A stretch of DNA of 58,431 nt. It comes from Gammaproteobacteria bacterium UBA2810. Lineage in GTDB: Bacteria; Pseudomonadota; Gammaproteobacteria; Enterobacterales; Succinivibrionaceae. How positions within the stretch are numbered: position 1 is the first letter of the stretch; each line of letters starts with the position of its first letter. Below, one piece after another: positions 1 through 58,431 of this stretch. The notes beneath the pieces were generated by a model. That model searched no databases, was not told where the DNA came from, and was given only the letters and a program-made list of their open reading frames with translations. Where the stretch lies: the NCBI GenBank assembly GCA_002351705.1, contig DEHC01000009.1, forward strand, positions 1 through 58,431. Reading direction: 5' to 3'. The position numbers were made by a program, and so were the translations under genes.

Positions 1-159
1 AAAACATCCGCCTACTCGATTGTCCGGAGGCATGACAGTGCATGGAAAGGGCGTTAATTCAGGGGATCGGGGAGCGCAGTGAAAACTGTCCTCTTTTAAT
101 GATTTTTCCTCTATAATGCTAAGTACAGGCACTGAATTTTTTTCCGGGGAGCGTGTGAC

Positions 160-405
160 ATGCTGGTTATAACAAGGAGGATCGGCGAGAAGATCGTCAT
201 CGGCGGCGGCGTCACCGTCACATTCCTGGGATTCAAGGGCAACCAGGCGAGGATCGGCTTTGACGCCCCGCCCAATGTCTCGGTGCTCCGCGAGGAGGTG
301 TTCAGCAAGGTCAAGGACTCCGAGGAGCCGGGGGACTTTGATCTTGTGCAGGGCGGCGGACTCTCCTCCCATGACTTTGATGACGAGGACGGAGAGAACG
401 ACTGA
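160..405 (+). CDS. csrA: Carbon storage regulator CsrA with an acidic C-terminal extension of roughly 25 aa
   Basis: N-terminal 55 aa (MLVITRRIGEKIVIGGGVTVTFLGFKGNQARIGFDAPPNVSVLREEVF) match the CsrA/RsmA family core. The tail DSEEPGDFDL...DDEDGEND is extra. GGGGAG lies upstream of the ATG. Confidence 0.9.
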   Translation: MLVITRRIGEKIVIGGGVTVTFLGFKGNQARIGFDAPPNVSVLREEVFSKVKDSEEPGDFDLVQGGGLSSHDFDDEDGEND

Positions 406-436
406 CTTCCGCAGGCATTCACTCCGCCATGCCGGC

Positions 437-479
437 ATCCCGGGATTTCTGAAAGAGATTCCGGGATTTTTCTTTTTCA
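437..479 (+). terminator. Imperfect hairpin (cccggga...tcccggga-like) followed by a T-rich run (ttttctttttc) downstream of csrA
   Basis: Inverted repeat at 438-467, then T-run at 468-479. Confidence 0.4.
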
Positions 480-599
480 GGAACTGGGGCGCCTGGCAAC
501 AGGGTGAGACAGAAAGAAAGACAGACAGATTACGGACAAGGCCTGCAGCGCAAGGTGAGTATCCTGGGAACCAGGGAAAGAATCTGGGGAAGAACTGGA

Positions 600-676
600 T
601 GGTGCATCCGGGAGGATTCGAACCTCTGACCAATCGGTTCGTAGCCGAGTACTCTATCCAGCTGAGCTACGGATGC
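600..676 (-). tRNA. tRNA-Arg (anticodon ACG), copy 1
   Basis: The reverse complement reads GCATCCGTAGCTCAGCTGGATAGAGTACTCGGCTACGAACCG...GGTTCGAATCCTCCCGGATGCACCA. It is near-identical to E. coli argV-type tRNA, with an encoded CCA end and anticodon loop CT-ACG-AA. Confidence 0.95.
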
Positions 677-747
677 ACAAATGAAACGCGCCCGCAGGTC
701 GTGTTGAACCGCGGGCGCCTGAAACTGCGGAAAACAAGCTTTTCAGA

Positions 748-824
748 TGGTGCATCCGGGAGGATTCGAACCTCTGACCAATCGGTTCGTAGCCGAGTAC
801 TCTATCCAGCTGAGCTACGGATGC
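748..824 (-). tRNA. tRNA-Arg (anticodon ACG), copy 2, identical to copy 1
   Basis: Exact repeat of the 77-nt tRNA sequence, 148 bp downstream of copy 1. Confidence 0.95.
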
Positions 825-835
825 ATCAATGAAAA

Positions 836-928
836 TGGCGGTGAGAGAGGGATTTGAACCCTCGATACGACTTTTGGTCGTATACTCCCTTAGCAGGGGA
901 GCGCCTTCGGCCTCTCGGCCATCTCACC
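836..928 (-). tRNA. tRNA-Ser (anticodon GCT), long variable arm
   Basis: The reverse complement reads GGTGAGATGGCCGAGAGGCCGAAGGCGCTCCCCTGCTAAGGGAGTATACGACCAAAAGTCGTATCGAGGGTTCAAATCCCTCTCTCACCGCCA. It is type II (93 nt), with anticodon loop CT-GCT-AA and a CCA end. Confidence 0.9.
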
Positions 929-1178
929 ACTTGTTCTCAACGGGGCACATCTTACACGGTGCGGCGGTTTTCGTCAAGCCTTTTTTGCTCATACGCCGCA
1001 AATCGCGCGGAGCCTTGCTCAATGCGACGGAATGTTTCATATAACCACCGCATTCACAGTGCTGACCGACCACCCCTGATGCTATTATCCCTCAGGAGGA
1101 AAGAGTTCCCGCGGCGGTCCGGATCCGCCGTTCCTTATGATAAAATTCAGGGCCTGAGGAGGGAGGTTGCAGGTGGCT

Positions 1179-2597
1179 ATGCCGGACATGGATATCGCTA
1201 GGGGCTTGAAGGAAATCCCGCACTCGTATGAGGCCGAGCAGGCCGTCCTCGGCTCACTGCTCCTCGACAACGAGCTCTGGAGCGACCTCTCCGAAATCCT
1301 CCGCGAGGAGGACTTCTACACCGGACAGCACCGGCTCATCTTCCGCTCCATTGAGGCCCTCCTCTCGAAGGCCGAGGGCAAGGCCGACATCCTCACGCTC
1401 TCGCAGTACCTGAGCGACGCGGGGCTCCTCACCGACGCAGGAGGGCGGCCCTATCTCGCCGAGCTCCTCTCCAAGGCCCGCGGCTCGTCGAGGGCCATCG
1501 CCTATGCCGGCGTCATCAGGGACAAGTCCGTCGCGAGGCAGCTCATCAATGTCGGCGCCGAGATGTCGAAGCTTGCCTACGGGCAGGGCACCAGGGACAT
1601 CCAGAGCATCGTCGGATCCGCCGAGGAGCTCTTCCTCAATGTCGTCGAGCGGGCCGACACGGGAAGCCGCGGGCCGGTCCTTGCGAAGGACGTCGTCAAC
1701 GAGGTCCTCACCACGATGCAGCAGAGGGCGGAGGACTACGCGAACCACCGCCTGAGCGACGTCACCGGAATATCCACGGGCTTTGTGGATCTTGACCGCA
1801 TGACCAAGGGATTCCACGGCGGCGAGCTCATCATCATCGCGGCGAGGCCGGCAATGGGAAAGTCAGCCTTCGGCATGAACATCGTGCAGAACATCGTCCT
1901 CAACGAGGAGTACAGGAAGAAGGACACCGCGGCGCTCGTCTTCTCCCTTGAAATGCCTGCCCGACAGATTGTCACGAGGCTTATCAGCTCCGTCTCGTAT
2001 GTCAGCCAGGACAAGCTTGAGCGTGGTGCCTTCGAGAAAGATGACTACATGAAGGTCATCCACGCCGCGAAGCTCATCAACTCGGTGAACCTCTTCATCG
2101 ATGACGGAAACGATCTGACCCCCTCCGAGCTCCGCGCGAGGGCGAGGAAGCTTGCCCGTGAGCACAAGCTCGGCATTATCCTCATCGACTACCTGCAGCT
2201 CATGAGGGGATCCGGCAAGTACCGTGACAACCGGGCGCTCGAGATAGGCGAAATATCCCGCTCCATGAAGATCCTCGCGAAGGAGATGAACATCCCGGTC
2301 GTCGCGCTCGCGCAGCTCAACCGAGGCGTCGAGGGAAGGACGGACAAGCGGCCGATGAACGCTGACCTCCGAGAGTCCGGAGCCATAGAGCAGGACGCGG
2401 ACGTCATCATGTTCATCTACCGCGAGGAAGTCTACAAGAAGGATGATCCGAACCTCAAGGGCAAGACTGAAATCATCATCGGCAAGCAGAGAAACGGCCC
2501 TATCGGCACGGTCAACCTGATATTCAATCCGGAATGCGCCCGCTTCTCCTCGGTTGACACCAGGGACTACGGACCGGGGCCGGAGACCGGAAGGTAA
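1179..2597 (+). CDS. dnaB: Replicative DNA helicase DnaB
   Basis: Walker A GKSAFGMNIV and the full-length DnaB N-terminal and RecA-like domains are present. GGAGGGAGG lies 12 nt before the ATG at 1179. The ORF track begins at TTG 1167. Confidence 0.95.
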   Translation: MPDMDIARGLKEIPHSYEAEQAVLGSLLLDNELWSDLSEILREEDFYTGQHRLIFRSIEALLSKAEGKADILTLSQYLSDAGLLTDAGGRPYLAELLSKARGSSRAIAYAGVIRDKSVARQLINVGAEMSKLAYGQGTRDIQSIVGSAEELFLNVVERADTGSRGPVLAKDVVNEVLTTMQQRAEDYANHRLSDVTGISTGFVDLDRMTKGFHGGELIIIAARPAMGKSAFGMNIVQNIVLNEEYRKKDTAALVFSLEMPARQIVTRLISSVSYVSQDKLERGAFEKDDYMKVIHAAKLINSVNLFIDDGNDLTPSELRARARKLAREHKLGIILIDYLQLMRGSGKYRDNRALEIGEISRSMKILAKEMNIPVVALAQLNRGVEGRTDKRPMNADLRESGAIEQDADVIMFIYREEVYKKDDPNLKGKTEIIIGKQRNGPIGTVNLIFNPECARFSSVDTRDYGPGPETGR

Positions 2598-2725
2598 AAT
2601 TGCTCTCCGCCGGCTCTCCGTCCGGCCGGCGGATAACTCCTGGGCCGCGTGCGGCCGCCGGGCGGGAACAGGCCATGGGAGCTTTTGCTTTCACGTCCTC
2701 CACAGGAAAATAAGAAGGAAAGAAG

Positions 2726-3799
2726 ATGCAGAAAGTCATCGCTTCGATAGACAGGGAAGCCCTCAGGTACAACTTCAGGGTGATCAAAAGCCATGTGCCC
2801 GGATCGAAGATTATCGCCGTGGTCAAGGCAAACGCCTACGGCCACGGCCTTCTTGAGGTGGCAAAGACCCTGTCCGACGCCGACGCGTATGCCGTCGCGA
2901 GGATCGAGGAGGCGCTCGAGCTCAGGAGCGGCGGCATCGTGAAGCCGATTATCCTCCTCGAGGGGCTCTTCAACCCCGAGGACGTGCAGGTTGTCTCGGC
3001 AAGCAGCCTCGAGACCGCGGTCGGCTCCTGGGAGCAGCTTGAGTGGATTGAGAAGGCGAATCTCCAGAGCCCCGTGAAGGTCTGGATGGCCCTAAATACC
3101 GGCATGCACCGCCTGGGCCTCAACGAGGACGAGGCTGATGAGTTCTACAGCCGCCTGATGAAGTCCTCCAATGTAGTGAAGCCCATCGGCCTCATCTCCC
3201 ACCTGAGCTGCGCGGACGATCTCTCGAGCGACTACACGAAGAAGCAGATTGATGTCTTCAGAAGGTTCGCGTCAGCGCACGAGTGCCACACCGCGCTCGC
3301 GAACTCCGCCGGCATCCTCAGCTGGCCTGAGTCGCATACCGACTACGTGCGTCCCGGCATCATCCTCTACGGCGTCTCTCCCTATGACGGGAAGACCGGA
3401 GAGGATCTCGGGCTCAGGCCGGTCATGACATTGAAGAGCAACCTCATTGCCGTGAGGAAGGTCAGGAAGGGCGACAAGGTCGGCTACGGCGCCACCTGGA
3501 CCGCTCCGCGCGACACCAGGCTCGGCATCGTCGCCATGGGCTACGGCGACGGCTATCCGAGGCAGGCCCCGAACGGCACCCCGGTGCTCATCAACGGCCG
3601 CATCGCGGGAACGGCGGGCCATGTCTGCATGGACATGATGGCAATTGATCTGGGGCCTGACTCTGCTGATAAGGTAGGCGACGAGGTCATCCTCTGGGGG
3701 AAGGGGCTTCCTGTGGAGAAGATCGCGGAGCTCGTCGACACGATTCCCTATGAGCTGGTGCTGAGGCTCACCGACCGGGTAGTGAAGGAGTACGTCTGA
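2726..3799 (+). CDS. alr: Alanine racemase
   Basis: PLP-lysine motif AVVKANAYGHG. Length 357 aa. The dnaB-alr adjacency matches E. coli. Confidence 0.93.
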   Translation: MQKVIASIDREALRYNFRVIKSHVPGSKIIAVVKANAYGHGLLEVAKTLSDADAYAVARIEEALELRSGGIVKPIILLEGLFNPEDVQVVSASSLETAVGSWEQLEWIEKANLQSPVKVWMALNTGMHRLGLNEDEADEFYSRLMKSSNVVKPIGLISHLSCADDLSSDYTKKQIDVFRRFASAHECHTALANSAGILSWPESHTDYVRPGIILYGVSPYDGKTGEDLGLRPVMTLKSNLIAVRKVRKGDKVGYGATWTAPRDTRLGIVAMGYGDGYPRQAPNGTPVLINGRIAGTAGHVCMDMMAIDLGPDSADKVGDEVILWGKGLPVEKIAELVDTIPYELVLRLTDRVVKEYV

Positions 3800-3880
3800 T
3801 CCCTCCTGCCGCGGGACAGCTTTCCCGCGGCAGCCTTTCCGCCGGCGCCTCACAGCCTCACGTCAGGAATGTCCGGGCAT

Positions 3881-3911
3881 AAAAAAACCGGAGGCTGCGC
3901 CTCCGGCTTTC
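3881..3911. terminator. Bidirectional rho-independent terminator between the convergent alr gene and the small exported-protein gene
   Basis: aaaaaaa-ccggaggc-tgcg-cctccgg-cttt: a perfect 8-bp GC stem flanked by an A-run and a T-run. Confidence 0.6.
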
Positions 3912-3939
3912 TGATCATGCAGAGAGATCCGCCGTGACT

Positions 3940-4290
3940 TTACTGGCGGTTGTTCTCAGCCTGATGTGCATCATCATAGTTGGCTGCGTTCTTGATCTGA
4001 TCCTCATCCTCGGTGCTCGGGTCCTTGCGGTCTGCTCCGGGGCCGTTTCCGGTGTAGGAGTCACCGACCATCGCAACCTCCTCATGGAAGTCTCCGGACT
4101 CGGGCTGGTAGCGGCACTTCTGTCCCTGGATACACTTCATGTAGAACCAGGGCTTTGCCTGCCATTTTGCCTTAGGGAACTGGATTATGAAGAAGTTGTC
4201 CTCGGCTCTGTAGACGCTGCCGCTCCACTTGGTGTCGCTGCAGAAAAACAGGCCGCCGATGATGACGATGATGAACAGTATGGCTTTCAC
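3940..4290 (-). CDS. Small exported protein (signal peptide), unknown function
   Basis: MKAILFIIVIIGGLFFCSDT signal-like N-terminus. Host-like GC3 codon usage on the minus strand. GTG start with GGGGGAG SD. The overlapping plus-strand ORF was rejected. Confidence 0.45.
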   Translation of the reverse strand: MKAILFIIVIIGGLFFCSDTKWSGSVYRAEDNFFIIQFPKAKWQAKPWFYMKCIQGQKCRYQPESGDFHEEVAMVGDSYTGNGPGADRKDPSTEDEDQIKNAANYDDAHQAENNRQ

Positions 4291-4515
4291 TGCTTTCTCC
4301 CCCGCTCGTAAAGTTTTGTGCAGTCCGGCCCGCTGCCACGGCGGGTCACGTTGATATTTCCGGCCATTTTAGCATAATGAATAGGCAAGTCTGTCATTAA
4401 TGCGCTGTTTTTTTGCTTTTCTGCATGGTTTTGTGGCATTCTGCGCCCGTGAACGACCATCAGGCGCCCGCCCTTTCTGCTAAAATCCCAGTCTCTTTCC
4501 AAGTGAGGTTCCGAC

Positions 4516-5535
4516 GTGCCTGATTTTCCCTCTTTCCGCTTCTGTACTGCCCCGATGCTCGACTGGACTGACCGCCACTGCCGCCGCTTCTGGAGGATCA
4601 TGACGAAGAAGTCCCTTCTGTACACCGAAATGGTGACAAGCGGTGCGATCATCTACGGGAAGAACGACTACCTCGCCTTTGACGGGGCAGAGCATCCGGT
4701 CGCCGTGCAGCTCGCCGGGTGCGATCCTAAGGATCTCGCTCTCTGCGCGAAAAGGGCGGAGGAGAAGGGCTACGACGAAATAAACCTCAACTGCGGCTGC
4801 CCCTCTGACCGGGTGCAGAACGGCGGGTTCGGGGCGGCGCTGATGCTGAGGCCCGATCTTGTCGCCGACATCTTGAAGGCCATGACCGATGCCGTCTCCG
4901 TCCCCGTTACGGTGAAGTGCCGCATCGGCATCGACAACGAGGACTCCCCGGACTTCCTCCGGAACTTCGTGAGGAAGGTGAGCGCCGCGGGCTGCGGCCG
5001 CTTCATCATCCATGCGCGGAAGGCCTGGCTTGAGGGCCTGAGCCCGAGCGAGAACCGCACCGTACCTCCGCTCATCTACGAGCGTGTCCATATGATAAAG
5101 CGGGAGTTCCCGGATCTTGAGATCGTGATTAACGGCGGGCTCACCGATCTCGGCGCCTGCCTTGGGGAGCTCCGTGAGCTTGACGGGGTGATGGTCGGCA
5201 GGGCGGCGTGGGAGAACCCGGCGATGCTCCTGGACGTTGATGAGAAAATCTTCGGTGCGGAGAGAAACGCGATGAGCCGGGCGGACGTTGTCCGGGAGTA
5301 CCTCAGCTATATCGAGGATGAGCTCTCAAGAGGCGTGAAGCTCACGGCCCTCGTGAAGCCTATGCTCGGCATCTTCCACGCCTGCCCCGGCGGGAAGCTC
5401 TTCCGCAAGGCGGTAAGCGAGGAGGCCTGGAAGAAGGGCGCCGGCGCAGAGGTTGTGGAGAATGCTCTTCTTGAGCAGAAAAAAGCGGAGGAGGCGTTCC
5501 TTGAGTACAGGAGCAGCCTCCCCCGGAGTGAGTGA
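4516..5535 (+). CDS. dusA: tRNA-dihydrouridine(20/20a) synthase DusA
   Basis: APMLDWTDRHCR...LLYTEMVT N-terminal signature and Dus TIM-barrel motifs. GTG start is plausible, since E. coli DusA also has an N-terminal extension. Confidence 0.9.
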   Translation: MPDFPSFRFCTAPMLDWTDRHCRRFWRIMTKKSLLYTEMVTSGAIIYGKNDYLAFDGAEHPVAVQLAGCDPKDLALCAKRAEEKGYDEINLNCGCPSDRVQNGGFGAALMLRPDLVADILKAMTDAVSVPVTVKCRIGIDNEDSPDFLRNFVRKVSAAGCGRFIIHARKAWLEGLSPSENRTVPPLIYERVHMIKREFPDLEIVINGGLTDLGACLGELRELDGVMVGRAAWENPAMLLDVDEKIFGAERNAMSRADVVREYLSYIEDELSRGVKLTALVKPMLGIFHACPGGKLFRKAVSEEAWKKGAGAEVVENALLEQKKAEEAFLEYRSSLPRSE

Positions 5536-5549
5536 CAGTCAGTCAGGAT

Positions 5550-6137
5550 TTATTCCTTGCAGGAAGGAAGGTCCTTGGTCAGGTTCCTGATGAGCTTGCC
5601 TGCGGCCTTCTTCTTCCACTCGTCAAGGGCGAGAGGGCCGGTGGTGAATGCCTGTACGGCTCCGCTCCAGAGAACCGGGCCGGCGCCGGCAGCGCTGCGG
5701 ATTACCATCTGGATGGTTCCCTTCTGCTTCTCGTTGACGCCCGGGGTAAGGCCGATCTCCTTGAAGAGGCCGTCATCAACCGCGTCGCCGGCGCCGGCGG
5801 TGCCGGTCGTCACGATGATGTCTGCCTTGTCCTTCGCGTCAACCTCAACGAAGCCGAGCTCGGTGAGCCTCTCCTTCACTGCGTTCATGATGTAGAGATT
5901 CCACCTGCCGCTGTTCTTCGCAGCCTTGCCTTCCTCCTGGAAGAACTTGAGGTTCGTCGCGCCCCACGAGTCAAGCGTGGTGGAGGTCGAGGTCATCTGC
6001 ATTGCGGGCATGTTCTCATCGCTGATCTGCTGCGCCCCGGCCTCTGCGCCCGAGGAGGCCCCAGTGGGGTCGGACGCGCATCCGGTTGCGAGTGCGCAGG
6101 CAAATGCGAGCGCGATGAGCATATTTCTGGTTTTCAT
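5550..6137 (-). CDS. Putative lipoprotein (possibly DUF4136-like)
   Basis: Signal peptide with lipobox LATGC, then a 170-aa mature domain. The family assignment is uncertain. Confidence 0.6.
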   Translation of the reverse strand: MKTRNMLIALAFACALATGCASDPTGASSGAEAGAQQISDENMPAMQMTSTSTTLDSWGATNLKFFQEEGKAAKNSGRWNLYIMNAVKERLTELGFVEVDAKDKADIIVTTGTAGAGDAVDDGLFKEIGLTPGVNEKQKGTIQMVIRSAAGAGPVLWSGAVQAFTTGPLALDEWKKKAAGKLIRNLTKDLPSCKE

Positions 6138-6216
6138 TTTCTATCCCTGTTACATTACACAGCCTTTCCGGGGGATTTCTCCTCCGGGGAGGGCGGCATG
6201 ATGTCCGCCCCTGAGG

Positions 6217-7887
6217 CTATTTCTTTATTCTCACGTACTTGAGGCGCTTGGGCTTTACCGCGTCCTCACCGTACTTCTGTCTCTTCCAGTTCTCGTACTC
6301 GGTGAAGTTGCCCTCGAAGAAGGTAATCGAGCCGTTGTCCTGGTAGTCAAGAATATGCGTTGCGATTCGGTCGAGGAACCAGCGGTCATGGGAAATCACC
6401 ATGACGCTGCCCGGGAACACGAGGAGCGCGTTCTCGAGGGCTCTCATGGTCTCGACATCGAGATCGTTGGTCGGCTCGTCGAGGAGCAGCAGGTTGCCGC
6501 CGACCTCGAGGACCTTCGCGAGCTGCAGCCTGCCGCGCTCGCCGCCCGAGAGCTGACCGACCCGCTTCTGCTGGTCGGTGCCCTTGAAGTTGAACCTTCC
6601 GAGGTAGGCGCGGCTCGGGATCTCGTAGTTCCCGATCCTGATGATGTCCTGCCCGCCGGAGACTTCCTGGAACACGGTGTTGTCGTTGTTGAGCTTGTCC
6701 CTGAACTGGCTGACGTCAGCGATGACAACCGTGCTGCCGATTGAGATCGTGCCGGAGTCAGGCTGCTCCTTTCCGGTAATCATGCGGAAAAGCGTCGACT
6801 TTCCCGCGCCGTTCGGACCGATGATGCCGACAATGGCACCCTTGGGGACGGTGAAGCTCAGGTTGTCGATTATCACCCTGTCGCCGTAGGTCTTCGTGAG
6901 GTTCTTCACCTCAAGGACCTGGTCGCCGAGACGCGGTCCGGGCGGAATGAAGAGCTCGTTGGTCTCGTTGCGCTTCTGGAACTCCATGCTCTGCAGCTCC
7001 TCGAAGCGCTCGATGCGGGCCTTGGACTTTGCGTGGCGGCCCTTGGGGTTCTGCCTGATCCACTCAAGCTCCTTGTCCATCGACTTCTTGATGGCGGTCT
7101 GCTGGGCGTTCTCGACTGCGAGGCGCTGCTCCTTCTGCTCGAGCCAGCTTGAGTAGTTGCCCTTCCAGGGGATGCCCTCGCCGCGGTCAAGCTCGAGGAT
7201 CCAGCCTGCGGCGTTGTCGAGGAAGTAGCGGTCGTGGGTTACTGCCACAACTGTCCCCTCGTACTCGTGGAGGTAGCGCTCGAGCCAGGCGATTGACTCG
7301 GCATCGAGGTGGTTGGTAGGCTCATCGAGGAGCAGCATGTCAGGCTTCTCGAGGAGCAGGCGGCAGATGGCGACGCGCCTTCTCTCGCCTCCTGAGAGCG
7401 ACTTGATCTGCTGATCCCATGGCGGCAGGCGGAGGGCCTCGGCTGCGATCTCGAGCTGCGTGCCGACATCGCTGCCTCCGGCGGCCTGGATGATGGCCTC
7501 AAGCCTTGCCTGCTCCTTGGCGAGCGCGTCGAAGTCCGCATCCGGCTCGGCGTACCTGTCGTAGATTTTATTAAGGGCGTCCTCAGCCTCATGGAGCTTG
7601 CTGAATGACTCGTCGACGGTCTCGCGGACGGTCTTCTCGGGGTCGAACACCGGCTCCTGCGGCAGATAGCCGATCTTGATGCCCTTCATCGGCTCGGCCT
7701 CGCCCTCGATGTCCTTGTCGACGCCTGCCATAATCTTGAGGAGGGTGGATTTTCCCGCGCCGTTGAGTCCCAGGACGCCGATCTTGGCTCCGGGATAGAA
7801 CGACAGACTGATGTTGCGCAGGATGTGCCGGTTCGGGGGAATGACCTTCCCGACCCGGTTCATGGTGAAAATAAACTGTGCAGCCAT
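6217..7887 (-). CDS. ettA: ABC-F family energy-dependent translational throttle EttA
   Basis: Collinear and highly similar to E. coli EttA: MAAQFIFTMNRVGKVIPPNRHILRNISLSFYPGAKIGVLGLNGAGKST and two ABC cassettes. The true start is the internal ATG at 7887, not the ORF-track start at 8055. Confidence 0.93.
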   Translation of the reverse strand: MAAQFIFTMNRVGKVIPPNRHILRNISLSFYPGAKIGVLGLNGAGKSTLLKIMAGVDKDIEGEAEPMKGIKIGYLPQEPVFDPEKTVRETVDESFSKLHEAEDALNKIYDRYAEPDADFDALAKEQARLEAIIQAAGGSDVGTQLEIAAEALRLPPWDQQIKSLSGGERRRVAICRLLLEKPDMLLLDEPTNHLDAESIAWLERYLHEYEGTVVAVTHDRYFLDNAAGWILELDRGEGIPWKGNYSSWLEQKEQRLAVENAQQTAIKKSMDKELEWIRQNPKGRHAKSKARIERFEELQSMEFQKRNETNELFIPPGPRLGDQVLEVKNLTKTYGDRVIIDNLSFTVPKGAIVGIIGPNGAGKSTLFRMITGKEQPDSGTISIGSTVVIADVSQFRDKLNNDNTVFQEVSGGQDIIRIGNYEIPSRAYLGRFNFKGTDQQKRVGQLSGGERGRLQLAKVLEVGGNLLLLDEPTNDLDVETMRALENALLVFPGSVMVISHDRWFLDRIATHILDYQDNGSITFFEGNFTEYENWKRQKYGEDAVKPKRLKYVRIKK

Positions 7888-8027
7888 TTTTATCTCAGTA
7901 GAATAACTCTGTGTGATTGTACTTGATAGAGTGTTTTTTTGCCACACGTACAGGAAACAGGAACAGCCCCGGAGCGCGCGGAGCCGCGCAGTCCGGGGCT
8001 GCTGAGCCTGACGGGTAGGACGCGCTG

Positions 8028-8549
8028 TCAGATTATGTTCTCGGCATGGAGCCATTCACGGATGGCAGGCTCCGAGTCCTTCACGTCGGCGCCGAGGATG
8101 GAAAGGCCGCTCCTTATTTCGGCGCCGGGGCAGAGCCTCTTCAGATCGTCTATGCTGCTCCCGAGACCGGAGCCCTCGTTCGTGCAGAACGGGAGGATTT
8201 TCTTGCCGCTCAGATCCGTATTCCTGAGGAAGGTCCAGACCGGCATCGGCATGGTGCCCCACCAGCAGGGATAGCCGAGGATGAGGGTGTCATAGTCATC
8301 ATTGTCAGGGTACTCGCGGATCTGCGGCGCAGCCCTGTCCATGAGCTCCTTCTGCGCGGCCTCGGTGCACTCCTTGTATTTCTCCGGGTACTCGTTCATC
8401 GGGACAATCCTGAACACGGGCGCCCCGGTGAGGCGCGCGATGGTGCCGGCGGCGATCTCAGTGTTGCCGTGCTCGAGATTGACGATTTTGCCGCGCATGT
8501 AGTTCTCGCCGGCCCTTGAGAAATAAGCAATCAGAATTATTTTTTTCAT
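8028..8549 (-). CDS. Flavodoxin family protein (Flavodoxin_4-like)
   Basis: MKKIILIAYFSRAGENY FMN-loop N-terminus and a CWWGTMP motif. 173 aa. Confidence 0.75.
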   Translation of the reverse strand: MKKIILIAYFSRAGENYMRGKIVNLEHGNTEIAAGTIARLTGAPVFRIVPMNEYPEKYKECTEAAQKELMDRAAPQIREYPDNDDYDTLILGYPCWWGTMPMPVWTFLRNTDLSGKKILPFCTNEGSGLGSSIDDLKRLCPGAEIRSGLSILGADVKDSEPAIREWLHAENII

Positions 8550-8835
8550 AGCAATCCCCCTGAGCCCCCTCCAGTCTCCAAAGCGATCTCCTGGTCCGGC
8601 TTTCTAATGCGGCATCCTCTCTGCCGGACTTTATGGAGGATGCCTTTCCCGCACTTTCCGGAGAGGGCTTAAGGCCCCGTTTCCGGATACATCGTTAAAG
8701 TTTATTACAGTAAAAACGTTCAGTCTTTGACCAATGCCGGAAAACCTGCCGGATATCTCTGATTAATTGCGGATTTTTTGACGGAGCCGGTAAACTTTGG
8801 CATTTGAGGGTGTCAGGAGGGAAGGAATGCAGGGA

Positions 8836-8864
8836 ACAAAAAAGCCCGCGCACGGGGCGCGGGC
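8836..8864 (-). terminator. Rho-independent terminator of the frd operon
   Basis: Reverse complement reads gcccgcgc-ccgt-gcgcgggc followed by tttttt, immediately downstream of the frdD stop. Confidence 0.65.
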
Positions 8865-8892
8865 TTTGGCTCTGACTCAGTACTGGGTCAGA

Positions 8893-9261
8893 TCAGCTGA
8901 ACATCCTGATGGCGCATGCCACAAGGGCGATCAGGGAAATGATGAATGCCAGGCCGTAGCAGATGAGCTGGTGCGCGAAGTTCACATGGATGGTGAGATC
9001 GTGCATGCCGTGATAGACACGGTGCAGCGCATGCCATACGCATCCCGAGATGGTCAGGAAGCAGATGAACGAGCCGAAGCCGCTGTAGGTGAACCAGGCG
9101 AAGGCTGCGTCGATCGATGACTTTGCGGCATTGATCTGCTCGCCTTCAGGGATCTTGGTGATGAAGAATGACAGGGCGATAAGGACGGGCACGAAAATGG
9201 CCACGAGCATTCCGCCTGCGCCGAAGATGGACCAGAAGATAGGTTCATTTGAACGTTTCAT
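8893..9261 (-). CDS. frdD: Fumarate reductase membrane anchor subunit FrdD
   Basis: KRSNEPIFWSIFGAGGM and LHRVYHGMHDLTIH match E. coli FrdD. Confidence 0.9.
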   Translation of the reverse strand: MKRSNEPIFWSIFGAGGMLVAIFVPVLIALSFFITKIPEGEQINAAKSSIDAAFAWFTYSGFGSFICFLTISGCVWHALHRVYHGMHDLTIHVNFAHQLICYGLAFIISLIALVACAIRMFS

Positions 9262-9277
9262 GTTTCTGTATTCTCCC

Positions 9278-9715
9278 TTAGATGCTCAGCAGGCCGGTTG
9301 CCGCCAGTGCGATTGCCACGAGCGAGGTGATGAAAAGAGCGCCGTAGAGGGCGACCTTTACGAAAGAGCCGGGCATCGGCTCGCCCTTGACCATCAGCCT
9401 CTGGGCCTTCGGCATAAGGTTGAACCAGGTGTAGGTGTGGTAGAGCACGGCAAAGAGTCCGATCACGTTCACAATCTTGACCGGCCAGGAGGCCATGAAG
9501 TTGATCCACTTGATGAGGCAGGAGGTGTCATTGCCGGTTGCGGCGCAGATCATTCCTGCGAGCAGCTCAAGGGCGAAGAGCATCGCAAAGAGCACGCTGC
9601 TCTCGCGGATCATGTACATGGTGTAGAACTTCTTGCGGGTCCACCAGTTGGCCTCTACCGGGCGGTTGAAGGGCTTGCGCTTGGAAGGAGCCTCTTTTTT
9701 GGTAACTTCAAACAT
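9278..9715 (-). CDS. frdC: Fumarate reductase membrane anchor subunit FrdC
   Basis: KRKPFNRPVEANWWTRKKFYTMYMIRE matches the FrdC N-terminus. Confidence 0.9.
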   Translation of the reverse strand: MFEVTKKEAPSKRKPFNRPVEANWWTRKKFYTMYMIRESSVLFAMLFALELLAGMICAATGNDTSCLIKWINFMASWPVKIVNVIGLFAVLYHTYTWFNLMPKAQRLMVKGEPMPGSFVKVALYGALFITSLVAIALAATGLLSI

Positions 9716-9717
9716 GA

Positions 9718-10455
9718 TTAATCTGCCCCCGGAGTGATTTTGGAGATGATGTAGTCAGTCGTGCTGTGGATCTTGCTCAGCTGGATGGCTGATGCGGGAT
9801 CTACGCCCTTCGGGCAGACCTGCGAGCAGTAGCCGACGAAGGTGCAGCTCCATACTCCGCTCTCCTGGTTGAGGAGCTCGAGGCGCTGCTTCATGCCTGC
9901 ATCGCGGCTGTCGAGGTTGTAGCGGTAGGCAAGGGCGATGACTGCAGGTCCGATGAACTCCTTGTTGAGCTTGTACTGAGGGCATGCGGCATAGCACAGT
10001 CCGCAGTTGATGCAGCCGGAGAACTGGTGGTACTTCTCGAGCTGGGTCGGGGTCTGCAGGTACTCCTCGTCATCCTTCTTCTCTTCCTTCGGGATGATGT
10101 AGGGCTTGATGCGCTCGAGCTTCTCGATGAAGTCAGAGAGGTCTACGACGAGGTCGCGCTCAATCGGGAAGTTGGCGAGCGGCTCGATGCGCATGACCTC
10201 TCCGGCGTAGTCGCGGAGGAAGGTCTTGCAGGCAAGCCTCGGGGTTCCGTTGACCATCATTCCGCAGGATCCGCAGATCGCCATGCGGCAGGACCAGCGG
10301 AAGCTGAGGGAGCCGTCGAGGTTGTCCTTGATGTAGCACAGAGCCTCAAGGAGGGAAGTCTCGTGAGTGAACGGAACTTCAAATTTCTGAACCCAGGGCT
10401 TCTCGTCCTGCTCGGGACGGTAGCGGAGGATTTCCATGTTCATTTTGTCAGCCAT
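9718..10455 (-). CDS. frdB: Fumarate reductase iron-sulfur subunit FrdB
   Basis: Fe-S cysteine clusters [11 protein letters not shown] and [12 protein letters not shown]. 245 aa. Confidence 0.93.
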
Positions 10456-10457
10456 TT

Positions 10458-12272
10458 TTACTTTCCTTCCTTGGCAGCTTCAGCCTCTGCGGCGGCCTTT
10501 GCGGCAGCCTCAGCCTTCTCGCCCTCGGCGCCGTATACGCGCTTGGCCGGCTTCAGTTTGGTGATCTTGACGGAACCATAGGTAATGGTAGGAGCATCAT
10601 CCCCGTTGTAGGTGGCGAGACTGTGCGCCAGGAACTTCTTGTCGTCTCTCTCAGGGTAGTCGAGGCGCTGGTGGGAGCCGCGCGACTCGGTACGGTTGAG
10701 TGCGGAGTATGCCATTGCGTAGGCGTTGTCGAGGAGGAATCCGAGCTCCACAGCATTCAGCCACTCGGTGTTGAATACGTTGGAGTCATCGCTGACCTTG
10801 ACCTTCTTGTAGCGGGCCTTGAGCTCGGCGAGCTTGGCGATGGTTGCCCTGATGGAGGCGTCATCGCGGTAAATGCCGACGCCGTCATCCATGGTCTGGC
10901 CCATCTCAGCCCTGATCCTGCCCATGTTCTCGTCATGGCCCTTGGCGCCGATGATCGAGCGGGAAGCAGCGTAGAGATCCTCAGCCTCCTTCTCGGTCTT
11001 GTTCTGATCCGCGAAGTCAACCTCACGGGAGAACTTGGCAGCCTCGTCTCCGGCAACATGGCCGAATACGACGGTCTCGACGAGGGAGTTGGATCCGAGG
11101 CGGTTCGCGCCGTGGATTCCGACAGAGGCGCACTCGCCTGCTGCGTAGAGTCCCTTGATGGTGCATGCGGTCTTGCCGTCGGTCTCGATTCCGCCCATGG
11201 TGTAGTGGACGGTCGGGCATACAGGGATAGGCGCATCGACCGGGTCAAGTCCTACGTATGCCTTGGCGAGCTCGCAGATGAACGGCAGACGCTCGTGGAG
11301 GTACTTCTCGCCGAGATGGCGGAGGTCGAGGTTGACGACATCGCCGAGCGGGGTCTTGATGGTGCGGCCCTTCTTCTTCTCCTGCCAGAATGCCTGGGAG
11401 ACGCGGTCGCGGGGTCCGAGCTCCATGTACTTGCTCTTCGGATGTCCGAGCGGGGTCTCAGGGCCCAGGCCGTAGTCCTGCAGGTAGCGGTAGCCGTCCT
11501 TGTTGGTGAGCACTCCGCCCTCGCCGCGGCACGCCTCGGTCATGAGGACGCCGCATCCCGGAAGTCCGGTCGGGTGGTACTGCACGAACTCCATGTCACG
11601 GAGCTTTGCGCCGTGGCGGTAGGCAAGGGCCATGCCGTCGCCGGTTACGATTCCGCCGTTGGTGTTGAACTTGTAGCAGCGGCTTGATCCGCCGGTCGCG
11701 ATGACGACGGACTTGGCGAGGACAAGGCGGGGGATTCCGTTCTGGATATCGAAGGTCAGGACGCCCTGTACCTGGTTGTCGTGAACGATGAGATCAAGCG
11801 CGAAGTGCTCGTCGAGGCGGTGGATGTGGCTGTACTTGATGGAGGTCTGGAAAAGGGTGTGGAGCATGTGGAAGCCGGTGCGGTCAGCGGCGAACCAGGT
11901 GCGGGGAACCTTCATTCCGCCGAACGGGCGGACATTGATTCTGCCGTCCGGCTGCCTGCTCCAGGGGCATCCCCAGTGCTCGAGCTGGTAGAGCTCGCGC
12001 GGAGCGCGGTCGACGAAGAAGTCAACGACGTCCTGCTCGCAGAGCCAGTCGCCGCCGGCGACAGTGTCAACGAAGTGCTTGTAGAGGCTGTCATCGTCAC
12101 GGTATACGCCTGCGGCGCCGCCTTCTGCTGCAACAGTATGGCTGCGCATGGGGTATACCTTGGAAATCAGAGCCACGTCAAGATCGGGGGCAGATTCTGC
12201 CACGGCAATTGCCGCGCGCAGTCCGGCTCCGCCGGCACCGACAATGGCGACGTCCGCTTTTACTATATCCAA
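10458..12272 (-). CDS. frdA: Fumarate reductase flavoprotein subunit FrdA
   Basis: FAD-binding [15 protein letters not shown]-terminus. 604 aa, full-length FrdA/SdhA family. Confidence 0.95.
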
Positions 12273-12501
12273 TTTAATCCTCCTGGTACAGGGGCCTCGG
12301 CCTCTGCTGGGTTAACTTTCAAAGGGAATGTAACGCACTACCGTGCTGAGATGCTAAAAACTTGTGGCATTCTATCATATTGACGCGTTTTCCCAATGAA
12401 AAATCATCGGCAAGCGTCTCAGATTTGTATACCGGACCCGAAAAAATCATGAAAGGTGTTTTTCTGTCCGGTATTTTTGTCTGAACATGTGTAAGGTCTG
12501 C

Positions 12502-13374
12502 CTAACGAAGAGATGCGGCCCTCTGTCCGGCCCTGACTTTAGTGCCCGGCTCAAGCTGGCACTCGTCTGCCATGCCCCTCTCGAAGAGCGTGATTACGGT
12601 CGATCCGAGCTTGAAGCGGCCCATCTCGGCGCCCCTTGCGAGGGTTATGCTCCGCTCCCCCTCGTACTCCTCCTCGAAGGGGGTGCTGCCGTGCCCGCCG
12701 TTGACCTCGCCCTTCCAGACAGTCTCGATAGAGCCCACGATCATGGCGCCGACCAGCACGAGGCACATTTTCCCGCGCGGCGTGTCGAAGAAGGCGCAGG
12801 CCCTCTCGTTCCTCGCGAAAAGCCCTCTGATGTGCGCGGCCGTGTTGAGGTTGACGCTGAAGAGCTTCCCGGGGATGTAGGAGAGGGCGGTGAGCCTTCC
12901 CTCAAGCGGCATGTGGACCCGGTGGTAGTTCGCGGGCGAGAGGTAGACGGTGAAGTAGGTGCCTCCCTCGAACGGGCGGCAGAGCTCCGGGTTTCCGCCG
13001 AGGAGCGAGGCGAGGGAGAAGTCCTGGCCCTTGGCCTGGATGAGCGTTCCTGCCGTCACCGTCCCCGAGGCGCTCTTCGTGCCGTCAGAGGGGCTGAGCA
13101 CCGCGCGCGGATCCGGATCGAGCGGGCGGGCGCCTGCCCTGAGCGGCCTCGTGAAGAACTCGTTGAAGGTCGCGTACTGCGCGGGATCCTGCTTCTCGCA
13201 CTCGGACATGTCCACATGGTAGTGGGAGATGAACCTTTTGATGGCGAAGGTGGTGACGGGCCCCATCCTGCTCCCGGCGAAGAAGCCGGCTGTTTTCGTG
13301 AGCAGCTTCTGCGGGGCGGCGTACTGGATGTCTGCCTTGAGGGCGCTTAAGAATTCTGACATGTCAATCTCCAT
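12502..13374 (-). CDS. psd: Phosphatidylserine decarboxylase proenzyme
   Basis: LGST self-cleavage motif (FKLGSTVITLF), plus FNEFFTRPL and YHRVHMP motifs. Confidence 0.9.
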   Translation of the reverse strand: MEIDMSEFLSALKADIQYAAPQKLLTKTAGFFAGSRMGPVTTFAIKRFISHYHVDMSECEKQDPAQYATFNEFFTRPLRAGARPLDPDPRAVLSPSDGTKSASGTVTAGTLIQAKGQDFSLASLLGGNPELCRPFEGGTYFTVYLSPANYHRVHMPLEGRLTALSYIPGKLFSVNLNTAAHIRGLFARNERACAFFDTPRGKMCLVLVGAMIVGSIETVWKGEVNGGHGSTPFEEEYEGERSITLARGAEMGRFKLGSTVITLFERGMADECQLEPGTKVRAGQRAASLR

Positions 13375-13455
13375 GTTTGCCCCGCGATTTTATCGCGTGA
13401 GAGCATTAAAAGGCAAAAACCGGAAAGAATGCTCCTTTTTGCGGAGCCTGAGGCC

Positions 13456-14504
13456 TCAGAGCATGCTGATGACCTTCTGCACCAGCTCCTCTGACGTGGC
13501 CCAGCTCGTCGCTATCCTGATGACGGTATTGTCTCCCTCCGCCTCCTCCCAGAAGCTGTACTCAAGTATTTCATCAAGCCGGGCTTTCTGCCCGGGGGTA
13601 ACCGTGAGGAATATCTGGTTGGTGGGCGATTTGAAGGTGAGCTCATAGCCGTGCTCCGTGAATGCCCTACGGAGGGCGTCTGCGGCCTTTACGGCGGTTT
13701 CGCCGATACGGAAGTAGAGAGAGTCGGAGAAGAGGGTGTCGAACTGCAGCCCCAGGAGCCTTCCTTTCGCGAGAAGCGCACCGTGCTGCTTGATGATGGT
13801 GAAGAAATGCGGGATGAGCTGTGGATCCGGGATTACGACCGCCTCTCCGAGCAGCGCCCCGCATTTGGTTCCGCCTATACAGAACGCGTCGCAGAGGCGG
13901 GCGAGATCGGGAAGCGATACGTCATTCTCCGGTGAGGCAAGAGCGTAGGCGAGGCGCGCGCCGTCGCAGTACAGCCTGAGGCCGAAGGCATCGCAGGCGC
14001 TCCTTAACGCGGTGAGCTCGGAAAGGGAGTAGAGCGTTCCGTACTCCGTGGGCTCTGAGATATAGACCAGGCCGGGGCTCACCATGTGATCGCGGTTGCC
14101 GTCATCAAGGAAGGCTCCGCAGTATTCCCTGAGCTCACCGGCGTTGATTTTCCCCTCATGCTGCGGGAGCTGGAGAACCTTGTGGCCGCCGTGCTCGATG
14201 GCTCCCGCCTCGTGCACGCTGACATGGCCGCTTGAGGGGGGATGACGCCCTCATATGAGCGGAGGAGCGAGTCAATGACGACGGCGTTCGCCTGCGTTCC
14301 GCCGGTGAGGAAATGCACGGCCGCCTCCGGCGCGCCGCAGGCCTCCCTTATCTTCCTCCGCGCGCTTTCCGAGAACTCATCGGCGCCGTAGCCGGGTGTC
14401 TGGAGCAGGTTCGTCTCAAGGAGCCTCCTCATGATCCCGGGATGCGCTCCCTCCTGATAGTCTGACGCGAGCATGGCCTTTTCCATTTTCTCTTCTCCCT
14501 TCAT
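13456..14504 (-). pseudogene. Low-specificity threonine aldolase family gene (ltaE-like) split by a -1 frameshift near 14215-14235
   Basis: The N-terminal part (FLTGGTQANAVVIDSLLRSYEGVIPPQAAMS) and the C-terminal part (SVHEAGAIEHGG...YCDGARL...CDAFCIGGTKCGALLGEAVV...TNQIFLTV) are in different frames. Together they are collinear with LtaE. The junction is consistent with a missing base in gcggcc(c)atg. Confidence 0.65.
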
Positions 14505-14693
14505 TTCCCGTGAGCCTGATGTACGCCACGCGGCAGAGTGTAATGCGGAGGATTTGCCATTGCAAACGCGGCGCGCCGCTCATTTCTGCCGCGCTCCTTT
14601 GGAGCGGCGGCGCAGTGTCTGCTATACTGACTGGCCCGCCCGGGCTTTTGCGCCCGGCGGCCGGACACCTGACCTTGACAGAGGATTTCCCGA

Positions 14694-15278
14694 ATGACTT
14701 CAGCAGCTTCACCTGATATAAGCGACACCAACCTCGTGTGGATGGATCTTGAGATGACCGGGCTCGACGTCGAGCGCGACCACATACTTGAGATTGCCGT
14801 CATCGTGACGGATCAGAAGCTCCGGATCCTCGCTGAGGGACCGGTCATCGCCGTCCACCAGAGCGAGGAGGTACTCGCAGGCATGGATGACTGGAACAGG
14901 GAGCACCATACAGCCTCAGGGCTTGTCGAGAGAGTGAGGAACAGCACCGTAGGCGAGAAGGAGGCTGAGCGCATCGTCCTCGGTACGATAAAGCGCTTCA
15001 TCCCTGAGAAGAAGACCCCGCTCTGCGGCAGTTCGATCTGGCAGGACCGACGCTTCCTCTGCCGCTACATGCCGGAGCTCGAGGCCTGGTTCTTCCACCG
15101 GAACATCGACGTGAGCTCGATAAAGGAGCTCGCGAGGATCTGGCGGCCTGAGCTCCTCACGAAGGTCGTCAAGCGCGGGCGCCATGAGGCCCTCTCTGAC
15201 ATCCAGGACACCATCGCCGAGCTCCGCCTCTACGCGGGCGAGTTCTTCCGCCTGCCGAAGAAGTTCATCGGAGACTGA
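14694..15278 (+). CDS. orn: Oligoribonuclease
   Basis: LVWMDLEMTGLDVERDHILEIAVIVTD DEDD exonuclease motifs. Followed by tRNA-Gly, as in E. coli. Confidence 0.93.
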   Translation: MTSAASPDISDTNLVWMDLEMTGLDVERDHILEIAVIVTDQKLRILAEGPVIAVHQSEEVLAGMDDWNREHHTASGLVERVRNSTVGEKEAERIVLGTIKRFIPEKKTPLCGSSIWQDRRFLCRYMPELEAWFFHRNIDVSSIKELARIWRPELLTKVVKRGRHEALSDIQDTIAELRLYAGEFFRLPKKFIGD

Positions 15279-15313
15279 GGCTCATCAGCCTCTCTTTCTG
15301 ACATGGCGCACGC

Positions 15314-15595
15314 ATGCGCCATGTCCGCCCTCAGCCGTCAGGTACGCCTCTTCTCGTGAAGGCCGTATCCGACAGTACCGGCTTTGCCTTCGGCCATGTC
15401 AAGGTTGCGACTGACATCACATTTGTCGCCGTCGCAGTCGTCCTCTCGCTCATACTGTTTCACGGCACCATCGTCGGGACCAGGGAGGGCACAATAATCA
15501 CGGCGGTCTGCACCGGCTTTGCCGTAAAGCTCTGGGCAAGACTCATCGAAAGGCCGGTTGAGGCGGTGTTCGCCCTGAGGCCAGTAAGGCGATAA
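15314..15595 (+). CDS. Small hydrophobic ORF, possibly a C-terminal fragment of a YczE/YitT-like membrane protein
   Basis: The hydrophobic segment VAVAVVLSLILFHGTIVGTREGTIITAVCTGFAV resembles the tail of larger membrane proteins. There is no clear start or RBS. Confidence 0.25.
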   Translation: MRHVRPQPSGTPLLVKAVSDSTGFAFGHVKVATDITFVAVAVVLSLILFHGTIVGTREGTIITAVCTGFAVKLWARLIERPVEAVFALRPVRR

Positions 15596-15604
15596 AGGCC
15601 TGAG

Positions 15605-15638
15605 TTTCCGGGGCTTTTCAGGCTCCGGAACCTTTTTT
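15605..15638 (+). terminator. Hairpin plus T-run
   Basis: gtttccgggg-cttttcag-gctccggaac followed by cttttttac. Confidence 0.45.
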
Positions 15639-15660
15639 ACAAAAAAATATTAAAAAGCGC

Positions 15661-15688
15661 TTGCAAGCTTTTCAATTCAGCGTATAAT
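15661..15688 (+). promoter_or_regulatory. Sigma70-like promoter for tRNA-Gly
   Basis: TTGCAA, then a 16-bp spacer, then TATAAT, about 45 bp upstream of the tRNA. Confidence 0.55.
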
Positions 15689-15734
15689 GAACCTCGTTTT
15701 CACGGCGAACCAACGCCGCTGACAAGACGAAAAC

Positions 15735-15810
<76 letters not shown>

Positions 15811-15951
15811 GAGTTCCTCTGGAGCTTCTTTCAAATCTCCCTCTTCTGAACTTCCAGATAAATTCCTTTTTAACCGTATCTTTCTGTTTTTATCTCTTTT
15901 TGATTTCTCTAATTTTTCCTGCGTCTGTTTCTGATTTTGTGAGATCAAATC

Positions 15952-17658
15952 ATGCCGCAGGCGCTCAGCCGTATTAATATTTACTGGTTTTCCGCCGCCT
16001 TTGACGCGGCGCACAGAGTTATGGATTTAGCCCCGGGGCAATGCCAGATTAACAGGAAACTTACTGAGAAAGAGCTGCTGTCGTCACTTGACGAGGCTAT
16101 CGAGAAAGGCTGGATATTCGCCTGCTTCCAGCCCAAGGTCAACCATTCAACTAAGAGGATCATCGGCGCCGAGGCGCTCATGAGGTGGCGCGATCCCGAG
16201 GCAGGGATGCAGTACCCCAGCGACTTCATCCCGGTCCTCGAGAATGCCGGCATGCTCTGGAAGGCCGATCTCGCGATATTCGAGCGGGTCTGCTCTTTCC
16301 AGGAGAGGGCCCTTGCCTCTGACATCCATCCTGTCCCGGTCTCCTTCAACATCTCCCGCTTCGACATACTCCATGACGATTACACTCTGTCTCTCGAGGA
16401 GATCAGGAAGAGGCTCGGCGTCCCGGTAAGGCTCCTCCACGCGGAGATTACCGAGTCCTCCGTCATCGGAGGCCCCGAGAGGGTTGCGGCCTTCGTGAGC
16501 GGCCTGCAGGAGATCGGCTACAAGGTCGAGATGGATGACTTCGGCAGCGGCTACTCCTCGCTCAATGTGCTGAAGGATCTCCCCTTTGACTTCATCAAGC
16601 TCGACATGCGCTTCTTCAGCGGCGGCATGACCGGGCGGGGCGGCGCCATCATCAATGCCGTCGTGCAGATGGCAAGGTGGCTCCACACCCCGGTAATCGC
16701 CGAGGGCGTAGAGACAGAGCCGCAGGCTGACTTCATGGAGAGCATCGGCTGCTCCTATATCCAGGGCTATCTCTACTCTAAGCCTGTCCCGGAGGAGGAG
16801 TTCCGCGGGAAGCTCGAGACCTCCGCCTCCGAGCCCGTGGCTCCCGCGATTGAGCTCCCTGAGGAGATGGACGCGGGAAAGTTCTGGGATCCCTCGTCGA
16901 TGGAGACTCTCATCTTCAACAGCTATGTGGGCGGGGCGGCGATAATCTCACTCCGCCAGGGCAGAATAGAGATCCTCAGGGTTAACCGCAAGTATTCAAA
17001 GGAAATCGGCCTCGTGATGTCAGATCAGGAGATCCTGAGGCTTGACGCCCTGGGGACGCTCGACACCGACAACCGGAGAGTGTACCTGGACGCGCTCAGG
17101 AGGGCCTCCGAAACAGGAGAGGAGCAGAGCTGCGAGACCTGGAGGACGATCTGCTCGAAGTGCTGCGGGTCAGACCGCATCTGCGTGAGGAGCTTCATCA
17201 GGGAGCTCGGGCGGGCAGGCGATCAGACCTTCTATTATGTGATGGTGCAGAACATCACCGCGGAGAAGAAGAGCTACGATGAGCTCCTAAGGAGCGAGAA
17301 GCGCTATCACTATGCTGCCGAGCATGACAGCTCCTTTGCCTGGGAGTATGACAGCAGGACGCATGAGATGAGGCCCTGCTCGAGGTGCATCAGGGAGCTG
17401 GGGCTCCCCGCTGTCATCCGTGACTACCCGGAGCCTGTGATAAAGAGCCGCCTCTTCCAGCCCGACTTCGCTGATGAGTACCGCGAGTGGCACAGAAAGC
17501 TTGCGGAGGGCGTCCCCTACCTTGAGGACGTCATGCTACTCACCGACAACCGGATCCCCTTCAGGGTTGCCTACACCAATGAGTTCGACGAGGCCGGGAG
17601 GCCTCTCCGCGCCTACGGCTCGGCAACACCCGTGAGCACCGGGGAAAAGAAGGACTGA
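15952..17658 (+). CDS. EAL-domain cyclic-di-GMP phosphodiesterase with C-terminal PAS-like region (no GGDEF)
   Basis: EAL motif (IIGAEALMRWRDPEAG) and the downstream catalytic motifs E..ES, DDFG(S/T)GYSS and QG(Y/F) are present in the N-terminal half. The alternative start is the ATG at 16021. Confidence 0.8.
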   Translation: MPQALSRINIYWFSAAFDAAHRVMDLAPGQCQINRKLTEKELLSSLDEAIEKGWIFACFQPKVNHSTKRIIGAEALMRWRDPEAGMQYPSDFIPVLENAGMLWKADLAIFERVCSFQERALASDIHPVPVSFNISRFDILHDDYTLSLEEIRKRLGVPVRLLHAEITESSVIGGPERVAAFVSGLQEIGYKVEMDDFGSGYSSLNVLKDLPFDFIKLDMRFFSGGMTGRGGAIINAVVQMARWLHTPVIAEGVETEPQADFMESIGCSYIQGYLYSKPVPEEEFRGKLETSASEPVAPAIELPEEMDAGKFWDPSSMETLIFNSYVGGAAIISLRQGRIEILRVNRKYSKEIGLVMSDQEILRLDALGTLDTDNRRVYLDALRRASETGEEQSCETWRTICSKCCGSDRICVRSFIRELGRAGDQTFYYVMVQNITAEKKSYDELLRSEKRYHYAAEHDSSFAWEYDSRTHEMRPCSRCIRELGLPAVIRDYPEPVIKSRLFQPDFADEYREWHRKLAEGVPYLEDVMLLTDNRIPFRVAYTNEFDEAGRPLRAYGSATPVSTGEKKD

Positions 17659-17671
17659 AGGCCCGGGCCTG

Positions 17672-18295
17672 TTACCGGTAGAGCCCGTTCTTCCTGATGT
17701 ACTGGAGCACCTCTGGTGAGATGAGAGATGGCTCCTCCCCGCGCGCGAGCGCCTGCCTGATTGCCGTGGATGACACGGGAAGGCACTCCCTCTCCGATAT
17801 GAAATATTTTCCAGCAGGTGCTCTCAGCAGCTCCCCTGCCTGTCCCGCCCTTTCTGCATGCTGTCCGAGGAATGACTTCTCCGGAGGCGGCACCTCCGTC
17901 CCCGGCCTCCTTATCACGAAAAAGCTCGCAAGCTCCGGGAGCTCCTCCGCCTCATGCCAGGATCCGATGGTCCTGAAGGAGTCCATGCCGATGATGAAGA
18001 TGACCGGATCATGTGGCCGTTCAGCCCTTATCTCCCGGAGCGTCTCCGAGGTGTAGGAGGGGGAGCTCCGCCTGAGCTCCCTCGTGTCGATGGAAAAGCC
18101 CGTGCCCTTAAGGGCGATCTCCAGCATGCGGAGGCGGTCACTGCTTGTAACCGACGGCGCCTCCTTATGGGGCGGAATGGAGTTGATGAGGAACGTCGCG
18201 CTGACGCCGAGGCTCTCCGAGGCGATTTCAGCCATCCGGAGGTGCCCCAGGTGCACCGGGGAGAACGTCCCGCCGAGCAGAAGCAGCGCTCTCAC
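17672..18295 (-). CDS. nadD: Nicotinate-nucleotide adenylyltransferase
   Basis: LLGGTFSPVHLGHL (HxGH) motif. 207 aa. Confidence 0.9.
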   Translation of the reverse strand: MRALLLLGGTFSPVHLGHLRMAEIASESLGVSATFLINSIPPHKEAPSVTSSDRLRMLEIALKGTGFSIDTRELRRSSPSYTSETLREIRAERPHDPVIFIIGMDSFRTIGSWHEAEELPELASFFVIRRPGTEVPPPEKSFLGQHAERAGQAGELLRAPAGKYFISERECLPVSSTAIRQALARGEEPSLISPEVLQYIRKNGLYR

Positions 18296-19305
18296 CTTCT
18301 AGTGTCCCTGAGGCGCCCCATGCAGTCCATGATCCTGCTCCAGGCCTCCTCCTCGGAGAAGCTGCAGGAGGCGCGGTCAGCGGCGGCTATGTCGGAGATC
18401 ATGTCACTGACTGCAGAGGTGTGGAGCCTCCTCGCGCAGTTCTGGTACTGGGCCTTTTTCGAGGGCCAGACCTTCATGCCGCTGAAGGCGCGCTCGGTGT
18501 CGGCGCGGCGGTAGCTGAGGCGCTGCAGCGCGTCAACGCAGAGGAGGTCGCGCCCAATCACCCTTATTACGCCCATGGACTCCTCTCCCGCCTCGCGGAG
18601 CGCGGAGACGATTTTCACCGCCTTCGCCATGTTCGCGGAAAGCATGGCATCGGAGAGCGCGAACACGTCATACCTGCTGTCCGGGGATACGGAGTTCCGG
18701 ACGGTCTCGAGGCTCAGAGGCCCGGGGAGCTTCTCGAGGGCGAGCTTCCTCAGCTCCTGCAGCCCCGCGCCGAGGTTGCCCTCGAACGAGGAGGCCATGA
18801 AGGCGAGCGCGTCAGGAGAGAGCTCTACGCCGATGCGCTTCGCCTCATTCCCGAACCACTGGGGGAGCTGCTGCCTGAAGGGGGCCATGGCCGAGGCGGT
18901 CACTGCACCGGCGGAGAGGAGGCTCTTGTACCACTTGGCTGTCTGGTTGGCCTTGGTGATTTTCTTGCAGATGATGATGAAGGCGGTGTCGGCGCCGCCT
19001 GCCTTCACCGCGGGGAGCGCCTTCTCCGCCGCAGAGACCGGCTGATCCTCCGCCGACACCAGGAATATCCTCCTTGAGGAGAACATGTCGAAGCTTCCGG
19101 CGGCAGTCGCGAGCTGCTCCCAGGAGAACGTCCCAGCGCTGAAGCGGGTGAGGTCCTCATAGCCCTTCTTCCTGAACTCCTCTGCGGCGGCGTCGCTCAT
19201 GAGCCCGGTGATGCAGGGCTCGTCGCTGAAGATCACCGCGAGCGTGCCCTCTCCGCGGCGGACGGCCGCTGCGAGATCCGCTGCGGAGTAGAGGAGATCT
19301 GCCAT
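18292..19305 (-). CDS. holA: DNA polymerase III delta subunit
   Basis: Size (337 aa) and position in the conserved leuS-lptE-holA-nadD cluster. 4-bp overlap with nadD. Confidence 0.8.
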   Translation of the reverse strand: MADLLYSAADLAAAVRRGEGTLAVIFSDEPCITGLMSDAAAEEFRKKGYEDLTRFSAGTFSWEQLATAAGSFDMFSSRRIFLVSAEDQPVSAAEKALPAVKAGGADTAFIIICKKITKANQTAKWYKSLLSAGAVTASAMAPFRQQLPQWFGNEAKRIGVELSPDALAFMASSFEGNLGAGLQELRKLALEKLPGPLSLETVRNSVSPDSRYDVFALSDAMLSANMAKAVKIVSALREAGEESMGVIRVIGRDLLCVDALQRLSYRRADTERAFSGMKVWPSKKAQYQNCARRLHTSAVSDMISDIAAADRASCSFSEEEAWSRIMDCMGRLRDTRR

Positions 19306-19802
19306 CAGCGGAGCCTCATGAAGTTGATGAAGATCTCATCAACGGTCTGCTTCTTCATCTCGTTTATGAGGAGCCTCTGCTCGTTCGCGCCGGCGAGCGC
19401 CTCGACGCCCTTGTTGAGGATGGTGCGGTTGAAGTTCGACTTCTTCGCGATGACCCTGCCGTCCGGGAGGACAAAGGAGTAGCTCGTGGCGCTCAGCATG
19501 TTGTACTGCAGCTCCTGGGATCTGCTGTCAACCGCGCTGAGGCTGCGCTTCACGCGGGAGCCGCTCAGGATGATGGTCACGGCGTCCGGGGTCTTCTCCT
19601 GCAGGAGCTCCACCCCGGCGGCGCGCAGGCGGATGTAGAGCTCCTGGTAGAGGAGATCCGACTTGCTGCCGTAGAGGAGGACCTTCTTGTACCTGGCCTC
19701 GCCGTTGTTCTCACTGTAGCCCGCGAGGCTGTACCCGCAGCCTGTGAGCGCGGGCACAGCGAGGAGGATGATGGAAAAAAGCCGGAGGAGTCTTCTTTTC
19801 AT
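19305..19802 (-). CDS. lptE: LPS-assembly lipoprotein LptE
   Basis: Signal peptide with lipobox LTGCGY. Lies between leuS and holA. The true start is the internal ATG at 19802 (MKRRLLRLFSIILL), not 19934. Confidence 0.8.
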   Translation of the reverse strand: MKRRLLRLFSIILLAVPALTGCGYSLAGYSENNGEARYKKVLLYGSKSDLLYQELYIRLRAAGVELLQEKTPDAVTIILSGSRVKRSLSAVDSRSQELQYNMLSATSYSFVLPDGRVIAKKSNFNRTILNKGVEALAGANEQRLLINEMKKQTVDEIFINFMRLR

Positions 19803-19812
19803 GCGGCCGGTC

Positions 19813-22401
19813 TCATGCAACAACCAGGTTGAGGAGCTTGCCCTTGATGAAGATGGCCTTGCGGACAGTCTTCCCCTCAAGGAACTTCGCGGTGTTCGGC
19901 GACTTCTCGGCTGCGGCCCTGACCTCGGCCTCACCTGCGTCAGCGGGCATGGTGAGGCGGTCGCGGACCTTTCCGTTGACCTGCACTACGACGAGCTTGG
20001 TGTCGGAGACCATGGCGCTCTCGTCGGCCTTCGGCCAGGACGCGTCGTCGATGGCTCCCTCATGACCGAGCCTGTTCCAGAGTACGAAGCAGATGTGCGG
20101 GGTTACCGGGTAGAGCATCAGGACGATGGCGTTGAGCGCCTCGACCAGGACGGCCCTGCTGCCCTCATCGGTTCCGGTGATCTTCGCGAGGGTGTTCATG
20201 AGCTCCATGATCGCGGCTATCGCGGTGTTGAAAGTCTGGCGCCTCCCGATGTCGTCGGTCACCTTGGCGATGGTCTTGTGGACATCGCGGCGGACGGCCT
20301 TCTCGCTCTCGGTGAGCTTCGAGGGATCAACCTTCAGATCCCTGTACTGGACGTTGTCCATCACCATGTTCCAGAGGCGCTTCAGGAAGCGCTGCGCTCC
20401 GTCGACGCCGGATGCGGACCACTCGAGGGTGAGCTCTGCGGGGGAGGCGAACATCATGAAGAGGCGGACGGTGTCGGCGCCGTAGCGGTCAACCATGGTC
20501 TGCGGATCGATTCCGTTGTTCTTGGACTTCGACATCTTGGTCATGCCGGCGTGCACGAGCTCGTGTCCCTGCCAGGTGGCCTTGGTGATGTTGCCGGCGG
20601 TGTCCCTCGTGACCTCGACGTCGAGAGGGCTTATCCAGACGCGGGCGCCCGAGTCGTCAGTGTAGTAGAAGGCGTCAGCGAGCACCATGCCCTGGCAGAG
20701 CAGGTTGGTGAACGGCTCGTCGCACTTGACGAGGCCGGCGTCGCGGAGCAGCTTGTGGTAGAAGCGGGCATAGAGGAGGTGCAGGCAGGCATGCTCGATT
20801 CCTCCGATGTACTGATCAACAGGGAGCCAGTAGCTGGTCTCCTCCGGATCAAGCATGCCGTCCTTGTAGTCAGGGCAGCAGTAGCGGGCGTAGTACCAGC
20901 TTGACTCCATGAAGGTGTCGAAGGTGTCGGTCTCGCGGAGCGCAGGCTGGCCGTTGTAGGTGGTCTTCGCCCAGTTTTTGTCAGCCTTGATGGGGCTCTT
21001 GATGCCGTCCATGGTGACATCCTCGGGGAGGATCACCGGGATCTGATCCTCGGGAGCCGGGACTACCGTGCCGTCCTCAAGGGTGAGCATCGGGATCGGG
21101 GCGCCCCAGTATCTCTGGCGGGAGACGCTCCAGTCGCGGAGGCGGAAGTTCTCGGTGCGGTGGCCGCGGCCGATGCTCTCGAGCTTCTTTATGATTGCGT
21201 CGGTCGCGTGGTCGAAGTCGAGCCCGTCAAACTCGCCGGAGTTGAAGGTGACGCCGTGCTCGACCGATGCCTCCTTCGAGACGTCGGGCTCGCTGCCGTC
21301 AGCCTTTTTGATTACCGGGATTACGGGGAGGCCGTACTTCCTCGCGAAGTCCCAGTCCCTCTGGTCATGCGCGGGTACGCTCATGACGGCGCCGGTGCCG
21401 TAGTCCATGAGGACGAAGTTCGCTACCCAGATCGGGACCTTCTTCCCGTTCAGGGGATGGATGGCATAGAGGCCGGTCGCCATGCCCTTCTTCTCGATGG
21501 TCGCGATGTCCGCCTCGGCGACCTTGAGCTGCCTGATCTCGTCAATGAACTTCGCGAGCTCCGGATTGCCGGCTGCTGCCTTCTTCGCGAGCGGGTGCTC
21601 GGCTGCGACCGCGACATAGGTTACGCCCATCAGGGTGTCGGGGCGGGTGGTGAAGATCTCAAGCGTGTCATCGCTTCCGTCAACGCCGAAGGTTACCGAG
21701 GCGCCGTAGGACCTCCCGATCCAGTTGCGCTGCATGGTCTTGACCCTCTCCGGCCAGCCGGGGAGCTTGTCGAGGAAGTCGGTGAGCTCGTCGCCGTAGC
21801 TCGTGATCTTGAGGAACCACTGGGGGATTTCCTTCCTTACTACCGGGGTGTCGCACCTCCAGCAGCGGCCGTCCTGGACCTGCTCGTTCGCGAGCACGGT
21901 CTCGTCGTGCGGGCACCAGTTGACGGAGCTCATCTTCTTGTAGACGAGGCCCTTTTTGTAGAGCTCGGTGAAGAACTTCTGCTCCCACTTGTAGTAGTCA
22001 GGAGTGCAGGTCTTGATCTCGCGCGACCAGTCGAAGCCGAATCCGAGGCGCCTGAGCTGCCCCTCCATGTACTCGATGTTGGAGTAGGTCCACTTCGCGG
22101 GCTGGGTCTTGTTCTTGACCGCCGCGTTCTCCGCGGGGAGGCCGAACGAGTCGAAGCCGATGGGCTGCAGCACGTTCTTGCCGTTCATGCGCTGGTAGCG
22201 GGAGATCACGTCGCCGATGGTGTAGTTTCTGACGTGCCCCATGTGGAGGCGTCCGGAAGGATAGGGGAACATCGACAGGCAGTAGAACTTCTCCCTGCTC
22301 TTATCCATTCTGGCCTTGAAGGTCTGGTGCTCGTCCCAGTATTTCTGAACTGCCGGTTCGATTTCGTGTGGATTGTACTGTTCCTGGTTTGCCATAGTCA
22401 T
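19813..22401 (-). CDS. leuS: Leucine--tRNA ligase
   Basis: HMGH and KMSKS motifs. 862 aa, full length. Confidence 0.97.
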
Positions 22402-22574
22402 TTCGGATGTCTCTCAAAAGCCCTGAGGGCTCAAATGTTAAAACACTGCAATTATACGCCATGAAGAGTGTTTTGACGCATGCGGCGGGACATTCTGCCT
22501 GATCCCGTTGTATGGTAGAATGAGCGGCATCGCTGCCGCATGGCAGACGGTGTGATGAGCAGGAGACTAGGTTC

Positions 22575-23504
22575 ATGAAGAAGTGGGGAGTTTTCGCGGC
22601 GCTTGCCGCCTGCGCCGCGTATCTGGCGGCGCCCTCGGCGGACGCGGTCGAGTATGTGCTTCCGCGCGACGGCGGAAGGGTCGTCGGGGAGAATCTCACC
22701 TATGAGGTGCCGGGCGGCAACATCTCGCTCGAGGACATCTCGTCAAGGTACCAGCTCGGCCTGAGCAACATGCTCGAGGCAAACCCCGGGGTTGACGCGC
22801 TGTCGCCGAAGAAGGGCACCACGCTCATCATCCCGCACCAGCTCATCCTTCCTGACACTGTACATGAGGGCATCATCGTCAACACCGCCGAGATGCGCCT
22901 TTACTACTATCCGAAGGACAGCGGCACCGTCGTGGTGCTCCCCATCGGCATCGGGCAGCTCGGCAGGGACACACCGAAGGACTGGGTGACCAAGGTCGAG
23001 AGGAAGAAGGACGGCCCGACCTGGACGCCGACGGCCGCCATGAGGGCCGAGTACAAGGCAAGGGGCGAGGAGCTCCCGGCTGTGGTCCCTGCCGGCAAGG
23101 ACAACCCGATGGGCCTTTACGCGCTCTATGTCGGAAGGCTCTATGCGATCCACGGAACCAATGCGAACTTCGGCATCGGGCTCCGCGTGAGCCACGGCTG
23201 CGTGCGCCTGCGCGACGCGGACATCGCCTGGCTCTTCCACAACGTTCCGGTCGGGACCAGGGTGCAGTTCATCAACCAGCCTGTGAAGTACTCGCGCGAG
23301 CCTGACGGCTCGATGTTCCTCGAGGTGCACCAGCCGCTCTCCGAGAACGAGGCCGAGTTCAGCTCCGAGCACCAGGTCCCGCTGTCGCTCTCAGGCGACG
23401 CGGTCAGCTTCATCACCGATCCCGAGGTTGACGAGAGCAGGCTCCGCCAGGCCCTTGAGGACCGTACGGGCTATCCTGTACAGATCAACGGCTTCTCATT
23501 CTGA
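22575..23504 (+). CDS. L,D-transpeptidase (YkuD/ErfK/YbiS family) with N-terminal LysM domain and signal peptide
   Basis: Catalytic motif [25 protein letters not shown]. LysM-like [23 protein letters not shown]. Confidence 0.88.
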
Positions 23505-23571
23505 CATTCAGGGGCGCCCGTGACGGGCGCCTTCCCCCGGGCTTTCCCGGATCTTAGAGACGGAGGTAACA

Positions 23572-25605
23572 GTGACAATAAGGCTTCTGCCTCCGGTTCT
23601 TGCCAATCAGATTGCGGCCGGCGAGGTCGTGGAGCGTCCCGCGTCAGTCGTCAAGGAGCTTGTCGAGAACTCTCTTGACGCCGGCGCCACCAGAATCGAT
23701 GTAGACATCGTCCAGGGCGGGGCAAAGCTCATCCGCGTCCGGGACAACGGCTCCGGCATCCCCCGTGACGAGCTCCCGCTCGCGCTTGTGCGCCACGCCA
23801 CCTCGAAAATCAGCACGGCCGACGATCTCGCCGCCATCACCACCATGGGCTTCCGCGGCGAGGCGCTAGCCTCGGCGGCGTCTGTCTCGAGGCTCACCCT
23901 CACCTCCCGCACGGAGGATGAGAAGGAGGCCTGGCAGGTATTTGCCGAGGGAAGCGCAGAGGAGGCGTCCATAAAGCCTGCCTCGCACCCGGTGGGCACG
24001 ACGGTCGAGGTGAAGGATCTCTTCTTCAACGTCCCGGCGAGGCGCCGCTTCCTCAAGAGCGAGAAGACCGAGTTCTCCCGCATCCTGCAGACCGTCTCCC
24101 ATCTCGCGCTCTCGAGGTTTGACTTCGAGATTTCCCTGAGGCGCGACGGGCGCCTCGTGAAGACCGTGAGGATCCCCGCGGATCCTGACGAGGACATCAT
24201 CCGGGTCGGATCGGTCGTCGGCGGATCATTTGCCGAGGAGGCCGTCAGGGTCTCGGAGGAGAGCGCCGGAACAGAGCTCAAGGGCTGGATCATGATGCCC
24301 GATCCGGAGGGAGGCTCAGCGCCTGACGAGTATTTCTTCGTGAACGGCAGGGCGGTGCGCGACCGTCTCCTGATGCATGCCGTAAGGCAGGCGGCGACCG
24401 AGATCACTGGGAAGAACGCCGTTCCCTCCTATGTGCTCTACCTTAAGATTGATCCGCATGACGTTGACGTCAACGTCCACCCGACAAAGCATGAGGTGAG
24501 GTTCGCCGAGGCTAGGTCCGTGCATGATCTCGTGGTGCTCGGCGTGAGGAACGCCTTCGCCGGGGTCTACGGGCAGGGCAGCGTCTTTCCCGAGACTGAC
24601 GAGGGAGGCTACGCTCCGCCGGAGATAAAGTTCAGGGAACGGCGGGAGGGAGAGGACCTATTCTCCGGAAACCGTGAAACCGCGGCGCCTGGAACCGCGC
24701 CCGGGAGCGGCGGGGCCGCTCCTGCGGGAGCCCCCCTGGGGAGCGCTTCTGGCAGCATCCCATCAGGCGGCAGCGGGAAAGGTGAGGACTCCTGGTTCAC
24801 GCTCCGGGTACGCGCCGGCGGTGCGGGCAGCGGTGCCGGAACCTGCTCCCGCGGCGGGAGTCAGGAATCAGCCGGCGGCTTCCGGAGCAGGTCGCAGCAG
24901 TTCAGGAGCGGCGGTGAGCGGCAGCTCTCGAGAAGCGACATGGAGCGCTCCGCGAGGGCATATGAGGAGCTTTACCGGGCAAGGCTCCCCGGAGAGGAAG
25001 AGGATGGCGCCGGTGACGGGTCCGGCGCCGGTACATCCGCCGCGGCGTCCCCCGCGGCAGGCGCTGACACGGAATACCGCCTCCTCAGGATAGTTGACGG
25101 GCATACCGGAGTGTTCGCCGGAAAATCAGATCTTTATCTTCTGAATCTCCCCGGGGCGTTCATCAGGGTGACGGAGGATGCGCTCCTTGAGGGCACGCCC
25201 CTCCGGGCACTCTCGTCTGCTCCTCTTATCATGCCGGTGTCAGTCAGGACATCGGAGAAGAATGCCGCGTGGATAAGCGGACATGATGAGTTCCTGAAGA
25301 GCCTCGGCTTCTCCCTCCGGGTGAGAGGGAATTCCGTGCAGTTCAACGCGGTTCCGCTTGCGCTCCGGACCACCGTTGTCGCCGACACCAGCCTCCGCCT
25401 CATCACGGACGCCGCGGACCGGGGCCTCGCCGGAGCGCCCGACAGGCCGTTTGCGGAGCTGTTTGCAAAGACAGCCGCGGAGGGGAGGAAGTTCACGCCC
25501 GCAGAGGCGCTTGATCTGGCCGCGCGCGCGGCTGGCCTGATGGAGCGGCTCCCCGCGGATTTCCTCGATGAGGCGGTCAGGAAGCATACCGGAGGTGACG
25601 CATGA
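23572..25605 (+). CDS. mutL: DNA mismatch repair protein MutL
   Basis: LPPVLANQIAAGEVVERPASVVKELVENSLDAGATRIDVDI GHKL ATPase N-terminus, highly similar to E. coli MutL. A long Gly/Ser/Ala/Arg-rich linker precedes the C-terminal dimerisation domain. Confidence 0.95.
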   Translation: MTIRLLPPVLANQIAAGEVVERPASVVKELVENSLDAGATRIDVDIVQGGAKLIRVRDNGSGIPRDELPLALVRHATSKISTADDLAAITTMGFRGEALASAASVSRLTLTSRTEDEKEAWQVFAEGSAEEASIKPASHPVGTTVEVKDLFFNVPARRRFLKSEKTEFSRILQTVSHLALSRFDFEISLRRDGRLVKTVRIPADPDEDIIRVGSVVGGSFAEEAVRVSEESAGTELKGWIMMPDPEGGSAPDEYFFVNGRAVRDRLLMHAVRQAATEITGKNAVPSYVLYLKIDPHDVDVNVHPTKHEVRFAEARSVHDLVVLGVRNAFAGVYGQGSVFPETDEGGYAPPEIKFRERREGEDLFSGNRETAAPGTAPGSGGAAPAGAPLGSASGSIPSGGSGKGEDSWFTLRVRAGGAGSGAGTCSRGGSQESAGGFRSRSQQFRSGGERQLSRSDMERSARAYEELYRARLPGEEEDGAGDGSGAGTSAAASPAAGADTEYRLLRIVDGHTGVFAGKSDLYLLNLPGAFIRVTEDALLEGTPLRALSSAPLIMPVSVRTSEKNAAWISGHDEFLKSLGFSLRVRGNSVQFNAVPLALRTTVVADTSLRLITDAADRGLAGAPDRPFAELFAKTAAEGRKFTPAEALDLAARAAGLMERLPADFLDEAVRKHTGGDA

Positions 25606-26525
25606 AGCCTGTGATAGCCGTAATCGGACCGACCGCTGCCGGAAAGACCAGGATTGCGGTCGAGGTCGCGGAGAAGGTCGGGGGCGAGGTGATAAGCGTC
25701 GACTCAGCGCTGATCTACCGCGGGATGGACATCGGCACGGCGAAGCCGGATGATGAGGAGATGAGGGGCATACCCCATCACCTCATCGACATCAGGGATC
25801 CCTGGGAGACCTACTCGGCGGCGGAGTTCTTCCGCGATGCGGAGGAGGCCGCGGCCGGCATCCTCGCGCGCGGCCATGTGCCGGTACTTGCGGGAGGGAC
25901 CATGATGTACATGCGTTCCCTCGCCGAGGGGCTCTCTCCCCTTCCTGAGTCGAATCCCGGCGTCAGGGCAGGCCTTACCTCCTTCATCGAGGAGCACGGC
26001 CTGAAGGCCCTCCATGACAAGCTCGCCGAGGTCGATCCGCAGTCCGCGGCCAGAATCAACGAGAACGATCCGCAGCGCACCATCCGCGCGCTCGAGGTCT
26101 GGGAAATCAGCGGGAGGACCATGACCGAGCTCCTCCGGAAGCCCGGCAGGACATTCCGCTATCCCCTGCTCACTTTCATGACCCTCCCGGACAGAGGCTA
26201 TCTCCGGGAGAAAATCAGGCTGCGCTTCGTCGAGATGCTGAAGAACGGCTTCGAGGACGAGGTGAGGGGGCTCATGGCGACAGGAAAGCTCCGTCCTGAG
26301 ATGCCGAGCATGCGCTCGGTCGGCTACCGGCAGATGTGGCAGTACCTCTCAGGGGAGCTCACGCGCGAGGAGATGATCTTCCGGGCCGTCACGGCCACCT
26401 GCCAGCTCGCGAAGCACCAGACCACTTGGTGCAGGGGCTGGAAGAAGGAGAAGAACGAGATCGATCCGAGGGAGCAGGGGATTTCCGAGAGAATTGCCTC
26501 AGCCTGGCGCAATGCTCCGGAATAA
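25602..26525 (+). CDS. miaA: tRNA dimethylallyltransferase
   Basis: P-loop IGPTAAGKT. 307 aa. mutL-miaA adjacency with 4-bp overlap. Confidence 0.93.
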   Translation: MKPVIAVIGPTAAGKTRIAVEVAEKVGGEVISVDSALIYRGMDIGTAKPDDEEMRGIPHHLIDIRDPWETYSAAEFFRDAEEAAAGILARGHVPVLAGGTMMYMRSLAEGLSPLPESNPGVRAGLTSFIEEHGLKALHDKLAEVDPQSAARINENDPQRTIRALEVWEISGRTMTELLRKPGRTFRYPLLTFMTLPDRGYLREKIRLRFVEMLKNGFEDEVRGLMATGKLRPEMPSMRSVGYRQMWQYLSGELTREEMIFRAVTATCQLAKHQTTWCRGWKKEKNEIDPREQGISERIASAWRNAPE

Positions 26526-26582
26526 CCGGTCTTTGCGCTATACTCATTCATCATTTTTTATTACCGGAAAACGGGTTTACAT

Positions 26583-27254
26583 ATGAAAATTCAGAGCAAG
26601 AGCGTTGTTTCCATTTCCTATGTGCTGAAGGATGACGCGGGGAATGTCCTCGACGAGTCCGCGGGCGAGGATCTTGTCTACATGCACGGTACCGGGAGGC
26701 TCCTGGACAGCCTCGAGCAGAAGCTCGAGGGCCGTGAGGCAGGCGAGAAGCTCAGCGTCAGGCTCACCCCTGAGGAGGCCTACGGCGCGAGGGACGCAGA
26801 CAAGGTCCGCACCGTGAAGCGCGCGCTCTTCGAGGGGCTCGAGCCCGAGGTCGGCTCCGCCTACAGCCTTGAGACCGATCAGGGCATGCAGACCGCCGTT
26901 GTAGTGAAGATCGACGGAGATGACGTAACCATCGACATGAACCATCCGCTTGCCGGCATGAACCTCAACTTCGACATCACCATAGATGAGGTCCGCGAGC
27001 CGACCGCTGAGGAGCTCAAGCACGGCCACGCCCATCCGCACGGCCACTGCGAGGATGACGATGATGATGATGAGTGCTGCTGCCACCACCATCACGACGG
27101 CGATGACGATGACCATGACCACTGCTGTTGCGGGCACCATCACCACGATGACGATGGTGATCATGACCACTGCTGCCATCATCATGACCATGACGATGAC
27201 GATCATGACGGGCATGATCACTGCTGCCATCACCACCATCACGACGGTGAGTGA
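26583..27254 (+). CDS. slyD: FKBP-type peptidyl-prolyl isomerase SlyD with an expanded His/Asp/Cys-rich metal-binding tail
   Basis: The FKBP plus IF domain (MKIQSKSVVSISYVLKDD...) is collinear with SlyD. The C-terminal ~70 aa consists of four tandem CC(C)-H3-5-D-rich modules. Confidence 0.88.
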   Translation: MKIQSKSVVSISYVLKDDAGNVLDESAGEDLVYMHGTGRLLDSLEQKLEGREAGEKLSVRLTPEEAYGARDADKVRTVKRALFEGLEPEVGSAYSLETDQGMQTAVVVKIDGDDVTIDMNHPLAGMNLNFDITIDEVREPTAEELKHGHAHPHGHCEDDDDDDECCCHHHHDGDDDDHDHCCCGHHHHDDDGDHDHCCHHHDHDDDDHDGHDHCCHHHHHDGE

Positions 27255-27411
27255 CAGCTTTCAGGCCTCCTTTGAATAACCGGAGGCCGTAAGGACAGCC
27301 GCCCGGTGACGGATGCCGGGCATTCTCAGAACCGGACCGGCTGATCCGGACAATGGATAAAGAAACAGCTGACAGCGCAGACTTCACTGCTGCCGGCAAA
27401 GGAGTCCCGGA

Positions 27412-28344
27412 ATGTTCTGCAGCAACTGCGGGGCCTTCATGCCTGACGGCAGCAGCTTCTGCCCCAGGTGCGGCAGCCCCGCCTCTGACATCTTCTCTGA
27501 TCTCAAGACAGCAAAAGCCAGGCCTTCATCTCAGAAGTTCAGTCCCGGTACTCTGCTGTCACCTTCAGGCTGGCTCAGCTTCAGCGGGCACATTAAGAGG
27601 AAGGAGTTCTGGGGCAGGCTCCTGATTCTGATCCTGGGCTTTTTCGTGCTCAGATGTGCAGTTTCACTCCTCGCCGGGGATAAGGGATTTGTCGAGCCGG
27701 GCGCTGCAGCCTGCGTCATCTTCGGTGCGGGTGTCGCCATGCTGTGGTCGCTTTTATCAATATTTACAAGGCGGCTGCATGATATGAACTTAACCGGTCT
27801 GTGGACTGTTTTCCTGATCCTTATACCGCTTGCATTTCCGCTTTTCTGCCTGGTGCTTGGCTTAATTCCCTCATCAGCCACACCGTACAGCCCTCCAAAG
27901 CGTCAGGCTCCGCGCTATTCTTCACGCGGCAGTTATAGTTATCATCGCGGTTATGACGATTCCGAGCGCCGGCGCAGGGAAGAGGAGAGGCGCCGTGAGG
28001 AGGAGGAAGCCAGAATGCGCATGGACGAAAAGGAATACCAGGACTGGCTCATGATGCGAAGACGCCAGGAGGAAGAAGAGAAACGCCGTGAAGAGGAGGA
28101 GCTCCGGGAAGAGGAGAGCCGCCGGGCATATGAGAGACAGAGGGAGGAGGACAGAGAGCGCGAGGAGCGGCAGTGGGAGGAGGACAGGCGCCGCGAGGAA
28201 GAATGGCGGGAGGAACAGAGGCGCGAGCAGGAGAGACGCGATGAGGAGCAGCGCCGTGAAGAGGAACGCCGTATGGAAGAGGAGCGGCAGCGCGAGGAGG
28301 ACAGGCGCAGGGAAGAAGAGAGCCGGAACAGCGGCGGCTGGTGA
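27412..28344 (+). CDS. DUF805 inner-membrane protein fused to an N-terminal zinc ribbon and a C-terminal Glu/Arg-rich tail
   Basis: CSNCG...CPRCG ribbon. DUF805 hallmark (GHIKRKEFWGRL...TRRLHDMNLTGLW, 3 TM segments). The tail of about 130 aa is ERRREEE repeats. Confidence 0.75.
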   Translation: MFCSNCGAFMPDGSSFCPRCGSPASDIFSDLKTAKARPSSQKFSPGTLLSPSGWLSFSGHIKRKEFWGRLLILILGFFVLRCAVSLLAGDKGFVEPGAAACVIFGAGVAMLWSLLSIFTRRLHDMNLTGLWTVFLILIPLAFPLFCLVLGLIPSSATPYSPPKRQAPRYSSRGSYSYHRGYDDSERRRREEERRREEEEARMRMDEKEYQDWLMMRRRQEEEEKRREEEELREEESRRAYERQREEDREREERQWEEDRRREEEWREEQRREQERRDEEQRREEERRMEEERQREEDRRREEESRNSGGW

Positions 28345-28423
28345 GCGGAACGCATGAAATGAAGCCGTTAGTGAGCGGTCACCCTCTTTCAGTTCATAAG
28401 TGACGGGAATCAGAGGGCTTTCC

Positions 28424-28466
28424 CCCGGGCCGGGACAGATATGTTTCCGGCCCTTATTTTTTTTAT
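28424..28466 (+). terminator. Rho-independent terminator
   Basis: gggccgg-13 nt loop-ccggccc followed by ttattttttttatt. Confidence 0.55.
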
Positions 28467-28606
28467 TCAGCCGGCTGCCGCCCGGCGAGCGCACGCCCCT
28501 GGGACGATTTCAGAAATGTGTGAATTCTGGGCGTTGCGTCAACAAGTTAAACAGGTCAAGCCGATACAATCACGATGTTTATCCCCCTGCTGAACGGAGG
28601 TGTCTT

Positions 28607-30052
28607 ATGGCTGAAGAACAGGTCAGAGATACAGATATATTTGCTAATCTTAAAGAGGAGGACATCAACTCCAAGAAGGTGGCAAGGTTCACGCTCTTTG
28701 TGTGCCTCATCGCTGCCGTCGCCGGACTGATGTTCGGATTTGACACCGGAGTCATCTCCGGGGCGCTTGCCTTCATACAGAATGATTTCCAGGTGCCCAA
28801 TGACTCGCTGACCCTGGGCTTCATCGTTGGCTCAACTCCTGCGGGCGCCTGCATCGGCGCGCTCTGCGGCGGAATGATCTCGTCAAGGCTCGGCAGAAGG
28901 CGCTCGCTTAAAGTAAGCGCGCTCTTCTTCATTGTCGGTGCTCTGGTCTGCACTCTCGCTTCGGGAGTCGCAGTCATGATCCTCGGCAAGCTGATCCTGG
29001 GACTTGCCATCGGTATCGCATCATTCGTGACTCCGCTCTACCTCTCCGAGGTCGCACCCGAGAACATCCGCGGAAGCATGATTTCGCTCTACCAGCTGAT
29101 GATCACCATCGGCATCGCGGTATCCTATGTCTCCGACCTCGGCTTCGCCCAGATCGAGTCATGGAGAGGCATGTTCGGCGTGACTGTCGTCCCTGCGATT
29201 CTTCTCCTCATCGGCGTGCACTTTGTGCCGGGCTCGCCCAAGTGGCTCATAGCGAAGGGCAAGGACCATGAGGCAATCGAGGTCCTGAAGAAGGTGAGGA
29301 CCAGCGTTGACAAGATCAGGACAGAGGTCTCGAACATCAAGGACACCCTGAAGGTCAAGCATGACGGCTTCGGCCTTTTCAGGGCGAATGCCAACTTCAG
29401 GAAGGTCGTGTTCCTCGGCATCGTGCTGCAGCTCGTGCAGCAGCTGACCGGCATCAACATCGTCATGTACTTCTGCCCGAAGATCATGGAGATGGCCGGG
29501 TTCGGCTCGCACAACGCGCAGATGTGGGCGACGATAGTCATCGGCATCACGAACGTCCTCTCGACCTTCATTGCCATCGCGCTTGTCGACAGGTGGGGCC
29601 GCCGCCCGATCCTCATCACGGGCTTTGCTATCATGGCTGCAGCCATGCTCACCATAGCTGCCTGCATCAGCCTGCATACTGACAACGGAGGGGCCCTCGC
29701 CTATGTCACTGTCGGCGCGGTAATGATCTTCATCGTCGGCTTCGCAGCGTCAGCAGGACCTCTTATCTGGGTGCTCTGCTCCGAGATCCAGCCCCTCAAG
29801 GGAAGGGATTTCGGCATCACCTGCTCGACCGCGTCAAACTGGATCTCGAACGCCATCATCACCACGGTGTTCCCCATCGTGCTCGGTGCGATTGGCAATA
29901 CCGCAACGTTCGTGATGCTCGGCGTCTTCAACTTCGCCTTCATCTTCTTCACCATGATGTATGTCCCCGAGACCAAGGGAATCTCCCTTGAGGGCATCGA
30001 GAAGAACCTCATGGAAGGGAAGAAGCTGAGGAACCTCGGCGACGCATCGTGA
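28607..30052 (+). CDS. MFS sugar:H+ symporter (sugar porter family, GalP/XylE/AraE-like)
   Basis: LMFGFDTGVISGA, GRRRSL and PESPKWL-like motifs. 12 TM, 481 aa. Start at the ATG at 28607 after GGAGG; the ORF track extends to 28400. Confidence 0.88.
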   Translation: MAEEQVRDTDIFANLKEEDINSKKVARFTLFVCLIAAVAGLMFGFDTGVISGALAFIQNDFQVPNDSLTLGFIVGSTPAGACIGALCGGMISSRLGRRRSLKVSALFFIVGALVCTLASGVAVMILGKLILGLAIGIASFVTPLYLSEVAPENIRGSMISLYQLMITIGIAVSYVSDLGFAQIESWRGMFGVTVVPAILLLIGVHFVPGSPKWLIAKGKDHEAIEVLKKVRTSVDKIRTEVSNIKDTLKVKHDGFGLFRANANFRKVVFLGIVLQLVQQLTGINIVMYFCPKIMEMAGFGSHNAQMWATIVIGITNVLSTFIAIALVDRWGRRPILITGFAIMAAAMLTIAACISLHTDNGGALAYVTVGAVMIFIVGFAASAGPLIWVLCSEIQPLKGRDFGITCSTASNWISNAIITTVFPIVLGAIGNTATFVMLGVFNFAFIFFTMMYVPETKGISLEGIEKNLMEGKKLRNLGDAS

Positions 30053-30298
30053 TGCATCAGTGCCGGAGAGAGTCTCTCCGGCGATGCAAGACAGGCGGCG
30101 GCCTCCGCGGAAGCGGGGACCGCCGCTTTCATTTTCAGGGAAAATCTGGAGGCGGGCATGGCATCACGGAGCCGCCTGCCTGTGCCGGCTGCGGAAAATT
30201 CCCTGCTTGATTTTGCACGGGAAGGCAGCCATATTAACCGTGTACGGCGCACGTGGCATGGACGGGCGCAGACACTTTTTTGATTCAGGGAGAATTTC

Positions 30299-30805
30299 AT
30301 GAAGGATTTCGAGAAGGAGAGCTTTCCGGTCTTCGACATGTTCAACAACGAATGGGCGCTTGCGACGGCAGGCACTCCTGATAAGTTCAACACCTGCACC
30401 ATCTCCTGGGGCAGCCTCGGCTCCATCTGGGGAAACGCGGGAAAGGCAAAGCCCATTGTCACCATCTACATCCATCCGACCCGCTACACCAATGAGTTCC
30501 TCAGAAGCAATGAGCTCTTCACCGTAAGCTTCTTCCCGAAGGAGCACAGGAAGGATCTCGCCATACTCGGCAAGCTCTCCGGAAGGGACGGCGACAAGGT
30601 TGCGAAGACCTCGCTTACCCCGGAGTTCACTGACGGGACTGTCACCTTTAAGGAGGCAACGAGGGTATTCGTCTGCCGCAAGCTCTATGAAGGCCCCATT
30701 CTGAAGGAGAACATCGATCCGGAAATCGTCAGTGAAATCTATCCGGACAGGGACGCTCATGACATTTTCATCGGCGAGATCATGAAAATCATCGACCGTA
30801 AGTGA
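30299..30805 (+). CDS. Flavin reductase-like (FMN-binding split-barrel) domain protein
   Basis: Weak family resemblance: DMFNNEWALATAG...CTISWGSLGSIW...IVTIYIHPTRYT. Confidence 0.5.
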   Translation: MKDFEKESFPVFDMFNNEWALATAGTPDKFNTCTISWGSLGSIWGNAGKAKPIVTIYIHPTRYTNEFLRSNELFTVSFFPKEHRKDLAILGKLSGRDGDKVAKTSLTPEFTDGTVTFKEATRVFVCRKLYEGPILKENIDPEIVSEIYPDRDAHDIFIGEIMKIIDRK

Positions 30806-30885
30806 CATACTGACTCTGTGCGGCTGCGTGCCCCCGTCAGTTTCAGCGGCCGCTTATCTCAACAGCTCATAAGGAAAATCAGGAT

Positions 30886-31347
30886 ATGGCAGAAGCAGGC
30901 TCATCTCCGGCAAAAAAGACACCGACTATTGTTGATGCGGTTGAAAAGGCTTTCAGCAAAAACGGCATTGTCCTCGCAGACAGCAAAAAAGACGGTGACA
31001 GCGGCATGTTTGCCATCGGCTTCAGCGGATTTTTCGGAGGCAATCTCAGATATGTTGCCGCAGTGAGCAGCAGATCCGAGGCCGGCTACTCTGACTTTCA
31101 CATCAGGACTGCCGGACTCTTCAATGTCCCCGCGGGGAAGGAAGGGCAGGCAGTTAACCTCTGCAACAGCCTCAACCTCTCGCACGACTACGCGAGGTTT
31201 GCCCTGAGCGGCAGCGAGATTGTGATTTCGGCAGACACGTTTGTCAGCAGGGCGACCGCTCCCGATCTCTCGGTCGGCATGGTCATGATGATGAACGATA
31301 TCTGCAGGCAGGTCTATCCGGAGCTTGCGAGCCAGCTTAAGGCCTGA
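30886..31347 (+). CDS. YbjN-domain (putative sensory-transduction/T3SS-chaperone-like) protein
   Basis: Size about 150 aa and weak YbjN-like pattern. Low certainty. Confidence 0.4.
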   Translation: MAEAGSSPAKKTPTIVDAVEKAFSKNGIVLADSKKDGDSGMFAIGFSGFFGGNLRYVAAVSSRSEAGYSDFHIRTAGLFNVPAGKEGQAVNLCNSLNLSHDYARFALSGSEIVISADTFVSRATAPDLSVGMVMMMNDICRQVYPELASQLKA

Positions 31348-31540
31348 TTCTTCTGTCCGGGGCTCTTTCATGCATGGCCACGTTTTTTTTCAGGACCTCT
31401 GTCGCAGACATTGAGGCGTGAAAATGGCAAAGCAATTCTTCAGTCAATAAACATATGCCTCATATTACTGAGTCAAAAGACAGACTGCACTGCTGCGCCA
31501 TTTCAACTTACACTTTAACTTACTCCTTAACTTACTCCTT

Positions 31541-32149
31541 GTGTACCAGTTCAGAGGTTCCATGAATTCCCTATACGATGTACTGAAAGCCGTCCTGAAA
31601 AAAATAGATCGCAGCAGGGGATGTCCTGAGGCGCAGCAGCGCGGTCATGGCCAGACGGCTGACGGCACAGGAGCAGACCGTCCCGAACATGGTTCTGAAT
31701 CACTTAAATCAGACAGCAGTACTGCGTCTGAGCCTGTCCTTGTCAGGCCTGTTCCGGGCTCTGTTGTCTACTGCGATCTTGCCTTCGGCTTTGCCGAGCA
31801 TTCCGGGATCTATATTGGTGATAATCAGATAGTTGCCCTCGAGCATGACGGCAGGATTGTCTCCCGCTCGCCGGAGGGGTTCATGGAAGGCACCCCCGCG
31901 ACGCGCATCTATGTATCCTGCCGCGCTGGACGTGCTGTCGGAAGCGGGAAAGCTGCCGAAAGGGCTAGAAAGATGATCGGGTCCCGCAGGGACTACAACG
32001 TTCTGAGTGACAACTGCCATCAGTTCTGCGCCGGCTGTCTGCTCGGGAATTTCGAGAATTCCATAAATTTCCTCTCTATGCTGCAGATGGAGTGCAGAAT
32101 GGTTCTCGGAGCAGACTCCTGGGGAGTGTGGGATCTCGGGCATCGCTGA
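31541..32149 (+). CDS. LRAT-like NlpC/P60 superfamily protein (putative acyltransferase/phospholipase)
   Basis: H-box HSGIYIGDNQIVALEH and catalytic Cys motif NVLSDNCHQFCAGC. The alternative start is the ATG at 31562. Confidence 0.55.
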   Translation: MYQFRGSMNSLYDVLKAVLKKIDRSRGCPEAQQRGHGQTADGTGADRPEHGSESLKSDSSTASEPVLVRPVPGSVVYCDLAFGFAEHSGIYIGDNQIVALEHDGRIVSRSPEGFMEGTPATRIYVSCRAGRAVGSGKAAERARKMIGSRRDYNVLSDNCHQFCAGCLLGNFENSINFLSMLQMECRMVLGADSWGVWDLGHR

Positions 32150-32221
32150 CTCGCTCTTCTGCAGGCTGGTCAGCAGCCTGTTATCAGAATTAATCGTATT
32201 TCTTATCTGTGCACTCATTAA

Positions 32222-32275
32222 AATTTGGTGGAAAACGGCAAAATAGTCTGAAAATATTTGGTGGAAAACGGCAGA
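32222..32275. repeat. Two tandem copies of an atttggtggaaaacggca motif (period 34 bp) abutting the start of the truncated ATPase ORF
   Basis: aaatttggtggaaaacggcaaaa...atatttggtggaaaacggcagaaaa, read directly. Confidence 0.5.
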
Positions 32276-32875
32276 AAAGCCGGACAGATTCGGTGGCAGA
32301 CGGCCTCCTTTGAGCCCGTGGCTGTCATCCCCGGAGTGAGGCCCGGGCGTATTGAGCGTCTCATCCGTCTGATGCATGATTCAATGGCAGTTAATGCAGC
32401 TTACAGCTCTGAAGATCCTGGCGCCGGTCTGGCACTCACTAGTAATCCTTCACGCTTCAGGCTGCTTGCCGGTGATACAGGTCTCTTCTCCACGCTTGCA
32501 TTCAGGGATAAGGGAGTGGCGGAAAAACCAATCTACAGCGGAATTTTTAATGACAGGATGAACACCGCTATGGGCTTTGTCTACAAGAACGCCGCAGCAC
32601 AGATGCTGAGGTCATCAGGAAGGAGCCTTTTCTTCCACACAATACCGCACAGCGGCGGTAAGAAGCATTACAGCACGGACTTCATAATTTCTGATTCTGA
32701 CGGCATTTCACCGGTTGAGATGAGAATGTCAGGCTACCGCGCTCATGCCTCTCTCGATGCGTTCTGCCGGAAATTCAGGGGAAGGATCAGGAACCGCTGC
32801 ATCATCTCCGCAAGGGATCTGAGAGAGGAAGACGGCATCATCTTCATTTCTGTATACATGACTATGTTCCTCTGA
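32258..32875 (+). pseudogene. C-terminal fragment of an AAA-ATPase of the AAA_14/DUF4143 type (N-terminal ATPase domain absent)
   Basis: AGDTGLFSTL...GFVYKNAAAQML...FFHTIPHSGGKKHYSTDFIIS resemble the DUF4143 C-terminal region. Only about 70 aa lie upstream of it, with no Walker motifs. AT-rich context. Confidence 0.4.
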
Positions 32876-33109
32876 CGCAGTGAGATCTGGGCGCGCGAGC
32901 GGCCGGAGATGTCCTGCTATGACATCTGCCGCGTCATCATAATTTGATCACGGCACCTCCCGCGGCTATCATATCCGTTAAAGCATGTCATTCGCTGCCG
33001 CGGAAAAGCGGCAGTGCAGGACTGCTTTTTAACAGTGCCGGAGGCCTGAGCCTTCTGGCAGTGAGGCTTCTCCCCGCAGCATGCTGCAAACAGACAGACG
33101 AAAGCTCAT

Positions 33110-36100
33110 ATGACTAACGACAGGCTGAACGTTAAATTTGACTATCCGGAAATCCTCAACTACGCGCTGGTGCAGAGCCAGAAGACGGAGCCTGCATCGC
33201 TTGACATCAGCTCCTCAGAGGAGCTGCGCGATGTTGTCTTCACCGTAAGCGGGGAGGGCATCACGGAGGTCAGGACGCCGGTCAGCATGATTCCTGCGGG
33301 AAACACCGTGACCTTCAGGGACATCAGGATAACGCCTGATGCAGATCGCCTGCGCAAAGCCAGCGAAAGCGCGAGCGGGATGATTAGCCTCACGATCGTG
33401 CAGCACGCCGGGAGTGAGAAGCCAGAGACAGTGTTCAGGGAGGACTATCCGGTAAGGATTCTTGCCTTCAACGAATGGCCCGGCTGTCACGTGCATCCTG
33501 AGCTCATCGCCTCATTCGTCACTCCGAACGCGCCGGAGCTCTCCGCCATACAGGCGAGGGCCGGTGCAATACTCAAAAAGCTCACCGGCGACTCCGCCCT
33601 CGACGGCTACCAGACCCGGGACGCCAACCGCGTGAGGGCACAGGCTGCAGCGGTGTTTGACGCCCTCCGCGAGCAGGGCATCCTCTACTCCGTGCCGCCC
33701 GCGAGCTTTGAGCGCACCGGGCAGCGCATCCGCCTGGCGCCTGATGTGCTGAAGGAAAAGGTCGGCACCTGCGCCGATGCGAGCATCCTGATGGCATCGG
33801 TCTTGGAGTCCGTCGGCCTCCACCCGCTCATAATCACCGTCCCCGGGCATATGTTCATCGGCTGCTGGCTGGTTGACAAGTACAGCGCGCAGCCTGTTAC
33901 TGATGACGCCTCGTTCCTCCGCAGCAGGAGCGGCGACGGCGTCAACGAGCTGGTGCTGGTGAACGCCGTCTGCATCTGCTCTGATTCCGATTACTCGTTC
34001 GAGGACGCCGTTGCCGGCACGAAAAAGTACCTTTCCGATGACGCCGGCGAGACCGTCATCGTGGACGTGAAGCGCTGCCGTCTCGAGAGAGTGCTGCCGC
34101 TTCCCCTTGAGGGCGAGGCTCAGGAGAACGAGGGCGTGAGGCATGAGGCCGTGACAGACGGAGTCGAAAGCCACTACTCCATTGACGAGGATGATCTCAG
34201 CGATGAGAAAGGCAGCGACTACCGCCGCAGGATCTGGGAGCGGAAGCTCCTTGACCTCACACTGCGCAACAACCTCCTCAATATGCGCACCGGCAGGAAG
34301 GTGATGGCATTCATGCCCGGGAACGCCGGAAGGGTGGAGGACATCCTGCAGGCCGGCAGGGATCTCTCCATCCAGCCGAACCCGGAAAGCGGCAGCGATG
34401 AGCTTATCAGCGAAGGGCTGAAGCGCGGCAGCGTCTACTCGGAGCTCAAGGCGGAGGATCTGCAGCCCGAGCTCACCCATCTCTACCGCGAGAGCCGCAA
34501 CTCGCTGGACGAGAACGGCGCCAACACGCTCTTCATCGTGTTCGGCACGCTCAGGTGGTTTGAGACAGAGAAGAGCGTTGTGGCCCGCGAGGCCCCGCTC
34601 CTCCTCTTCCCCGTGCAGCTCATAAGGAAATCCGCCGGCACCTTTGTCCTCCGCGGGCGCGACGAGGACATGAACGTAAACACCACGCTCCTAGAGTACC
34701 TCCGGACCCAGTTCGGCGTGACCGTCAAGGGGCTCGGGGAGCTCCCGGCGGACGAGAGCGGCTATGACATCGACAGGATCCTCGCCACCATCCGCGCGCA
34801 GATCGCGGGACGCCCGCGCTGGGAGGTCAGGGACCGCTGCCTCCTCGGCCTTTTCTCGTTCAGCAAGTTCGTGATGTGGAACGACATCCACGAGAACTTC
34901 AGCCTCATCGCGAAAAACCCGATCATTGACGCGCTCGTTGCAAGGCGCACGCTCGGAGACGGCGGAAAGGAAGTTGACATCAGGAGCATTGATGAGCATG
35001 AGGAGCCCGGGGAGCTCTGCGTCCCGATAGAGGCCGACTCGTCGCAGCTCAGTGCAGTCGCCATGGCGGACGGCGGGCGCAGCTTCATCATGTACGGGCC
35101 TCCGGGCACCGGCAAGAGCCAGACCATCACGAACATCATCGCGAACGCGCTCTGCCATGACAAAAGGGTGCTCTTTGTCGCAGAGAAGGCAGCTGCCCTT
35201 GAGGTGGTGCAGAAGAGGCTTGAGCGCATCGGCATAGGCGCGTTCTGCCTTGAGCTCCACTCGAACAAGGCGACGCGCAGCCATATGCTCGGTCAGCTCC
35301 AGGAGGCGCTTGATGCCGGTCACCCGGCGGAGCCTGCAGAGTTTGAGGAGAAGTCAAGGGAGCTCTTTGAGGAGAGGCAGCACCTCCAGAAGTATATTGA
35401 CGCGCTGCACGCCAGGGGAAGCCGGGGACTCTCCGTGCATGACTGCATTGAGGGATACGAGCTGAGAGCTGGCAGCCCGCTCGGCATTGACCGTGCGTGC
35501 ATCACGGATTCGATGACGAAGGATGACATCACCGCGCTTGCGGGGAAGGTGAGCGGCCTTGAGTCGGTCTTCAGCGTTTCGGGCAATCCTGCGGACCATC
35601 CGCTGAGCGGTCTCATCGTGAAGGAGGAGTCCCTCTCTGCCTCTCAGAAGCTCAGCGAGGGACTCTCGAGGATATCAGGACCGCTCCCGGGCGCGGTTAA
35701 TGCTCTCGTAAGGTATGAGGAGCTCCTTCACCGTGAGGGCAGGGCCGCTTTTTCGGATCTTGAGGAGGCCTGCGTGAGCATCGGCACCTGGGAAAGCGCC
35801 GAGGATGAGAAGAGGAAGCTCCTCGCGACCTGGGCCCCGGAGGCTCTGGATCTGCAGCCGCTTGCGCTGAAGCAGGAGTGGGAGGGAGCAAAGGATTCCT
35901 TCATCCTGTTCAGGTATTTCAAAAAGAAATCGTTCATCAAAAAGACCCGGATCTACAACATGTCGCTCACCGCGGAGAATGCCGACGGCGAGATTGACGC
36001 GCTCCTCTCCTACAGCCGCATGAGGCGCGATATGCCGGAAGGCGCCGTGCGCGCGGGAGAGCTTTCGGCTGACGATAGGAATACCCTGAAGTCACTGCAG

Positions 36101-38269
36101 GAGGCCCTGCATGCCATGTCAGGCGTTGCGGAGATTGAGCTGCCGTCACTGAAGGACGCAGAGGCGAGGATGCAGTCCTGGCTCGGCAGCACGGGGAAGG
36201 CCCGCGACTGGGCCTACTGGTGCAGGGCGAGGAAGGAGCTCATGGATCTTCACATGGAGCCGGTCCTTAACGCTGTCATCGCGGACGGAGTCCCTCCCCG
36301 CGAGGCAGCAGAGCGGTTCCTCAGGGCCGTCTACCGCAATCTCGCCTCCGGGATGATCGACGCGGCGCCGGAGCTCAGGGAGTTCCGCGGACCGGTATTC
36401 GAGGAGAGCATCCGGAAGTACCGGAGCCTTGCGGAGGAGTTCAGGCTCCTCTCGCAGAAGGAGCTCTTCTGCCGTCTTGCAGCCAGGATCCCACAGAGGC
36501 TCAGCGAGCCGAGCGCCCAGTCCGAGATGGGGAAGCTCAGGCGCTACATTGCCTCAAAGGGCCGCGGCATGACCATCCGCCGCATCTTCGACGAGGTGCC
36601 CAACCTCATCAGCAGGCTCTGCCCCTGCATGCTGATGAGCCCGATTTCCGTGGCGCAGTTCCTGAGCCTTGAGCGGGAGCCCTTCGATCTCGTCATCTTC
36701 GATGAGGCGTCGCAGATGCCGACCTCCGAGGCGGTCGGCACCATTGCCCGCGGCAGGGCGCTTGTCGTGGCGGGGGACCCGAAGCAGATGCCGCCCACCA
36801 GCTTCTTCTCGTCTGACACCACGGACGAGAGCGAGTCTGACTATGACGACATGGAGAGCATCCTCGACGACTGCCGCACGCTCTCGATGGATGCGGCGCC
36901 CCTGCAGTGGCATTACCGCTCGAGGAGCGAGAGCCTCATTGCCTTCTCGAACCTCGAGTACTACGGAGGGAGCCTTTACACTTTCCCCTCGGTGAGGGAC
37001 CGTGTCTCGATGGTGCGCTACGTGCCGGTCGAGGGAACCTACGATTTCGGGCGGACAAGGAGCAACCGGGCCGAGGCTGACGCCATTGCGGACGAGGTCA
37101 TCCGCCGCTGGCGCGATCCGGTCCTCAGGAAGGACTCCATCGGCATCATCGCCTTCAGCAAGGCGCAGCAGAACCTCATTGACGACGTGCTCACGGAGCG
37201 CATCGCGGGCGATCCGGAGCTTGAGGCGATGGCATCGCAGGAGAACGAGGGGCTCTTCGTCAAGAACCTCGAGAACGTGCAGGGCGACGAGCGCGATGTC
37301 ATCCTCTTCTCCGTAGGCTACGGCCCTGACAGCCGGGGAAGGGTGTCGATGAACTTCGGGCCCCTCAACGGGAAGGGCGGCGAGAGGCGCCTCAACGTTG
37401 CGGTGAGCCGCGCGAGAAAGGAGATGGTGGTGTTCGCCATCCTGAGGCCCGAGCAGATAGACCTCACGAGGAGCAGCTCCCGCGGGGTCGAGGGCCTCAG
37501 GAGGTTCCTTGAGTTCGCGCGGAGCGGGCAGATTGCGCTCTCCGGCAGCCAGCTCGGGATTCATGCTGATAACGGCATTGCCGCTGCAGTGGCGGACGAG
37601 ATCCGCCGCATGGGCTACGCTGTGGACACCTCGGTCGGCCGCAGCAATTTCAGGGTGGACATCGCGGTGTCAGATCCGAAGGACCGCGACCGCTATATCC
37701 TCGGCATCCTCTGCGACGGCGAGGGCTACTACCGCACGAAGACCGAGCGCGACAGGGAAATTGTCCAGCCCTCGGTCCTCCGCGGCCTCGGCTGGCGGCT
37801 CATCCGTGTCTGGTCAGTTGACTGGTTCGTAAACAAGGAGAAGGAGCTCTCGCGGATCAGGGAGGCGCTCAGGGAGGCTGAGAGAGCGGGCGGTATGCCT
37901 GAGGAGCCCGCCGGGAAGACTGAGCCACTGCCGGCATCTCAGGAGACAGACCCGTCTCAGGAGGCTCCTGCCGCCGCGTCTCATGAAGGGAGCGGTGACA
38001 CAGGGAGCGCTCCGGCAGCTCCCGACTTCCGCCGCGCGCCGGGGCAGGGCATTGATGATATCCCCTCGGGGCAGATCGATGATGCCATCCTATTTGTCGT
38101 CTCGCAGTCAGTGTCGCTTCCTGAGCAGGATCTCAGGAAGAGCGCGGCGAAGGCTCTCGGGTTCGCGAGGACCGGCGCCCACATCGACCAGGTTCTCTCC
38201 GCCCATATCGGAGGCCTGGTGTGCGGAGGGAGGCTCCGGAGGCAGGACGAGAGCATCACCATGCCGTAG
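33110..38269 (+). CDS. 1719-aa multidomain protein: transglutaminase-like cysteine protease domain + DUF4011 + Upf1-like superfamily-1 helicase (AAA_11/AAA_12) + DUF559/REase-like PD-(D/E)xK nuclease + DUF3320
   Basis: TGase core VGTCADASILMASVLESVGLHPLIITVPGHMFIGCW (about 33760). DUF4011 hallmark RRRIWERKLLDLTLRNNLLNMR (about 34230). Walker A IMYGPPGTGKSQT (about 35090). Motif II VIFDEASQM (about 36700). GDPKQMPP, HYRSRSESLIAF, LNVAVSRARKEMVVF. Nuclease-like NFRVDIAVSDP...ILCDGEGYY...GWRLIRVWSVDW (37620-37830). Confidence 0.85.
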   Translation: MTNDRLNVKFDYPEILNYALVQSQKTEPASLDISSSEELRDVVFTVSGEGITEVRTPVSMIPAGNTVTFRDIRITPDADRLRKASESASGMISLTIVQHAGSEKPETVFREDYPVRILAFNEWPGCHVHPELIASFVTPNAPELSAIQARAGAILKKLTGDSALDGYQTRDANRVRAQAAAVFDALREQGILYSVPPASFERTGQRIRLAPDVLKEKVGTCADASILMASVLESVGLHPLIITVPGHMFIGCWLVDKYSAQPVTDDASFLRSRSGDGVNELVLVNAVCICSDSDYSFEDAVAGTKKYLSDDAGETVIVDVKRCRLERVLPLPLEGEAQENEGVRHEAVTDGVESHYSIDEDDLSDEKGSDYRRRIWERKLLDLTLRNNLLNMRTGRKVMAFMPGNAGRVEDILQAGRDLSIQPNPESGSDELISEGLKRGSVYSELKAEDLQPELTHLYRESRNSLDENGANTLFIVFGTLRWFETEKSVVAREAPLLLFPVQLIRKSAGTFVLRGRDEDMNVNTTLLEYLRTQFGVTVKGLGELPADESGYDIDRILATIRAQIAGRPRWEVRDRCLLGLFSFSKFVMWNDIHENFSLIAKNPIIDALVARRTLGDGGKEVDIRSIDEHEEPGELCVPIEADSSQLSAVAMADGGRSFIMYGPPGTGKSQTITNIIANALCHDKRVLFVAEKAAALEVVQKRLERIGIGAFCLELHSNKATRSHMLGQLQEALDAGHPAEPAEFEEKSRELFEERQHLQKYIDALHARGSRGLSVHDCIEGYELRAGSPLGIDRACITDSMTKDDITALAGKVSGLESVFSVSGNPADHPLSGLIVKEESLSASQKLSEGLSRISGPLPGAVNALVRYEELLHREGRAAFSDLEEACVSIGTWESAEDEKRKLLATWAPEALDLQPLALKQEWEGAKDSFILFRYFKKKSFIKKTRIYNMSLTAENADGEIDALLSYSRMRRDMPEGAVRAGELSADDRNTLKSLQEALHAMSGVAEIELPSLKDAEARMQSWLGSTGKARDWAYWCRARKELMDLHMEPVLNAVIADGVPPREAAERFLRAVYRNLASGMIDAAPELREFRGPVFEESIRKYRSLAEEFRLLSQKELFCRLAARIPQRLSEPSAQSEMGKLRRYIASKGRGMTIRRIFDEVPNLISRLCPCMLMSPISVAQFLSLEREPFDLVIFDEASQMPTSEAVGTIARGRALVVAGDPKQMPPTSFFSSDTTDESESDYDDMESILDDCRTLSMDAAPLQWHYRSRSESLIAFSNLEYYGGSLYTFPSVRDRVSMVRYVPVEGTYDFGRTRSNRAEADAIADEVIRRWRDPVLRKDSIGIIAFSKAQQNLIDDVLTERIAGDPELEAMASQENEGLFVKNLENVQGDERDVILFSVGYGPDSRGRVSMNFGPLNGKGGERRLNVAVSRARKEMVVFAILRPEQIDLTRSSSRGVEGLRRFLEFARSGQIALSGSQLGIHADNGIAAAVADEIRRMGYAVDTSVGRSNFRVDIAVSDPKDRDRYILGILCDGEGYYRTKTERDREIVQPSVLRGLGWRLIRVWSVDWFVNKEKELSRIREALREAERAGGMPEEPAGKTEPLPASQETDPSQEAPAAASHEGSGDTGSAPAAPDFRRAPGQGIDDIPSGQIDDAILFVVSQSVSLPEQDLRKSAAKALGFARTGAHIDQVLSAHIGGLVCGGRLRRQDESITMP

Positions 38270-38854
38270 CCGCTCACGGCGGGTTTCCTTATCTGTAGGA
38301 AATCTGCCATCTGACATGTGCGATATATGCTCAAAATCATTTGGGGCTTTCATGATTATTGTGTGGGAGCCCGCGGGGGATCTTCTCATAAGCAGTTGAT
38401 TCAGAAGGGGTATTTCCCTCGGGGCCCCTTTTCCCGGAAATGCGTATATTTTCTGCGCATTGCATTCAGCGTGGTTTCCCTTAGAATTACGGCGCCGGTA
38501 TTATTGGTCATTGACTGACCGGGCGGCACCGACGCCGCCGCGATTCCCAGGACGGGATTCAGGAGCATGATGCCCCGTGCCGGTTGCTTTTTGGCGATTG
38601 TCTTCATCTTTTTGCCCCGCAGGGGGCTATTTCCCCGCCTTTTCACGAGCCCGGTTCCTTTTCCGCTAACGGACCTTTGCATCAGGCTCTCTTCTGCCCT
38701 TCCGGACGATCTTGCCTCCTTCTGCCATTTTCCCGGGATGTGACGTTTTTTCATTCAGCATCAATTGAATTGTCGGATAATGGTGCATATTATTTAAAAG
38801 GGGACGTTCAGCAATCCGCCCTTTTTCAGCGCCTTCAATCCGTGGAGAAATCAA

Positions 38855-39919
38855 ATGGGATTCTTTTCATCATTCATCAAGCCGCAGCTGCCCGACGTAG
38901 TCGAATGGGATCAGATTGATCCGAAGCTGATTTTCTGGAGATGGCCTCATCAGGAAATCAAGAAGGGATCAAAGCTCATCATCCGTCCGGGACAGGACGC
39001 AGTGTTCCTTTTCAACGGCCAGATCGAGGGCGTGTTCACCAAGGACGGCAAGTACGATATTGACTCCGAGATTATCCCGTTCCTCTCGACCCTGAAGGGC
39101 TTCATGTACGGCTTTGACTCCGCGATGAGAGCCGAGGTCCTCTTTGTCAACACCAAGCAGCAGAGCGAGAGATGGGGCACCCAGACCCCTATAATGCTCT
39201 CCTGCCCGGGGCTCCCCGGCGGCCTTCCGGTAAGGGCGTTCGGCAACTTCGTGGTCAGGCCCGGCGACTATCCGCTCCTCATCGAGAACATCGCGGGAGT
39301 CTCGGAGCAGTTCTCCGTGGAGGATGTGAGGGAGCGTATGCGCATGAGCCTTGCACCGCTCCTCATCGAGGCTGTGTCAAAGAGCGGCCAGAACGTGCTT
39401 GATCTGCAGGGCCATGTCTCCGAGCTCGGCGCGATGGTCGGCAAGGCCATGAACGAGCAGATGATGAAGATCGGCCTCAATATCGTCGAGTTCAATATCG
39501 CCAGCTTCTCCTATCCTGATGAGGTCAGGAGGATGCAGGAGAAGGCCGCAGGGCAGGCCATGGTCGGCGATCTCGGCAGGTACCAGGGCATCGCCGTCGC
39601 TGACGGCTTCTCGAATCCCGGTTCCCCTGCCGGCATGACGGCTGCCGCCATGATGGGCATGAACATGGGCGCCGGGATGGGCATGGGCTTCGGCGGTATG
39701 TACGGCGGCGCTGCAGGGGCTGCCGGCGCGGCCGGTGCCTCGCAGCGGCAGAACGCTGCCCCCGGGACCGGAGTGCAGCCTGCGGGGGCTGCCGGCGCCC
39801 AGGGCGGCGCGCAGTCCTCCGGGCCCCAGGGCGGCAGCGGCCCCAATTTCTGTCCGAACTGCGGCGCGAAGGTGAGCGGCTCCAAATTCTGCCCCAACTG
39901 CGGAGCGAAGCTCGTCTGA
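38855..39919 (+). CDS. SPFH/Band-7 (Band_7_1-like) domain protein with Gly/Ala/Met-rich linker and C-terminal double zinc ribbon
   Basis: GFFSSFIKPQLPDVVEWDQ...LIIRPGQDAVFLFNGQIEGVF N-terminus typical of the SPFH Band_7_1 family. C-terminal FCPNCGAKVSGSKFCPNCGAKLV. GGAG SD. Confidence 0.7.
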   Translation: MGFFSSFIKPQLPDVVEWDQIDPKLIFWRWPHQEIKKGSKLIIRPGQDAVFLFNGQIEGVFTKDGKYDIDSEIIPFLSTLKGFMYGFDSAMRAEVLFVNTKQQSERWGTQTPIMLSCPGLPGGLPVRAFGNFVVRPGDYPLLIENIAGVSEQFSVEDVRERMRMSLAPLLIEAVSKSGQNVLDLQGHVSELGAMVGKAMNEQMMKIGLNIVEFNIASFSYPDEVRRMQEKAAGQAMVGDLGRYQGIAVADGFSNPGSPAGMTAAAMMGMNMGAGMGMGFGGMYGGAAGAAGAAGASQRQNAAPGTGVQPAGAAGAQGGAQSSGPQGGSGPNFCPNCGAKVSGSKFCPNCGAKLV

Positions 39920-39957
39920 GCATGATTCAGGATTAAGATCCGGAAGGTCAGAGCAGA

Positions 39958-39984
39958 AAGGCCGGCTCACTTTGAGCCGGCCTT
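39958..39984. terminator. Perfect 12-bp hairpin between convergent genes
   Basis: aaggccggctca-ctt-tgagccggcctt. Lies between the SPFH gene stop (39919) and the DUF445 gene stop (40012). Confidence 0.5.
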
Positions 39985-40011
39985 AGTGCATCCGGGAACT
40001 GGCACTTCTCC

Positions 40012-41022
40012 CTAGAACAGCGCGTTGATGAATCCCATGATGAAGCCGAGCCCCGCGCCGAACCAGACCACGGCACTGAGCTCCTTCTTCATGACTCCGA
40101 GGAGGACCTGCTCCGCCTCGTCAATATCCATCTCGTTGATGCGGTTCTCGATGACCCTGCTCAGGTTGAAGGCCTGAAGCATCGCCGGAAGCTTCTCCGT
40201 CACAAGGTGGCGGTACGCCCCGATGAGGCTCTCCGTCACCTTCTGCAGCAGCTCCTCCTTTCCGGCGAGGAGCGCGCTTACCTGCTTCCCCATGAGCTTC
40301 TCTGACTCGCTCTCTGCCATGCCGCCCACGATATCTGCGGCATTCTTCTCCATGATTTCCCGGATATTCTCCGAGAGCAGCTCCCTCAGCGGATCACGGA
40401 GCGATTCGATGATGCTGTCCGTGATCTCGCCGGCCTTTCCGCCGAGAACGCTGTTGATCGCCCTGCCGATGAGGCCGCCGACCGCCTCGGTCAGGCGGCC
40501 GCTGATGGCCTTGAGGAGCTCTCCCTTGTCGCGGAGCTTCACGATGATCTGATCCGCGGCAATGCCGGCGATGCGATCCCCCATTTCGGGATCCCTGAGC
40601 TTCTCCGAGGCAAGAGAGGTGAAGCCGTTGCGGATGCTGCCGGAGGCAGCGGCAATCTCCTCCCCGCTGAAATAGTGACCGAGGAATTCCCCGAGCGTCT
40701 CGTCATTATGGCGCTGCCGGTCGAGGTATTTCTCAATGGCGGAGCGGAGCTTCCCGATCATCTCATCGGAGAGCAGGTTCTTCCCGAGGACCTCACCGCT
40801 GATGAGGTTCTCGCTGACAGCCTTTCCGACCTCCCTGGCAATCCTGCCTCGCTCCTTCGGGATGATGCCCGGCGTGAAAGGGATGTGGAAGCCCTTTATG
40901 TACCACGCCCTGTGCGGCCTGAAGAGCATGCGCACTGCGATGTCGTTCGTGATGTAGCCTATGAGTGCGCCGATTGCGGGGCCGGCGACAAGCCTGTATT
41001 CAGCAAGCAGTTCAATTGTCAT
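40012..41022 (-). CDS. DUF445 family membrane protein
   Basis: IGALIGYITNDIAVRMLFRPHRAWYIKGFHIPFTPGIIPK N-terminal signature and a C-terminal TM segment. True start is the ATG at 41022 with GGAGG SD (the ORF track starts at 41220). Confidence 0.7.
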   Translation of the reverse strand: MTIELLAEYRLVAGPAIGALIGYITNDIAVRMLFRPHRAWYIKGFHIPFTPGIIPKERGRIAREVGKAVSENLISGEVLGKNLLSDEMIGKLRSAIEKYLDRQRHNDETLGEFLGHYFSGEEIAAASGSIRNGFTSLASEKLRDPEMGDRIAGIAADQIIVKLRDKGELLKAISGRLTEAVGGLIGRAINSVLGGKAGEITDSIIESLRDPLRELLSENIREIMEKNAADIVGGMAESESEKLMGKQVSALLAGKEELLQKVTESLIGAYRHLVTEKLPAMLQAFNLSRVIENRINEMDIDEAEQVLLGVMKKELSAVVWFGAGLGFIMGFINALF

Positions 41023-41275
41023 GTTGCGGATCCTCCCGGAGAGGCAGATGCTGATTAGGATGCTCTCCCTTCTCTTCGCATTATAATGTACGGGATATGA
41101 AGTGACACAAAACAACAGATTCAAGGTCAGGAATACGCGCCTCCCGTCACGGCATCCAAAGGTTGCATGCAGGTCCCTGATCCCCGATAATTTCCCTGTC
41201 CGGCATTGCTCTGCCGGCATTTTGTCCCCGGTCTCTCAGTCCGGGGCCGCTTTTTACAGTCCTGGAAGATTCATC

Positions 41276-42484
41276 ATGAAAAGCTTTGAGTGCAGCAGCT
41301 GCGGCGGGTTCATGGAATGGGATCCGGAGAGGCAGTGCCTTTCCTGCCCGAACTGCGGCAGCAGCGTTCCGGTCATGCGCGACGTGCCGCAGCTTCCCGT
41401 TCCGTTTGAATGGGGGACAGTCCCTCCCGAGATAGGGAAGCTCTCGGAGTTCTCTGACAGCCCGGTCATCTGCCCGTCGTGCCACGCCGACATCAGGCCG
41501 AGGGAGGAGACGGTCTCCATGCTCTGCCCGTACTGCGGCACCGCGCTGGTCTTCGACGAGAAGCAGAGCTTTTACCTTACCCCGAACGGGGTCGTCCCCG
41601 AGGCGATCTCGCTCAGGCAGGCAATGAAGTCGGTCGAGAAATGGAGCAGGACTCATTTCTTCGCTCCCACAGTATTCCCGAAGCTCATCGAGAAGAAGTT
41701 CATCAGGAACTGCTATGTCCCGTTCTGGGTGTTCTCCGCCAATATCGCATATTCCTTCGAGGGCGTCGGATCTACGTTCTCAGAGCGGGCTGCCGGGCTC
41801 TCCGGCACCAGTTCCTATCTCGCGAGAAAGCACAGGCGCGAGCAGAAGAGCGAGCACCAGTGCTCGGGACGGAACAGATTCACCGCAAGCGATGTCAGGA
41901 TCTGCGCCTCTTCGAAGCTGAGCAGGGCAGCATCCGATGCCATCTCGGCAGTCTCCTACGGAAAAGTCTGCGACTACCGGCCGGAATACCTCGCGGGGCG
42001 CATTGTGGATCTGGGCAACATCGGCATCGAGACCGGAATGAAGCAGGCTGAGGCGCGGATGAGGGAAATGGCGGAGATCCACGCGAAGGCCATGATAATG
42101 AGCCACGGCTACACCTCGGTCAGGATCACCTCGTTCAGCATCAAGATCTCAGATGCCTCCTACAGCCAGATCCTGATCCCCTGCTACCGGATCATCTACC
42201 GCTACGCCGGAAAGCTCTATTCGGTGGTGGTGAACGGCGAGAACGGCAGGGCAATAGGAGACTATCCGCTCTCGGTCATGAAGGCGGTGATAATCCCGTT
42301 CGTGCTCTGCATGCTCCTCGCCGTGTTCCTCTGCAAGGTACTGGATGTGTCGGTCGGGAGCGCGGGCGCCTTCGGCCTTGTTCTTAGCATAACGTTTTCC
42401 GCAGCGGCCTATGTTCTTTCCTCAATAAGGAAGAAGGCCAACATCAGGGATCACGGCAGGATCTTCTTCAGGACAGATGACTGA
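41276..42484 (+). CDS. Double-zinc-ribbon membrane-anchored protein, divergent member (paralog 1) of the five-gene family in this window
   Basis: MKSFECSSCGGFMEWD...CPNCG / CPSCHADI...CPYCGTALVFDEKQSFYLTPNGVVP, then VPFWVF, PEYLAG, IIYRYAGKLYSVVVNGENGRAIGDYP, C-terminal TM helices. Collinear with the ORFs at 47280-52530. Confidence 0.7.
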   Translation: MKSFECSSCGGFMEWDPERQCLSCPNCGSSVPVMRDVPQLPVPFEWGTVPPEIGKLSEFSDSPVICPSCHADIRPREETVSMLCPYCGTALVFDEKQSFYLTPNGVVPEAISLRQAMKSVEKWSRTHFFAPTVFPKLIEKKFIRNCYVPFWVFSANIAYSFEGVGSTFSERAAGLSGTSSYLARKHRREQKSEHQCSGRNRFTASDVRICASSKLSRAASDAISAVSYGKVCDYRPEYLAGRIVDLGNIGIETGMKQAEARMREMAEIHAKAMIMSHGYTSVRITSFSIKISDASYSQILIPCYRIIYRYAGKLYSVVVNGENGRAIGDYPLSVMKAVIIPFVLCMLLAVFLCKVLDVSVGSAGAFGLVLSITFSAAAYVLSSIRKKANIRDHGRIFFRTDD

Positions 42485-42579
42485 GTACACCCGTGTTGAT
42501 GTGGTGGGCCTGCGCTCTGCCTCAGGCAGAATCCGCTGAATGAGTGTCCGCAGCGGCGGACGATTCTGCGTTATCCGTA

Positions 42580-42610
42580 AAATTGTCCATTAGCAGTGGA
42601 CAATTTTTCA
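42580..42610. terminator. Bidirectional terminator (8-bp inverted repeat attgtcca/tggacaat flanked by an A-run and a T-run)
   Basis: aaaattgtcca-ttagcag-tggacaattttt, between convergent genes. Confidence 0.5.
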
Positions 42611-42746
42611 TGATTTTCGCTGACTTTCTGAATGGTGCTTTTAATACAGTGTGCTGTTTTTGCAAATGATTTTAATCAAAACAGCCTTCTGAAACTACGA
42701 AAGTCCATGAAAAAAACTAACATGGATTTTGCAGCTCCAGGTGTTT

Positions 42747-43115
42747 TTACTGCTTGTTTTCAGGGAGCAGTGCAGCCTGCCATTCTGCCTCCTTGAACCC
42801 GACCAGCACAGTACTGTCTGTAACGAAGATAGGCCTCTTCACGAGCATTCCGTCCGTTGAGAGAATTGAGAGCATCTCGTCAGGAGTCATGGTGCCTACC
42901 TTTTTCGAGAGGCCCATTTCACGGTAGAGCTTTCCGCTCGTGTTGAAGAACTTCCTCAGATCCTTGCCGCTGAGGCTGCTCCAGGCTTTGAGCTCATCTG
43001 CGCTCGGTTTCTGATCGGCAATAGGCCTGACCTGGTATTCAACATGGTGATCATCAAGCCATTTGATGGCCTTCTTGCAGGTCGTGCATCTGCTGTAGCA
43101 GAGACATGTGTTCAT
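42747..43115 (-). CDS. ArsC/Spx/YffB-family thioredoxin-fold protein
   Basis: MNTCLCYSRCTTCKKAIKWLDDHHVEYQVRPI CxxC N-terminus. 122 aa. True start is the ATG at 43115 with AGGAGA SD. Confidence 0.7.
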   Translation of the reverse strand: MNTCLCYSRCTTCKKAIKWLDDHHVEYQVRPIADQKPSADELKAWSSLSGKDLRKFFNTSGKLYREMGLSKKVGTMTPDEMLSILSTDGMLVKRPIFVTDSTVLVGFKEAEWQAALLPENKQ

Positions 43116-43443
43116 TATTCTCTCCTTTGCCCGGAGATGTCCGGGCAGACTGTTCATGCGGCATACGTACCGATTATATCCGTCTCCTGCATGTCCTGAC
43201 TGAGGAGAGCCATGCAGAAACAATGCCTTAAATACCGGACCGGGGGACTGTCTGCACGAGTCTCTGAATAGTAAACACACTCCATCCGGACATGCCTGCG
43301 GCAGAACGCCTGATGTAATGATCCTGATCGTGGTGATCCGGCGCCTGTTATTCTGAAAGCAGAGCGCAAGCCGACGGATAAAGAAGCGCCGCGCTTATTT
43401 ACAGAGCGGCGCTTCGTCCGTTTTTTGCTGCCTCGTTGATCGT

Positions 43444-44385
43444 TCAGATATTGAATGCACCGAACAATTCCTGACGGTATGCTTTGTCAGTAATGATTCT
43501 GGAAATATCATCATTCCTGTTCTGTGAGGTCAGGATCTGTATGAGTTTAGCGAAACGCTCCTCACCGCGATCCTCGCCGATTTTTATCCCGCGTTCCATG
43601 CCGCGCTCTTCTCCGCGATCCTCAGCATCCTTTATATCTGAGCGGTAATCCATACGGGCTATCTCGTTATTAATGTAGTTCATGCGCTCCTCCCTGCTGC
43701 TGAAAAATTCATCGCATGCGTCATATGCCTTGCTTATTACATCATCGCACATTGCGAGCTCCTGTTTCCGTTTCTTCCGGCGGAAAGCGAAAAAACCCAT
43801 CCAGCGCTCAATCCTCGTCATTTCGCTGGCAGGCTTGTTTCTCGCTGCCTTCAGGAATTTCCGGAGCTCAAGAAAGTGGAATCTGAGATTTTTGCCGAAA
43901 CTCTCGTAAGGATCGTCGTCCCATCTGATACTGCAGGACGAATGCACGATTGCTTTCTTGCGAATGCTGAAAGCGAGGATGTTGATCGTGATGGCAGGGC
44001 TAGCTTCCAGATAGTCCTCTCCGGCATGCAGGCCTGTGGAATACATATATGTCCAGTAGGCAAGCGTGCGCTTATCCATGTTGTGCCGGCTGGCAACCTG
44101 CGCCTCGACATCAATGAGCTCTCCGGTATCGAGCCTGCACGCGACATCAAAGCGCGGTGCCTTGTCCGCCTTGTTATAGGGGATCTGCTCCGTCGGCCTG
44201 AACTCGATGTCGTTGATCCTGTGCCCGAGCGACTCGCTGAGCACTGAGTTCAGGAAATCTACTGTGAAGTGCTTGCGCTCCTCCTTTCCGAATACAAACT
44301 TGAACAGCAGGTCGTCCATCGTATTGATGTGCTGGTTCTCGATCTTTGTCTGAATTATGCTTCTGATTTTCTTTTCGTCCTGCAT
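43444..44385 (-). CDS. Rpn/YhgA-family PD-(D/E)xK recombination-promoting nuclease / putative transposase
   Basis: DDLLFKFVFG...FLNSVL...IEFRPTEQ...DVACRLDTGELIDVEAQ nuclease core. C-terminal DAEDRGEERGMERGIKIGEDRGEERFAKLIQ repeats typical of the family. AT-rich gene. Confidence 0.6.
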   Translation of the reverse strand: MQDEKKIRSIIQTKIENQHINTMDDLLFKFVFGKEERKHFTVDFLNSVLSESLGHRINDIEFRPTEQIPYNKADKAPRFDVACRLDTGELIDVEAQVASRHNMDKRTLAYWTYMYSTGLHAGEDYLEASPAITINILAFSIRKKAIVHSSCSIRWDDDPYESFGKNLRFHFLELRKFLKAARNKPASEMTRIERWMGFFAFRRKKRKQELAMCDDVISKAYDACDEFFSSREERMNYINNEIARMDYRSDIKDAEDRGEERGMERGIKIGEDRGEERFAKLIQILTSQNRNDDISRIITDKAYRQELFGAFNI

Positions 44386-44777
44386 GATCTGCCCTGCCTT
44401 CCGTATCTTTATTTCTGCAGTCTCTCTTGTTTAATCCGCACGCGCTCTTTAAGCCTGAGCCGCCCGTGCTTTTCTTCTCTGCAGACAATGATATCCGGCA
44501 GCTGGCAGCCAGGCAAATTTTATTGGCTGCTTATCAGTCATAACAGATCATGCAAATGATATTTTTATCAGAATCCGGCCATAAGCCGGGCTGAGGCCAG
44601 ATCCCCGGGGCTTGGCATTAACAGGCCTCAAAAGCCCTTACAATTGATGCCGGAATTCTGTATCATAGCGTGCATAGGCGGGGCGCTCGCCCGGCCGCAA
44701 CCCAATCAAAGCGCCTGATGGCATTCATTTCAATTCACTAAGTCCCGGATCCGGGCAAGCCATCCTCCCGTGCCGCT

Positions 44778-45953
44778 TTGGTTCCCCAAGGATTCCCTGT
44801 GAGCCAGCAGATTTTCCAGTACCTCAGGAAGCGTCCTGCTTTCCGTACTGCCATGTTCTTTGTCACTGTTCTCTGCATTGCAGTAGTTCTCATCATGCTC
44901 GGCCGCCGTGCCGATGCGGTCACCGAGGCGAGGCGCTTCAAGGGAGGCGTCCTGACAGCAGATGAGGTCGCCTGCGCCTTTGAGGGCGTGGGCGGAAAGC
45001 TCATCTCGAAGAAGGTTTCCGAGGGGGACAGGGTGAAGAAAGGGCAGCTTCTGATGGTCATCGATGACCGCGACCTTCAGAATACGGTTGCTGACCTCAG
45101 GGCGTCAGCCGCGCAGCTTGACGCAGAGATTAAGAAGCAGGAGCTCGATCTCAAAAATGCCCGGGACAAAGTGCGCACCACTGAGATATCACAGTGGCGC
45201 CAGATAGAGTCTCTCGAGTCAAGGCTCCGCGGCAGCAGCGAGGAGCTCTCCCAGGCAAAGGCCGAGTACAGGCGCTACTCATCCCTTGTGGAGGTATCCG
45301 CGGCCTCAAGGAGCGCCTATGACAAGGCCCGCGCCGTAAGCGCCCAGGCCGAGGCTGCTCACACCGCTGCATTCAAGAGCCTCCAGGAGCTGACTGTCGG
45401 CGCCTCTCCCCGCCAGATGAAAAGGCTCCACGACACCGGAAGCGCCGATGGCATGACGCTGAGCGCCATCACCCAGATGCGCACTGACTGCGACAGCATG
45501 GAGCAGGCCCTTCATGCGCTCGAGGCCTCTCGGAATGCCGTGCAGGCAAGGCTAGAGCAGCAGCTCCTCAATCTCTCAAGGACGAAGCTCTACGCGCCAT
45601 GCGACGGAACAGTGCTTGACACCTACTTCGAGGAGGGCGAGATCATCCCCGCGTCAGCCGCTGCGCTCAACCTCGAGACCGACCGCCGCTACTATGACGT
45701 CTACCTTTCGGAGCGCACAGTCGCCCGCTACAGGAAGGGCAGCGCAGTGACCGGCATGGCCCCGGCGCTCGGTCGTGAGGTGAAGGGCATCGCGCGCTCT
45801 GTAAACGCGGCGCCTGCATTCGCTGACCTCCGCATGACGCGCGAGCAGGGGCAGGCTGATCTCACCTCATTCAGGCTCCGTGTTGACGTCACTGACGCGC
45901 CTGAGGAGCTCAGGACCGGCATGACCGTGGAGATCGCAGATGAAAGCGATTAA
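44778..45953 (+). CDS. HlyD-family membrane fusion (periplasmic adaptor) protein
   Basis: Single N-terminal TM. Biotinyl-lipoyl-like VSEGDRVKKGQLLMVIDDRDL. Long coiled-coil, then a beta-barrel tail. Start uncertain (TTG 44778 or ATG 44853). Confidence 0.7.
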   Translation: MVPQGFPVSQQIFQYLRKRPAFRTAMFFVTVLCIAVVLIMLGRRADAVTEARRFKGGVLTADEVACAFEGVGGKLISKKVSEGDRVKKGQLLMVIDDRDLQNTVADLRASAAQLDAEIKKQELDLKNARDKVRTTEISQWRQIESLESRLRGSSEELSQAKAEYRRYSSLVEVSAASRSAYDKARAVSAQAEAAHTAAFKSLQELTVGASPRQMKRLHDTGSADGMTLSAITQMRTDCDSMEQALHALEASRNAVQARLEQQLLNLSRTKLYAPCDGTVLDTYFEEGEIIPASAAALNLETDRRYYDVYLSERTVARYRKGSAVTGMAPALGREVKGIARSVNAAPAFADLRMTREQGQADLTSFRLRVDVTDAPEELRTGMTVEIADESD

Positions 45954-47148
45954 CCGGATGATCCACGCGGCGCTCGAGGAAATCGACGCCATGCGCTCGG
46001 GGCGCTTCATGCCCTATCACAGGCTCTCACTGATGATCGCGCTCATCACCTGCCTCGTCTTCTCCGTCGCGCTCTCGCACCAGGTGGTGTTCAAGGGGCG
46101 CGTCGCGGTGGTCGATCTCGACAGCTCCTCCTGGTCGCAGCACTTCATCGAGCTCCTGAACACCTCGTCATATATCCAGGTGACGGACATATTCAGGAAC
46201 CCCGTCGATCCGGTCGCTCTCGTGATGGGCGACCGCAACCTCGGCGTGCTCTACATACCGCATGACACCGAGCGCAACATCAGGTCATCGCGCCGCCAGG
46301 TGAACCTCGGCTATTTCGCGGACTACACGAACGAGGCGCAGAACGCGGAGGTCATCGAGACGCTCAACAGCATCTCCTCGGAGACCGGAGCCGGCGAGAG
46401 CGCCCCGCGCGTGATGGCCATGGGCCGCACCGGCGCGGAGAGCGCAGGATCAATACTCTCGCCTGTACGCACGGTGGTGAGGAGGCTAGGCGATCCGGTG
46501 TTCTCGGCAACCAACAACATGGTGATAGCTTTCATCTTCTTCTTCAGCTCGATTTACCTCGGGCTCACCGTCCTCATGATACCGGGAAGACTGCGCGTCA
46601 CCGGTCAGTTCAGACGGGCGGTGCTGCAGGGGCCTTTGTGCATGATGGCAAGGCTCATCCCCTACGCCTTCTTCTACACCACGGCAATCAGCGTGGACAT
46701 CTGCCTCCTTGCGACCTTCGGGCAGCTGCGCTTTGACGGGAATTTCCTCCTCTTTGTCCCGAGCATCTTCATGACCGGGATGTGCATCGGTCTCTTCGGC
46801 TTCACCCTCGCCTGGAAGTGCGCGGAGCCCGGCATGGGCGCTGCGTTCATGATCCTCATCGTTCCGCCCGGGTTCATCACCGGCGGCTCGACTCTCGCCA
46901 CTGGCTTCCTCAACGAGGGCGCCTATGTCGCCTCGAACGCCTTCCCTCTTGTCTGGCAGTACCGGCTGTGGCGTGACTTTGCCTTCCGCGCCGAGAACTT
47001 CATGGGAATACTTTCGGAGTACGGCGGGTTCATCTGCTACGCCTCAGTCCTGGGGCTCCTTGTTCTCCTGCGCTGGAGAAAGTCCTGGCTGGAGATAAGG
47101 ACAAGGAGCAGCCAGCATCCCGTTCCCGGGGAGAGAAAAGTCCCCTGA
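45940..47148 (+). CDS. ABC-2 type transporter permease (YhhJ-like), no ATPase partner in the window
   Basis: N-terminal TM plus a large periplasmic loop, then five further TM helices. 402 aa. Overlaps the HlyD gene by 14 bp. Confidence 0.7.
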   Translation: MKAINRMIHAALEEIDAMRSGRFMPYHRLSLMIALITCLVFSVALSHQVVFKGRVAVVDLDSSSWSQHFIELLNTSSYIQVTDIFRNPVDPVALVMGDRNLGVLYIPHDTERNIRSSRRQVNLGYFADYTNEAQNAEVIETLNSISSETGAGESAPRVMAMGRTGAESAGSILSPVRTVVRRLGDPVFSATNNMVIAFIFFFSSIYLGLTVLMIPGRLRVTGQFRRAVLQGPLCMMARLIPYAFFYTTAISVDICLLATFGQLRFDGNFLLFVPSIFMTGMCIGLFGFTLAWKCAEPGMGAAFMILIVPPGFITGGSTLATGFLNEGAYVASNAFPLVWQYRLWRDFAFRAENFMGILSEYGGFICYASVLGLLVLLRWRKSWLEIRTRSSQHPVPGERKVP

Positions 47149-47279
47149 TCCAGCACCGGAGGGCAGTTTCTGAAGAGCGTCCTGCCGCTGTATAATCAAG
47201 CAGTTATGCGGCAGGGCGCCTGTCCGTATCCGGACAGTTCCGGAGGCGCACGCCGGCCGGGAGTATTCAGGAGAAAACT

Positions 47280-48521
47280 ATGAAACTTTACAGCTGCCAT
47301 GCCTGCGGCGGATCCATGGAGTGGGACGGACAGTCAGGCGGACTGAAGTGCAAGAACTGCGGCACGACGGTAAAGGTCGAGGATACCGAGGCGCTCGGCT
47401 ATCACCCCTACGAGACGCTGCCGGAGTTCATGAGCCTCCAGGACTACCCGGAGAAAGTCATCCAGTGCCCGGGCTGCGGGGCCGAGATCAAGGCTGACGC
47501 CAAGACTGTCTCCATGGGCTGCCCTTACTGCGGGGCAAGCCTCGTCCTTGACGAGAAGCAGCTCTCGTTTGCGAAGCCGGACGGCGTTGCTCCCGTAATG
47601 ATCTCCGGCGACAGGGTGAGGCAGCTTGTGAAGGAGTGGTGCGGCAGGCACATGTTCGCGCCCAATCTCGCGTCCAAGCACCTTGAGGTCAAGTTCGTCT
47701 CCCCGCAGTACATCCCGTTCTGGGTGTTCAGGGCCCATGTAAGGGGAGAGTATTCCGGCCGCGGCGGAAAGGACAGGACTGTCACCAGGAAGAATGATGA
47801 CGGCACAACCGTCACCAGGACCGTCACCGACTGGTATCCTATCCACGGCACCGTAAGCGATGATCTCGAGAACTTCGGCGTGTCGGCCGATGAGAACATC
47901 AATAAGGAATATGCAGACTTTCTTTTTGACTCAACGCCTGATGACGCCTTTGCCGAGTGGAAGCCGGAGTATTTCGCCGGAAGCTACTCCTTCATCCCGA
48001 CCGTTCCCGTGGAGGATGCCGAGGAGCAGGCCAAGGATGACATGAAGAGCGAGCTCGAGAGCCGCACCGAGTCAGACCTCAGGAGAGAGTACGATCATGT
48101 CGAGTTCAGCTCGTTTGATGCTGAGTACAGCGACATGGCCTGGCTCCTCGATCAGATCCCGGGGTATTTCGTAATCTGCCGCTACCACGGCGGGATCTAT
48201 GTTGACGCGGTGAACGGCGTTACCGGTGAGATTCACGGAACCTACCCGGTCTCCTTCCTCAAGGTCGCCATAGCCTTCATCCTCGCGGCCGCCGCCGCGT
48301 TCGCCGCCTTCGCCTTCTTCGTCCCGGAGAGCGTCAGCGTCTGCACCAATGAGAGCTGCCGCTTCAGCTGGGGAGTCTTCGGCACGTCGGCCGCCATCTT
48401 CGGGGTCATAGCGCTCATCGTCTATGTCTGCATCCATCTCTGGCTGAAGGGCAAGATCATCGGCAGGGACGAGCTGCAGAAGGATCCTTGGCTTAAGGAA
48501 ATCATGGAGAAGATCAAATAG
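47280..48521 (+). CDS. Double-zinc-ribbon membrane-anchored protein, tandem paralog 2
   Basis: MKLYSCHACGGSMEWDG...CKNCG; CPGCGAEIKADAKTVSMGCPYCGASL; QYIPFWVF; YSGRGG; KPEYFAGS; QIPGYFVICRYHGGIYVDAVNGVTGEI; 2 TM; tail GRDELQKDPWLKEIMEKIK. Confidence 0.75.
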   Translation: MKLYSCHACGGSMEWDGQSGGLKCKNCGTTVKVEDTEALGYHPYETLPEFMSLQDYPEKVIQCPGCGAEIKADAKTVSMGCPYCGASLVLDEKQLSFAKPDGVAPVMISGDRVRQLVKEWCGRHMFAPNLASKHLEVKFVSPQYIPFWVFRAHVRGEYSGRGGKDRTVTRKNDDGTTVTRTVTDWYPIHGTVSDDLENFGVSADENINKEYADFLFDSTPDDAFAEWKPEYFAGSYSFIPTVPVEDAEEQAKDDMKSELESRTESDLRREYDHVEFSSFDAEYSDMAWLLDQIPGYFVICRYHGGIYVDAVNGVTGEIHGTYPVSFLKVAIAFILAAAAAFAAFAFFVPESVSVCTNESCRFSWGVFGTSAAIFGVIALIVYVCIHLWLKGKIIGRDELQKDPWLKEIMEKIK

Positions 48522-48615
48522 CGCATCACGGAATTATGAACCGGCGCGGCAGATTGATGCTGCGCATGGTTCCGCGTGATGCCGATCCTGCCGTCAGGAC
48601 TCAAGGAGAATTTCT

Positions 48616-49895
48616 GTGAAAGAGTACAGCTGCCATGCCTGCGGCGGGCGCATGGAATGGGACGCAGAGTCCGGCGGTCTCAAGTGCCTGAATTGCGGGA
48701 CAAAAGCCGGAGTCGGGAATGACGAACCGTCGGGCTATCACCCCTACGCGGCGCCCCCGGTGTTCAGGGACATCCGGGACTGGGCCGGCCGGGAGATCCG
48801 GTGCCCTATCTGCGGTGCCGTGATTAAGCCTGACGTCAAGACTGTCTCCATGATCTGCCCGTGCTGCGGCGCCAGCCTGGTGTCCGACGAGAGGCAGCTC
48901 GCGTTCGCGAGGCCCGACGCGGTGGCGCGCCGCACGATACCATCTGACAGGGTGGAAGGCCTTCTAAGGAAGTGGTTAGGAACGTGCCCGTTAGCGCCCG
49001 GTCACATGGCTCAGCGCATAGAGGTCATGTTCGTCTCGCCTCAGTATGTCCCCTTCTGGGTGTTCATGGCCCGTTCCTTCTGTATGTACTCCGGCCGCGG
49101 CGGCTTGATCAAAAGTTGCTGTGACGGGCATGGTTGCAGAACCCACACCGAATGGGAGCCCATTCAGGGCCAGAGGATCGATGATCTCAGGAACTTCGGC
49201 GTGACGGCTGATGCGGTCGTTGATAAGGACTATTCGGATTTTCTCTTCAGATCAACGCCTGACGGCGCCTTTTCGGATGGAAGCCGGAGTATTTCGCCGG
49301 CAGCTGGTCATCCATTCCGACGGTGTCTTTCGCGGATGCCGAGAAGCAGGCGAAGGACTGCATGAAGAAAGAGGTTGAGAACCGCATAAAGTCAGAACAG
49401 AAGTACGACTGCGCGGAGTTCAGCTCCTTTGATGACCGGTTCAGGGACACGGCCTGGCGCCTCGTTCAGATCCCGGGTTATTTCGTAATCTGCCGCTACC
49501 ACGGCCGCATATATGTCGATGTGATGAACGGCGTGACCGGCGAGGTCTACGGTGGCTACCCTTTTTCCAATATCAAGGTCACCATTGCCTTTATCATCGT
49601 GACAGCATTTGTATACGCATTGCTGCTGATCTCCGGGTATATGACGGATGATGTGCTCACTGTCTGCACGGACGGGACCTGCCGGACTGACTGGGACACT
49701 GTCTTGCTCATGGGAGAAATTACCGGCATAACCGCGCTCCTCATATATGCCTGCCTAGGCTTTGTGCTCTGGCTCGGGGCTCGTCGAGAGGGCAGTCTGA
49801 AGAGAAGCCCCTGGCTCAGTGAGATAGTCTGGAAATCAGTCGGCACGCGCCTTCTGCCGGGGAGCACAGGCACTGCCGTACAGGAAGGGAAATGA
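48616..49895 (+). pseudogene. Tandem paralog 3 of the same family, disrupted by a 1-bp deletion near 49275 and with a divergent readthrough C-terminus
   Basis: Two overlapping frames (48616..49365 and 49323..49895) together are collinear with paralog 4. Paralog 3 reads ccttttcggatgg where paralog 4 reads ccttttccggatgg. Confidence 0.6.
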
Positions 49896-50006
49896 CGAGC
49901 CGCATCCTGTTTCCGGCTGTCATGGCGCCGCTCCCGGCAGCCACCGTGTTCCAGACATCCAGTCATGCTGTCCGCAATCAGGGACTTTCAAACCGGAGGA
50001 ACCTTC

Positions 50007-51221
50007 ATGAAGCACTATACCTGTCCTGACTGCGGCGGCTCAATGGAATGGGACGGTGCCGCGGGCGGCCTCAGGTGCGGAAACTGCGGGAAAGCAGTCA
50101 GCGTCCCGTCCGGGCCGCCAGCCGGCTTCCACGGCTATGAGGCTCCCCCGGCATTCCCTGGACTTGAGGATTTTCCGGACAGGGCGGTACGCTGCCCCTG
50201 CTGCGGAGCGGAGACAAGGACTGACAGCTGTACCGTCTCCATGAGCTGTCCGTACTGCGGGACAAGCCTCGTCTTCGACGAGAGGCAGCTCGCGTTCGCA
50301 AGGCCTGACGCGGTGGCGCGCTGCATGGTATCCCCTGAGAGGGTGAAGAGCCTTGTAAGGGAGTGGAGCGGAAAGCAGCGGTTCGCGCCTGATCTCACGT
50401 CAAAGTACATGGAGGTAAAGTTCATCTCGCCGCAGTACATCCCGTTCTGGGTGTTCGAGGCCCGTTCCCGCTGTAAGTACTCAGGCCGCGGCTGCAGGTA
50501 CAGGAAAGGCCCGGGTGCCGGCAGGACCGCCGCCACCTGGCATCCAATCCACGGAGAGAGGAGCGATGATCTCAGGAACTTCGGCGTGCCCGCTGCCGCC
50601 GGCATAAAGAAGGACTATGCGGATTTCCTCTTCAGATCCACGCCTGATGACGCCTTTTCCGGATGGAAGCCGGAGTATTTCGCCGGCAGCTGGTCCTTCG
50701 TCCCGGCTGTGCCTTTCGCTGACGCCGAGATGCAGGCGAAGGATGAAATGAAGGATGAGATCGGGAAGCGCATCCGGTCAGAGCTTAACTGCGATCGCGC
50801 GGAGTTCAGCTCCTTCAATGCCGAGTTCAGCAGCAAGGCCTGGCGCCTTGTTCAGATCCCGGGGTATTTCGTCATCTGCCGCTACAACGGCGGAATATAT
50901 GTCGCTGCGGTGAACGCAGTGACCGGAGAGATCTCAGGCACCTACCCTGTATCCATCCTGAAGGTCAACATGGCCTTCATCATCGTGACAGCAGCACTCT
51001 TCGCGCTCTGCGCGTTCATCGAGCCGGATATGGTCGTTACCTGTACGGAAGGCGGCTGCCGGCCAAGCTGGGGATCAATCGGCTCGCTGGCCGCTTTCCT
51101 TCTGGCCGGCGCGCTCATGTTATATGCCCGTACCTGGTTCTGGCTCCGGGGCAGGGTTCTCGGCAGGGACGACCTGAAGGAGAGCCCGTGGCTCAGGCAG
51201 ATAATGGAGAAAACAAAGTAG
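50007..51221 (+). CDS. Double-zinc-ribbon membrane-anchored protein, tandem paralog 4
   Basis: MKHYTCPDCGGSMEWDG. Same motif set. Tail GRDDLKESPWLRQIMEKTK. The ATG at 50007 follows GGAGGA. Confidence 0.75.
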   Translation: MKHYTCPDCGGSMEWDGAAGGLRCGNCGKAVSVPSGPPAGFHGYEAPPAFPGLEDFPDRAVRCPCCGAETRTDSCTVSMSCPYCGTSLVFDERQLAFARPDAVARCMVSPERVKSLVREWSGKQRFAPDLTSKYMEVKFISPQYIPFWVFEARSRCKYSGRGCRYRKGPGAGRTAATWHPIHGERSDDLRNFGVPAAAGIKKDYADFLFRSTPDDAFSGWKPEYFAGSWSFVPAVPFADAEMQAKDEMKDEIGKRIRSELNCDRAEFSSFNAEFSSKAWRLVQIPGYFVICRYNGGIYVAAVNAVTGEISGTYPVSILKVNMAFIIVTAALFALCAFIEPDMVVTCTEGGCRPSWGSIGSLAAFLLAGALMLYARTWFWLRGRVLGRDDLKESPWLRQIMEKTK

Positions 51222-51297
51222 CAGCCGCCATGCGGCGCGGTATGGGGGAATGGCAGGGGTATTCATTCCACAGATGCCTGATCCTGAGGGGGATTTT

Positions 51298-52530
51298 ATG
51301 AAATTTTACAGCTGCCGTGACTGCGGCGGGACAATGGAATGGGACGGCGCGTCGGACTGCCTCAGGTGCCGCAACTGCGGCACGTCAGTTAGCGTTCAGA
51401 AAGCCGCTCCGTCAGGCTGCCACCGCTATGCGGCGCTCCCTGAATTCAGGCGACTCCGGGATCTTGATGAGAAGTCCGTCAGGTGCCCGGGCTGCGGGGC
51501 TGAGGCAAAGACAGACATGAGGACAGTCTCTCTCGTGTGCCCTTACTGCGGGGCAGGAATCGTCCTTGACAGGAGGCAGCTCTCGTTCGCGAGGCCGGAC
51601 GGCACGGCGCGCATCAGGATCAGGGGAGACAGGGTGAGGCAGCTTGTGAAGGAGTGGTGCGCCCGGCATCCGCTCGCGCCTGATCTCACGTCAAAATACC
51701 TTGAGGTCAAGTTCATCTCGCCTCAGTACATCCCGTTCTGGGTGTTCAGCGCGCGCGTCACGGCGAAGTACTCGGGGCGCGGCGGCAGGAACAGGACGGT
51801 GAGGGAGAGGAACGCACAGGGACAGACTGTCAGCAGGACAGCGGTCGACTGGCATCCGATCGATGGGACGGTGAGCGCCGAGCTTGAGAGCTCCGGCGTG
51901 CCGGGAGACCGTGATATTGACGGCAGCTTTTCGGATTTCCTTTACAGCTCGACTCCGCAGGACTCGTTCCGCGCCTGGCAGCCGGAGTATTTCGCGGGGA
52001 GTTGGTCATGCCTTCCCACGGTCCAGGCAGGTGACGCTGAGGCGGCGGCCCATGACGGAATGATCCCGGAGATAAAGCGGCGCACGGTGACTGAGCTCAG
52101 CAGGAAGTGGAGCCATATCGATTTCAGGACCTTCTCCGTGAGCTTCAGCGATACGGCCTGGCGCCTTGTGCAGATCCCCGCGTACTTCGTCATCTGCCGC
52201 TACCACGGCGGCATCTATGTGGAGGCGGTGAACGGCGTGACAGGCGAAATCCGGGGCACCTGTCCCGCGTCGTTCCTCAGGGTCACCGTCTCTTACGCTA
52301 TTGCGGCAGCAGTGATGCTCTCCGTATTCCTATTCGCTGACTACGGGAGCTGCGGCGGGAGGGGCTGCCTCACGGAATCCGGAAGCATCCTCACTGACGC
52401 GCTCATTGCAGCGGTCATTGCGGCAGGAGTCTGGGTCCTCATTTATATTGCGCTCAGGATGAGGGTCCTCGGCACGGATGATCTGAAGAAGAGCCCCTGG
52501 CTCAGGGGGATTATGGAGAAAACCGGGTAA
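51298..52530 (+). CDS. Double-zinc-ribbon membrane-anchored protein, tandem paralog 5
   Basis: MKFYSCRDCGGTMEWDG. Same motif set. Tail GTDDLKKSPWLRGIMEKTG. The ATG at 51298 follows GAGGGGG. Confidence 0.75.
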   Translation: MKFYSCRDCGGTMEWDGASDCLRCRNCGTSVSVQKAAPSGCHRYAALPEFRRLRDLDEKSVRCPGCGAEAKTDMRTVSLVCPYCGAGIVLDRRQLSFARPDGTARIRIRGDRVRQLVKEWCARHPLAPDLTSKYLEVKFISPQYIPFWVFSARVTAKYSGRGGRNRTVRERNAQGQTVSRTAVDWHPIDGTVSAELESSGVPGDRDIDGSFSDFLYSSTPQDSFRAWQPEYFAGSWSCLPTVQAGDAEAAAHDGMIPEIKRRTVTELSRKWSHIDFRTFSVSFSDTAWRLVQIPAYFVICRYHGGIYVEAVNGVTGEIRGTCPASFLRVTVSYAIAAAVMLSVFLFADYGSCGGRGCLTESGSILTDALIAAVIAAGVWVLIYIALRMRVLGTDDLKKSPWLRGIMEKTG

Positions 52531-52689
52531 GGCTCACCTTGTGCGGGGCGGGGCCTCAGGAGCCTCACGCAGCACGCTCTACCTTCAGGATCCGGCATAT
52601 AGCAGAAAGATGCAAAAGATCCCGCTTCCGGCGCTTGACAAGTGAGCAAAAAACTACAAAAATATAGCGAGATTTTTAAGGTGGCAGAA

Positions 52690-52758
52690 ATGATGTCAGC
52701 TATTGTTTCCAAGAATGTTCTCCTGCTAGGCCTGGGCTTTATCGCGCCGGGTCTGTAG
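52690..52758 (+). CDS. leuL: leu operon leader peptide (22 aa, MMSAIVSKNVLLLGLGFIAPGL)
   Basis: AAGGTGG SD. Four Leu codons in five positions (CTC CTG CTA GGC CTG). Sits 130 bp upstream of leuA and directly before a terminator hairpin. Not in the ORF track because it is under 60 aa. Confidence 0.6.
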   Translation: MMSAIVSKNVLLLGLGFIAPGL

Positions 52759-52789
52759 TTTTTGCTGCCTTTTGACAAGAGAACAATTG

Positions 52790-52818
52790 AACCCGTGCGA
52801 TGCGCGGGTTTTTTTATT
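52790..52818 (+). terminator. leu attenuator terminator
   Basis: acccgtg-cgat-cgcgggt followed by ttttttta, between the leader peptide and leuA. Confidence 0.6.
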
Positions 52819-52885
52819 TCTGCGGAGCCCGCGCCCGAAGCTGAAGTACGCAGAAACTTAAAGGATGTACAGAGGATATAGAAAA

Positions 52886-54454
52886 ATGTCTGACCGCGTA
52901 ATAATATTCGATACCACGCTCCGCGACGGCGAGCAGGCGCTCAGCGCCAGTCTCAATCCTGAAGAGAAGCTCAAGATCGCGCTCGCCCTCGAGGAGCTCG
53001 GCGTCGATGTCATGGAGGTGGGCTTCCCCATTTCCTCCCCGGGCGACTTCAGCGCGGTGAACACCATCGCGAAGACCGTGAAGAACAGCTGCGTGTGCGG
53101 ACTCGCGCGCGCCGTCGACAAGGACATCATCGCCTGCGCCGAGGCCCTCAAGCCTGCCGAGAACTTCCGCATCCACACCTTCATCGCGACATCTGACATC
53201 CACCTCCAGACCAAGCTCCACAAGACCTTCGACGAGGTCTGCGAGATGGCGGTCCATTCGATAAAGCTCGCGAAGAACTACACCGACAACGTCGAGTTCT
53301 CCTGCGAGGATGCAGGACGCACCTCGGTTGACAACCTCTGCGTCATCATCGAGAAGGCCATCGCCGCAGGCGCGACCACCATCAACATCCCGGACACCGT
53401 CGGCTACAACCTCCCGAACGAGTTCGGCGCCAAGATCAGGGGCATCATCGAGAGAGTTCCCAATATCGACAAGTGCGTCCTCTCTGTCCACTGCCACAAT
53501 GACCTCGGCATGGCAACCGCGAACTCCATCGTCGCCGTCGAGAACGGCGCAAGGCAGATCGAGTGCGCCATGAACGGCCTCGGCGAGCGCGCAGGAAACT
53601 GCTCCCTCGAGGAGGTTGTGATGGTCATGAAGACGAGGAGCGACTTCCTCCACACCGAGACCGGCATCAACACCAGGAAGATTTACCGCACCAGCCAGCT
53701 CGTAAGCAAGATCTGCAACGTGCCCGTAGCGCAGAACAAGGCGATTGTCGGACAGAACGCCTTCTCGCACAGCTCCGGAATCCACCAGGACGGCTTCCTC
53801 AAGAACTCCCAGACTTACGAGATCATCACCCCGGAGAGCATCGGCCTCAACCAGAGCACCCTCCACATGACCTCGCGCTCCGGACGCCACGTCATCAAGA
53901 GCCGCATGGAGAGCATGGGCTACAAGGACGGCAGCTACGATCTCGACAAGCTCTACGCAAGGTTCCTCAAGCTCGCCGACAAGAAGGGCCAGGTCTTCGA
54001 CTACGACCTCGAGGCGCTCCTCTTCTTCTCCGAGCTCGAGAAGAACGAGGACTACTACAAGCTTGACTACCTCTCCGTCCTCTCCGGCGGCTCCGTGCTC
54101 GCCACCGCTAGCGTCAGGATGGACGTAGGCGGGAAGAAGATCTGCGAGGCTGCGACCGGAAACGGCCCTGTCGACGCGGTTTACCAGTGCATACTCAGAA
54201 TCACCGGCGTTGACGCGAAGATCTACTCCTTCGAGATCAAGGCCGGCGGGCAGGGCAAGGACGCGCTCGGCGAGGTTGACATCATCGTCGACTACGAGGG
54301 CCGCAAGTTCCACGGCATGGGACTTGCCACCGACATCATCGAGTCCTCCGCGCGCGCCCTCGTCCACGCCATCAACTCGATTGAGTGCGCGAAGATCATC
54401 CAGGAGAAGAAGGAGCAGGGAGAGCTCCCGGCAGGCGCCGCAGCAGTAAATTAA
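52886..54454 (+). CDS. leuA: 2-isopropylmalate synthase
   Basis: [20 protein letters not shown]-terminus. 522 aa. AGAGGA SD 9 nt before the ATG at 52886. Confidence 0.95.
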
Positions 54455-54583
54455 GGACTGTCCCCGGGAGCGGTGTTTCCCGGGGCTTTCATGACGGAAA
54501 ATTTCAGAGGTTCCGGGATGCCGGCCGCATCTCCGGAACTTTTTACAGACAAAAAGCTCAAGACAGCTCAAGGAGTGGAATAA

Positions 54584-55675
<1,092 letters not shown>

Positions 55676-55683
55676 GGCACAAT

Positions 55684-57099
55684 ATGGGAAAGACACTCTA
55701 TCAGAAGCTCTTCGACAGCCATATCGTCTGTGAGGAGCCGGGCGAGCTCCCGATCCTCTACGTTGACCGCCACCTCGTGCACGAGGTAACGAGCCCGCAG
55801 GCGTTCGAGGGACTCCGCCAGAACGGCAGGAAGGTACGCCGCACTGACCGCACCTTCGCCACCATGGATCACAATGTCTCCACGAAGTCCACGAGCTTCA
55901 GCGCATGCAGCGAGCTCGGCAGGATCCAGATGGAGACCCTGAAGAAGAACTGCGGCGAGTTCAATGTGCCGCTCTTCGGGCTCGGCTCGGACCGCCAGGG
56001 CATCATCCACTGCGTCGGACCTGAGATCGGAGCGACCATCCCGGGCGTAACCCTGGTGTGCGGCGACTCTCACACCGCGACCCACGGCGCGTTCGGCGCC
56101 CTTGCCTTCGGCATCGGCACCTCCGAGGTCGAGCATGTCCTCGCGACCCAGACGGTCAAGCAGGCCCGCCTCAAGAACATGAAGATCGAGGTCAACGGAA
56201 AGCTCCAGAAGGGCGTTTATCCGAAGGATGTCATCCTTGCCATCATCGCGCGCCTGGGCACCGCCTACGGCACCGGCTACGCGGTTGAGTTCACCGGCGA
56301 CGTCTTCCGCGACATGTCGATGGAAGGCCGCATGACCGTGAGCAACATGGCCATCGAGATGGGCGCCAAGGTCGGCCTCATTGCACCTGACGAGACCACC
56401 TTCGCCTATGTCAAGGACCGCCTCTATGCCCCGAAGGGCGAGAAGTGGGACGAGGCCGTTGAGTTCTGGAAGAAGGAGCTCCACGATGATCCCGATGCGG
56501 TGTTCGACAAGGTCGAGGTCTTCGACGGCAGCGCCATCGAGCCCCAGGTCACCTGGGGAACGAACCCCGGGCAGGGCGGATCGGTCAACCAGCCGATCCC
56601 CGCTCCGGAGGACTTCGCGGATCCCGTGCAGAGGAAGTCCTGCGAGGACGCCCTCAGGTATCAGGACGAGAAGCCCCACTCCGACATCAAGGACATCAAA
56701 GTAGACAACGTCTTCATCGGCTCCTGCACCAACGGCAGGATTGAGGACCTCAGGGTCGCAGCCGAGGTGGTTAAGGGACTCCATGTTCACGAGGGCGTCA
56801 GCGCCATGGTTGTGCCGGGTTCCGTCCCTGTCAGGATGCAGGCCGAGAAGGAAGGCCTCGACAAAATCTTCATCGAGGCAGGCTTTGAGTGGAGGCACGC
56901 CGGCTGCTCGATGTGCCTTGCCATGAACGATGACCGCCTCCCGGAGTTCCATGTCTGCGCCTCGACCTCGAACAGAAACTTCGTCGGGCGCCAGGGCAAG
57001 AACGGCAGGACCCATCTCGTGAGCCCCGCCATGGCAGCCGCAGCAGCCATTGCCGGCCATTTTGTCGACGTAAGGAAGTTCATGGAGGACAAGGAATGA
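55684..57099 (+). CDS. leuC: 3-isopropylmalate dehydratase large subunit
   Basis: [15 protein letters not shown]...CGDSHT...[11 protein letters not shown] aconitase-family motifs. GAGG SD before the ATG at 55684. Confidence 0.95.
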
Positions 57100-57695
57100 A
57101 AGCATTCGTAAGGGAAACCGGCATAGCAGTTCCTCTTGACGCCGCCAACGTTGATACTGACCAGATTATCCCCAAGCAGTTCCTGAAGTCTGTTACCAAG
57201 ATCGGCTTCGGCAAGCACCTGTTCCACGACTGGCGCTACCTCGATGACGCAGAGAATGAGCCAAATCCTGAGTTCGTCCTCAACGAGAAGCGCTATGATG
57301 GCGCGAAGTTCCTACTTGCGCGCGAGAACTTCGGCAACGGCTCCTCACGCGAGCACGCTCCCTGGGCTCTTGCCGACTACGGATTCAGGGCAATCATCGC
57401 CCCGAGCTTCGCGGACATCTTCTACAACAACTCACTCAACAACGGACTCGTATGCGTGAAGCTCACCGCAGATGAGGTTGACCAGCTCTTCAGGCTCATC
57501 AGATCCGACGACAGCGTCAGGGTGACTGTTGATCTCGAGAAGAAGACCGTCTCGGCAGGAAGCCTTGAGTTCAGCTTCCCGTTTGACGACTTCAGGCGCT
57601 ACTGCATTCTGAACGGCCTCGACAACATCGCGCTCACGCTCCGCCACGAGGATCAGATCAAGGCCTTTGAGAACAGCCAGCCGGCCTGGGTCTGA
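57096..57695 (+). CDS. leuD: 3-isopropylmalate dehydratase small subunit
   Basis: [19 protein letters not shown]. 199 aa. 4-bp overlap with leuC. Confidence 0.95.
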
Positions 57696-57743
57696 CAAGG
57701 CTGCTCTGAGCTGCTGCCCCGGCCGGTGCCGGGGCATTGTTAG

Positions 57744-57781
57744 GGGGAGAACGGCATCAGGCCGTCTCCCTCTTTTTTTTA
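57744..57781 (+). terminator. Rho-independent terminator of the leu operon
   Basis: gggagaacggc-atcag-gccgtctccc followed by tcttttttttatc. Confidence 0.7.
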
Positions 57782-57938
57782 TCATAAGATTGTATGTGGG
57801 CTTCATGGCTTTAATCATATACATCGCTTAATAGTTGGAATTTTGTGATGTCATCGAGATGGTGTGGATGAGTCTAAAGCTCAACATAACTAAACTAATC
57901 TCTTTTTATTACACTTAGAATTCACATTAAATGCACAT

Positions 57939-57975
57939 GAATAGCACTTTAAATTCGATACATGCTGTGCTATTC
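57939..57975. promoter_or_regulatory. 9-bp inverted repeat (gaatagcac...gtgctattc), candidate operator upstream of the antitoxin gene
   Basis: Perfect inverted repeat with a 19-nt spacer, about 40 bp upstream of the ATG at 58013, in an AT-rich segment. Confidence 0.25.
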
Positions 57976-58012
57976 TTAATGGAAGGAGTCAACCAATGAT
58001 GGGGAAATTAAT

Positions 58013-58276
58013 ATGAGCGTTTTGCAAAACAGAAGCAATTTGACGATAAGTGTTGATCGTCCAACCAGAGAAGGATTCGCCAAGCTGTGTGAAGGTTTGG
58101 GGCTGTCAATTTCCTCTTGCTTACTTGCATTCATGCGTCAGTCTGTTAGACAGCAGGGTGTTTCATTCAGCTTGGATGAGAACGGGTTTACACCTGCTGA
58201 AGTTGCAGAACTAAAAAGACGTATTGCTGACGCAGAAAAGGGGCATGTGGAAAAGCATGAACTCATAGAGGACTGA
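58013..58276 (+). CDS. Type II antitoxin, RelB/DinJ-like ribbon-helix-helix
   Basis: ISVDRPTREGFAKLCEGLGLSISSCLLAFMRQSV resembles DinJ/RelB. The stop is 2 bp before the toxin start. Confidence 0.65.
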   Translation: MSVLQNRSNLTISVDRPTREGFAKLCEGLGLSISSCLLAFMRQSVRQQGVSFSLDENGFTPAEVAELKRRIADAEKGHVEKHELIED

Positions 58277-58278
58277 TC

Positions 58279-58431
58279 GTGAGAAATTTGGAATGGCAGT
58301 CTGATGCATGGTGTGATTATTTGGAATTACAGAAATACGATAAGGTGCTTTTGAAGAAGGTTAATAACCTCATTAAAGACATCGTGCGAAATGGTTATCA
58401 ATGTAAAGAACTCAAACTTCCCATGTCCCTA
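58279..58431 (+). CDS. yoeB: YoeB/Txe-family toxin, 5' partial (runs off the window)
   Basis: VRNLEWQSDAWCDYLELQKYDKVLLKKVNNLIKDIVRNGYQ aligns with E. coli YoeB (LIWSEESWDDYLYWQETDKRIVKKINELIKDTRRTPFE). GTG start. Confidence 0.7.
   Translation, partial: MRNLEWQSDAWCDYLELQKYDKVLLKKVNNLIKDIVRNGYQCKELKLPMSL

Follow-up and report, generated by a model that had tools for sequence, protein, structure and literature searches.

The 1719-residue protein encoded on a contig of Gammaproteobacteria bacterium UBA2810 (DEHC01000009.1; the window is the whole stretch of 58,431 nucleotides that we analyzed) is probably an anti-phage helicase-nuclease: judging from profile matches and the order of its domains, it seems to be a single-polypeptide system of the DUF4011 kind that belongs to the ProA family and is a relative of Hhe. 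NCBIfam's equivalog for "anti-phage protein ProA" (NF058533.1, model length 1903) matches it at 1680.5 bits (E=0), against a cut-off of 1500. It also matches PDC-S37 (PDLC05009, length 1550), a single-gene phage defence candidate in PADLOC with no curated cut-off, at 1071.4 bits (E=0) over model positions 13-1456. An earlier reading of this DNA, made from the sequence alone, had proposed a candidate nucleic-acid defence enzyme; these matches agree with that proposal and show that such proteins are already catalogued. Current NCBI models would automatically name the gene "anti-phage protein ProA," and the annotation value of the family assignment is small. Because we found no paper on the origin of ProA or PDC-S37 in the literature that we searched (there, "ProA" was the proline biosynthesis gene or part of unrelated words), the "anti-phage" label rests on the NCBI family name and on the candidate status in PADLOC.

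The reading frame is uninterrupted for 1719 codons, from an ATG at 33110 to a stop codon at 38267-38269, exactly as the sequence-only reading had reported, and a motif search located all of the motifs that it quoted. The gene and its parts are as follows.

32944-32972, plus strand: weak sigma-70-like promoter match, TTGATC-17-TATCAT (consensus match only)
33110-38269, plus strand: ProA-family coding sequence, 1719 aa, stop codon included (ORF calling; NCBIfam and PADLOC matches)
33110-33460, plus strand: N-terminal beta-sandwich domain, residues 1-117
33482-34114, plus strand: predicted transglutaminase-like (papain-fold) core, residues ~125-335 (structure prediction; invariant Cys-His-Asp)
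34235-35029, plus strand: DUF4011 region, residues 376-640 (Pfam match at 379-531, 1.6e-38)
35030-35389, plus strand: first part of RecA1 of the SF1 helicase, residues 641-760 (AAA_11, AAA_30, AAA_19), with Walker A GPPGTGKSQT at 35096-35125
35390-36559, plus strand: large insertion in RecA1, residues 761-1150 (orthologue comparison; partial model matches)
36560-37459, plus strand: second part of RecA1 and RecA2, residues 1151-1450 (AAA_12 at 1260-1442; Sen1 and Upf1-like PDB matches)
37586-37870, plus strand: PD-(D/E)xK nuclease of the MTES_1575/DUF559/Vsr type, residues 1493-1587 (PF18741, 4.1e-27)
37880-38041, plus strand: low-complexity Pro/Ala/Glu-rich linker, residues 1591-1644 (homologue alignment)
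38042-38266, plus strand: conserved C-terminal domain of ~75 residues, residues 1645-1719 (BLAST; alignment)
38262-38282, plus strand: terminator-like hairpin overlapping the stop codon (pattern match only)

ProA proteins have the same order of parts: a transglutaminase-like domain, DUF4011, a split SF1 helicase with an insertion, an MTES_1575 nuclease, and a C-terminal domain. Each region of the UBA2810 protein matches the ProA model when it is searched alone (DUF4011 falls at model positions 363-648), and the match ends at position 1825, with the last ~78 positions (~1826-1903) unmatched. Compared with the model, the protein is ~180 residues shorter, has a shorter helicase insertion, and lacks the segment that bears DUF3320. 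Its nearest named homologues, from Prevotella, are only ~46% identical. PDC-S37 shares the DUF4011 region, the helicase, the nuclease, and the C-terminal region, and its model starts at DUF4011; searched by separate regions, model positions 13-288, 713-894, and 1237-1456 were matched.

Hhe, for which Gao et al. 2020 is reportedly the source, is also a single polypeptide whose parts (DUF4011, then an SF1 helicase, then a Vsr-type nuclease) follow the same order, and the local similarity is strong: PADLOC's Hhe model (PDLC02194) matched at 4.6e-150. However, the score against NF042953.1 ("DUF4011 domain-containing anti-phage protein Hhe") was 723.9 bits, below the curated cut-off of 2000, so the protein is not an Hhe equivalog. 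The Hhe models matched neither the transglutaminase-like head nor the C-terminal tail, and matched the helicase insertion marginally (E 8e-4). Hhe has been described as a one-gene system that combines a helicase with a nuclease domain; T7 genes for DNA metabolism act like triggers of it, and one Bas63 gene is toxic only if Hhe is present (bioRxiv 10.1101/2024.10.10.617714).

The sequence-only reading had instead pointed to systems of the Nhi-like type. The PADLOC matches (E<=0.1) included no Nhi model, although the library may not contain one, and the protein is closest to ProA, PDC-S37, and Hhe. Nhi (nuclease-helicase immunity, from Staphylococcus) shares the single-gene concept but is not known to carry DUF4011 or a transglutaminase-like domain, and in the Nhi paper the nuclease is said to be N-terminal to the helicase. 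Nhi is probably a functional analogue from a different family. Its nuclease and SF1 helicase nick and unwind phage DNA and are thought to be triggered via the phage SSB (PMC12904381).

The central part of the protein agrees with the earlier proposal of a DUF4011-type region followed by an Upf1-like SF1 helicase. The DUF4011 region, with an RRRIWERKLL... motif at residues 372-392, is recognized by Pfam, and we found no relative of its fold in the PDB. The helicase has both AAA_11 and AAA_12 matches. Its motifs are GPPGTGKSQT (residues 663-672), DEASQ (1198-1202; 36701-36715), GDPKQMPP (1222-1229; 36773-36796), HYRS (1268-1271; 36911-36922), QGDERD (37280-37297), and VAVSRAR (1430-1436; 37397-37417). 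Conservation of the second part of the helicase (residues 1151-1450) exceeds 95%. The RecA1 insertion is only partly covered by matches to the ProA and PDC-S37 models and is the most variable of the ordered parts, with 74% identity to the orthologue and a dN of 0.17, while the motor domains are 90-95% identical.

The nuclease, which the earlier reading had recognized as a Vsr/DUF559-like PD-(D/E)xK enzyme, is the C-terminal catalytic part. REase_MTES_1575 (PF18741) scored 94.5 bits, with a gathering threshold of 38.2, over positions 4-96 of the 96 in the model. The conserved residues are D1517, D1536, R1547-D1548-R1549-E1550, and Q1553, and the motifs are DIAVSDP (1517-1523), CDGEGYY (1535-1541), and GWRLIRVWSVDW (1561-1572).

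We considered whether these domains might instead act on RNA, as a helicase like Upf1, Sen1, or IGHMBP2 joined to a nuclease, for RNA surveillance or for degrading phage transcripts. The nearest solved cores are RNA or RNA/DNA helicases (IGHMBP2 and Nam7/Upf1, with PDB sequence matches at residues 633-722, and Sen1), and the PADLOC matches also include MkoA and MkoC, the Mokosh helicases, which are of the same type. However, Dna2 and other DNA enzymes are also among the Upf1-like SF1 motors, the Vsr/DUF559/restriction-endonuclease type to which PF18741 belongs is a DNA endonuclease fold, and the triggers of Hhe map to phage genes for DNA metabolism. We consider an RNA target very unlikely.

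Beyond the nuclease, the sequence-only reading had placed a DUF3320 tail, which we did not find: Pfam's DUF3320 (PF11784, threshold 25 bits) did not match, even at E<=1 or with the tail (residues 1590-1719) searched in isolation. Alignment shows that a DUF3320-containing segment of ~130 residues, which is present in longer homologues (P0071, P0078, P0007, and P0092), is replaced here by the linker, which is just 54% identical to the orthologue (dN 0.33). PF11784 matches P0071 and P0092 at 32.9 and 29.8 bits, and both matches lie within the segment that the 1719-residue protein lacks. The final ~75 residues do match the C-termini of 103 of 120 homologues by BLAST. They are possibly a diverged DUF3320-like repeat, as the profile comparison with the DUF3320 segment gave a weak similarity (hhalign probability 35%, E 4e-4).

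The missing segment might suggest that the gene is a decaying or inactive remnant, as might the truncation of an accessory gene nearby, a PDC-S01-like fragment. This is extremely improbable and is effectively refuted by the open frame of 1719 codons, the conserved motifs, and the substitution pattern. In comparison with an 86%-identical orthologue, dN/dS is 0.16 over a dS of 0.53: purifying selection acts on the gene. The homologue alignment is at least 95% conserved at 360 positions outside the N-terminal domain, including all of the helicase and nuclease motifs. Three putative catalytic centres, all of them nearly invariant across the family, are intact here, namely the Cys-His-Asp of the transglutaminase-like domain, the Walker A/B and arginine-finger residues of the SF1 helicase, and the acidic residues of the Vsr-type nuclease. 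Also, the same short form, without the DUF3320 segment, recurs in many Prevotella homologues (for example, P0009 with 1730 aa and P0015 with 1763 aa).

In the N-terminal head, structure prediction and an invariant Cys-His-Asp support a transglutaminase-like fold for the core (Cys221, 33770-33772; His247, 33848-33850; Asp265/Asp266, 33902-33907), as the sequence-only reading had proposed from the motifs GTCAD (219-223) and GHMFIGCW (246-253); the beta-sandwich domain precedes it. Pfam's Transglut_core (PF01841) scored 15.2 bits with the whole protein and 18.1 bits with the isolated domain, below the gathering threshold of 23 bits. Among known proteins, the nearest kind is the transglutaminase-like or papain-fold enzymes (PNGase, LapG, TglA, BDI_1141, and animal transglutaminases); unlike them, the head is fused to a helicase-nuclease, with similarity below the Pfam threshold. 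Rad4/XPC is a noncatalytic version of the fold.

In profile searches region by region, residues 1-375 matched no PADLOC model and no Hhe model, while residues 18-362 matched positions 2-343 of the ProA model (279.9 bits). The earlier reading had called the head an extra relative to the architectures reported for such systems. On those architectures it was right, since the Hhe and PDC-S37 models lack a transglutaminase-like domain, but the domain is standard in the ProA family: 119 of the 120 best homologues have it, as do 4390 representatives of 50% clusters, and it always precedes DUF4011 and the helicase. It is a constant part, apparently catalytically intact, of a very large family, and its role is unexplained in the literature that we searched; it may already be worked out in the primary ProA publication.

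If the protein works like Hhe and like Upf1/Dna2-type SF1 motors, the DUF4011-helicase module would load on foreign nucleic acid during infection, most likely on intermediates of phage DNA replication or recombination, and would translocate using ATP. The Vsr-type nuclease would then nick or cleave the bound nucleic acid and block phage replication, possibly at a cost to the host. As the catalytic triad is kept, the likeliest role for the head is that of an active cysteine protease or amidase with a sensing or regulatory function, for instance by processing the protein itself or a phage protein; we think it less likely that the head binds DNA passively, the way Rad4/XPC does. For the C-terminal helical domain, binding to nucleic acid or to protein is probable. 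More tentatively, the head might be a third enzymatic activity (that of a protease, an amidase, or a cross-linker, with a phage protein or ProA itself as the substrate) that links sensing or activation at the protein level to the helicase-nuclease, with the short form as a natural minimal version.

The gene appears to stand alone: it has a promoter-like and a terminator-like site of its own and lacks a conserved partner. The region has 4 sigma-70-like consensus matches, versus 1.5 expected, and no conserved or defence-named partner gene was found in the window or in the Klebsiella, Bacteroides, and Paracoccus contexts. The neighbours encode MutL, MiaA, an MFS transporter, a flavin reductase, Band_7_1, DUF445, ArsC, and RND/ABC2 transport proteins. 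The adjoining SPFH/zinc-ribbon gene that the earlier reading had pointed out is at 38855-39919, and neither it nor the other neighbours had a defence match in PADLOC or NCBIfam. The accessory region or defence island that was suggested from this context is not supported. We defined a defence island as several recognized defence systems or mobility genes within ~10 kb. The sole defence match nearby (from PADLOC) is the one truncated, decayed ORF for a PDC-S01-like ATPase, upstream; no integrase or tRNA flanks the gene, and no mobility genes are adjacent. The locus is only weakly defence-like, which counts somewhat against the anti-phage reading. A metagenome gene caller also predicted a 222-aa ORF upstream, on the minus strand (31709-32377), which we rejected because substitutions there fall at third positions of the plus-strand frame.

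Elsewhere, the family is mobile. Homologues are encoded in 556 plasmid records from many genera, 220 of them on conjugative plasmids, and the gene contexts are unrelated across taxa. In Klebsiella, a plasmid copy lies alone between IS1 and IS3 elements; used as a DNA probe against E. coli genomes, this homologue had no match by megablast or blastn. Phage genomes almost never carry the gene: among 50,697 records, there was 1 full-length match, which is unannotated. This distribution raises the question of whether plasmids or other mobile elements, rather than lytic phages, are the protein's main target, or whether it serves mobile elements that compete with each other. For the UBA2810 protein we think this quite unlikely, as the gene is chromosomal, without mobility genes beside it, and the curated name is anti-phage, although the two roles are compatible. 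The closest relatives outside the clade are from another phylum (Bacteroidota; Prevotella). The family appears to be shared by Prevotella and rumen Proteobacteria via interphylum transfer, and the short form, in which one DUF3320-type repeat is apparently lost, seems to have moved between Bacteroidota and a rumen proteobacterium.

Within its own clade, the gene was found at the same locus in all 24 long contigs that carry an identical DUF445 neighbour, and also in lineages L003, L015, L018, L019, L026, and L029. It is fixed there in every related rumen proteobacterial contig sampled, which looks core-like rather than accessory and so touches a condition that the sequence-only reading had set against its own proposal, but these contigs cover a narrow clade only. 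Such conservation would also fit a housekeeping helicase-nuclease, core in the clade and not immune, that maintains the genome at stalled forks, R-loops, or mismatches. Several other observations lean the same way: the gene's dS is similar to that of a neighbour, its GC3 (82%) resembles that of the neighbours (and its codon use is host-like), mutL and miaA are ~7 kb upstream, and a large DUF4011 gene of P. aeruginosa has been reported as core, being in every isolate (PMC10250203). However, the patchy and mobile distribution is not housekeeping-like. The gene is missing beside more distant Band7 homologues, its closest outside relatives are in another phylum, and it is common on plasmids from many genera, sometimes flanked by insertion sequences, with unrelated contexts across taxa; also, the family's curated NCBI name is anti-phage, and in PADLOC it is a defence candidate. 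We therefore consider a housekeeping role unlikely and prefer the anti-phage reading. If so, fixation in a clade and vertical inheritance are possible for a defence-type gene that lies outside any classical island, which is a caution against relying on accessory status as a test.

Vertical inheritance is apparent from the synonymous divergence: dS is 0.53 for the ProA-family gene and 0.47 for the neighbouring gene hyp153. We had considered that the gene evolves faster than its flanks (86% versus 93-99.8% identity), which these dS values, being equal, do not bear out. The anomaly is instead in the DUF445 and zinc-ribbon genes, which are near-identical between these genomes (dS ~0) and 70-73% identical in another lineage.

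The helicase-nuclease fusion is encoded by a single + strand ORF of 1719 codons, with its ATG at 33110 and its stop codon at 38267-38269, exactly where the sequence-only reading had placed it, and all of the motifs quoted in that reading were found where expected in the protein. The protein matches the NCBIfam equivalog for "anti-phage protein ProA" (NF058533.1) at 1680.5 bits, above the cut-off of 1500. It also matches PDC-S37, a phage defence candidate from PADLOC (1071 bits, E = 0), and Hhe (4.6e-150 for the PADLOC model, and 724 bits for the NCBIfam model, NF042953, which is under its 2000-bit cut-off). The fusion had been likened to systems of the Nhi type, but there was no Nhi model among the PADLOC matches. 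It is a shortened new member, in a rumen proteobacterium, of the already catalogued ProA family; it is not a new architecture, and it does not appear to be Nhi-like. The original observation is real, and is mostly well described, but of a catalogued kind. Because our literature search did not find a publication that names ProA, the anti-phage label rests on NCBI's curation.

Domains of the ProA protein with Pfam matches (residues)
379-531: DUF4011 (1.6e-38)
643-710: AAA_11, an Upf1-like SF1 helicase half
1260-1442: AAA_12, an Upf1-like SF1 helicase half
1493-1587: REase_MTES_1575, a PD-(D/E)xK nuclease of the DUF559/Vsr type (4e-27)

In a sequence search, the PDB matches were to helicase cores of the Upf1 group only (IGHMBP2, Sen1, and Nam7). 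That ProA targets RNA seems to us very improbable.

The Pfam transglutaminase score for the N-terminal head was below threshold (15-18 bits versus 23), so we tested this call by structure. The model of residues 1-375, which used 44 homologues, had a pLDDT of 89 and a pTM of 0.84, with a predicted beta-sandwich (residues 1-117) followed by an alpha/beta core (125-335). Its top Foldseek matches in the PDB were animal transglutaminases (E = 3.6e-5), which share this order of sandwich, then core. C221 lies at the start of a helix and H247 at the start of a strand, as in papain-fold enzymes. These two residues, D265, and D266 do not vary across the 44-sequence alignment, and in a set of 120 homologues each is conserved to at least 95%. 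Thus, the transglutaminase-like Cys-His core was correctly recognized. The conserved triad argues that the head is an enzyme and not a Rad4-like DNA-binding scaffold.

However, this head is not an addition to the known architecture, as had been proposed. When scanned region by region, the N-terminal 375 residues matched positions 2-343 of the ProA model (280 bits); scanned alone, they had no match to the Hhe model or to any PADLOC model, and the PDC-S37 model begins at DUF4011. The head therefore belongs to the known definition of ProA and sets it apart from Hhe and PDC-S37. Of the 120 best homologues, 119 carry it. When the head by itself was used as the query, an exhaustive search gave 4390 cluster representatives, of which 773 had E <= 1e-30. 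Among the best 149 matches, DUF4011 and the helicase follow the head in all sufficiently long proteins, and the full domain set through the nuclease is seen in 92.

In contrast, the proposed DUF3320 tail did not hold up: the isolated tail had no match to DUF3320 (PF11784) even at E <= 1. In homologues that carry PF11784 (at 1681-1714 in P0071 and 1777-1815 in P0092), it sits inside a segment of about 130 residues. A short low-complexity linker takes the place of this segment in ProA and in two Prevotella homologues, P0009 (1730 aa) and P0015 (1763 aa). ProA retains a conserved terminal domain of about 75 residues, whose likeness to the DUF3320 segment is weak (hhalign probability 35%, E = 4e-4, 36 columns).

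ProA is organized as a single gene, and its three putative catalytic centers are intact and conserved. By analogy with Hhe, DUF4011 and the SF1 motor would engage phage nucleic acid, which the Vsr-type nuclease would then cut. For Hhe, screens indicated that phage DNA-metabolism functions are triggers, and co-expression of a trigger led to toxicity (bioRxiv 10.1101/2024.10.10.617714); for Nhi, an analogous system, the phage SSB has been implicated (PMC12904381).

The rumen MAG of uncultured proteobacterium RUG347 is the closest genome, with a ProA of 86% identity at the same locus. ProA was present in 24 of 24 long contigs that bear the identical DUF445 neighbor. In loci anchored on the Band7 gene, it lies directly upstream in four lineages (99.8, 85.7, 82, and 82.8% identity); no ProA lies near Band7 homologues that are more distant (45-49% identity). 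This fixation in the clade would fit a housekeeping repair enzyme, as would the report that a DUF4011 gene of P. aeruginosa is core (PMC10250203). We consider repair unlikely, but it is the sole alternative to phage defense with real support.

Relative to RUG347, ProA has a dN of 0.087 and a dS of 0.53 (ratio 0.16), and the neighboring gene hyp153 has a similar dS (0.47). ProA thus looks to have been inherited vertically since the compared lineages split, and these rates indicate that it is under purifying selection. Constraint is loosest in the linker (dN 0.33) and in an insertion within the helicase (dN 0.17). We give almost no credence to a decaying remnant.

More broadly, the ProA family is mobile and patchy across bacteria. 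It was found in 556 plasmid records, from Klebsiella, Ralstonia, Acinetobacter, Rhizobium, and others, and is almost absent from phages. One Klebsiella copy stands alone between IS1 and IS3, and the Bacteroides and Paracoccus contexts are unrelated. An anti-plasmid role for ProA is rather improbable. Outside the clade, ProA is nearest to rumen Prevotella proteins (loci L004 and L006; 45-46% identity) with the same short C-terminus. These are closer than the proteobacterial plasmid copies (matches H1-H25; 35-39%), which suggests that the gene may have crossed between phyla in the rumen long ago.

Surroundings of the ProA gene
Upstream neighbors: mutL, miaA, MFS transporter, flavin reductase
32258-32875 (+): C-terminal third (about 190 residues) of a PDC-S01-like AAA_14-type ATPase (PADLOC, 1.2e-17)
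32944-32972, upstream of ProA: promoter-like site (pattern match only)
Overlapping the ProA stop codon: terminator-like hairpin (pattern match only)
Downstream neighbors: Band_7_1/zinc-ribbon gene, DUF445, multi-zinc-ribbon protein, ArsC, PDDEXK_2 gene, RND/ABC2 transport genes

With these two pattern matches, ProA looks like a putative monocistronic unit. Its GC content is 62.8% and its GC3 is 82% (76-81% for its neighbors). The suggested defense island is unconvincing: the listed upstream and downstream neighbors had no defense match in PADLOC or NCBIfam, no tRNA or integrase flanks ProA, and the sole neighbor with a defense-type match is the PDC-S01-like fragment directly upstream. In sister lineages this gene is nearly full-length, but an in-frame interruption divides it into parts of 364 and 90 aa (L003 4627-6012 and L015 4703-6037). 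The fragment looks like a decaying accessory or defense-candidate gene.

The segment upstream of ProA is variable, of lower GC (0.53-0.56), and prone to indels, as about 3 kb of accessory genes in sister lineages (L003 1108-4049, L015 1234-3617) is absent from the window (31347-31709). These 3 kb encode a 478-aa protein that had no family match and a HATPase_c_4 protein of 280-289 aa. Two window ORFs, 31541-32149 (+) and 31709-32377 (-), overlap on opposite strands. Relative to L003, 50 substitutions are at the third codon position of the plus frame, compared with 25 and 17 at the other positions, so we rejected the gene caller's 222-aa minus-strand pick, and the 202-aa plus-strand ORF is the real gene. 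It is 87% identical to an L015 protein with a faint LRAT (NlpC/P60-like) match. A small convergent ORF between ProA and the Band7 gene, 38401-38754 (-), has no family match and 50-62% identity in sister lineages, is truncated or differently called in other contigs of the species, and is perhaps not a genuine gene.

The window's tRNAs, a cluster at 600-928 (-) with two tandem tRNA-Arg(ACG) of equal Rfam scores plus tRNA-Ser(GCT), and tRNA-Gly(GCC) at 15735-15810, do not adjoin the ProA locus. A PDDEXK_2 "nuclease family transposase" (Rpn-like) gene at 43444-44385 (-; 6e-46) lies in the region of lowest GC in the window (42000-45000; 0.51-0.52), and sister lineages have about 2 kb extra adjoining it, between the zinc-ribbon gene and ArsC. 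The divergent pair of DUF445 (40012-41220, -) and the multi-zinc-ribbon gene (41102-42484, +) is almost identical in DNA to RUG347 (dS 0-0.01, versus 0.17-0.53 for the flanking genes); in lineage L026, the pair is 70-73% identical and the flanks are 90-97% identical. This mosaic suggests allelic exchange or recent transfer, or perhaps a MAG assembly artifact. The 460-aa multi-zinc-ribbon protein has about four more paralogues at 47280-52332 (+), downstream of the RND/ABC2 genes; these have 30-37% identity, one is split, and together they make up a tandem gene family.

What the first reader, a model, noticed from the sequence alone, without database searches (positions are those of the whole stretch)
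38270..41022. SPFH/Band-7 protein with Gly/Ala/Met-rich linker and twin C-terminal zinc ribbons, wedged between the helicase-nuclease gene and a convergent DUF445 membrane gene
The ORF at 38855-39919 has an SPFH (Band_7_1-type) N-terminal domain. It is followed by roughly 90 aa of low-complexity sequence (GMNMGAGMGMGFGGMYGGAAGAAGAAG...) and ends with FCPNCGAKVSGSKFCPNCGAKLV. SPFH proteins with zinc ribbons are poorly characterised. They are often found in mobile or defence contexts. It is separated from the giant helicase gene by a 586-bp gap with no convincing ORF. It shares a perfect 12-bp hairpin terminator (39958-39984) with the convergent DUF445 gene. It may act with the upstream helicase-nuclease as a two-gene module, or be an independent membrane-associated stress or abortive-infection-type factor.
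Basis: partly seen in the sequence, partly recalled or inferred. Interest (0 to 1): 0.55.

Follow-up and report, generated by a model that had tools for sequence, protein, structure and literature searches.

The report
YdjI/SamI-type SPFH membrane-stress scaffold gene
The gene is an ordinary member of a large, already studied family of bacterial membrane-stress scaffold proteins (Bacillus subtilis YdjI/SamI); it sits beside the anti-phage helicase only in this one lineage, so the proposed helicase+SPFH defence module is not supported.

Summary
The ORF at 38855-39919 is real. It has a Band_7_1 SPFH domain (E 4.7e-50), a Met/Gly/Ala-rich linker of about 90 aa, and a C-terminal zinc ribbon. The ribbon is one C4 ribbon built from two CPNCG knuckles, not twin ribbons. 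The 12-bp hairpin at 39958-39984 is also real.

The architecture is not obscure. More than 4,000 homologues share it, and it matches B. subtilis YdjI/SamI, which is recruited to the membrane by YdjG/YdjH and localises PspA. In 79 distant genome loci:
- pspA lies directly upstream in 61.
- A YdjG-like Zn-ribbon membrane protein is adjacent in 26.
- A DUF4011 helicase is present in 0.

The window does encode a YdjG-like protein, at 41276-42484, just beyond the DUF445 gene.

The helicase matches NCBIfam ProA and the PADLOC single-gene candidate PDC-S37. Its homologues elsewhere have no SPFH neighbour.

The SPFH gene has its own conserved promoter-like site and a Shine-Dalgarno sequence. The block 38756-42484 (SPFH, DUF445, YdjG-like) is 99.7% identical to another strain, whereas the helicase side is only 69-90% identical. 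The SPFH block and the helicase therefore have separate histories.

Verdict: a known family in an unusual host (Succinivibrionaceae) with no adjacent pspA. Low interest.

The parts
38855..39919 (+). ydjI/samI-like gene: a cytosolic SPFH scaffold protein of 354 aa with no predicted TM segment
   Evidence: ORF list. Pfam Band_7_1 E 4.7e-50. More than 4186 homologues share the same architecture. 45-49% identical over its full length to proteins encoded in pspA-ydjG-ydjH-ydjI-type operons of Bacillales.
38936..39550 (+). SPFH (Band_7_1) domain, residues 28-232
   Evidence: In the AlphaFold model the core has pLDDT 80-93. Foldseek top hits are HflK/C, prohibitin, stomatin and flotillin, E 6e-9 to 1e-5.
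39551..39847 (+). Helical then disordered Met/Gly/Ala-rich low-complexity linker, residues about 233-331
   Evidence: Helices predicted to about residue 276, pLDDT below 50 for 270-326. Length and sequence vary across the family, but the M/G-rich character is conserved. A 12-nt indel relative to L003 lies at 39793-39804.
39848..39913 (+). Single C4 zinc ribbon (two CPNCG knuckles), residues 332-353
   Evidence: PF13240 matches model positions 1-23 of 23, 27.2 bits. C333, C336, C346 and C349 are invariant in 20 of 20 sequences.
38765..38793 (+). Sigma-70-like promoter candidate (TTGAAT, 17-nt spacer, TATTAT), 62 nt upstream of the ATG
   Evidence: Consensus scan. Both hexamers are invariant in three haplotypes whose surrounding gap sequence is only 55-75% identical. 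No transcript data.
38844..38847 (+). Shine-Dalgarno GGAG, 7 nt before the ATG
   Evidence: Read directly from the sequence.
39958..39984 (.). Perfect 12-bp, GC-rich hairpin between the convergent SPFH and DUF445 genes; a likely bidirectional terminator
   Evidence: delta-G -29.3 and -32.3 kcal/mol, z -4.5 and -6.4. The T-tract is weak and the terminator scan did not call it.
41276..42484 (+). ydjG/samG-like gene: 402 aa, two N-terminal zinc ribbons, a cytoplasmic domain of about 250 aa and two C-terminal TM helices. It is the likely membrane anchor for the SPFH protein.
   Evidence: Homologues lie next to the SPFH gene in 26 of 79 distant loci, 23 of them immediately upstream. Bacillales members sit in the ydjG position and share the published YdjG termini (primers in PMC8581546). 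Zn_Ribbon_TF hits match what PMC9239133 reports for YdjG. The 402-aa start is supported by identical database entries.
40012..41022 (-). DUF445 (YheB/UPF0754-type) membrane protein gene lying between the samI-like and samG-like genes. It is physically part of the exchanged cassette, but a functional link is unproven.
   Evidence: PF04286 E 8.8e-36. Present between the two genes in all close relatives. Absent from all 79 distant SPFH loci.
38756..42484 (.). 3.7-kb block (promoter + SPFH + DUF445 + YdjG-like) that is 99.7% identical to strain L003, while both flanks are 69-90% identical
   Evidence: 10 substitutions plus one 12-nt indel inside the block, dense mismatches outside it. The left edge is at the promoter -35 box and the right edge is at the YdjG-like stop codon.
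33110..38269 (+). Neighbour, judged NOT part of the unit: a 1719-aa DUF4011 / SF1 helicase / MTES_1575 nuclease protein (ProA / PDC-S37 type anti-phage gene)
   Evidence: NCBIfam ProA 1680.5 bits against a cutoff of 1500. PADLOC PDC-S37 1071 bits. Only 82-86% identical between strains whose SPFH proteins are 99% identical.

Best explanation
The ORF encodes a YdjI/SamI-type SPFH protein. It is a soluble, oligomerising scaffold. It is brought to the cytoplasmic face of the membrane by a zinc-ribbon membrane protein of the YdjG/SamG family, encoded here at 41276-42484. At the membrane it organises or restrains an envelope-stress complex. In Firmicutes that complex localises the ESCRT-III-like protein PspA.

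The gene is transcribed from its own promoter and ends at the shared hairpin. It is not functionally coupled to the upstream ProA/PDC-S37 helicase-nuclease, which is a stand-alone anti-phage gene in a small variable island.

Shown:
- Family membership and architecture.
- The conserved pspA and ydjG neighbourhood in relatives.
- Lack of any helicase linkage outside this lineage.
- Separate recombination history from the helicase.

Inferred from B. subtilis work:
- Membrane recruitment by the YdjG-like protein.
- Oligomeric scaffold function.
- A role in envelope-stress signalling.

Unknown:
- Whether this organism has a pspA elsewhere.
- What, if anything, replaces YdjH.
For: Architecture:
- Pfam Band_7_1 E 4.7e-50 plus a single zinc ribbon.
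- The predicted fold matches HflK/C, prohibitin and stomatin.
- More than 4186 homologues share SPFH + M/G-rich linker + FCPxCG...FCPxCG.

Match to YdjI:
- The primers in that paper encode MSFFRNQL... and ...GQKLV*, which match the family termini.

Neighbourhood in 79 distant loci:
- PspA_IM30 gene within 3.5 kb upstream on the same strand in 61.
- YdjG-like gene in 26.
- TPM (YdjH-like) gene in 13, all with the order pspA-ydjG-ydjH-ydjI in Bacillales and relatives.
- DUF4011 helicase in 0 and DUF445 in 0.
- The window's 41276-42484 protein clusters with the YdjG-position proteins.

Independent expression and history:
- Own promoter-like site, invariant across haplotypes.
- Block 38756-42484 is 99.7% identical to L003 while the helicase and gap are 69-94%.

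Helicase is stand-alone:
- It passes the NCBIfam ProA cutoff and matches the single-gene PADLOC model PDC-S37.
- Four full-length homologues in Bacteroides, Klebsiella, Rhizobium and Paracoccus share no common neighbour and none has an SPFH gene.
- None of the 16 plasmid records covering at least 80% of the helicase is among the 152 with an SPFH hit.
- In three Ralstonia megaplasmids carrying both genes, they lie 0.4-1.1 Mb apart.

Function (B. subtilis):
- YdjG/YdjH recruit YdjI, and YdjI recruits PspA (PMC8581546).
- SamI restrains SamGH signalling, and PspA is dispensable for that phenotype (bioRxiv 10.64898/2026.02.06.704340).
Against: - No PspA gene and no TPM/YdjH-like gene lie anywhere in the 58-kb window. 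Two of the four canonical operon partners are therefore missing locally.
- The YdjG-like gene is not co-oriented next to the SPFH gene. It is separated from it by an inverted DUF445 gene.
- The host is a Succinivibrionaceae gammaproteobacterium, whereas all functional data come from B. subtilis at about 45% identity.
- The 79 comparison loci are the top-scoring hits. They are dominated by Lachnospiraceae and Bacillales, so they are not phylogenetically independent.
- The helicase adjacency is conserved in every close relative found (L001-L003, L083, L084, L091, L094). A lineage-specific functional link cannot be formally excluded.
- The promoter is only a consensus match.
Confidence: 0.75

Rival explanations
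1. One reading: the SPFH-ZnR protein and the upstream DUF4011 helicase-nuclease form a two-gene anti-phage module. The SPFH protein would, for example, tether or regulate the helicase at the membrane.
For: The two genes are adjacent and on the same strand in the window and in all seven strain- or species-level relatives recovered. The helicase is a bona fide defence-type protein.
Against: - None of 79 distant SPFH loci has a helicase homologue within 10 kb, and 60 of them have at least 5.5 kb of upstream sequence.
- Helicase homologues elsewhere have no SPFH neighbour.
- The SPFH protein gives no PADLOC hit.
- A 585-bp gap separates the genes, and the SPFH gene has its own conserved promoter-like site.
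- A sharp identity break at 38756 shows that the two genes were exchanged independently.
- The PADLOC model for the helicase belongs to the single-gene ('S') class.
Confidence: 0.04
2. The three-gene block SPFH - DUF445 - YdjG-like is itself a PspA-independent membrane-integrity or abortive-infection-type module belonging to the defence island. DUF445 would act as effector or as a stand-in for YdjH.
For: - The block 38756-42484 was exchanged between lineages as one unit. It exists as at least two highly divergent alleles in an otherwise 100% identical strain background: L003 versus L091, with DUF445 70% and YdjG-like 73% identical at the protein level.
- It abuts a defence gene.
- In 5 of 5 contexts examined, the nearest outside relatives of the DUF445 protein (45-48% identity) head operons encoding Dynamin_N/DUF87, Pkinase-AAA or DO-GTPase2 proteins. 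These operons lie next to VapE-like, TIR and CHAT genes.
- SamGHI has PspA-independent signalling roles in B. subtilis.
Against: - The trio is not found outside this lineage: DUF445 is absent from 79 of 79 distant SPFH loci, and there is no SPFH in the five DUF445 contexts.
- None of the three proteins gives a PADLOC hit.
- GC content matches the genome.
- Allelic mosaicism next to a defence island can arise by hitch-hiking.
- The contigs are metagenomic, so some mosaicism could come from assembly, although the same mosaic appears in three assemblies.
Confidence: 0.1
3. A generic SPFH scaffold of the HflK/C or stomatin/NfeD kind that cages a membrane protease or another client, unrelated to the Psp/Sam pathway.
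For: The structural matches are to HflK/C, prohibitin, stomatin and QmcA. There is no pspA nearby.
Against: - The protein has no TM segment or hairpin, unlike HflK/C and QmcA. It belongs to Band_7_1 rather than Band_7: PF01145 gives only E 3.6e-6 against 4.7e-50 for PF13421.
- There is no NfeD or FtsH neighbour in the window or in the 79 loci.
- Full-length similarity and a shared partner gene tie it to YdjI.
Confidence: 0.05

Closest known systems
Bacillus subtilis YdjI / SamI (pspA-ydjGHI = pspA-samGHI operon)
   Same: - Same domain order: Band_7_1 SPFH, a low-complexity linker and a C-terminal Cys4 zinc finger, with no membrane anchor.
- Same termini (MxFF...NQ..., ...CPNCGxKLV).
- About 45-47% identical over its full length to Bacillales proteins in the ydjI position.
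- A YdjG-like zinc-ribbon membrane protein is encoded nearby.
   Different: - No pspA and no ydjH (TPM-domain) gene within 58 kb.
- The ydjG-like gene is downstream and separated by an inverted DUF445 gene.
- The host is a Gram-negative Succinivibrionaceae.
- Four further ydjG-like paralogues lie 5-10 kb away.
Lachnospiraceae pspA-(ydjG)-SPFH-pcrA loci (nearest sequence relatives, 45-49% identity)
   Same: Same protein architecture. YdjH is also often absent there. 18 of 79 loci likewise lack an adjacent pspA.
   Different: There the gene sits in a conserved housekeeping neighbourhood (DUF1836, pspA, pcrA, a tRNA-U5 methyltransferase-like gene). Here it lies between a defence helicase and DUF445.
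HflK/HflC, QmcA, prohibitin, stomatin and flotillin SPFH cages
   Same: SPFH alpha/beta core followed by long helices (Foldseek E down to 6e-9). Higher-order oligomer formation is likely.
   Different: - Those proteins insert into the membrane themselves and cage proteases or channels.
- This protein is predicted to be soluble, has a disordered M/G-rich tail and a zinc ribbon, and belongs to a different Pfam family (PF13421 rather than PF01145).
- Sequence identity is 10-15%.
Hhe / ProA / PDC-S37 DUF4011 helicase-nuclease anti-phage proteins (the neighbour)
   Same: The upstream gene passes the NCBIfam ProA cutoff. It shares the DUF4011 + SF1 helicase + MTES_1575 nuclease layout with Hhe.
   Different: These are single-protein systems. 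No SPFH partner appears in their models or in the neighbourhoods examined. I could not find the primary paper for the name ProA.

Membership tests
SPFH / Band 7 superfamily (Pfam PF13421 Band_7_1) | Profile match above the curated gathering score | tested here: met
   170.6 bits against a cutoff of 24, E 4.7e-50, model positions 2-207 of 211.
SPFH / Band 7 superfamily (Pfam PF13421 Band_7_1) | SPFH alpha/beta fold | tested here: met
   In the AlphaFold model the core has pLDDT 80-93. Foldseek against the PDB gives 41 hits with E <= 1e-3, all of them SPFH proteins.
SPFH / Band 7 superfamily (Pfam PF13421 Band_7_1) | Assembly into large ring or cage oligomers | not testable with these tools
   Only monomer prediction is available. 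Helices 222-276 follow the core, as in cage-forming relatives.
YdjI / SamI family | Architecture: SPFH + low-complexity region + C-terminal zinc finger, with no TM segment | tested here: met
   Description of YdjI in PMC8581546.
YdjI / SamI family | Full-length sequence similarity to proteins in the ydjI position of pspA-ydjGHI operons | tested here: met
   44-48% identity, E about 1e-100, to the Planococcus, Perspicuibacillus and Bacillus kwashiorkori loci with the order PspA, Zn-ribbon/TM protein, TPM protein, SPFH.
YdjI / SamI family | Genomic linkage to a ydjG/samG-like zinc-ribbon membrane protein | tested here: met
   The 41276-42484 protein clusters with the YdjG-position proteins. It lies 1.36 kb downstream, with DUF445 in between.
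YdjI / SamI family | Genomic linkage to pspA | tested here: not met
   No PspA_IM30 homologue in the 58-kb window by tblastn with 61 PspA queries. 18 of the 79 relatives also lack an adjacent pspA, so this is typical of the family but not universal.
YdjI / SamI family | Genomic linkage to ydjH/samH (TPM-domain membrane protein) | tested here: not met
   No TPM homologue in the window. Present in only 13 of 79 loci, mostly Bacillales.
YdjI / SamI family | Membrane recruitment by YdjG/H and recruitment of PspA | not testable with these tools
   Experimental property (PMC8581546).
Two-gene defence module with a DUF4011 (Hhe/ProA-type) helicase | Recurrent co-occurrence of the two genes in independent lineages | tested here: not met
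   0 of 79 from the SPFH side. From the helicase side, four annotated neighbourhoods lack an SPFH gene, 16 full-length plasmid hits carry no SPFH on the replicon, and the Ralstonia copies are 0.4-1.1 Mb apart.
Two-gene defence module with a DUF4011 (Hhe/ProA-type) helicase | Co-transcription or shared evolutionary history | tested here: inconclusive
   No transcript data. The SPFH gene has its own conserved promoter-like site, and a recombination breakpoint at 38756 separates the two genes. Both argue against the module.
Known anti-phage defence protein families (PADLOC-DB 2.0) | Match of the SPFH protein to any defence-system model | tested here: not met
   No hit at E <= 0.01. No PHROG hit either.
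Double ('twin') zinc ribbon (PF12773 DZR) | Two complete CxxC...CxxC ribbons (eight Cys) | tested here: not met
   Only four Cys. DZR scores 22.2 bits against a cutoff of 27.3 and matches model positions 11-33 of 45. PF13240 fits as one complete ribbon.

The most novel reading that the evidence does not exclude
In this Succinivibrionaceae lineage the samI-like and samG-like genes have been uncoupled from pspA and samH and combined with a DUF445 membrane protein whose nearest relatives head conflict-system-like operons. The three genes would form a 3.7-kb cassette that is swapped between lineages as a unit and sits at the edge of a defence island. It would work as a PspA-independent sensor of membrane perturbation (for example by phage) rather than in housekeeping envelope stress.
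Probability: 0.1. Interest if true: 0.5.

Novelty: new member of a known kind. Interest (0 to 1): 0.2.

Why it matters
Mostly as a correction. The SPFH-plus-zinc-ribbon architecture should be read as YdjI/SamI (the Psp/Sam envelope-stress pathway), and adjacency to a defence gene in one lineage is not evidence of a module.

Three minor points have some value. First, a Gram-negative rumen bacterium carries this otherwise mostly Firmicute gene pair without an adjacent pspA. That fits recent evidence that SamGHI has PspA-independent roles. Second, the cassette-level exchange next to a ProA helicase shows how sequence flanking a defence island becomes mosaic. Third, the DUF445 subfamily that heads conflict-like operons is a separate lead.

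Tried and rejected
- Rfam scan of 38100-41400 at E <= 1: only a sub-threshold anti-hemB match at 41181-41255, outside the gap.
- Small ORFs in the gap: the 117-aa minus-strand ORF and three plus-strand ORFs are not conserved as reading frames. They carry in-frame stops in L003 and L091 and 1-2 nt indels, and nearly every substitution is non-synonymous.
- Conserved 150-nt island as a structured RNA: fold z-scores are only -1.2 and -1.7, one compensatory pair among three sequences, and it is not repeated elsewhere.
- pspA, TPM or pcrA remnants in the window: none.
- PDB sequence search with the family profile: no hit. Relatives are found only at the fold level.
- Literature on 'PDC-S37' and on ProA as an anti-phage protein: nothing found. 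The label is therefore taken from NCBIfam as it stands.
- Phage or defence association of the SPFH family: no PADLOC or PHROG hit, and one dubious 4-kb 'Bacteriophage sp.' fragment.
- tRNA or att-site explanation for the island boundary: no tRNA near 30-43 kb.
- HflK/C-like protease cage: rejected for lack of a TM segment and of NfeD or FtsH neighbours.
Full report
**Observation.** The ORF at 38855-39919 (+) encodes 354 aa. Pfam gives Band_7_1 (PF13421) over residues 28-232 at E 4.7e-50. It gives a single complete zinc-ribbon match (PF13240, model positions 1-23 of 23) over residues 332-353. Between the two lies a linker rich in Met, Gly and Ala. An AlphaFold model built from a 20-sequence alignment is confident for the SPFH core (pLDDT 80-93). 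It predicts helices up to about residue 276 and is disordered for residues 270-326. Foldseek against the PDB returns only SPFH proteins at the top: HflK/C, prohibitin, stomatin and flotillin, with E down to 6e-9.

The C-terminus has four cysteines, all invariant in the family alignment. It is therefore one C4 ribbon made of two CPNCG knuckles, not twin ribbons. The hairpin at 39958-39984 is a perfect 12-bp stem with a 3-nt loop (delta-G about -30 kcal/mol, z -4.5 and -6.4). Its T-tracts are weak, and the terminator scan did not call it.

**The gap.** The gap 38270-38854 has no ORF whose frame is conserved between haplotypes. It does contain a TTGAAT, 17-nt spacer, TATTAT promoter-like site at 38765-38793. 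Both hexamers of that site are invariant in three haplotypes, although the surrounding gap sequence is only 55-75% identical. A GGAG lies 7 nt before the ATG.

**What the protein is.** A search of 5.8 billion proteins returned more than 4186 hits at E <= 1e-5. Nearly all hits are 320-360 aa with the same Pfam combination. In the alignment, the SPFH domain, the M/G-rich linker and the FCPxCG...FCPxCG ending are conserved throughout.

This matches B. subtilis YdjI, recently renamed SamI. [quoted passage not shown] The cloning primers in that paper encode MSFFRNQL... and ...GQKLV*, which are the termini seen across the family.

**Neighbourhood test.** One of these (L003) is a near-identical strain, which leaves 79 distant loci. 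I called ORFs, searched them with the window's proteins and clustered the neighbours. Representatives were annotated with Pfam. Counts among the 79 loci:

| Neighbour | Loci (of 79) |
|---|---|
| PspA_IM30 gene within 3.5 kb upstream, same strand | 61 |
| Zn-ribbon + TM protein homologous to window 41276-42484 | 26 (23 immediately upstream) |
| TPM-domain protein | 13 |
| PcrA/UvrD downstream (Lachnospiraceae synteny) | 55 |
| DUF4011 helicase | 0 |
| DUF445 | 0 |

The 13 loci with a TPM protein all have the order PspA, Zn-ribbon/TM, TPM, SPFH. This is the published pspA-ydjG-ydjH-ydjI operon. In Bacillales the proteins in the ydjG, ydjH and pspA positions share the termini encoded by the published primers (MxIxYKCPNC... 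and ...GGGF...SRGSF...RFKDIM). The window's downstream gene is therefore a YdjG/SamG homologue. It also shows the Zn_Ribbon_TF signal that PMC9239133 reports for YdjG.

**The helicase.** The 1719-aa upstream protein carries DUF4011, SF1 helicase motifs and an MTES_1575 nuclease domain. It passes the NCBIfam 'anti-phage protein ProA' cutoff (1680.5 bits against 1500). It also hits Hhe below threshold. In PADLOC it matches PDC-S37, a single-gene candidate.

Homologues occur in 460 plasmid records. None of the 16 records covering at least 80% of the helicase is among the 152 records with an SPFH hit. In three Ralstonia megaplasmids carrying both genes, they are 0.4-1.1 Mb apart. Four annotated neighbourhoods (Bacteroides, Klebsiella, Rhizobium, Paracoccus) share no common neighbour and have no SPFH gene. 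The helicase-SPFH adjacency is seen only in strain- or species-level relatives of the window (L001-L003, L083, L084, L091, L094).

**Separate histories.** Against strain L003, the window is 69-94% identical through the helicase and the gap. Identity then jumps to 99.7% from 38756 to 42484, with 10 substitutions and one 12-nt indel in the linker. It falls again immediately after the YdjG-like stop codon.

A third haplotype (L091) has flanks 100% identical to L003. Its cassette is strongly diverged: SPFH is 88% identical at the protein level, DUF445 70% and the YdjG-like protein 73%. The promoter + SPFH + DUF445 + YdjG-like block has therefore moved between lineages as a unit, without the helicase. 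The same mosaic appears in three assemblies (L001, L003, L084), which argues against a chimeric contig. All of these sequences are nevertheless metagenomic.

**Host and local peculiarities.** Identical proteins in NCBI are labelled Succinivibrionaceae bacterium. The window is chromosomal, with LeuRS, MutL, MiaA and aconitase genes. The nearest SPFH relatives outside the lineage are Firmicutes at 45-49% identity, with no intermediates between 85% and 50%. GC content is unremarkable. An old horizontal acquisition is plausible but not shown.

The window contains no pspA and no TPM gene. It does contain four more YdjG-like paralogues at 47.3-52.5 kb. About a fifth of the comparison loci (18 of 79) also lack an adjacent pspA. 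In three of them the YdjG-like gene lies downstream of the SPFH gene, as it does here.

**Mechanism.** By homology with B. subtilis, the soluble SPFH protein is recruited to the membrane by the YdjG-like protein and oligomerises there. It then localises PspA (PMC8581546) and/or restrains signalling by the membrane partners. The second role does not need PspA (bioRxiv 10.64898/2026.02.06.704340). Which of these roles applies here cannot be decided from sequence. The family assignment is very secure. The mechanism is inferred.

**Residual alternative.** The DUF445 gene is part of the exchanged block. In five of five contexts examined, its closest outside relatives (45-48% identity) are the first gene of long operons. 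Those operons encode Dynamin_N/DUF87, Pkinase-AAA or DO-GTPase2 proteins and lie beside VapE-like, TIR and CHAT genes.

Taken with the defence-island position and the allelic diversity, this leaves about a 10% chance that the cassette has a conflict-related role. None of the three proteins hits PADLOC or PHROGs meaningfully, and the trio is not found outside this lineage.

**Verdict.** The sequence description is largely right, apart from the ribbon count. The defence-module interpretation is not supported. The gene is a new member of a known, experimentally studied family in an atypical genomic setting. Interest is low (0.2).

Noticed in passing
window 38480-38630: A non-coding island of about 150 nt inside the helicase-SPFH gap is 88-89% identical across three haplotypes, while the rest of the gap is 55-75% identical. 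Indels of 1-2 nt exclude coding. It has no Rfam hit, its folding is not significant (z -1.2 and -1.7), and it is not repeated elsewhere. Function unknown.
   Followed up: partly
window 40012-41022 (-); loci L104-L112: In 5 of 5 contexts examined, the closest homologues of the DUF445 protein outside this lineage (45-48% identity) are the first gene of long same-strand operons. Those operons encode Dynamin_N + DUF87, Pkinase-AAA or DO-GTPase2 proteins. They lie next to VapE-like, HU-HIG, NusG-paralogue, TIR and CHAT genes in Bacteroidota-looking contigs. This DUF445 subfamily may be a recurrent leader gene of conflict-type operons.
   Followed up: partly
window 47280-48521, 48616-49895, 49965-51221, 51250-52530 (all +): A tandem array of four further YdjG/SamG-like proteins (N-terminal zinc ribbons; 27-33% identical to YdjG-like proteins of other loci) lies downstream of an HlyD-like/ABC-2 transporter pair. 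The second copy is split over two reading frames and may be a pseudogene.
   Followed up: partly
window 35900-42500 versus L003 and L091: Population-level mosaic. L003 and L091 are 100% identical in both flanks but differ by 5-45% across the helicase 3' half, the gap and the SPFH-DUF445-YdjG-like cassette. L003's cassette is 99.7% identical to the window, whose flanks are only about 87% identical to L003. This is a recombination hot spot at the edge of the defence island.
   Followed up: yes
L001 1905-2969 (protein P0001): One strain variant has Phe instead of the third zinc-ribbon cysteine (KFFPNCG), and its precomputed Pfam annotation lacks the ribbon. This is either a sequencing error or a natural loss of zinc binding.
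   Followed up: no
window 30886-32875: The small island upstream of the helicase holds an LRAT/NlpC-P60-like protein (31541-32149). It also holds a truncated C-terminal fragment of a PDC-S01-like protein (32258-32875), which is longer in L003. In L001, an AAA_14/DUF4143 gene occupies the roughly 2-kb stretch that L001, L003 and L091 carry after the YdjG-like gene and that the window lacks.
   Followed up: partly
window 43444-44385 (-): A PD-(D/E)XK family transposase-like gene (PF12784, E 6e-46) lies just downstream of the cassette and of an ArsC-family gene.
   Followed up: no
window 33110-38269: RefSeq annotates full-length homologues of this helicase as 'DUF3320 domain-containing protein'. 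In P. aeruginosa a large DUF4011 gene is a conserved flank of defence hotspot cDHS1 (PMC10250203). That echoes its position here at the border of a variable region.
   Followed up: no

Follow-up and report, generated by a model that had tools for sequence, protein, structure and literature searches.

To what family do five zinc-ribbon membrane proteins encoded close together in an uncultured gut bacterium belong, and what might a tandem array of four of them do? The window (58,431 nucleotides, the whole stretch of DNA analysed) comes from a Succinivibrionaceae bacterium, a Gram-negative gammaproteobacterium. The five paralogous ORFs listed in the first-pass annotation (starts at 41276, 47280, 48616, 50007 and 51298) are all present, and all on the + strand (Table 1). 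Each copy starts with two CxxC...CxxC zinc ribbons at the N-terminus, followed by a ~230-aa core and, towards the C-terminus, hydrophobic helices; a Shine-Dalgarno-like site is retained at every copy. The array had been placed in a lower-GC region; its GC content is in fact 58.5-61.4%, matching the remaining window, and the dip to 51-55% is confined to ~42-45 kb.

Table 1. Features of the locus, with window coordinates and the evidence for each
Feature	Coordinates	Strand	Evidence
Helicase-nuclease, PDC-S37/Hhe type	33110-38269		PADLOC match, E = 0
SPFH (Band_7_1) protein, YdjI/SamI homologue	38855..39919	+	Pfam Band_7_1 E 4.7e-50; BLASTP vs Bacillus YdjI
Copy 1, divergent SamG/YdjG-like, 402 aa	41276..42484	+	BLASTP vs YdjG E 4e-31, 342 columns
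HlyD-family adaptor and ABC-2 permease	44778..47148	+	Pfam and NCBIfam matches
Copy 2, first gene of the array, 413 aa, intact	47280..48521	+	BLASTP vs YdjG E 6e-29
Copy 2 zinc ribbons, C6-C27 and C63-C84	47295..47531	+	Eight near-invariant cysteines
Copy 2 core, aa 96-327, predicted cytoplasmic	47565..48260	+	Curved beta-sheet and helices, weakly PepSY/YpeB-like
Copy 2 membrane hairpin: TM1 aa 328-348, C-x4-C loop, TM2 aa 364-388	48261..48443	+	Hydropathy scan
Copy 2 amphipathic C-terminal tail IGRDELQKDPWLKEIMEKIK, predicted cytoplasmic	48459..48518	+	dN/dS, homologue alignment
Copy 3, pseudogene	48616..49895	+	Frameshift, GTG start, degenerate extended tail
Copy 4, intact, 404 aa	50007..51221	+	ORF call
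Copy 5, last gene of the array, 410 aa, intact	51298..52530	+	ORF call; 3' part conserved across haplotypes

Family assignment and domain architecture

The five proteins could not at first be matched to any known family, but they are YdjG/SamG homologues. A family profile aligns over the full length with Bacillus YdjG at an hhalign probability of 100 (E 4e-55, 314 aligned columns), the alignment runs through both zinc ribbons, and copies 1 and 2 also match YdjG in pairwise BLASTP (Table 1). The family is represented by ~2,000 cluster representatives at E <= 1e-10 in a phmmer search of 1.84 billion representatives. No model in Pfam, NCBIfam, PADLOC or PHROG covers the core domain and, to our knowledge, YdjG/SamG has neither a solved structure nor known biochemistry.

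Experimental work on the family exists for B. subtilis (PMC8581546; bioRxiv 10.64898/2026.02.06.704340), and a computational analysis (PMC11237479) assigned to it two zinc ribbons, a YpeB-related domain and a TM segment. In B. subtilis the membrane foci of YdjI and PspA depend on YdjG/SamG; membrane retention of the soluble SPFH (flotillin-like) stress protein YdjI/SamI requires YdjG/SamG together with YdjH, PspA is retained via YdjI, and the direct two-hybrid partner of YdjI is YdjH rather than YdjG (PMC8581546). SamGH is restrained by SamI (bioRxiv 10.64898/2026.02.06.704340). The window copies share with the B. subtilis protein, encoded in the pspA-ydjGHI (= pspA-samGHI) operon, the two ribbons, the homologous core, a predicted C-terminal anchor and a YdjI/SamI homologue encoded nearby. 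They differ from it in several respects: i) identity is ~25%; ii) two TM helices are present instead of one; iii) copies 2-5 have in addition a C-x4-C loop and an amphipathic tail that is conserved; iv) five paralogues stand where B. subtilis has one gene; v) pspA and ydjH (TPM) are absent from the window; and vi) the host is Gram-negative.

The eight ribbon cysteines are invariant or nearly so in a 30-sequence family alignment, with Pfam Zn-ribbon matches only below threshold. In the AF2 model of copy 2 (pLDDT 85.7) the core is modelled confidently as a long curved beta-sheet packed with helices. Its best matches among solved structures are weak and resemble PepSY/YpeB/YpmB domains at the fold level only (a partial match of ~66/232 residues at 8-19% identity); a Pfam scan at E <= 0.1 gave no PepSY match. 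Furthermore, PepSY domains are typically extracytoplasmic whereas the window core is predicted to be cytoplasmic. The proteins would be held by a C-terminal TM anchor with their bulk in the cytoplasm, because a signal peptide is absent, zinc ribbons are present and basic residues follow TM2.

A hydropathy scan finds two hydrophobic segments in each window copy and one in most relatives. The loop of the copy 2 hairpin is short, predicted periplasmic, and carries the C-x4-C motif (PESVSVCTNESCRFS). As had been noted, the membrane regions are divergent against a conserved core: the paralogues vary most in the hairpin, where mean pairwise aa identity is 31% vs 53-56% for the cytoplasmic domains (nine paralogue types) and dN/dS is 0.36-1.0 vs 0.2-0.56 in the core. 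The Cys pair of the loop is kept in 8/9 types, and the dN/dS of the tail is 0.07-0.23 between intact copies. Among the 1.84 billion representatives, alignments reaching the C-terminal end of copy 2 (residue 411-413) were obtained only with P0011, P0174 and P0190, proteins of 49-61% identity to it; the remaining full-length matches end near residue 330-357, and one at 377. The C-terminal module of the array, the two-helix hairpin with its C-x4-C loop plus the amphipathic tail, is lineage-restricted.

The sequence motifs said to be common to all five copies are shared by copies 2-5 but not by copy 1, which is ~30% identical to these. Copy 1 has both ribbons, the core and a pair of TM helices; missing from it are the C-x4-C loop and the GRDxL...PWL...IMEK tail, and its motif variants are degenerate (CYVPFWVF, RPEYLAGR, LIPCYRIIYRYAGKLYSVVVNGENG). 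It is sister to the array clade in an NJ tree drawn without support values, and an exact match in a Succinivibrionaceae MAG is annotated as a hypothetical protein.

Presumed SPFH partner and gene neighbourhood

In the SPFH protein encoded upstream of copy 1, a low-complexity linker joins the Band_7_1 domain to a C-terminal double CPNCG zinc ribbon; the protein is 45% identical to Bacillus YdjI with the C-terminal ribbons included (BLASTP, E 2e-108). It is presumed to be the cytosolic partner of the family. Copy 1 is separated from the SPFH gene by a single minus-strand DUF445 gene; copies 2-5 sit 7-12 kb downstream of it and have no SPFH gene of their own.

Elsewhere the family is mostly single-copy and co-localised with an SPFH gene. 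A Band_7_1 SPFH gene lies <=400 nt upstream on the same strand in 54/80 unrelated metagenome loci, and in 31/43 of the loci whose flanks extend for 1.2 kb or more in both directions; more than one family copy was found in only one of the 80 (two copies). Band_7_1 is directly upstream of three of five distant homologues (Amycolatopsis P0057, P0055, P0083), a fourth (P0026) is flanked by PspA and a downstream Band_7_1 gene, and the fifth (P0032) has neither neighbour. The two-gene pairing of a Band_7_1 SPFH gene with a SamG-like gene is widespread (Actinobacteria, Firmicutes, environmental metagenomes). Copy 1 conforms to it by its nearness to a Band_7_1 gene, but the opposite-strand DUF445 gene interrupts the pair and the window has four further, more distant paralogues. 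No PspA_IM30 or TPM (YdjH) domain was found in the window genes scanned or in the 80 metagenome loci. Since both are absent from all 80, the pspA/ydjH operon is taken to be Firmicutes-specific and not family-defining.

HlyD and ABC-2 genes lie directly upstream of the array and may be co-transcribed with it, no terminator-like site being seen between the ABC-2 gene and copy 2. The order HlyD, ABC-2, copy 2 recurs in L010, L020, L021 and L022, and is kept in all related contigs even at 86% identity. These observations would fit array proteins that serve as accessory or regulatory subunits of the exporter and not as SPFH partners. Such a role is nevertheless very unlikely: HlyD/ABC-2 genes do not adjoin family members in any of the 80 unrelated loci (the single HlyD match is on the opposite strand), and in L021 copy 2 is intact although the ABC-2 gene is broken into two ORFs. 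The synteny is limited to close relatives and could therefore reflect inheritance alone, and because the linkage has been observed in this lineage alone, membership of HlyD/ABC-2 in the array's system is uncertain.

Other neighbours are a PD-(D/E)XK gene with the low-GC patch between copy 1 and the array, the Hhe/PDC-S37-type defence helicase-nuclease ~9 kb upstream, and leuABCD beside the array.

Divergence and turnover of the array

The tandem copies are old duplicates, 61-70% identical in nucleotide sequence overall with dS of 0.6-1.1 and overall dN/dS of 0.32-0.51, below 1. Shared exact runs measure 34 nt between copies 2 and 5 (GACAGGGTGAGGCAGCTTGTGAAGGAGTGGTGCG), 27 nt between copies 2 and 3, and 36 nt between copies 3 and 4. 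The near-identical runs quoted by the first-pass annotation do exist, but at this overall divergence their description as long was overstated. The five paralogues are real but copy 3 is not intact. It lacks one C at 49273/49274 (TTTTCGG vs TTTTCCGG in copy 4), and the frameshift yields two ORFs, 48616-49365 and 49323-49895; identical split ORFs (237 + 177 aa) are called in other assemblies. The exact copy 4 protein (P0007) is found on 188 contigs, and every array haplotype seen has copy 2, conserved at 85-97%.

Recombination between copies, and the diversification proposed from the outset, are supported by comparison within and between strains. In copies 2-5, phylogenetically informative sites that favour one topology lie clustered together (p about 1e-4), and one copy 2/copy 5 tract is significant (p = 0.0008). 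In the conspecific contig L021, with flanks 96.7-99.6% identical to the window, one chimeric gene replaces the stretch from the end of copy 2 to the middle of copy 5; over its final ~330 nt it matches copy 5 at 100% identity, and its 5' part resembles every window copy at no more than ~60-70% identity. The middle of the array in a third haplotype, L104, consists of two quite different genes, and alternative middle genes occur in L022 as well. Copy number ranges from 2 to 4. No array haplotype seen in full is free of a frameshifted inner copy; the affected gene is copy 3 in the window, type X in both L104 and L021, and the middle gene in L022/L023. Intact middle types also differ by haplotype (copy 4 in the window, type Y in L104). 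Copies 2 and 5 are kept across haplotypes while the middle copies are swapped, fused or frameshifted. What is unusual here is the expansion of YdjG/SamG to a tandem array with middle genes that vary from strain to strain.

The frameshifted inner copies fit redundancy as well as specialisation. The copies could be redundant duplicates drifting by neutral birth and death, with only one or two (copy 2 and/or 5) functional as SamG-like anchors and the variability without adaptive meaning. Frameshifts in one haplotype after another, the fluctuating copy number, and dN/dS values that indicate only moderate constraint overall (0.3-0.5) and reach 1.0 in the hairpin all point this way. Against it, copies 2, 4 and 5 are still open despite their age, the tail is strongly conserved, the C-x4-C loop and the ribosome-binding sites are retained, and distinct intact middle types are found in different haplotypes. 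On balance, neutral drift is judged unlikely.

Possible roles of the array

Copies 2-5 are probably alternative membrane anchors or sensors, a lineage-specific YdjG/SamG expansion that would couple different membrane or envelope cues to one SPFH scaffold. In the model suggested by the sequences, YdjG/SamG copies would be cytoplasm-facing, membrane-anchored proteins in which a PepSY/YpeB-like core links the two N-terminal zinc ribbons to a C-terminal anchor, with copy 1 as the likely cognate anchor of the SamI homologue. Copies 2-5 would retain the cytoplasmic SamG module and carry a new membrane module, a TM hairpin whose small C-x4-C loop would face the periplasm and, after it, a cytosolic amphipathic helix, and different copies would feed different cues to the same SPFH scaffold. 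The array evolves by birth and death and inter-copy recombination, the outer copies 2 and 5 being kept and the inner ones exchanged, fused or pseudogenised between strains. Counting against this anchor/sensor reading, copies 2-5 do not adjoin the SPFH gene, and the window has no PspA or YdjH/TPM gene, YdjH being the two-hybrid contact of YdjI.

Strain-level cassette turnover with inter-copy recombination, and variability that is greatest in the membrane- and periplasm-exposed segment, are also what a set of defence or immunity cassettes might display (phage exclusion, abortive infection, or immunity to membrane toxins). The variable hairpin and loop would then recognise invaders and the SamG-like module would signal or be the effector; the helicase-nuclease upstream, the PD-(D/E)XK gene and the low-GC patch would fit such a setting. 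However, PADLOC models gave no match to copies 1, 2, 4 and 5 or the SPFH gene, matching only the neighbouring helicase, no PHROG match was obtained, and IMG/VR yielded no relatives. At other loci, members of the family are single-copy and SPFH-paired, in ordinary chromosomal contexts; dN/dS does not rise above 1 even for the hairpin; pseudogenes are common among the inner copies; and the array has normal GC and adjoins leuABCD. A defence or immunity function is judged unlikely. A narrower form of the sensor reading, quite doubtful at present, is that strain-variable membrane- or periplasm-facing sensors, differing in hairpin and loop on the same SamG module, report envelope insults (phage, bacteriocins, host factors) to one SPFH membrane-protection scaffold.

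Across phyla, the conserved partner of the family is a Band_7_1 SPFH protein rather than PspA or YdjH, which argues that SPFH + SamG is the core module. The constancy of the cytoplasmic module and the variation of the hairpin in this lineage point to the membrane segment as the part that may read the environment. The strain-variable array offers a small, clean case, from an uncultured gut bacterium, of cassettes turned over by recombination among tandem paralogues. Should the copies turn out to be decaying duplicates, the finding would be ordinary; if they are alternative sensors, the SPFH/Psp field would gain a route to study signal input, and a sensor array of this kind would act as a diversifying, cassette-based front end to a conserved stress machinery.

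Assignment of the zinc-ribbon proteins to the YdjG/SamG family

The five zinc-ribbon membrane-protein paralogues of the window, one dispersed (copy 1) and four in tandem (copies 2-5), belong to the YdjG/SamG family, which is known though poorly understood and has no Pfam model. We know of no biochemical activity for YdjG/SamG. All five + strand genes begin where the first-pass annotation had put them, though copy 3 is broken. Each encodes an N-terminal zinc ribbon (MKxYxCxxCGG...CxNCG), a second ribbon (CPxCGA...CPYCG), a core of ~230 residues and C-terminal hydrophobic helices, and is preceded by its own Shine-Dalgarno-like sequence. Copies 2-5 are 53-60% identical to one another in protein and 61-70% in DNA; copy 1 shares ~30% protein and ~50% DNA identity with the others. 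The motifs earlier listed as common to all five hold for copies 2-5; copy 1 carries loose versions of them, without the GRDxL...PWL...IMEK tail.

The core is unmatched in Pfam, NCBIfam, PADLOC and PHROGs, where only sub-threshold zinc-ribbon matches appear, and a PDB sequence search returned zinc-ribbon noise and nothing further. A word-indexed search found 199 homologues, in Lachnospiraceae, Oscillospiraceae, Amycolatopsis, Dactylosporangium, Planctomycetota and Acidobacteria; among 1.84 billion representatives (50% identity) there were 4,189 matches at E <= 1e-3 and 2,034 at E <= 1e-10. The neighbouring SPFH gene suggested the B. subtilis pspA-ydjGHI operon as a comparison, and a Bacillus ydjG locus was retrieved through a published ydjG primer sequence (PMC8581546). 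By hhalign the family profile matches YdjG with a probability of 100 (E 4e-55, 314 columns); copy 1 and copy 2 match it at E 4e-31 and 6e-29. The window SPFH protein is 45% identical to YdjI (E 2e-108), the C-terminal double CPNCG ribbon included. These matches to YdjG and YdjI identify the family as YdjG/SamG, and its earlier description as unassignable reflects the missing Pfam model, not novelty.

In B. subtilis, YdjG contacts YdjH, and YdjH contacts YdjI and PspA; membrane foci of YdjI and PspA are lost in ΔydjG or ΔydjH cells, and alkaline shock causes shape defects in ΔydjG cells (PMC8581546). A 2026 preprint renamed the genes samGHI and proposed that a SamG-SamH signalling complex is kept in check by SamI (bioRxiv 10.64898/2026.02.06.704340).

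The AF2 model of full-length copy 2 (pLDDT 85.7, pTM 0.80) has two ribbons and a core that combines helices with very long paired strands; a small beta-hairpin then connects two TM helices, and the chain ends in a C-terminal helix. Foldseek found nothing significant; the best matches, long-hairpin pore toxins (E 0.02, TM-score ~0.1), are meaningless. No close solved structure was found for the family. The core-only model gave a coherent but weak PepSY/YpeB signal, followed by Cystatin, VirB8 and NTF2-like folds, and this weak match agrees independently with the published YpeB link (PMC11237479).

The probable SPFH partner and the chromosomal neighbourhood

The window is chromosomal. Upstream lie dnaB, alr, sdhAB, leuS, mutL and miaA, and leuABCD follows immediately on the downstream side. 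The exact copy 1 protein is annotated in NCBI under uncultured Succinivibrionaceae MAGs, as is a near-identical SPFH protein of the same 90% cluster, and the locus recurs on many gut-type metagenome contigs.

Features of the locus in the window
Feature	Position	Strand	Remarks
Zinc-ribbon membrane protein, unrelated to the family	27412-28344	+	N-terminal Zn_Ribbon_1, DUF805 membrane domain
Hhe/PDC-S37-type helicase-nuclease	33110-38269	+	1719 aa; DUF4011, AAA_11/AAA_12 helicase, MTES_1575 nuclease; PADLOC PDC-S37 E = 0, Hhe 4.6e-150
Band_7_1 SPFH protein	38855-39919	+	HMM match
DUF445	40012-41220	−	
Copy 1	41276-42484	+	ORF, SamG-like
Lower-GC patch	42000-45000		51-55% GC; holds ArsC/Spx-like and PDDEXK_2 genes
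Palindrome	42579-42607	+	AAAATTGTCCATTAGCAGTGGACAATTTT, perfect 13-bp stem, then T-rich stretch; ~95 nt past copy 1 stop codon
ArsC/Spx-like	42747-43280	−	
PDDEXK_2	43444-44385	−	nuclease or transposase-like
HlyD-family adaptor	44778-45953	+	
ABC-2 permease	45940-47148	+	
Tandem array, copies 2-5	47280-52530	+	
Copy 2	starts 47280	+	ORF, first array gene
Copy 3	starts 48616	+	pseudogene, ORFs 48616-49365 and 49323-49895
Copy 4	starts 50007	+	ORF
Copy 5	starts 51298	+	ORF, last array gene
Short Leu-codon-rich ORF	52690-52758	+	MMSAIVSKNVLLLGLGFIAPGL
Hairpin	52789-52811		+ strand; 10-bp stem and T-run, just 5' of leuA
leuA	from 52865	+	

A Band_7_1 gene lies directly upstream of three of five distant homologues (P0057, P0055 and P0083 of Amycolatopsis); a fourth, P0026, is flanked by PspA and a downstream Band_7_1 gene, and P0032 has neither neighbour. 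Eighty metagenome loci of typical members were fetched and their ORFs scanned by HMMs and phmmer. A Band_7_1-like gene is present in 58, and in 54 an SPFH gene on the same strand ends <=400 nt upstream; of the 43 loci that extend 1.2 kb or more to either side, 31 are arranged in this way. PspA or YdjH was found within 6 kb in none of the 80. The core module is thus an SPFH gene plus a SamG-like gene. Tandem copies occur in a single locus (two genes, 33% identical), and the multi-copy state seen in the window is rare. In that locus, on the unrelated metagenome contig L029 (1630-5029), the two SamG-like genes stand in tandem behind an SPFH gene.

The copies are probably YdjG/SamG-type membrane anchors or adaptors that would bind a SamI-like SPFH scaffold, copy 1 being its likely cognate partner and copies 2-5 a lineage-specific, recombining expansion. 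That the array is instead a set of defence or immunity cassettes is improbable. Immediately upstream of the SPFH gene, the helicase-nuclease is an anti-phage defence protein of the single-gene kind, known or candidate. IMG/VR yielded no relatives in two scans of viral contigs, and a literature search on a link between SPFH proteins and defence against phages returned nothing of relevance.

No terminator-like site lies between the ABC-2 gene and copy 2 or between the array copies, and strong terminator-like hairpins follow copy 1 (42579-42607) and precede leuA (52789-52811). Judged by these signals, co-transcription of the array with HlyD/ABC-2 is possible. The proteins could be accessory subunits of the HlyD/ABC-2 exporter, which we regard as very improbable: HlyD, ABC-2 and DUF445 do not recur beside family members in the 80 metagenome loci, and a functional link was judged unlikely on that ground. 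No ATPase gene adjoins the pair. In L021, a conspecific contig, the permease (5030-6238) is broken into two ORFs of 104 and 282 aa, which suggests that it is dispensable. The palindrome after copy 1 may serve as a terminator or as a binding site for a protein. The Leu-codon-rich ORF and its hairpin resemble the leader peptide and attenuator of a leu operon; Rfam, scanned over 38-53 kb with this region included, gave no family match.

The array had been placed in a lower-GC region. Its GC is normal (58.5-61.4%), and the sole clearly lower patch near the family lies at 42-45 kb; this may be a segment inserted between copy 1 and the array.

Turnover of the array and its membrane module

Most family members have one TM helix at the C-terminus; copies 1-5 have two. 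Two further features are common to copies 2-5, a C-x4-C motif in the short loop between the helices and the conserved amphipathic tail. The alignment reaches the C-terminal end (residue 411-413) only in P0011, P0174 and P0190, whose identity to copy 2 is 49-61%; other full-length matches end at about residue 330-357, one at 377 (copy 2 numbering). The ribbons, the lack of a signal peptide and the basic residues after TM2 suggest an N-in, loop-out, tail-in topology. Among the nine paralogue types of the array clade, mean pairwise identity is 53% in the zinc ribbons, 56% in the core, 31% in the membrane hairpin and 47% in the tail, and eight of the nine retain the Cys pair.

Array haplotypes on related contigs
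Contig	Relation to the window	Array genes in order
Window, L001-L004	same haplotype	copy 2, copy 3 (pseudogene), copy 4, copy 5
L021	flanks 96.7% and 99.6% identical	copy 2, single gene
L020	98.5% identical over 9.8 kb	copy 2, 5' part of second gene; contig ends
L104	4.6-kb contig, flanks not comparable	copy 2 (95%), type X (frameshifted), type Y (440 aa, without Cys pair), copy 5-like (86%)
L022, L023	~86% identical	copy 2-like, frameshifted middle copy, copy 5-like

The outer genes are kept in these haplotypes and the inner ones exchanged, fused or inactivated. The second gene of L021 is a chimera. Identity of its 5' ~830 nt to any one window copy is only 60-74%, and this part has a frameshift behind MEW (GGG to GG). 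The final ~330 nt are 100% identical to copy 5, with the junction inside the conserved QIPGYFVICRYHGGIYV block. The second gene of L020 is 98-100% identical to this chimera over the first ~200 nt and 40-90% farther along, and is thus of a related, not identical, type. Inner type X has the same 1-nt deletion after the MEW codons in L104 (~960-1000) and L021 (~7773-7830), so the mutation is older than the L021 fusion. Copy 3 begins with GTG, has a degenerate, extended tail, and is split by the lack of one C at 49273/49274 (TTTTCGG, against TTTTCCGG in copy 4); the split (237 + 177 aa) is also called in other assemblies and is therefore not a window-specific error. Programmed frameshifting or phase variation was rejected, the changes being CC to C and GGG to GG without long homopolymer tracts.

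Within the window, the reported shared nucleotide runs are present, the longest exact ones being 24-36 nt. Each of the three quartet topologies has parsimony-informative sites of copies 2-5 in its favour, and these sites are clustered along the gene (adjacent-same 64 against 43.6 ± 5.0 expected, p ~1e-4); a copy 2/copy 5 tract has p = 0.0008, uncorrected for six pairs. In an NJ tree without support values copy 1 is sister to the whole array clade, a placement that fits an origin of the array by duplication within the lineage.

The broken inner genes could be taken to mean that the array consists of neutral, decaying duplicates, an unlikely explanation. At dS 0.6-1.1, dN/dS among the window copies is 0.32-0.51 overall, 0.36-1.0 in the hairpin and 0.07-0.23 in the tail (intact copies); the duplicates are old, and the purifying selection that acts on them is at its weakest in the membrane segment. 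What is new here, on a known family, is a tandem, strain-variable array with an extra membrane module. If the copies are anchors or adaptors of the SPFH scaffold with a role in sensing, this novel module may diversify signal input.
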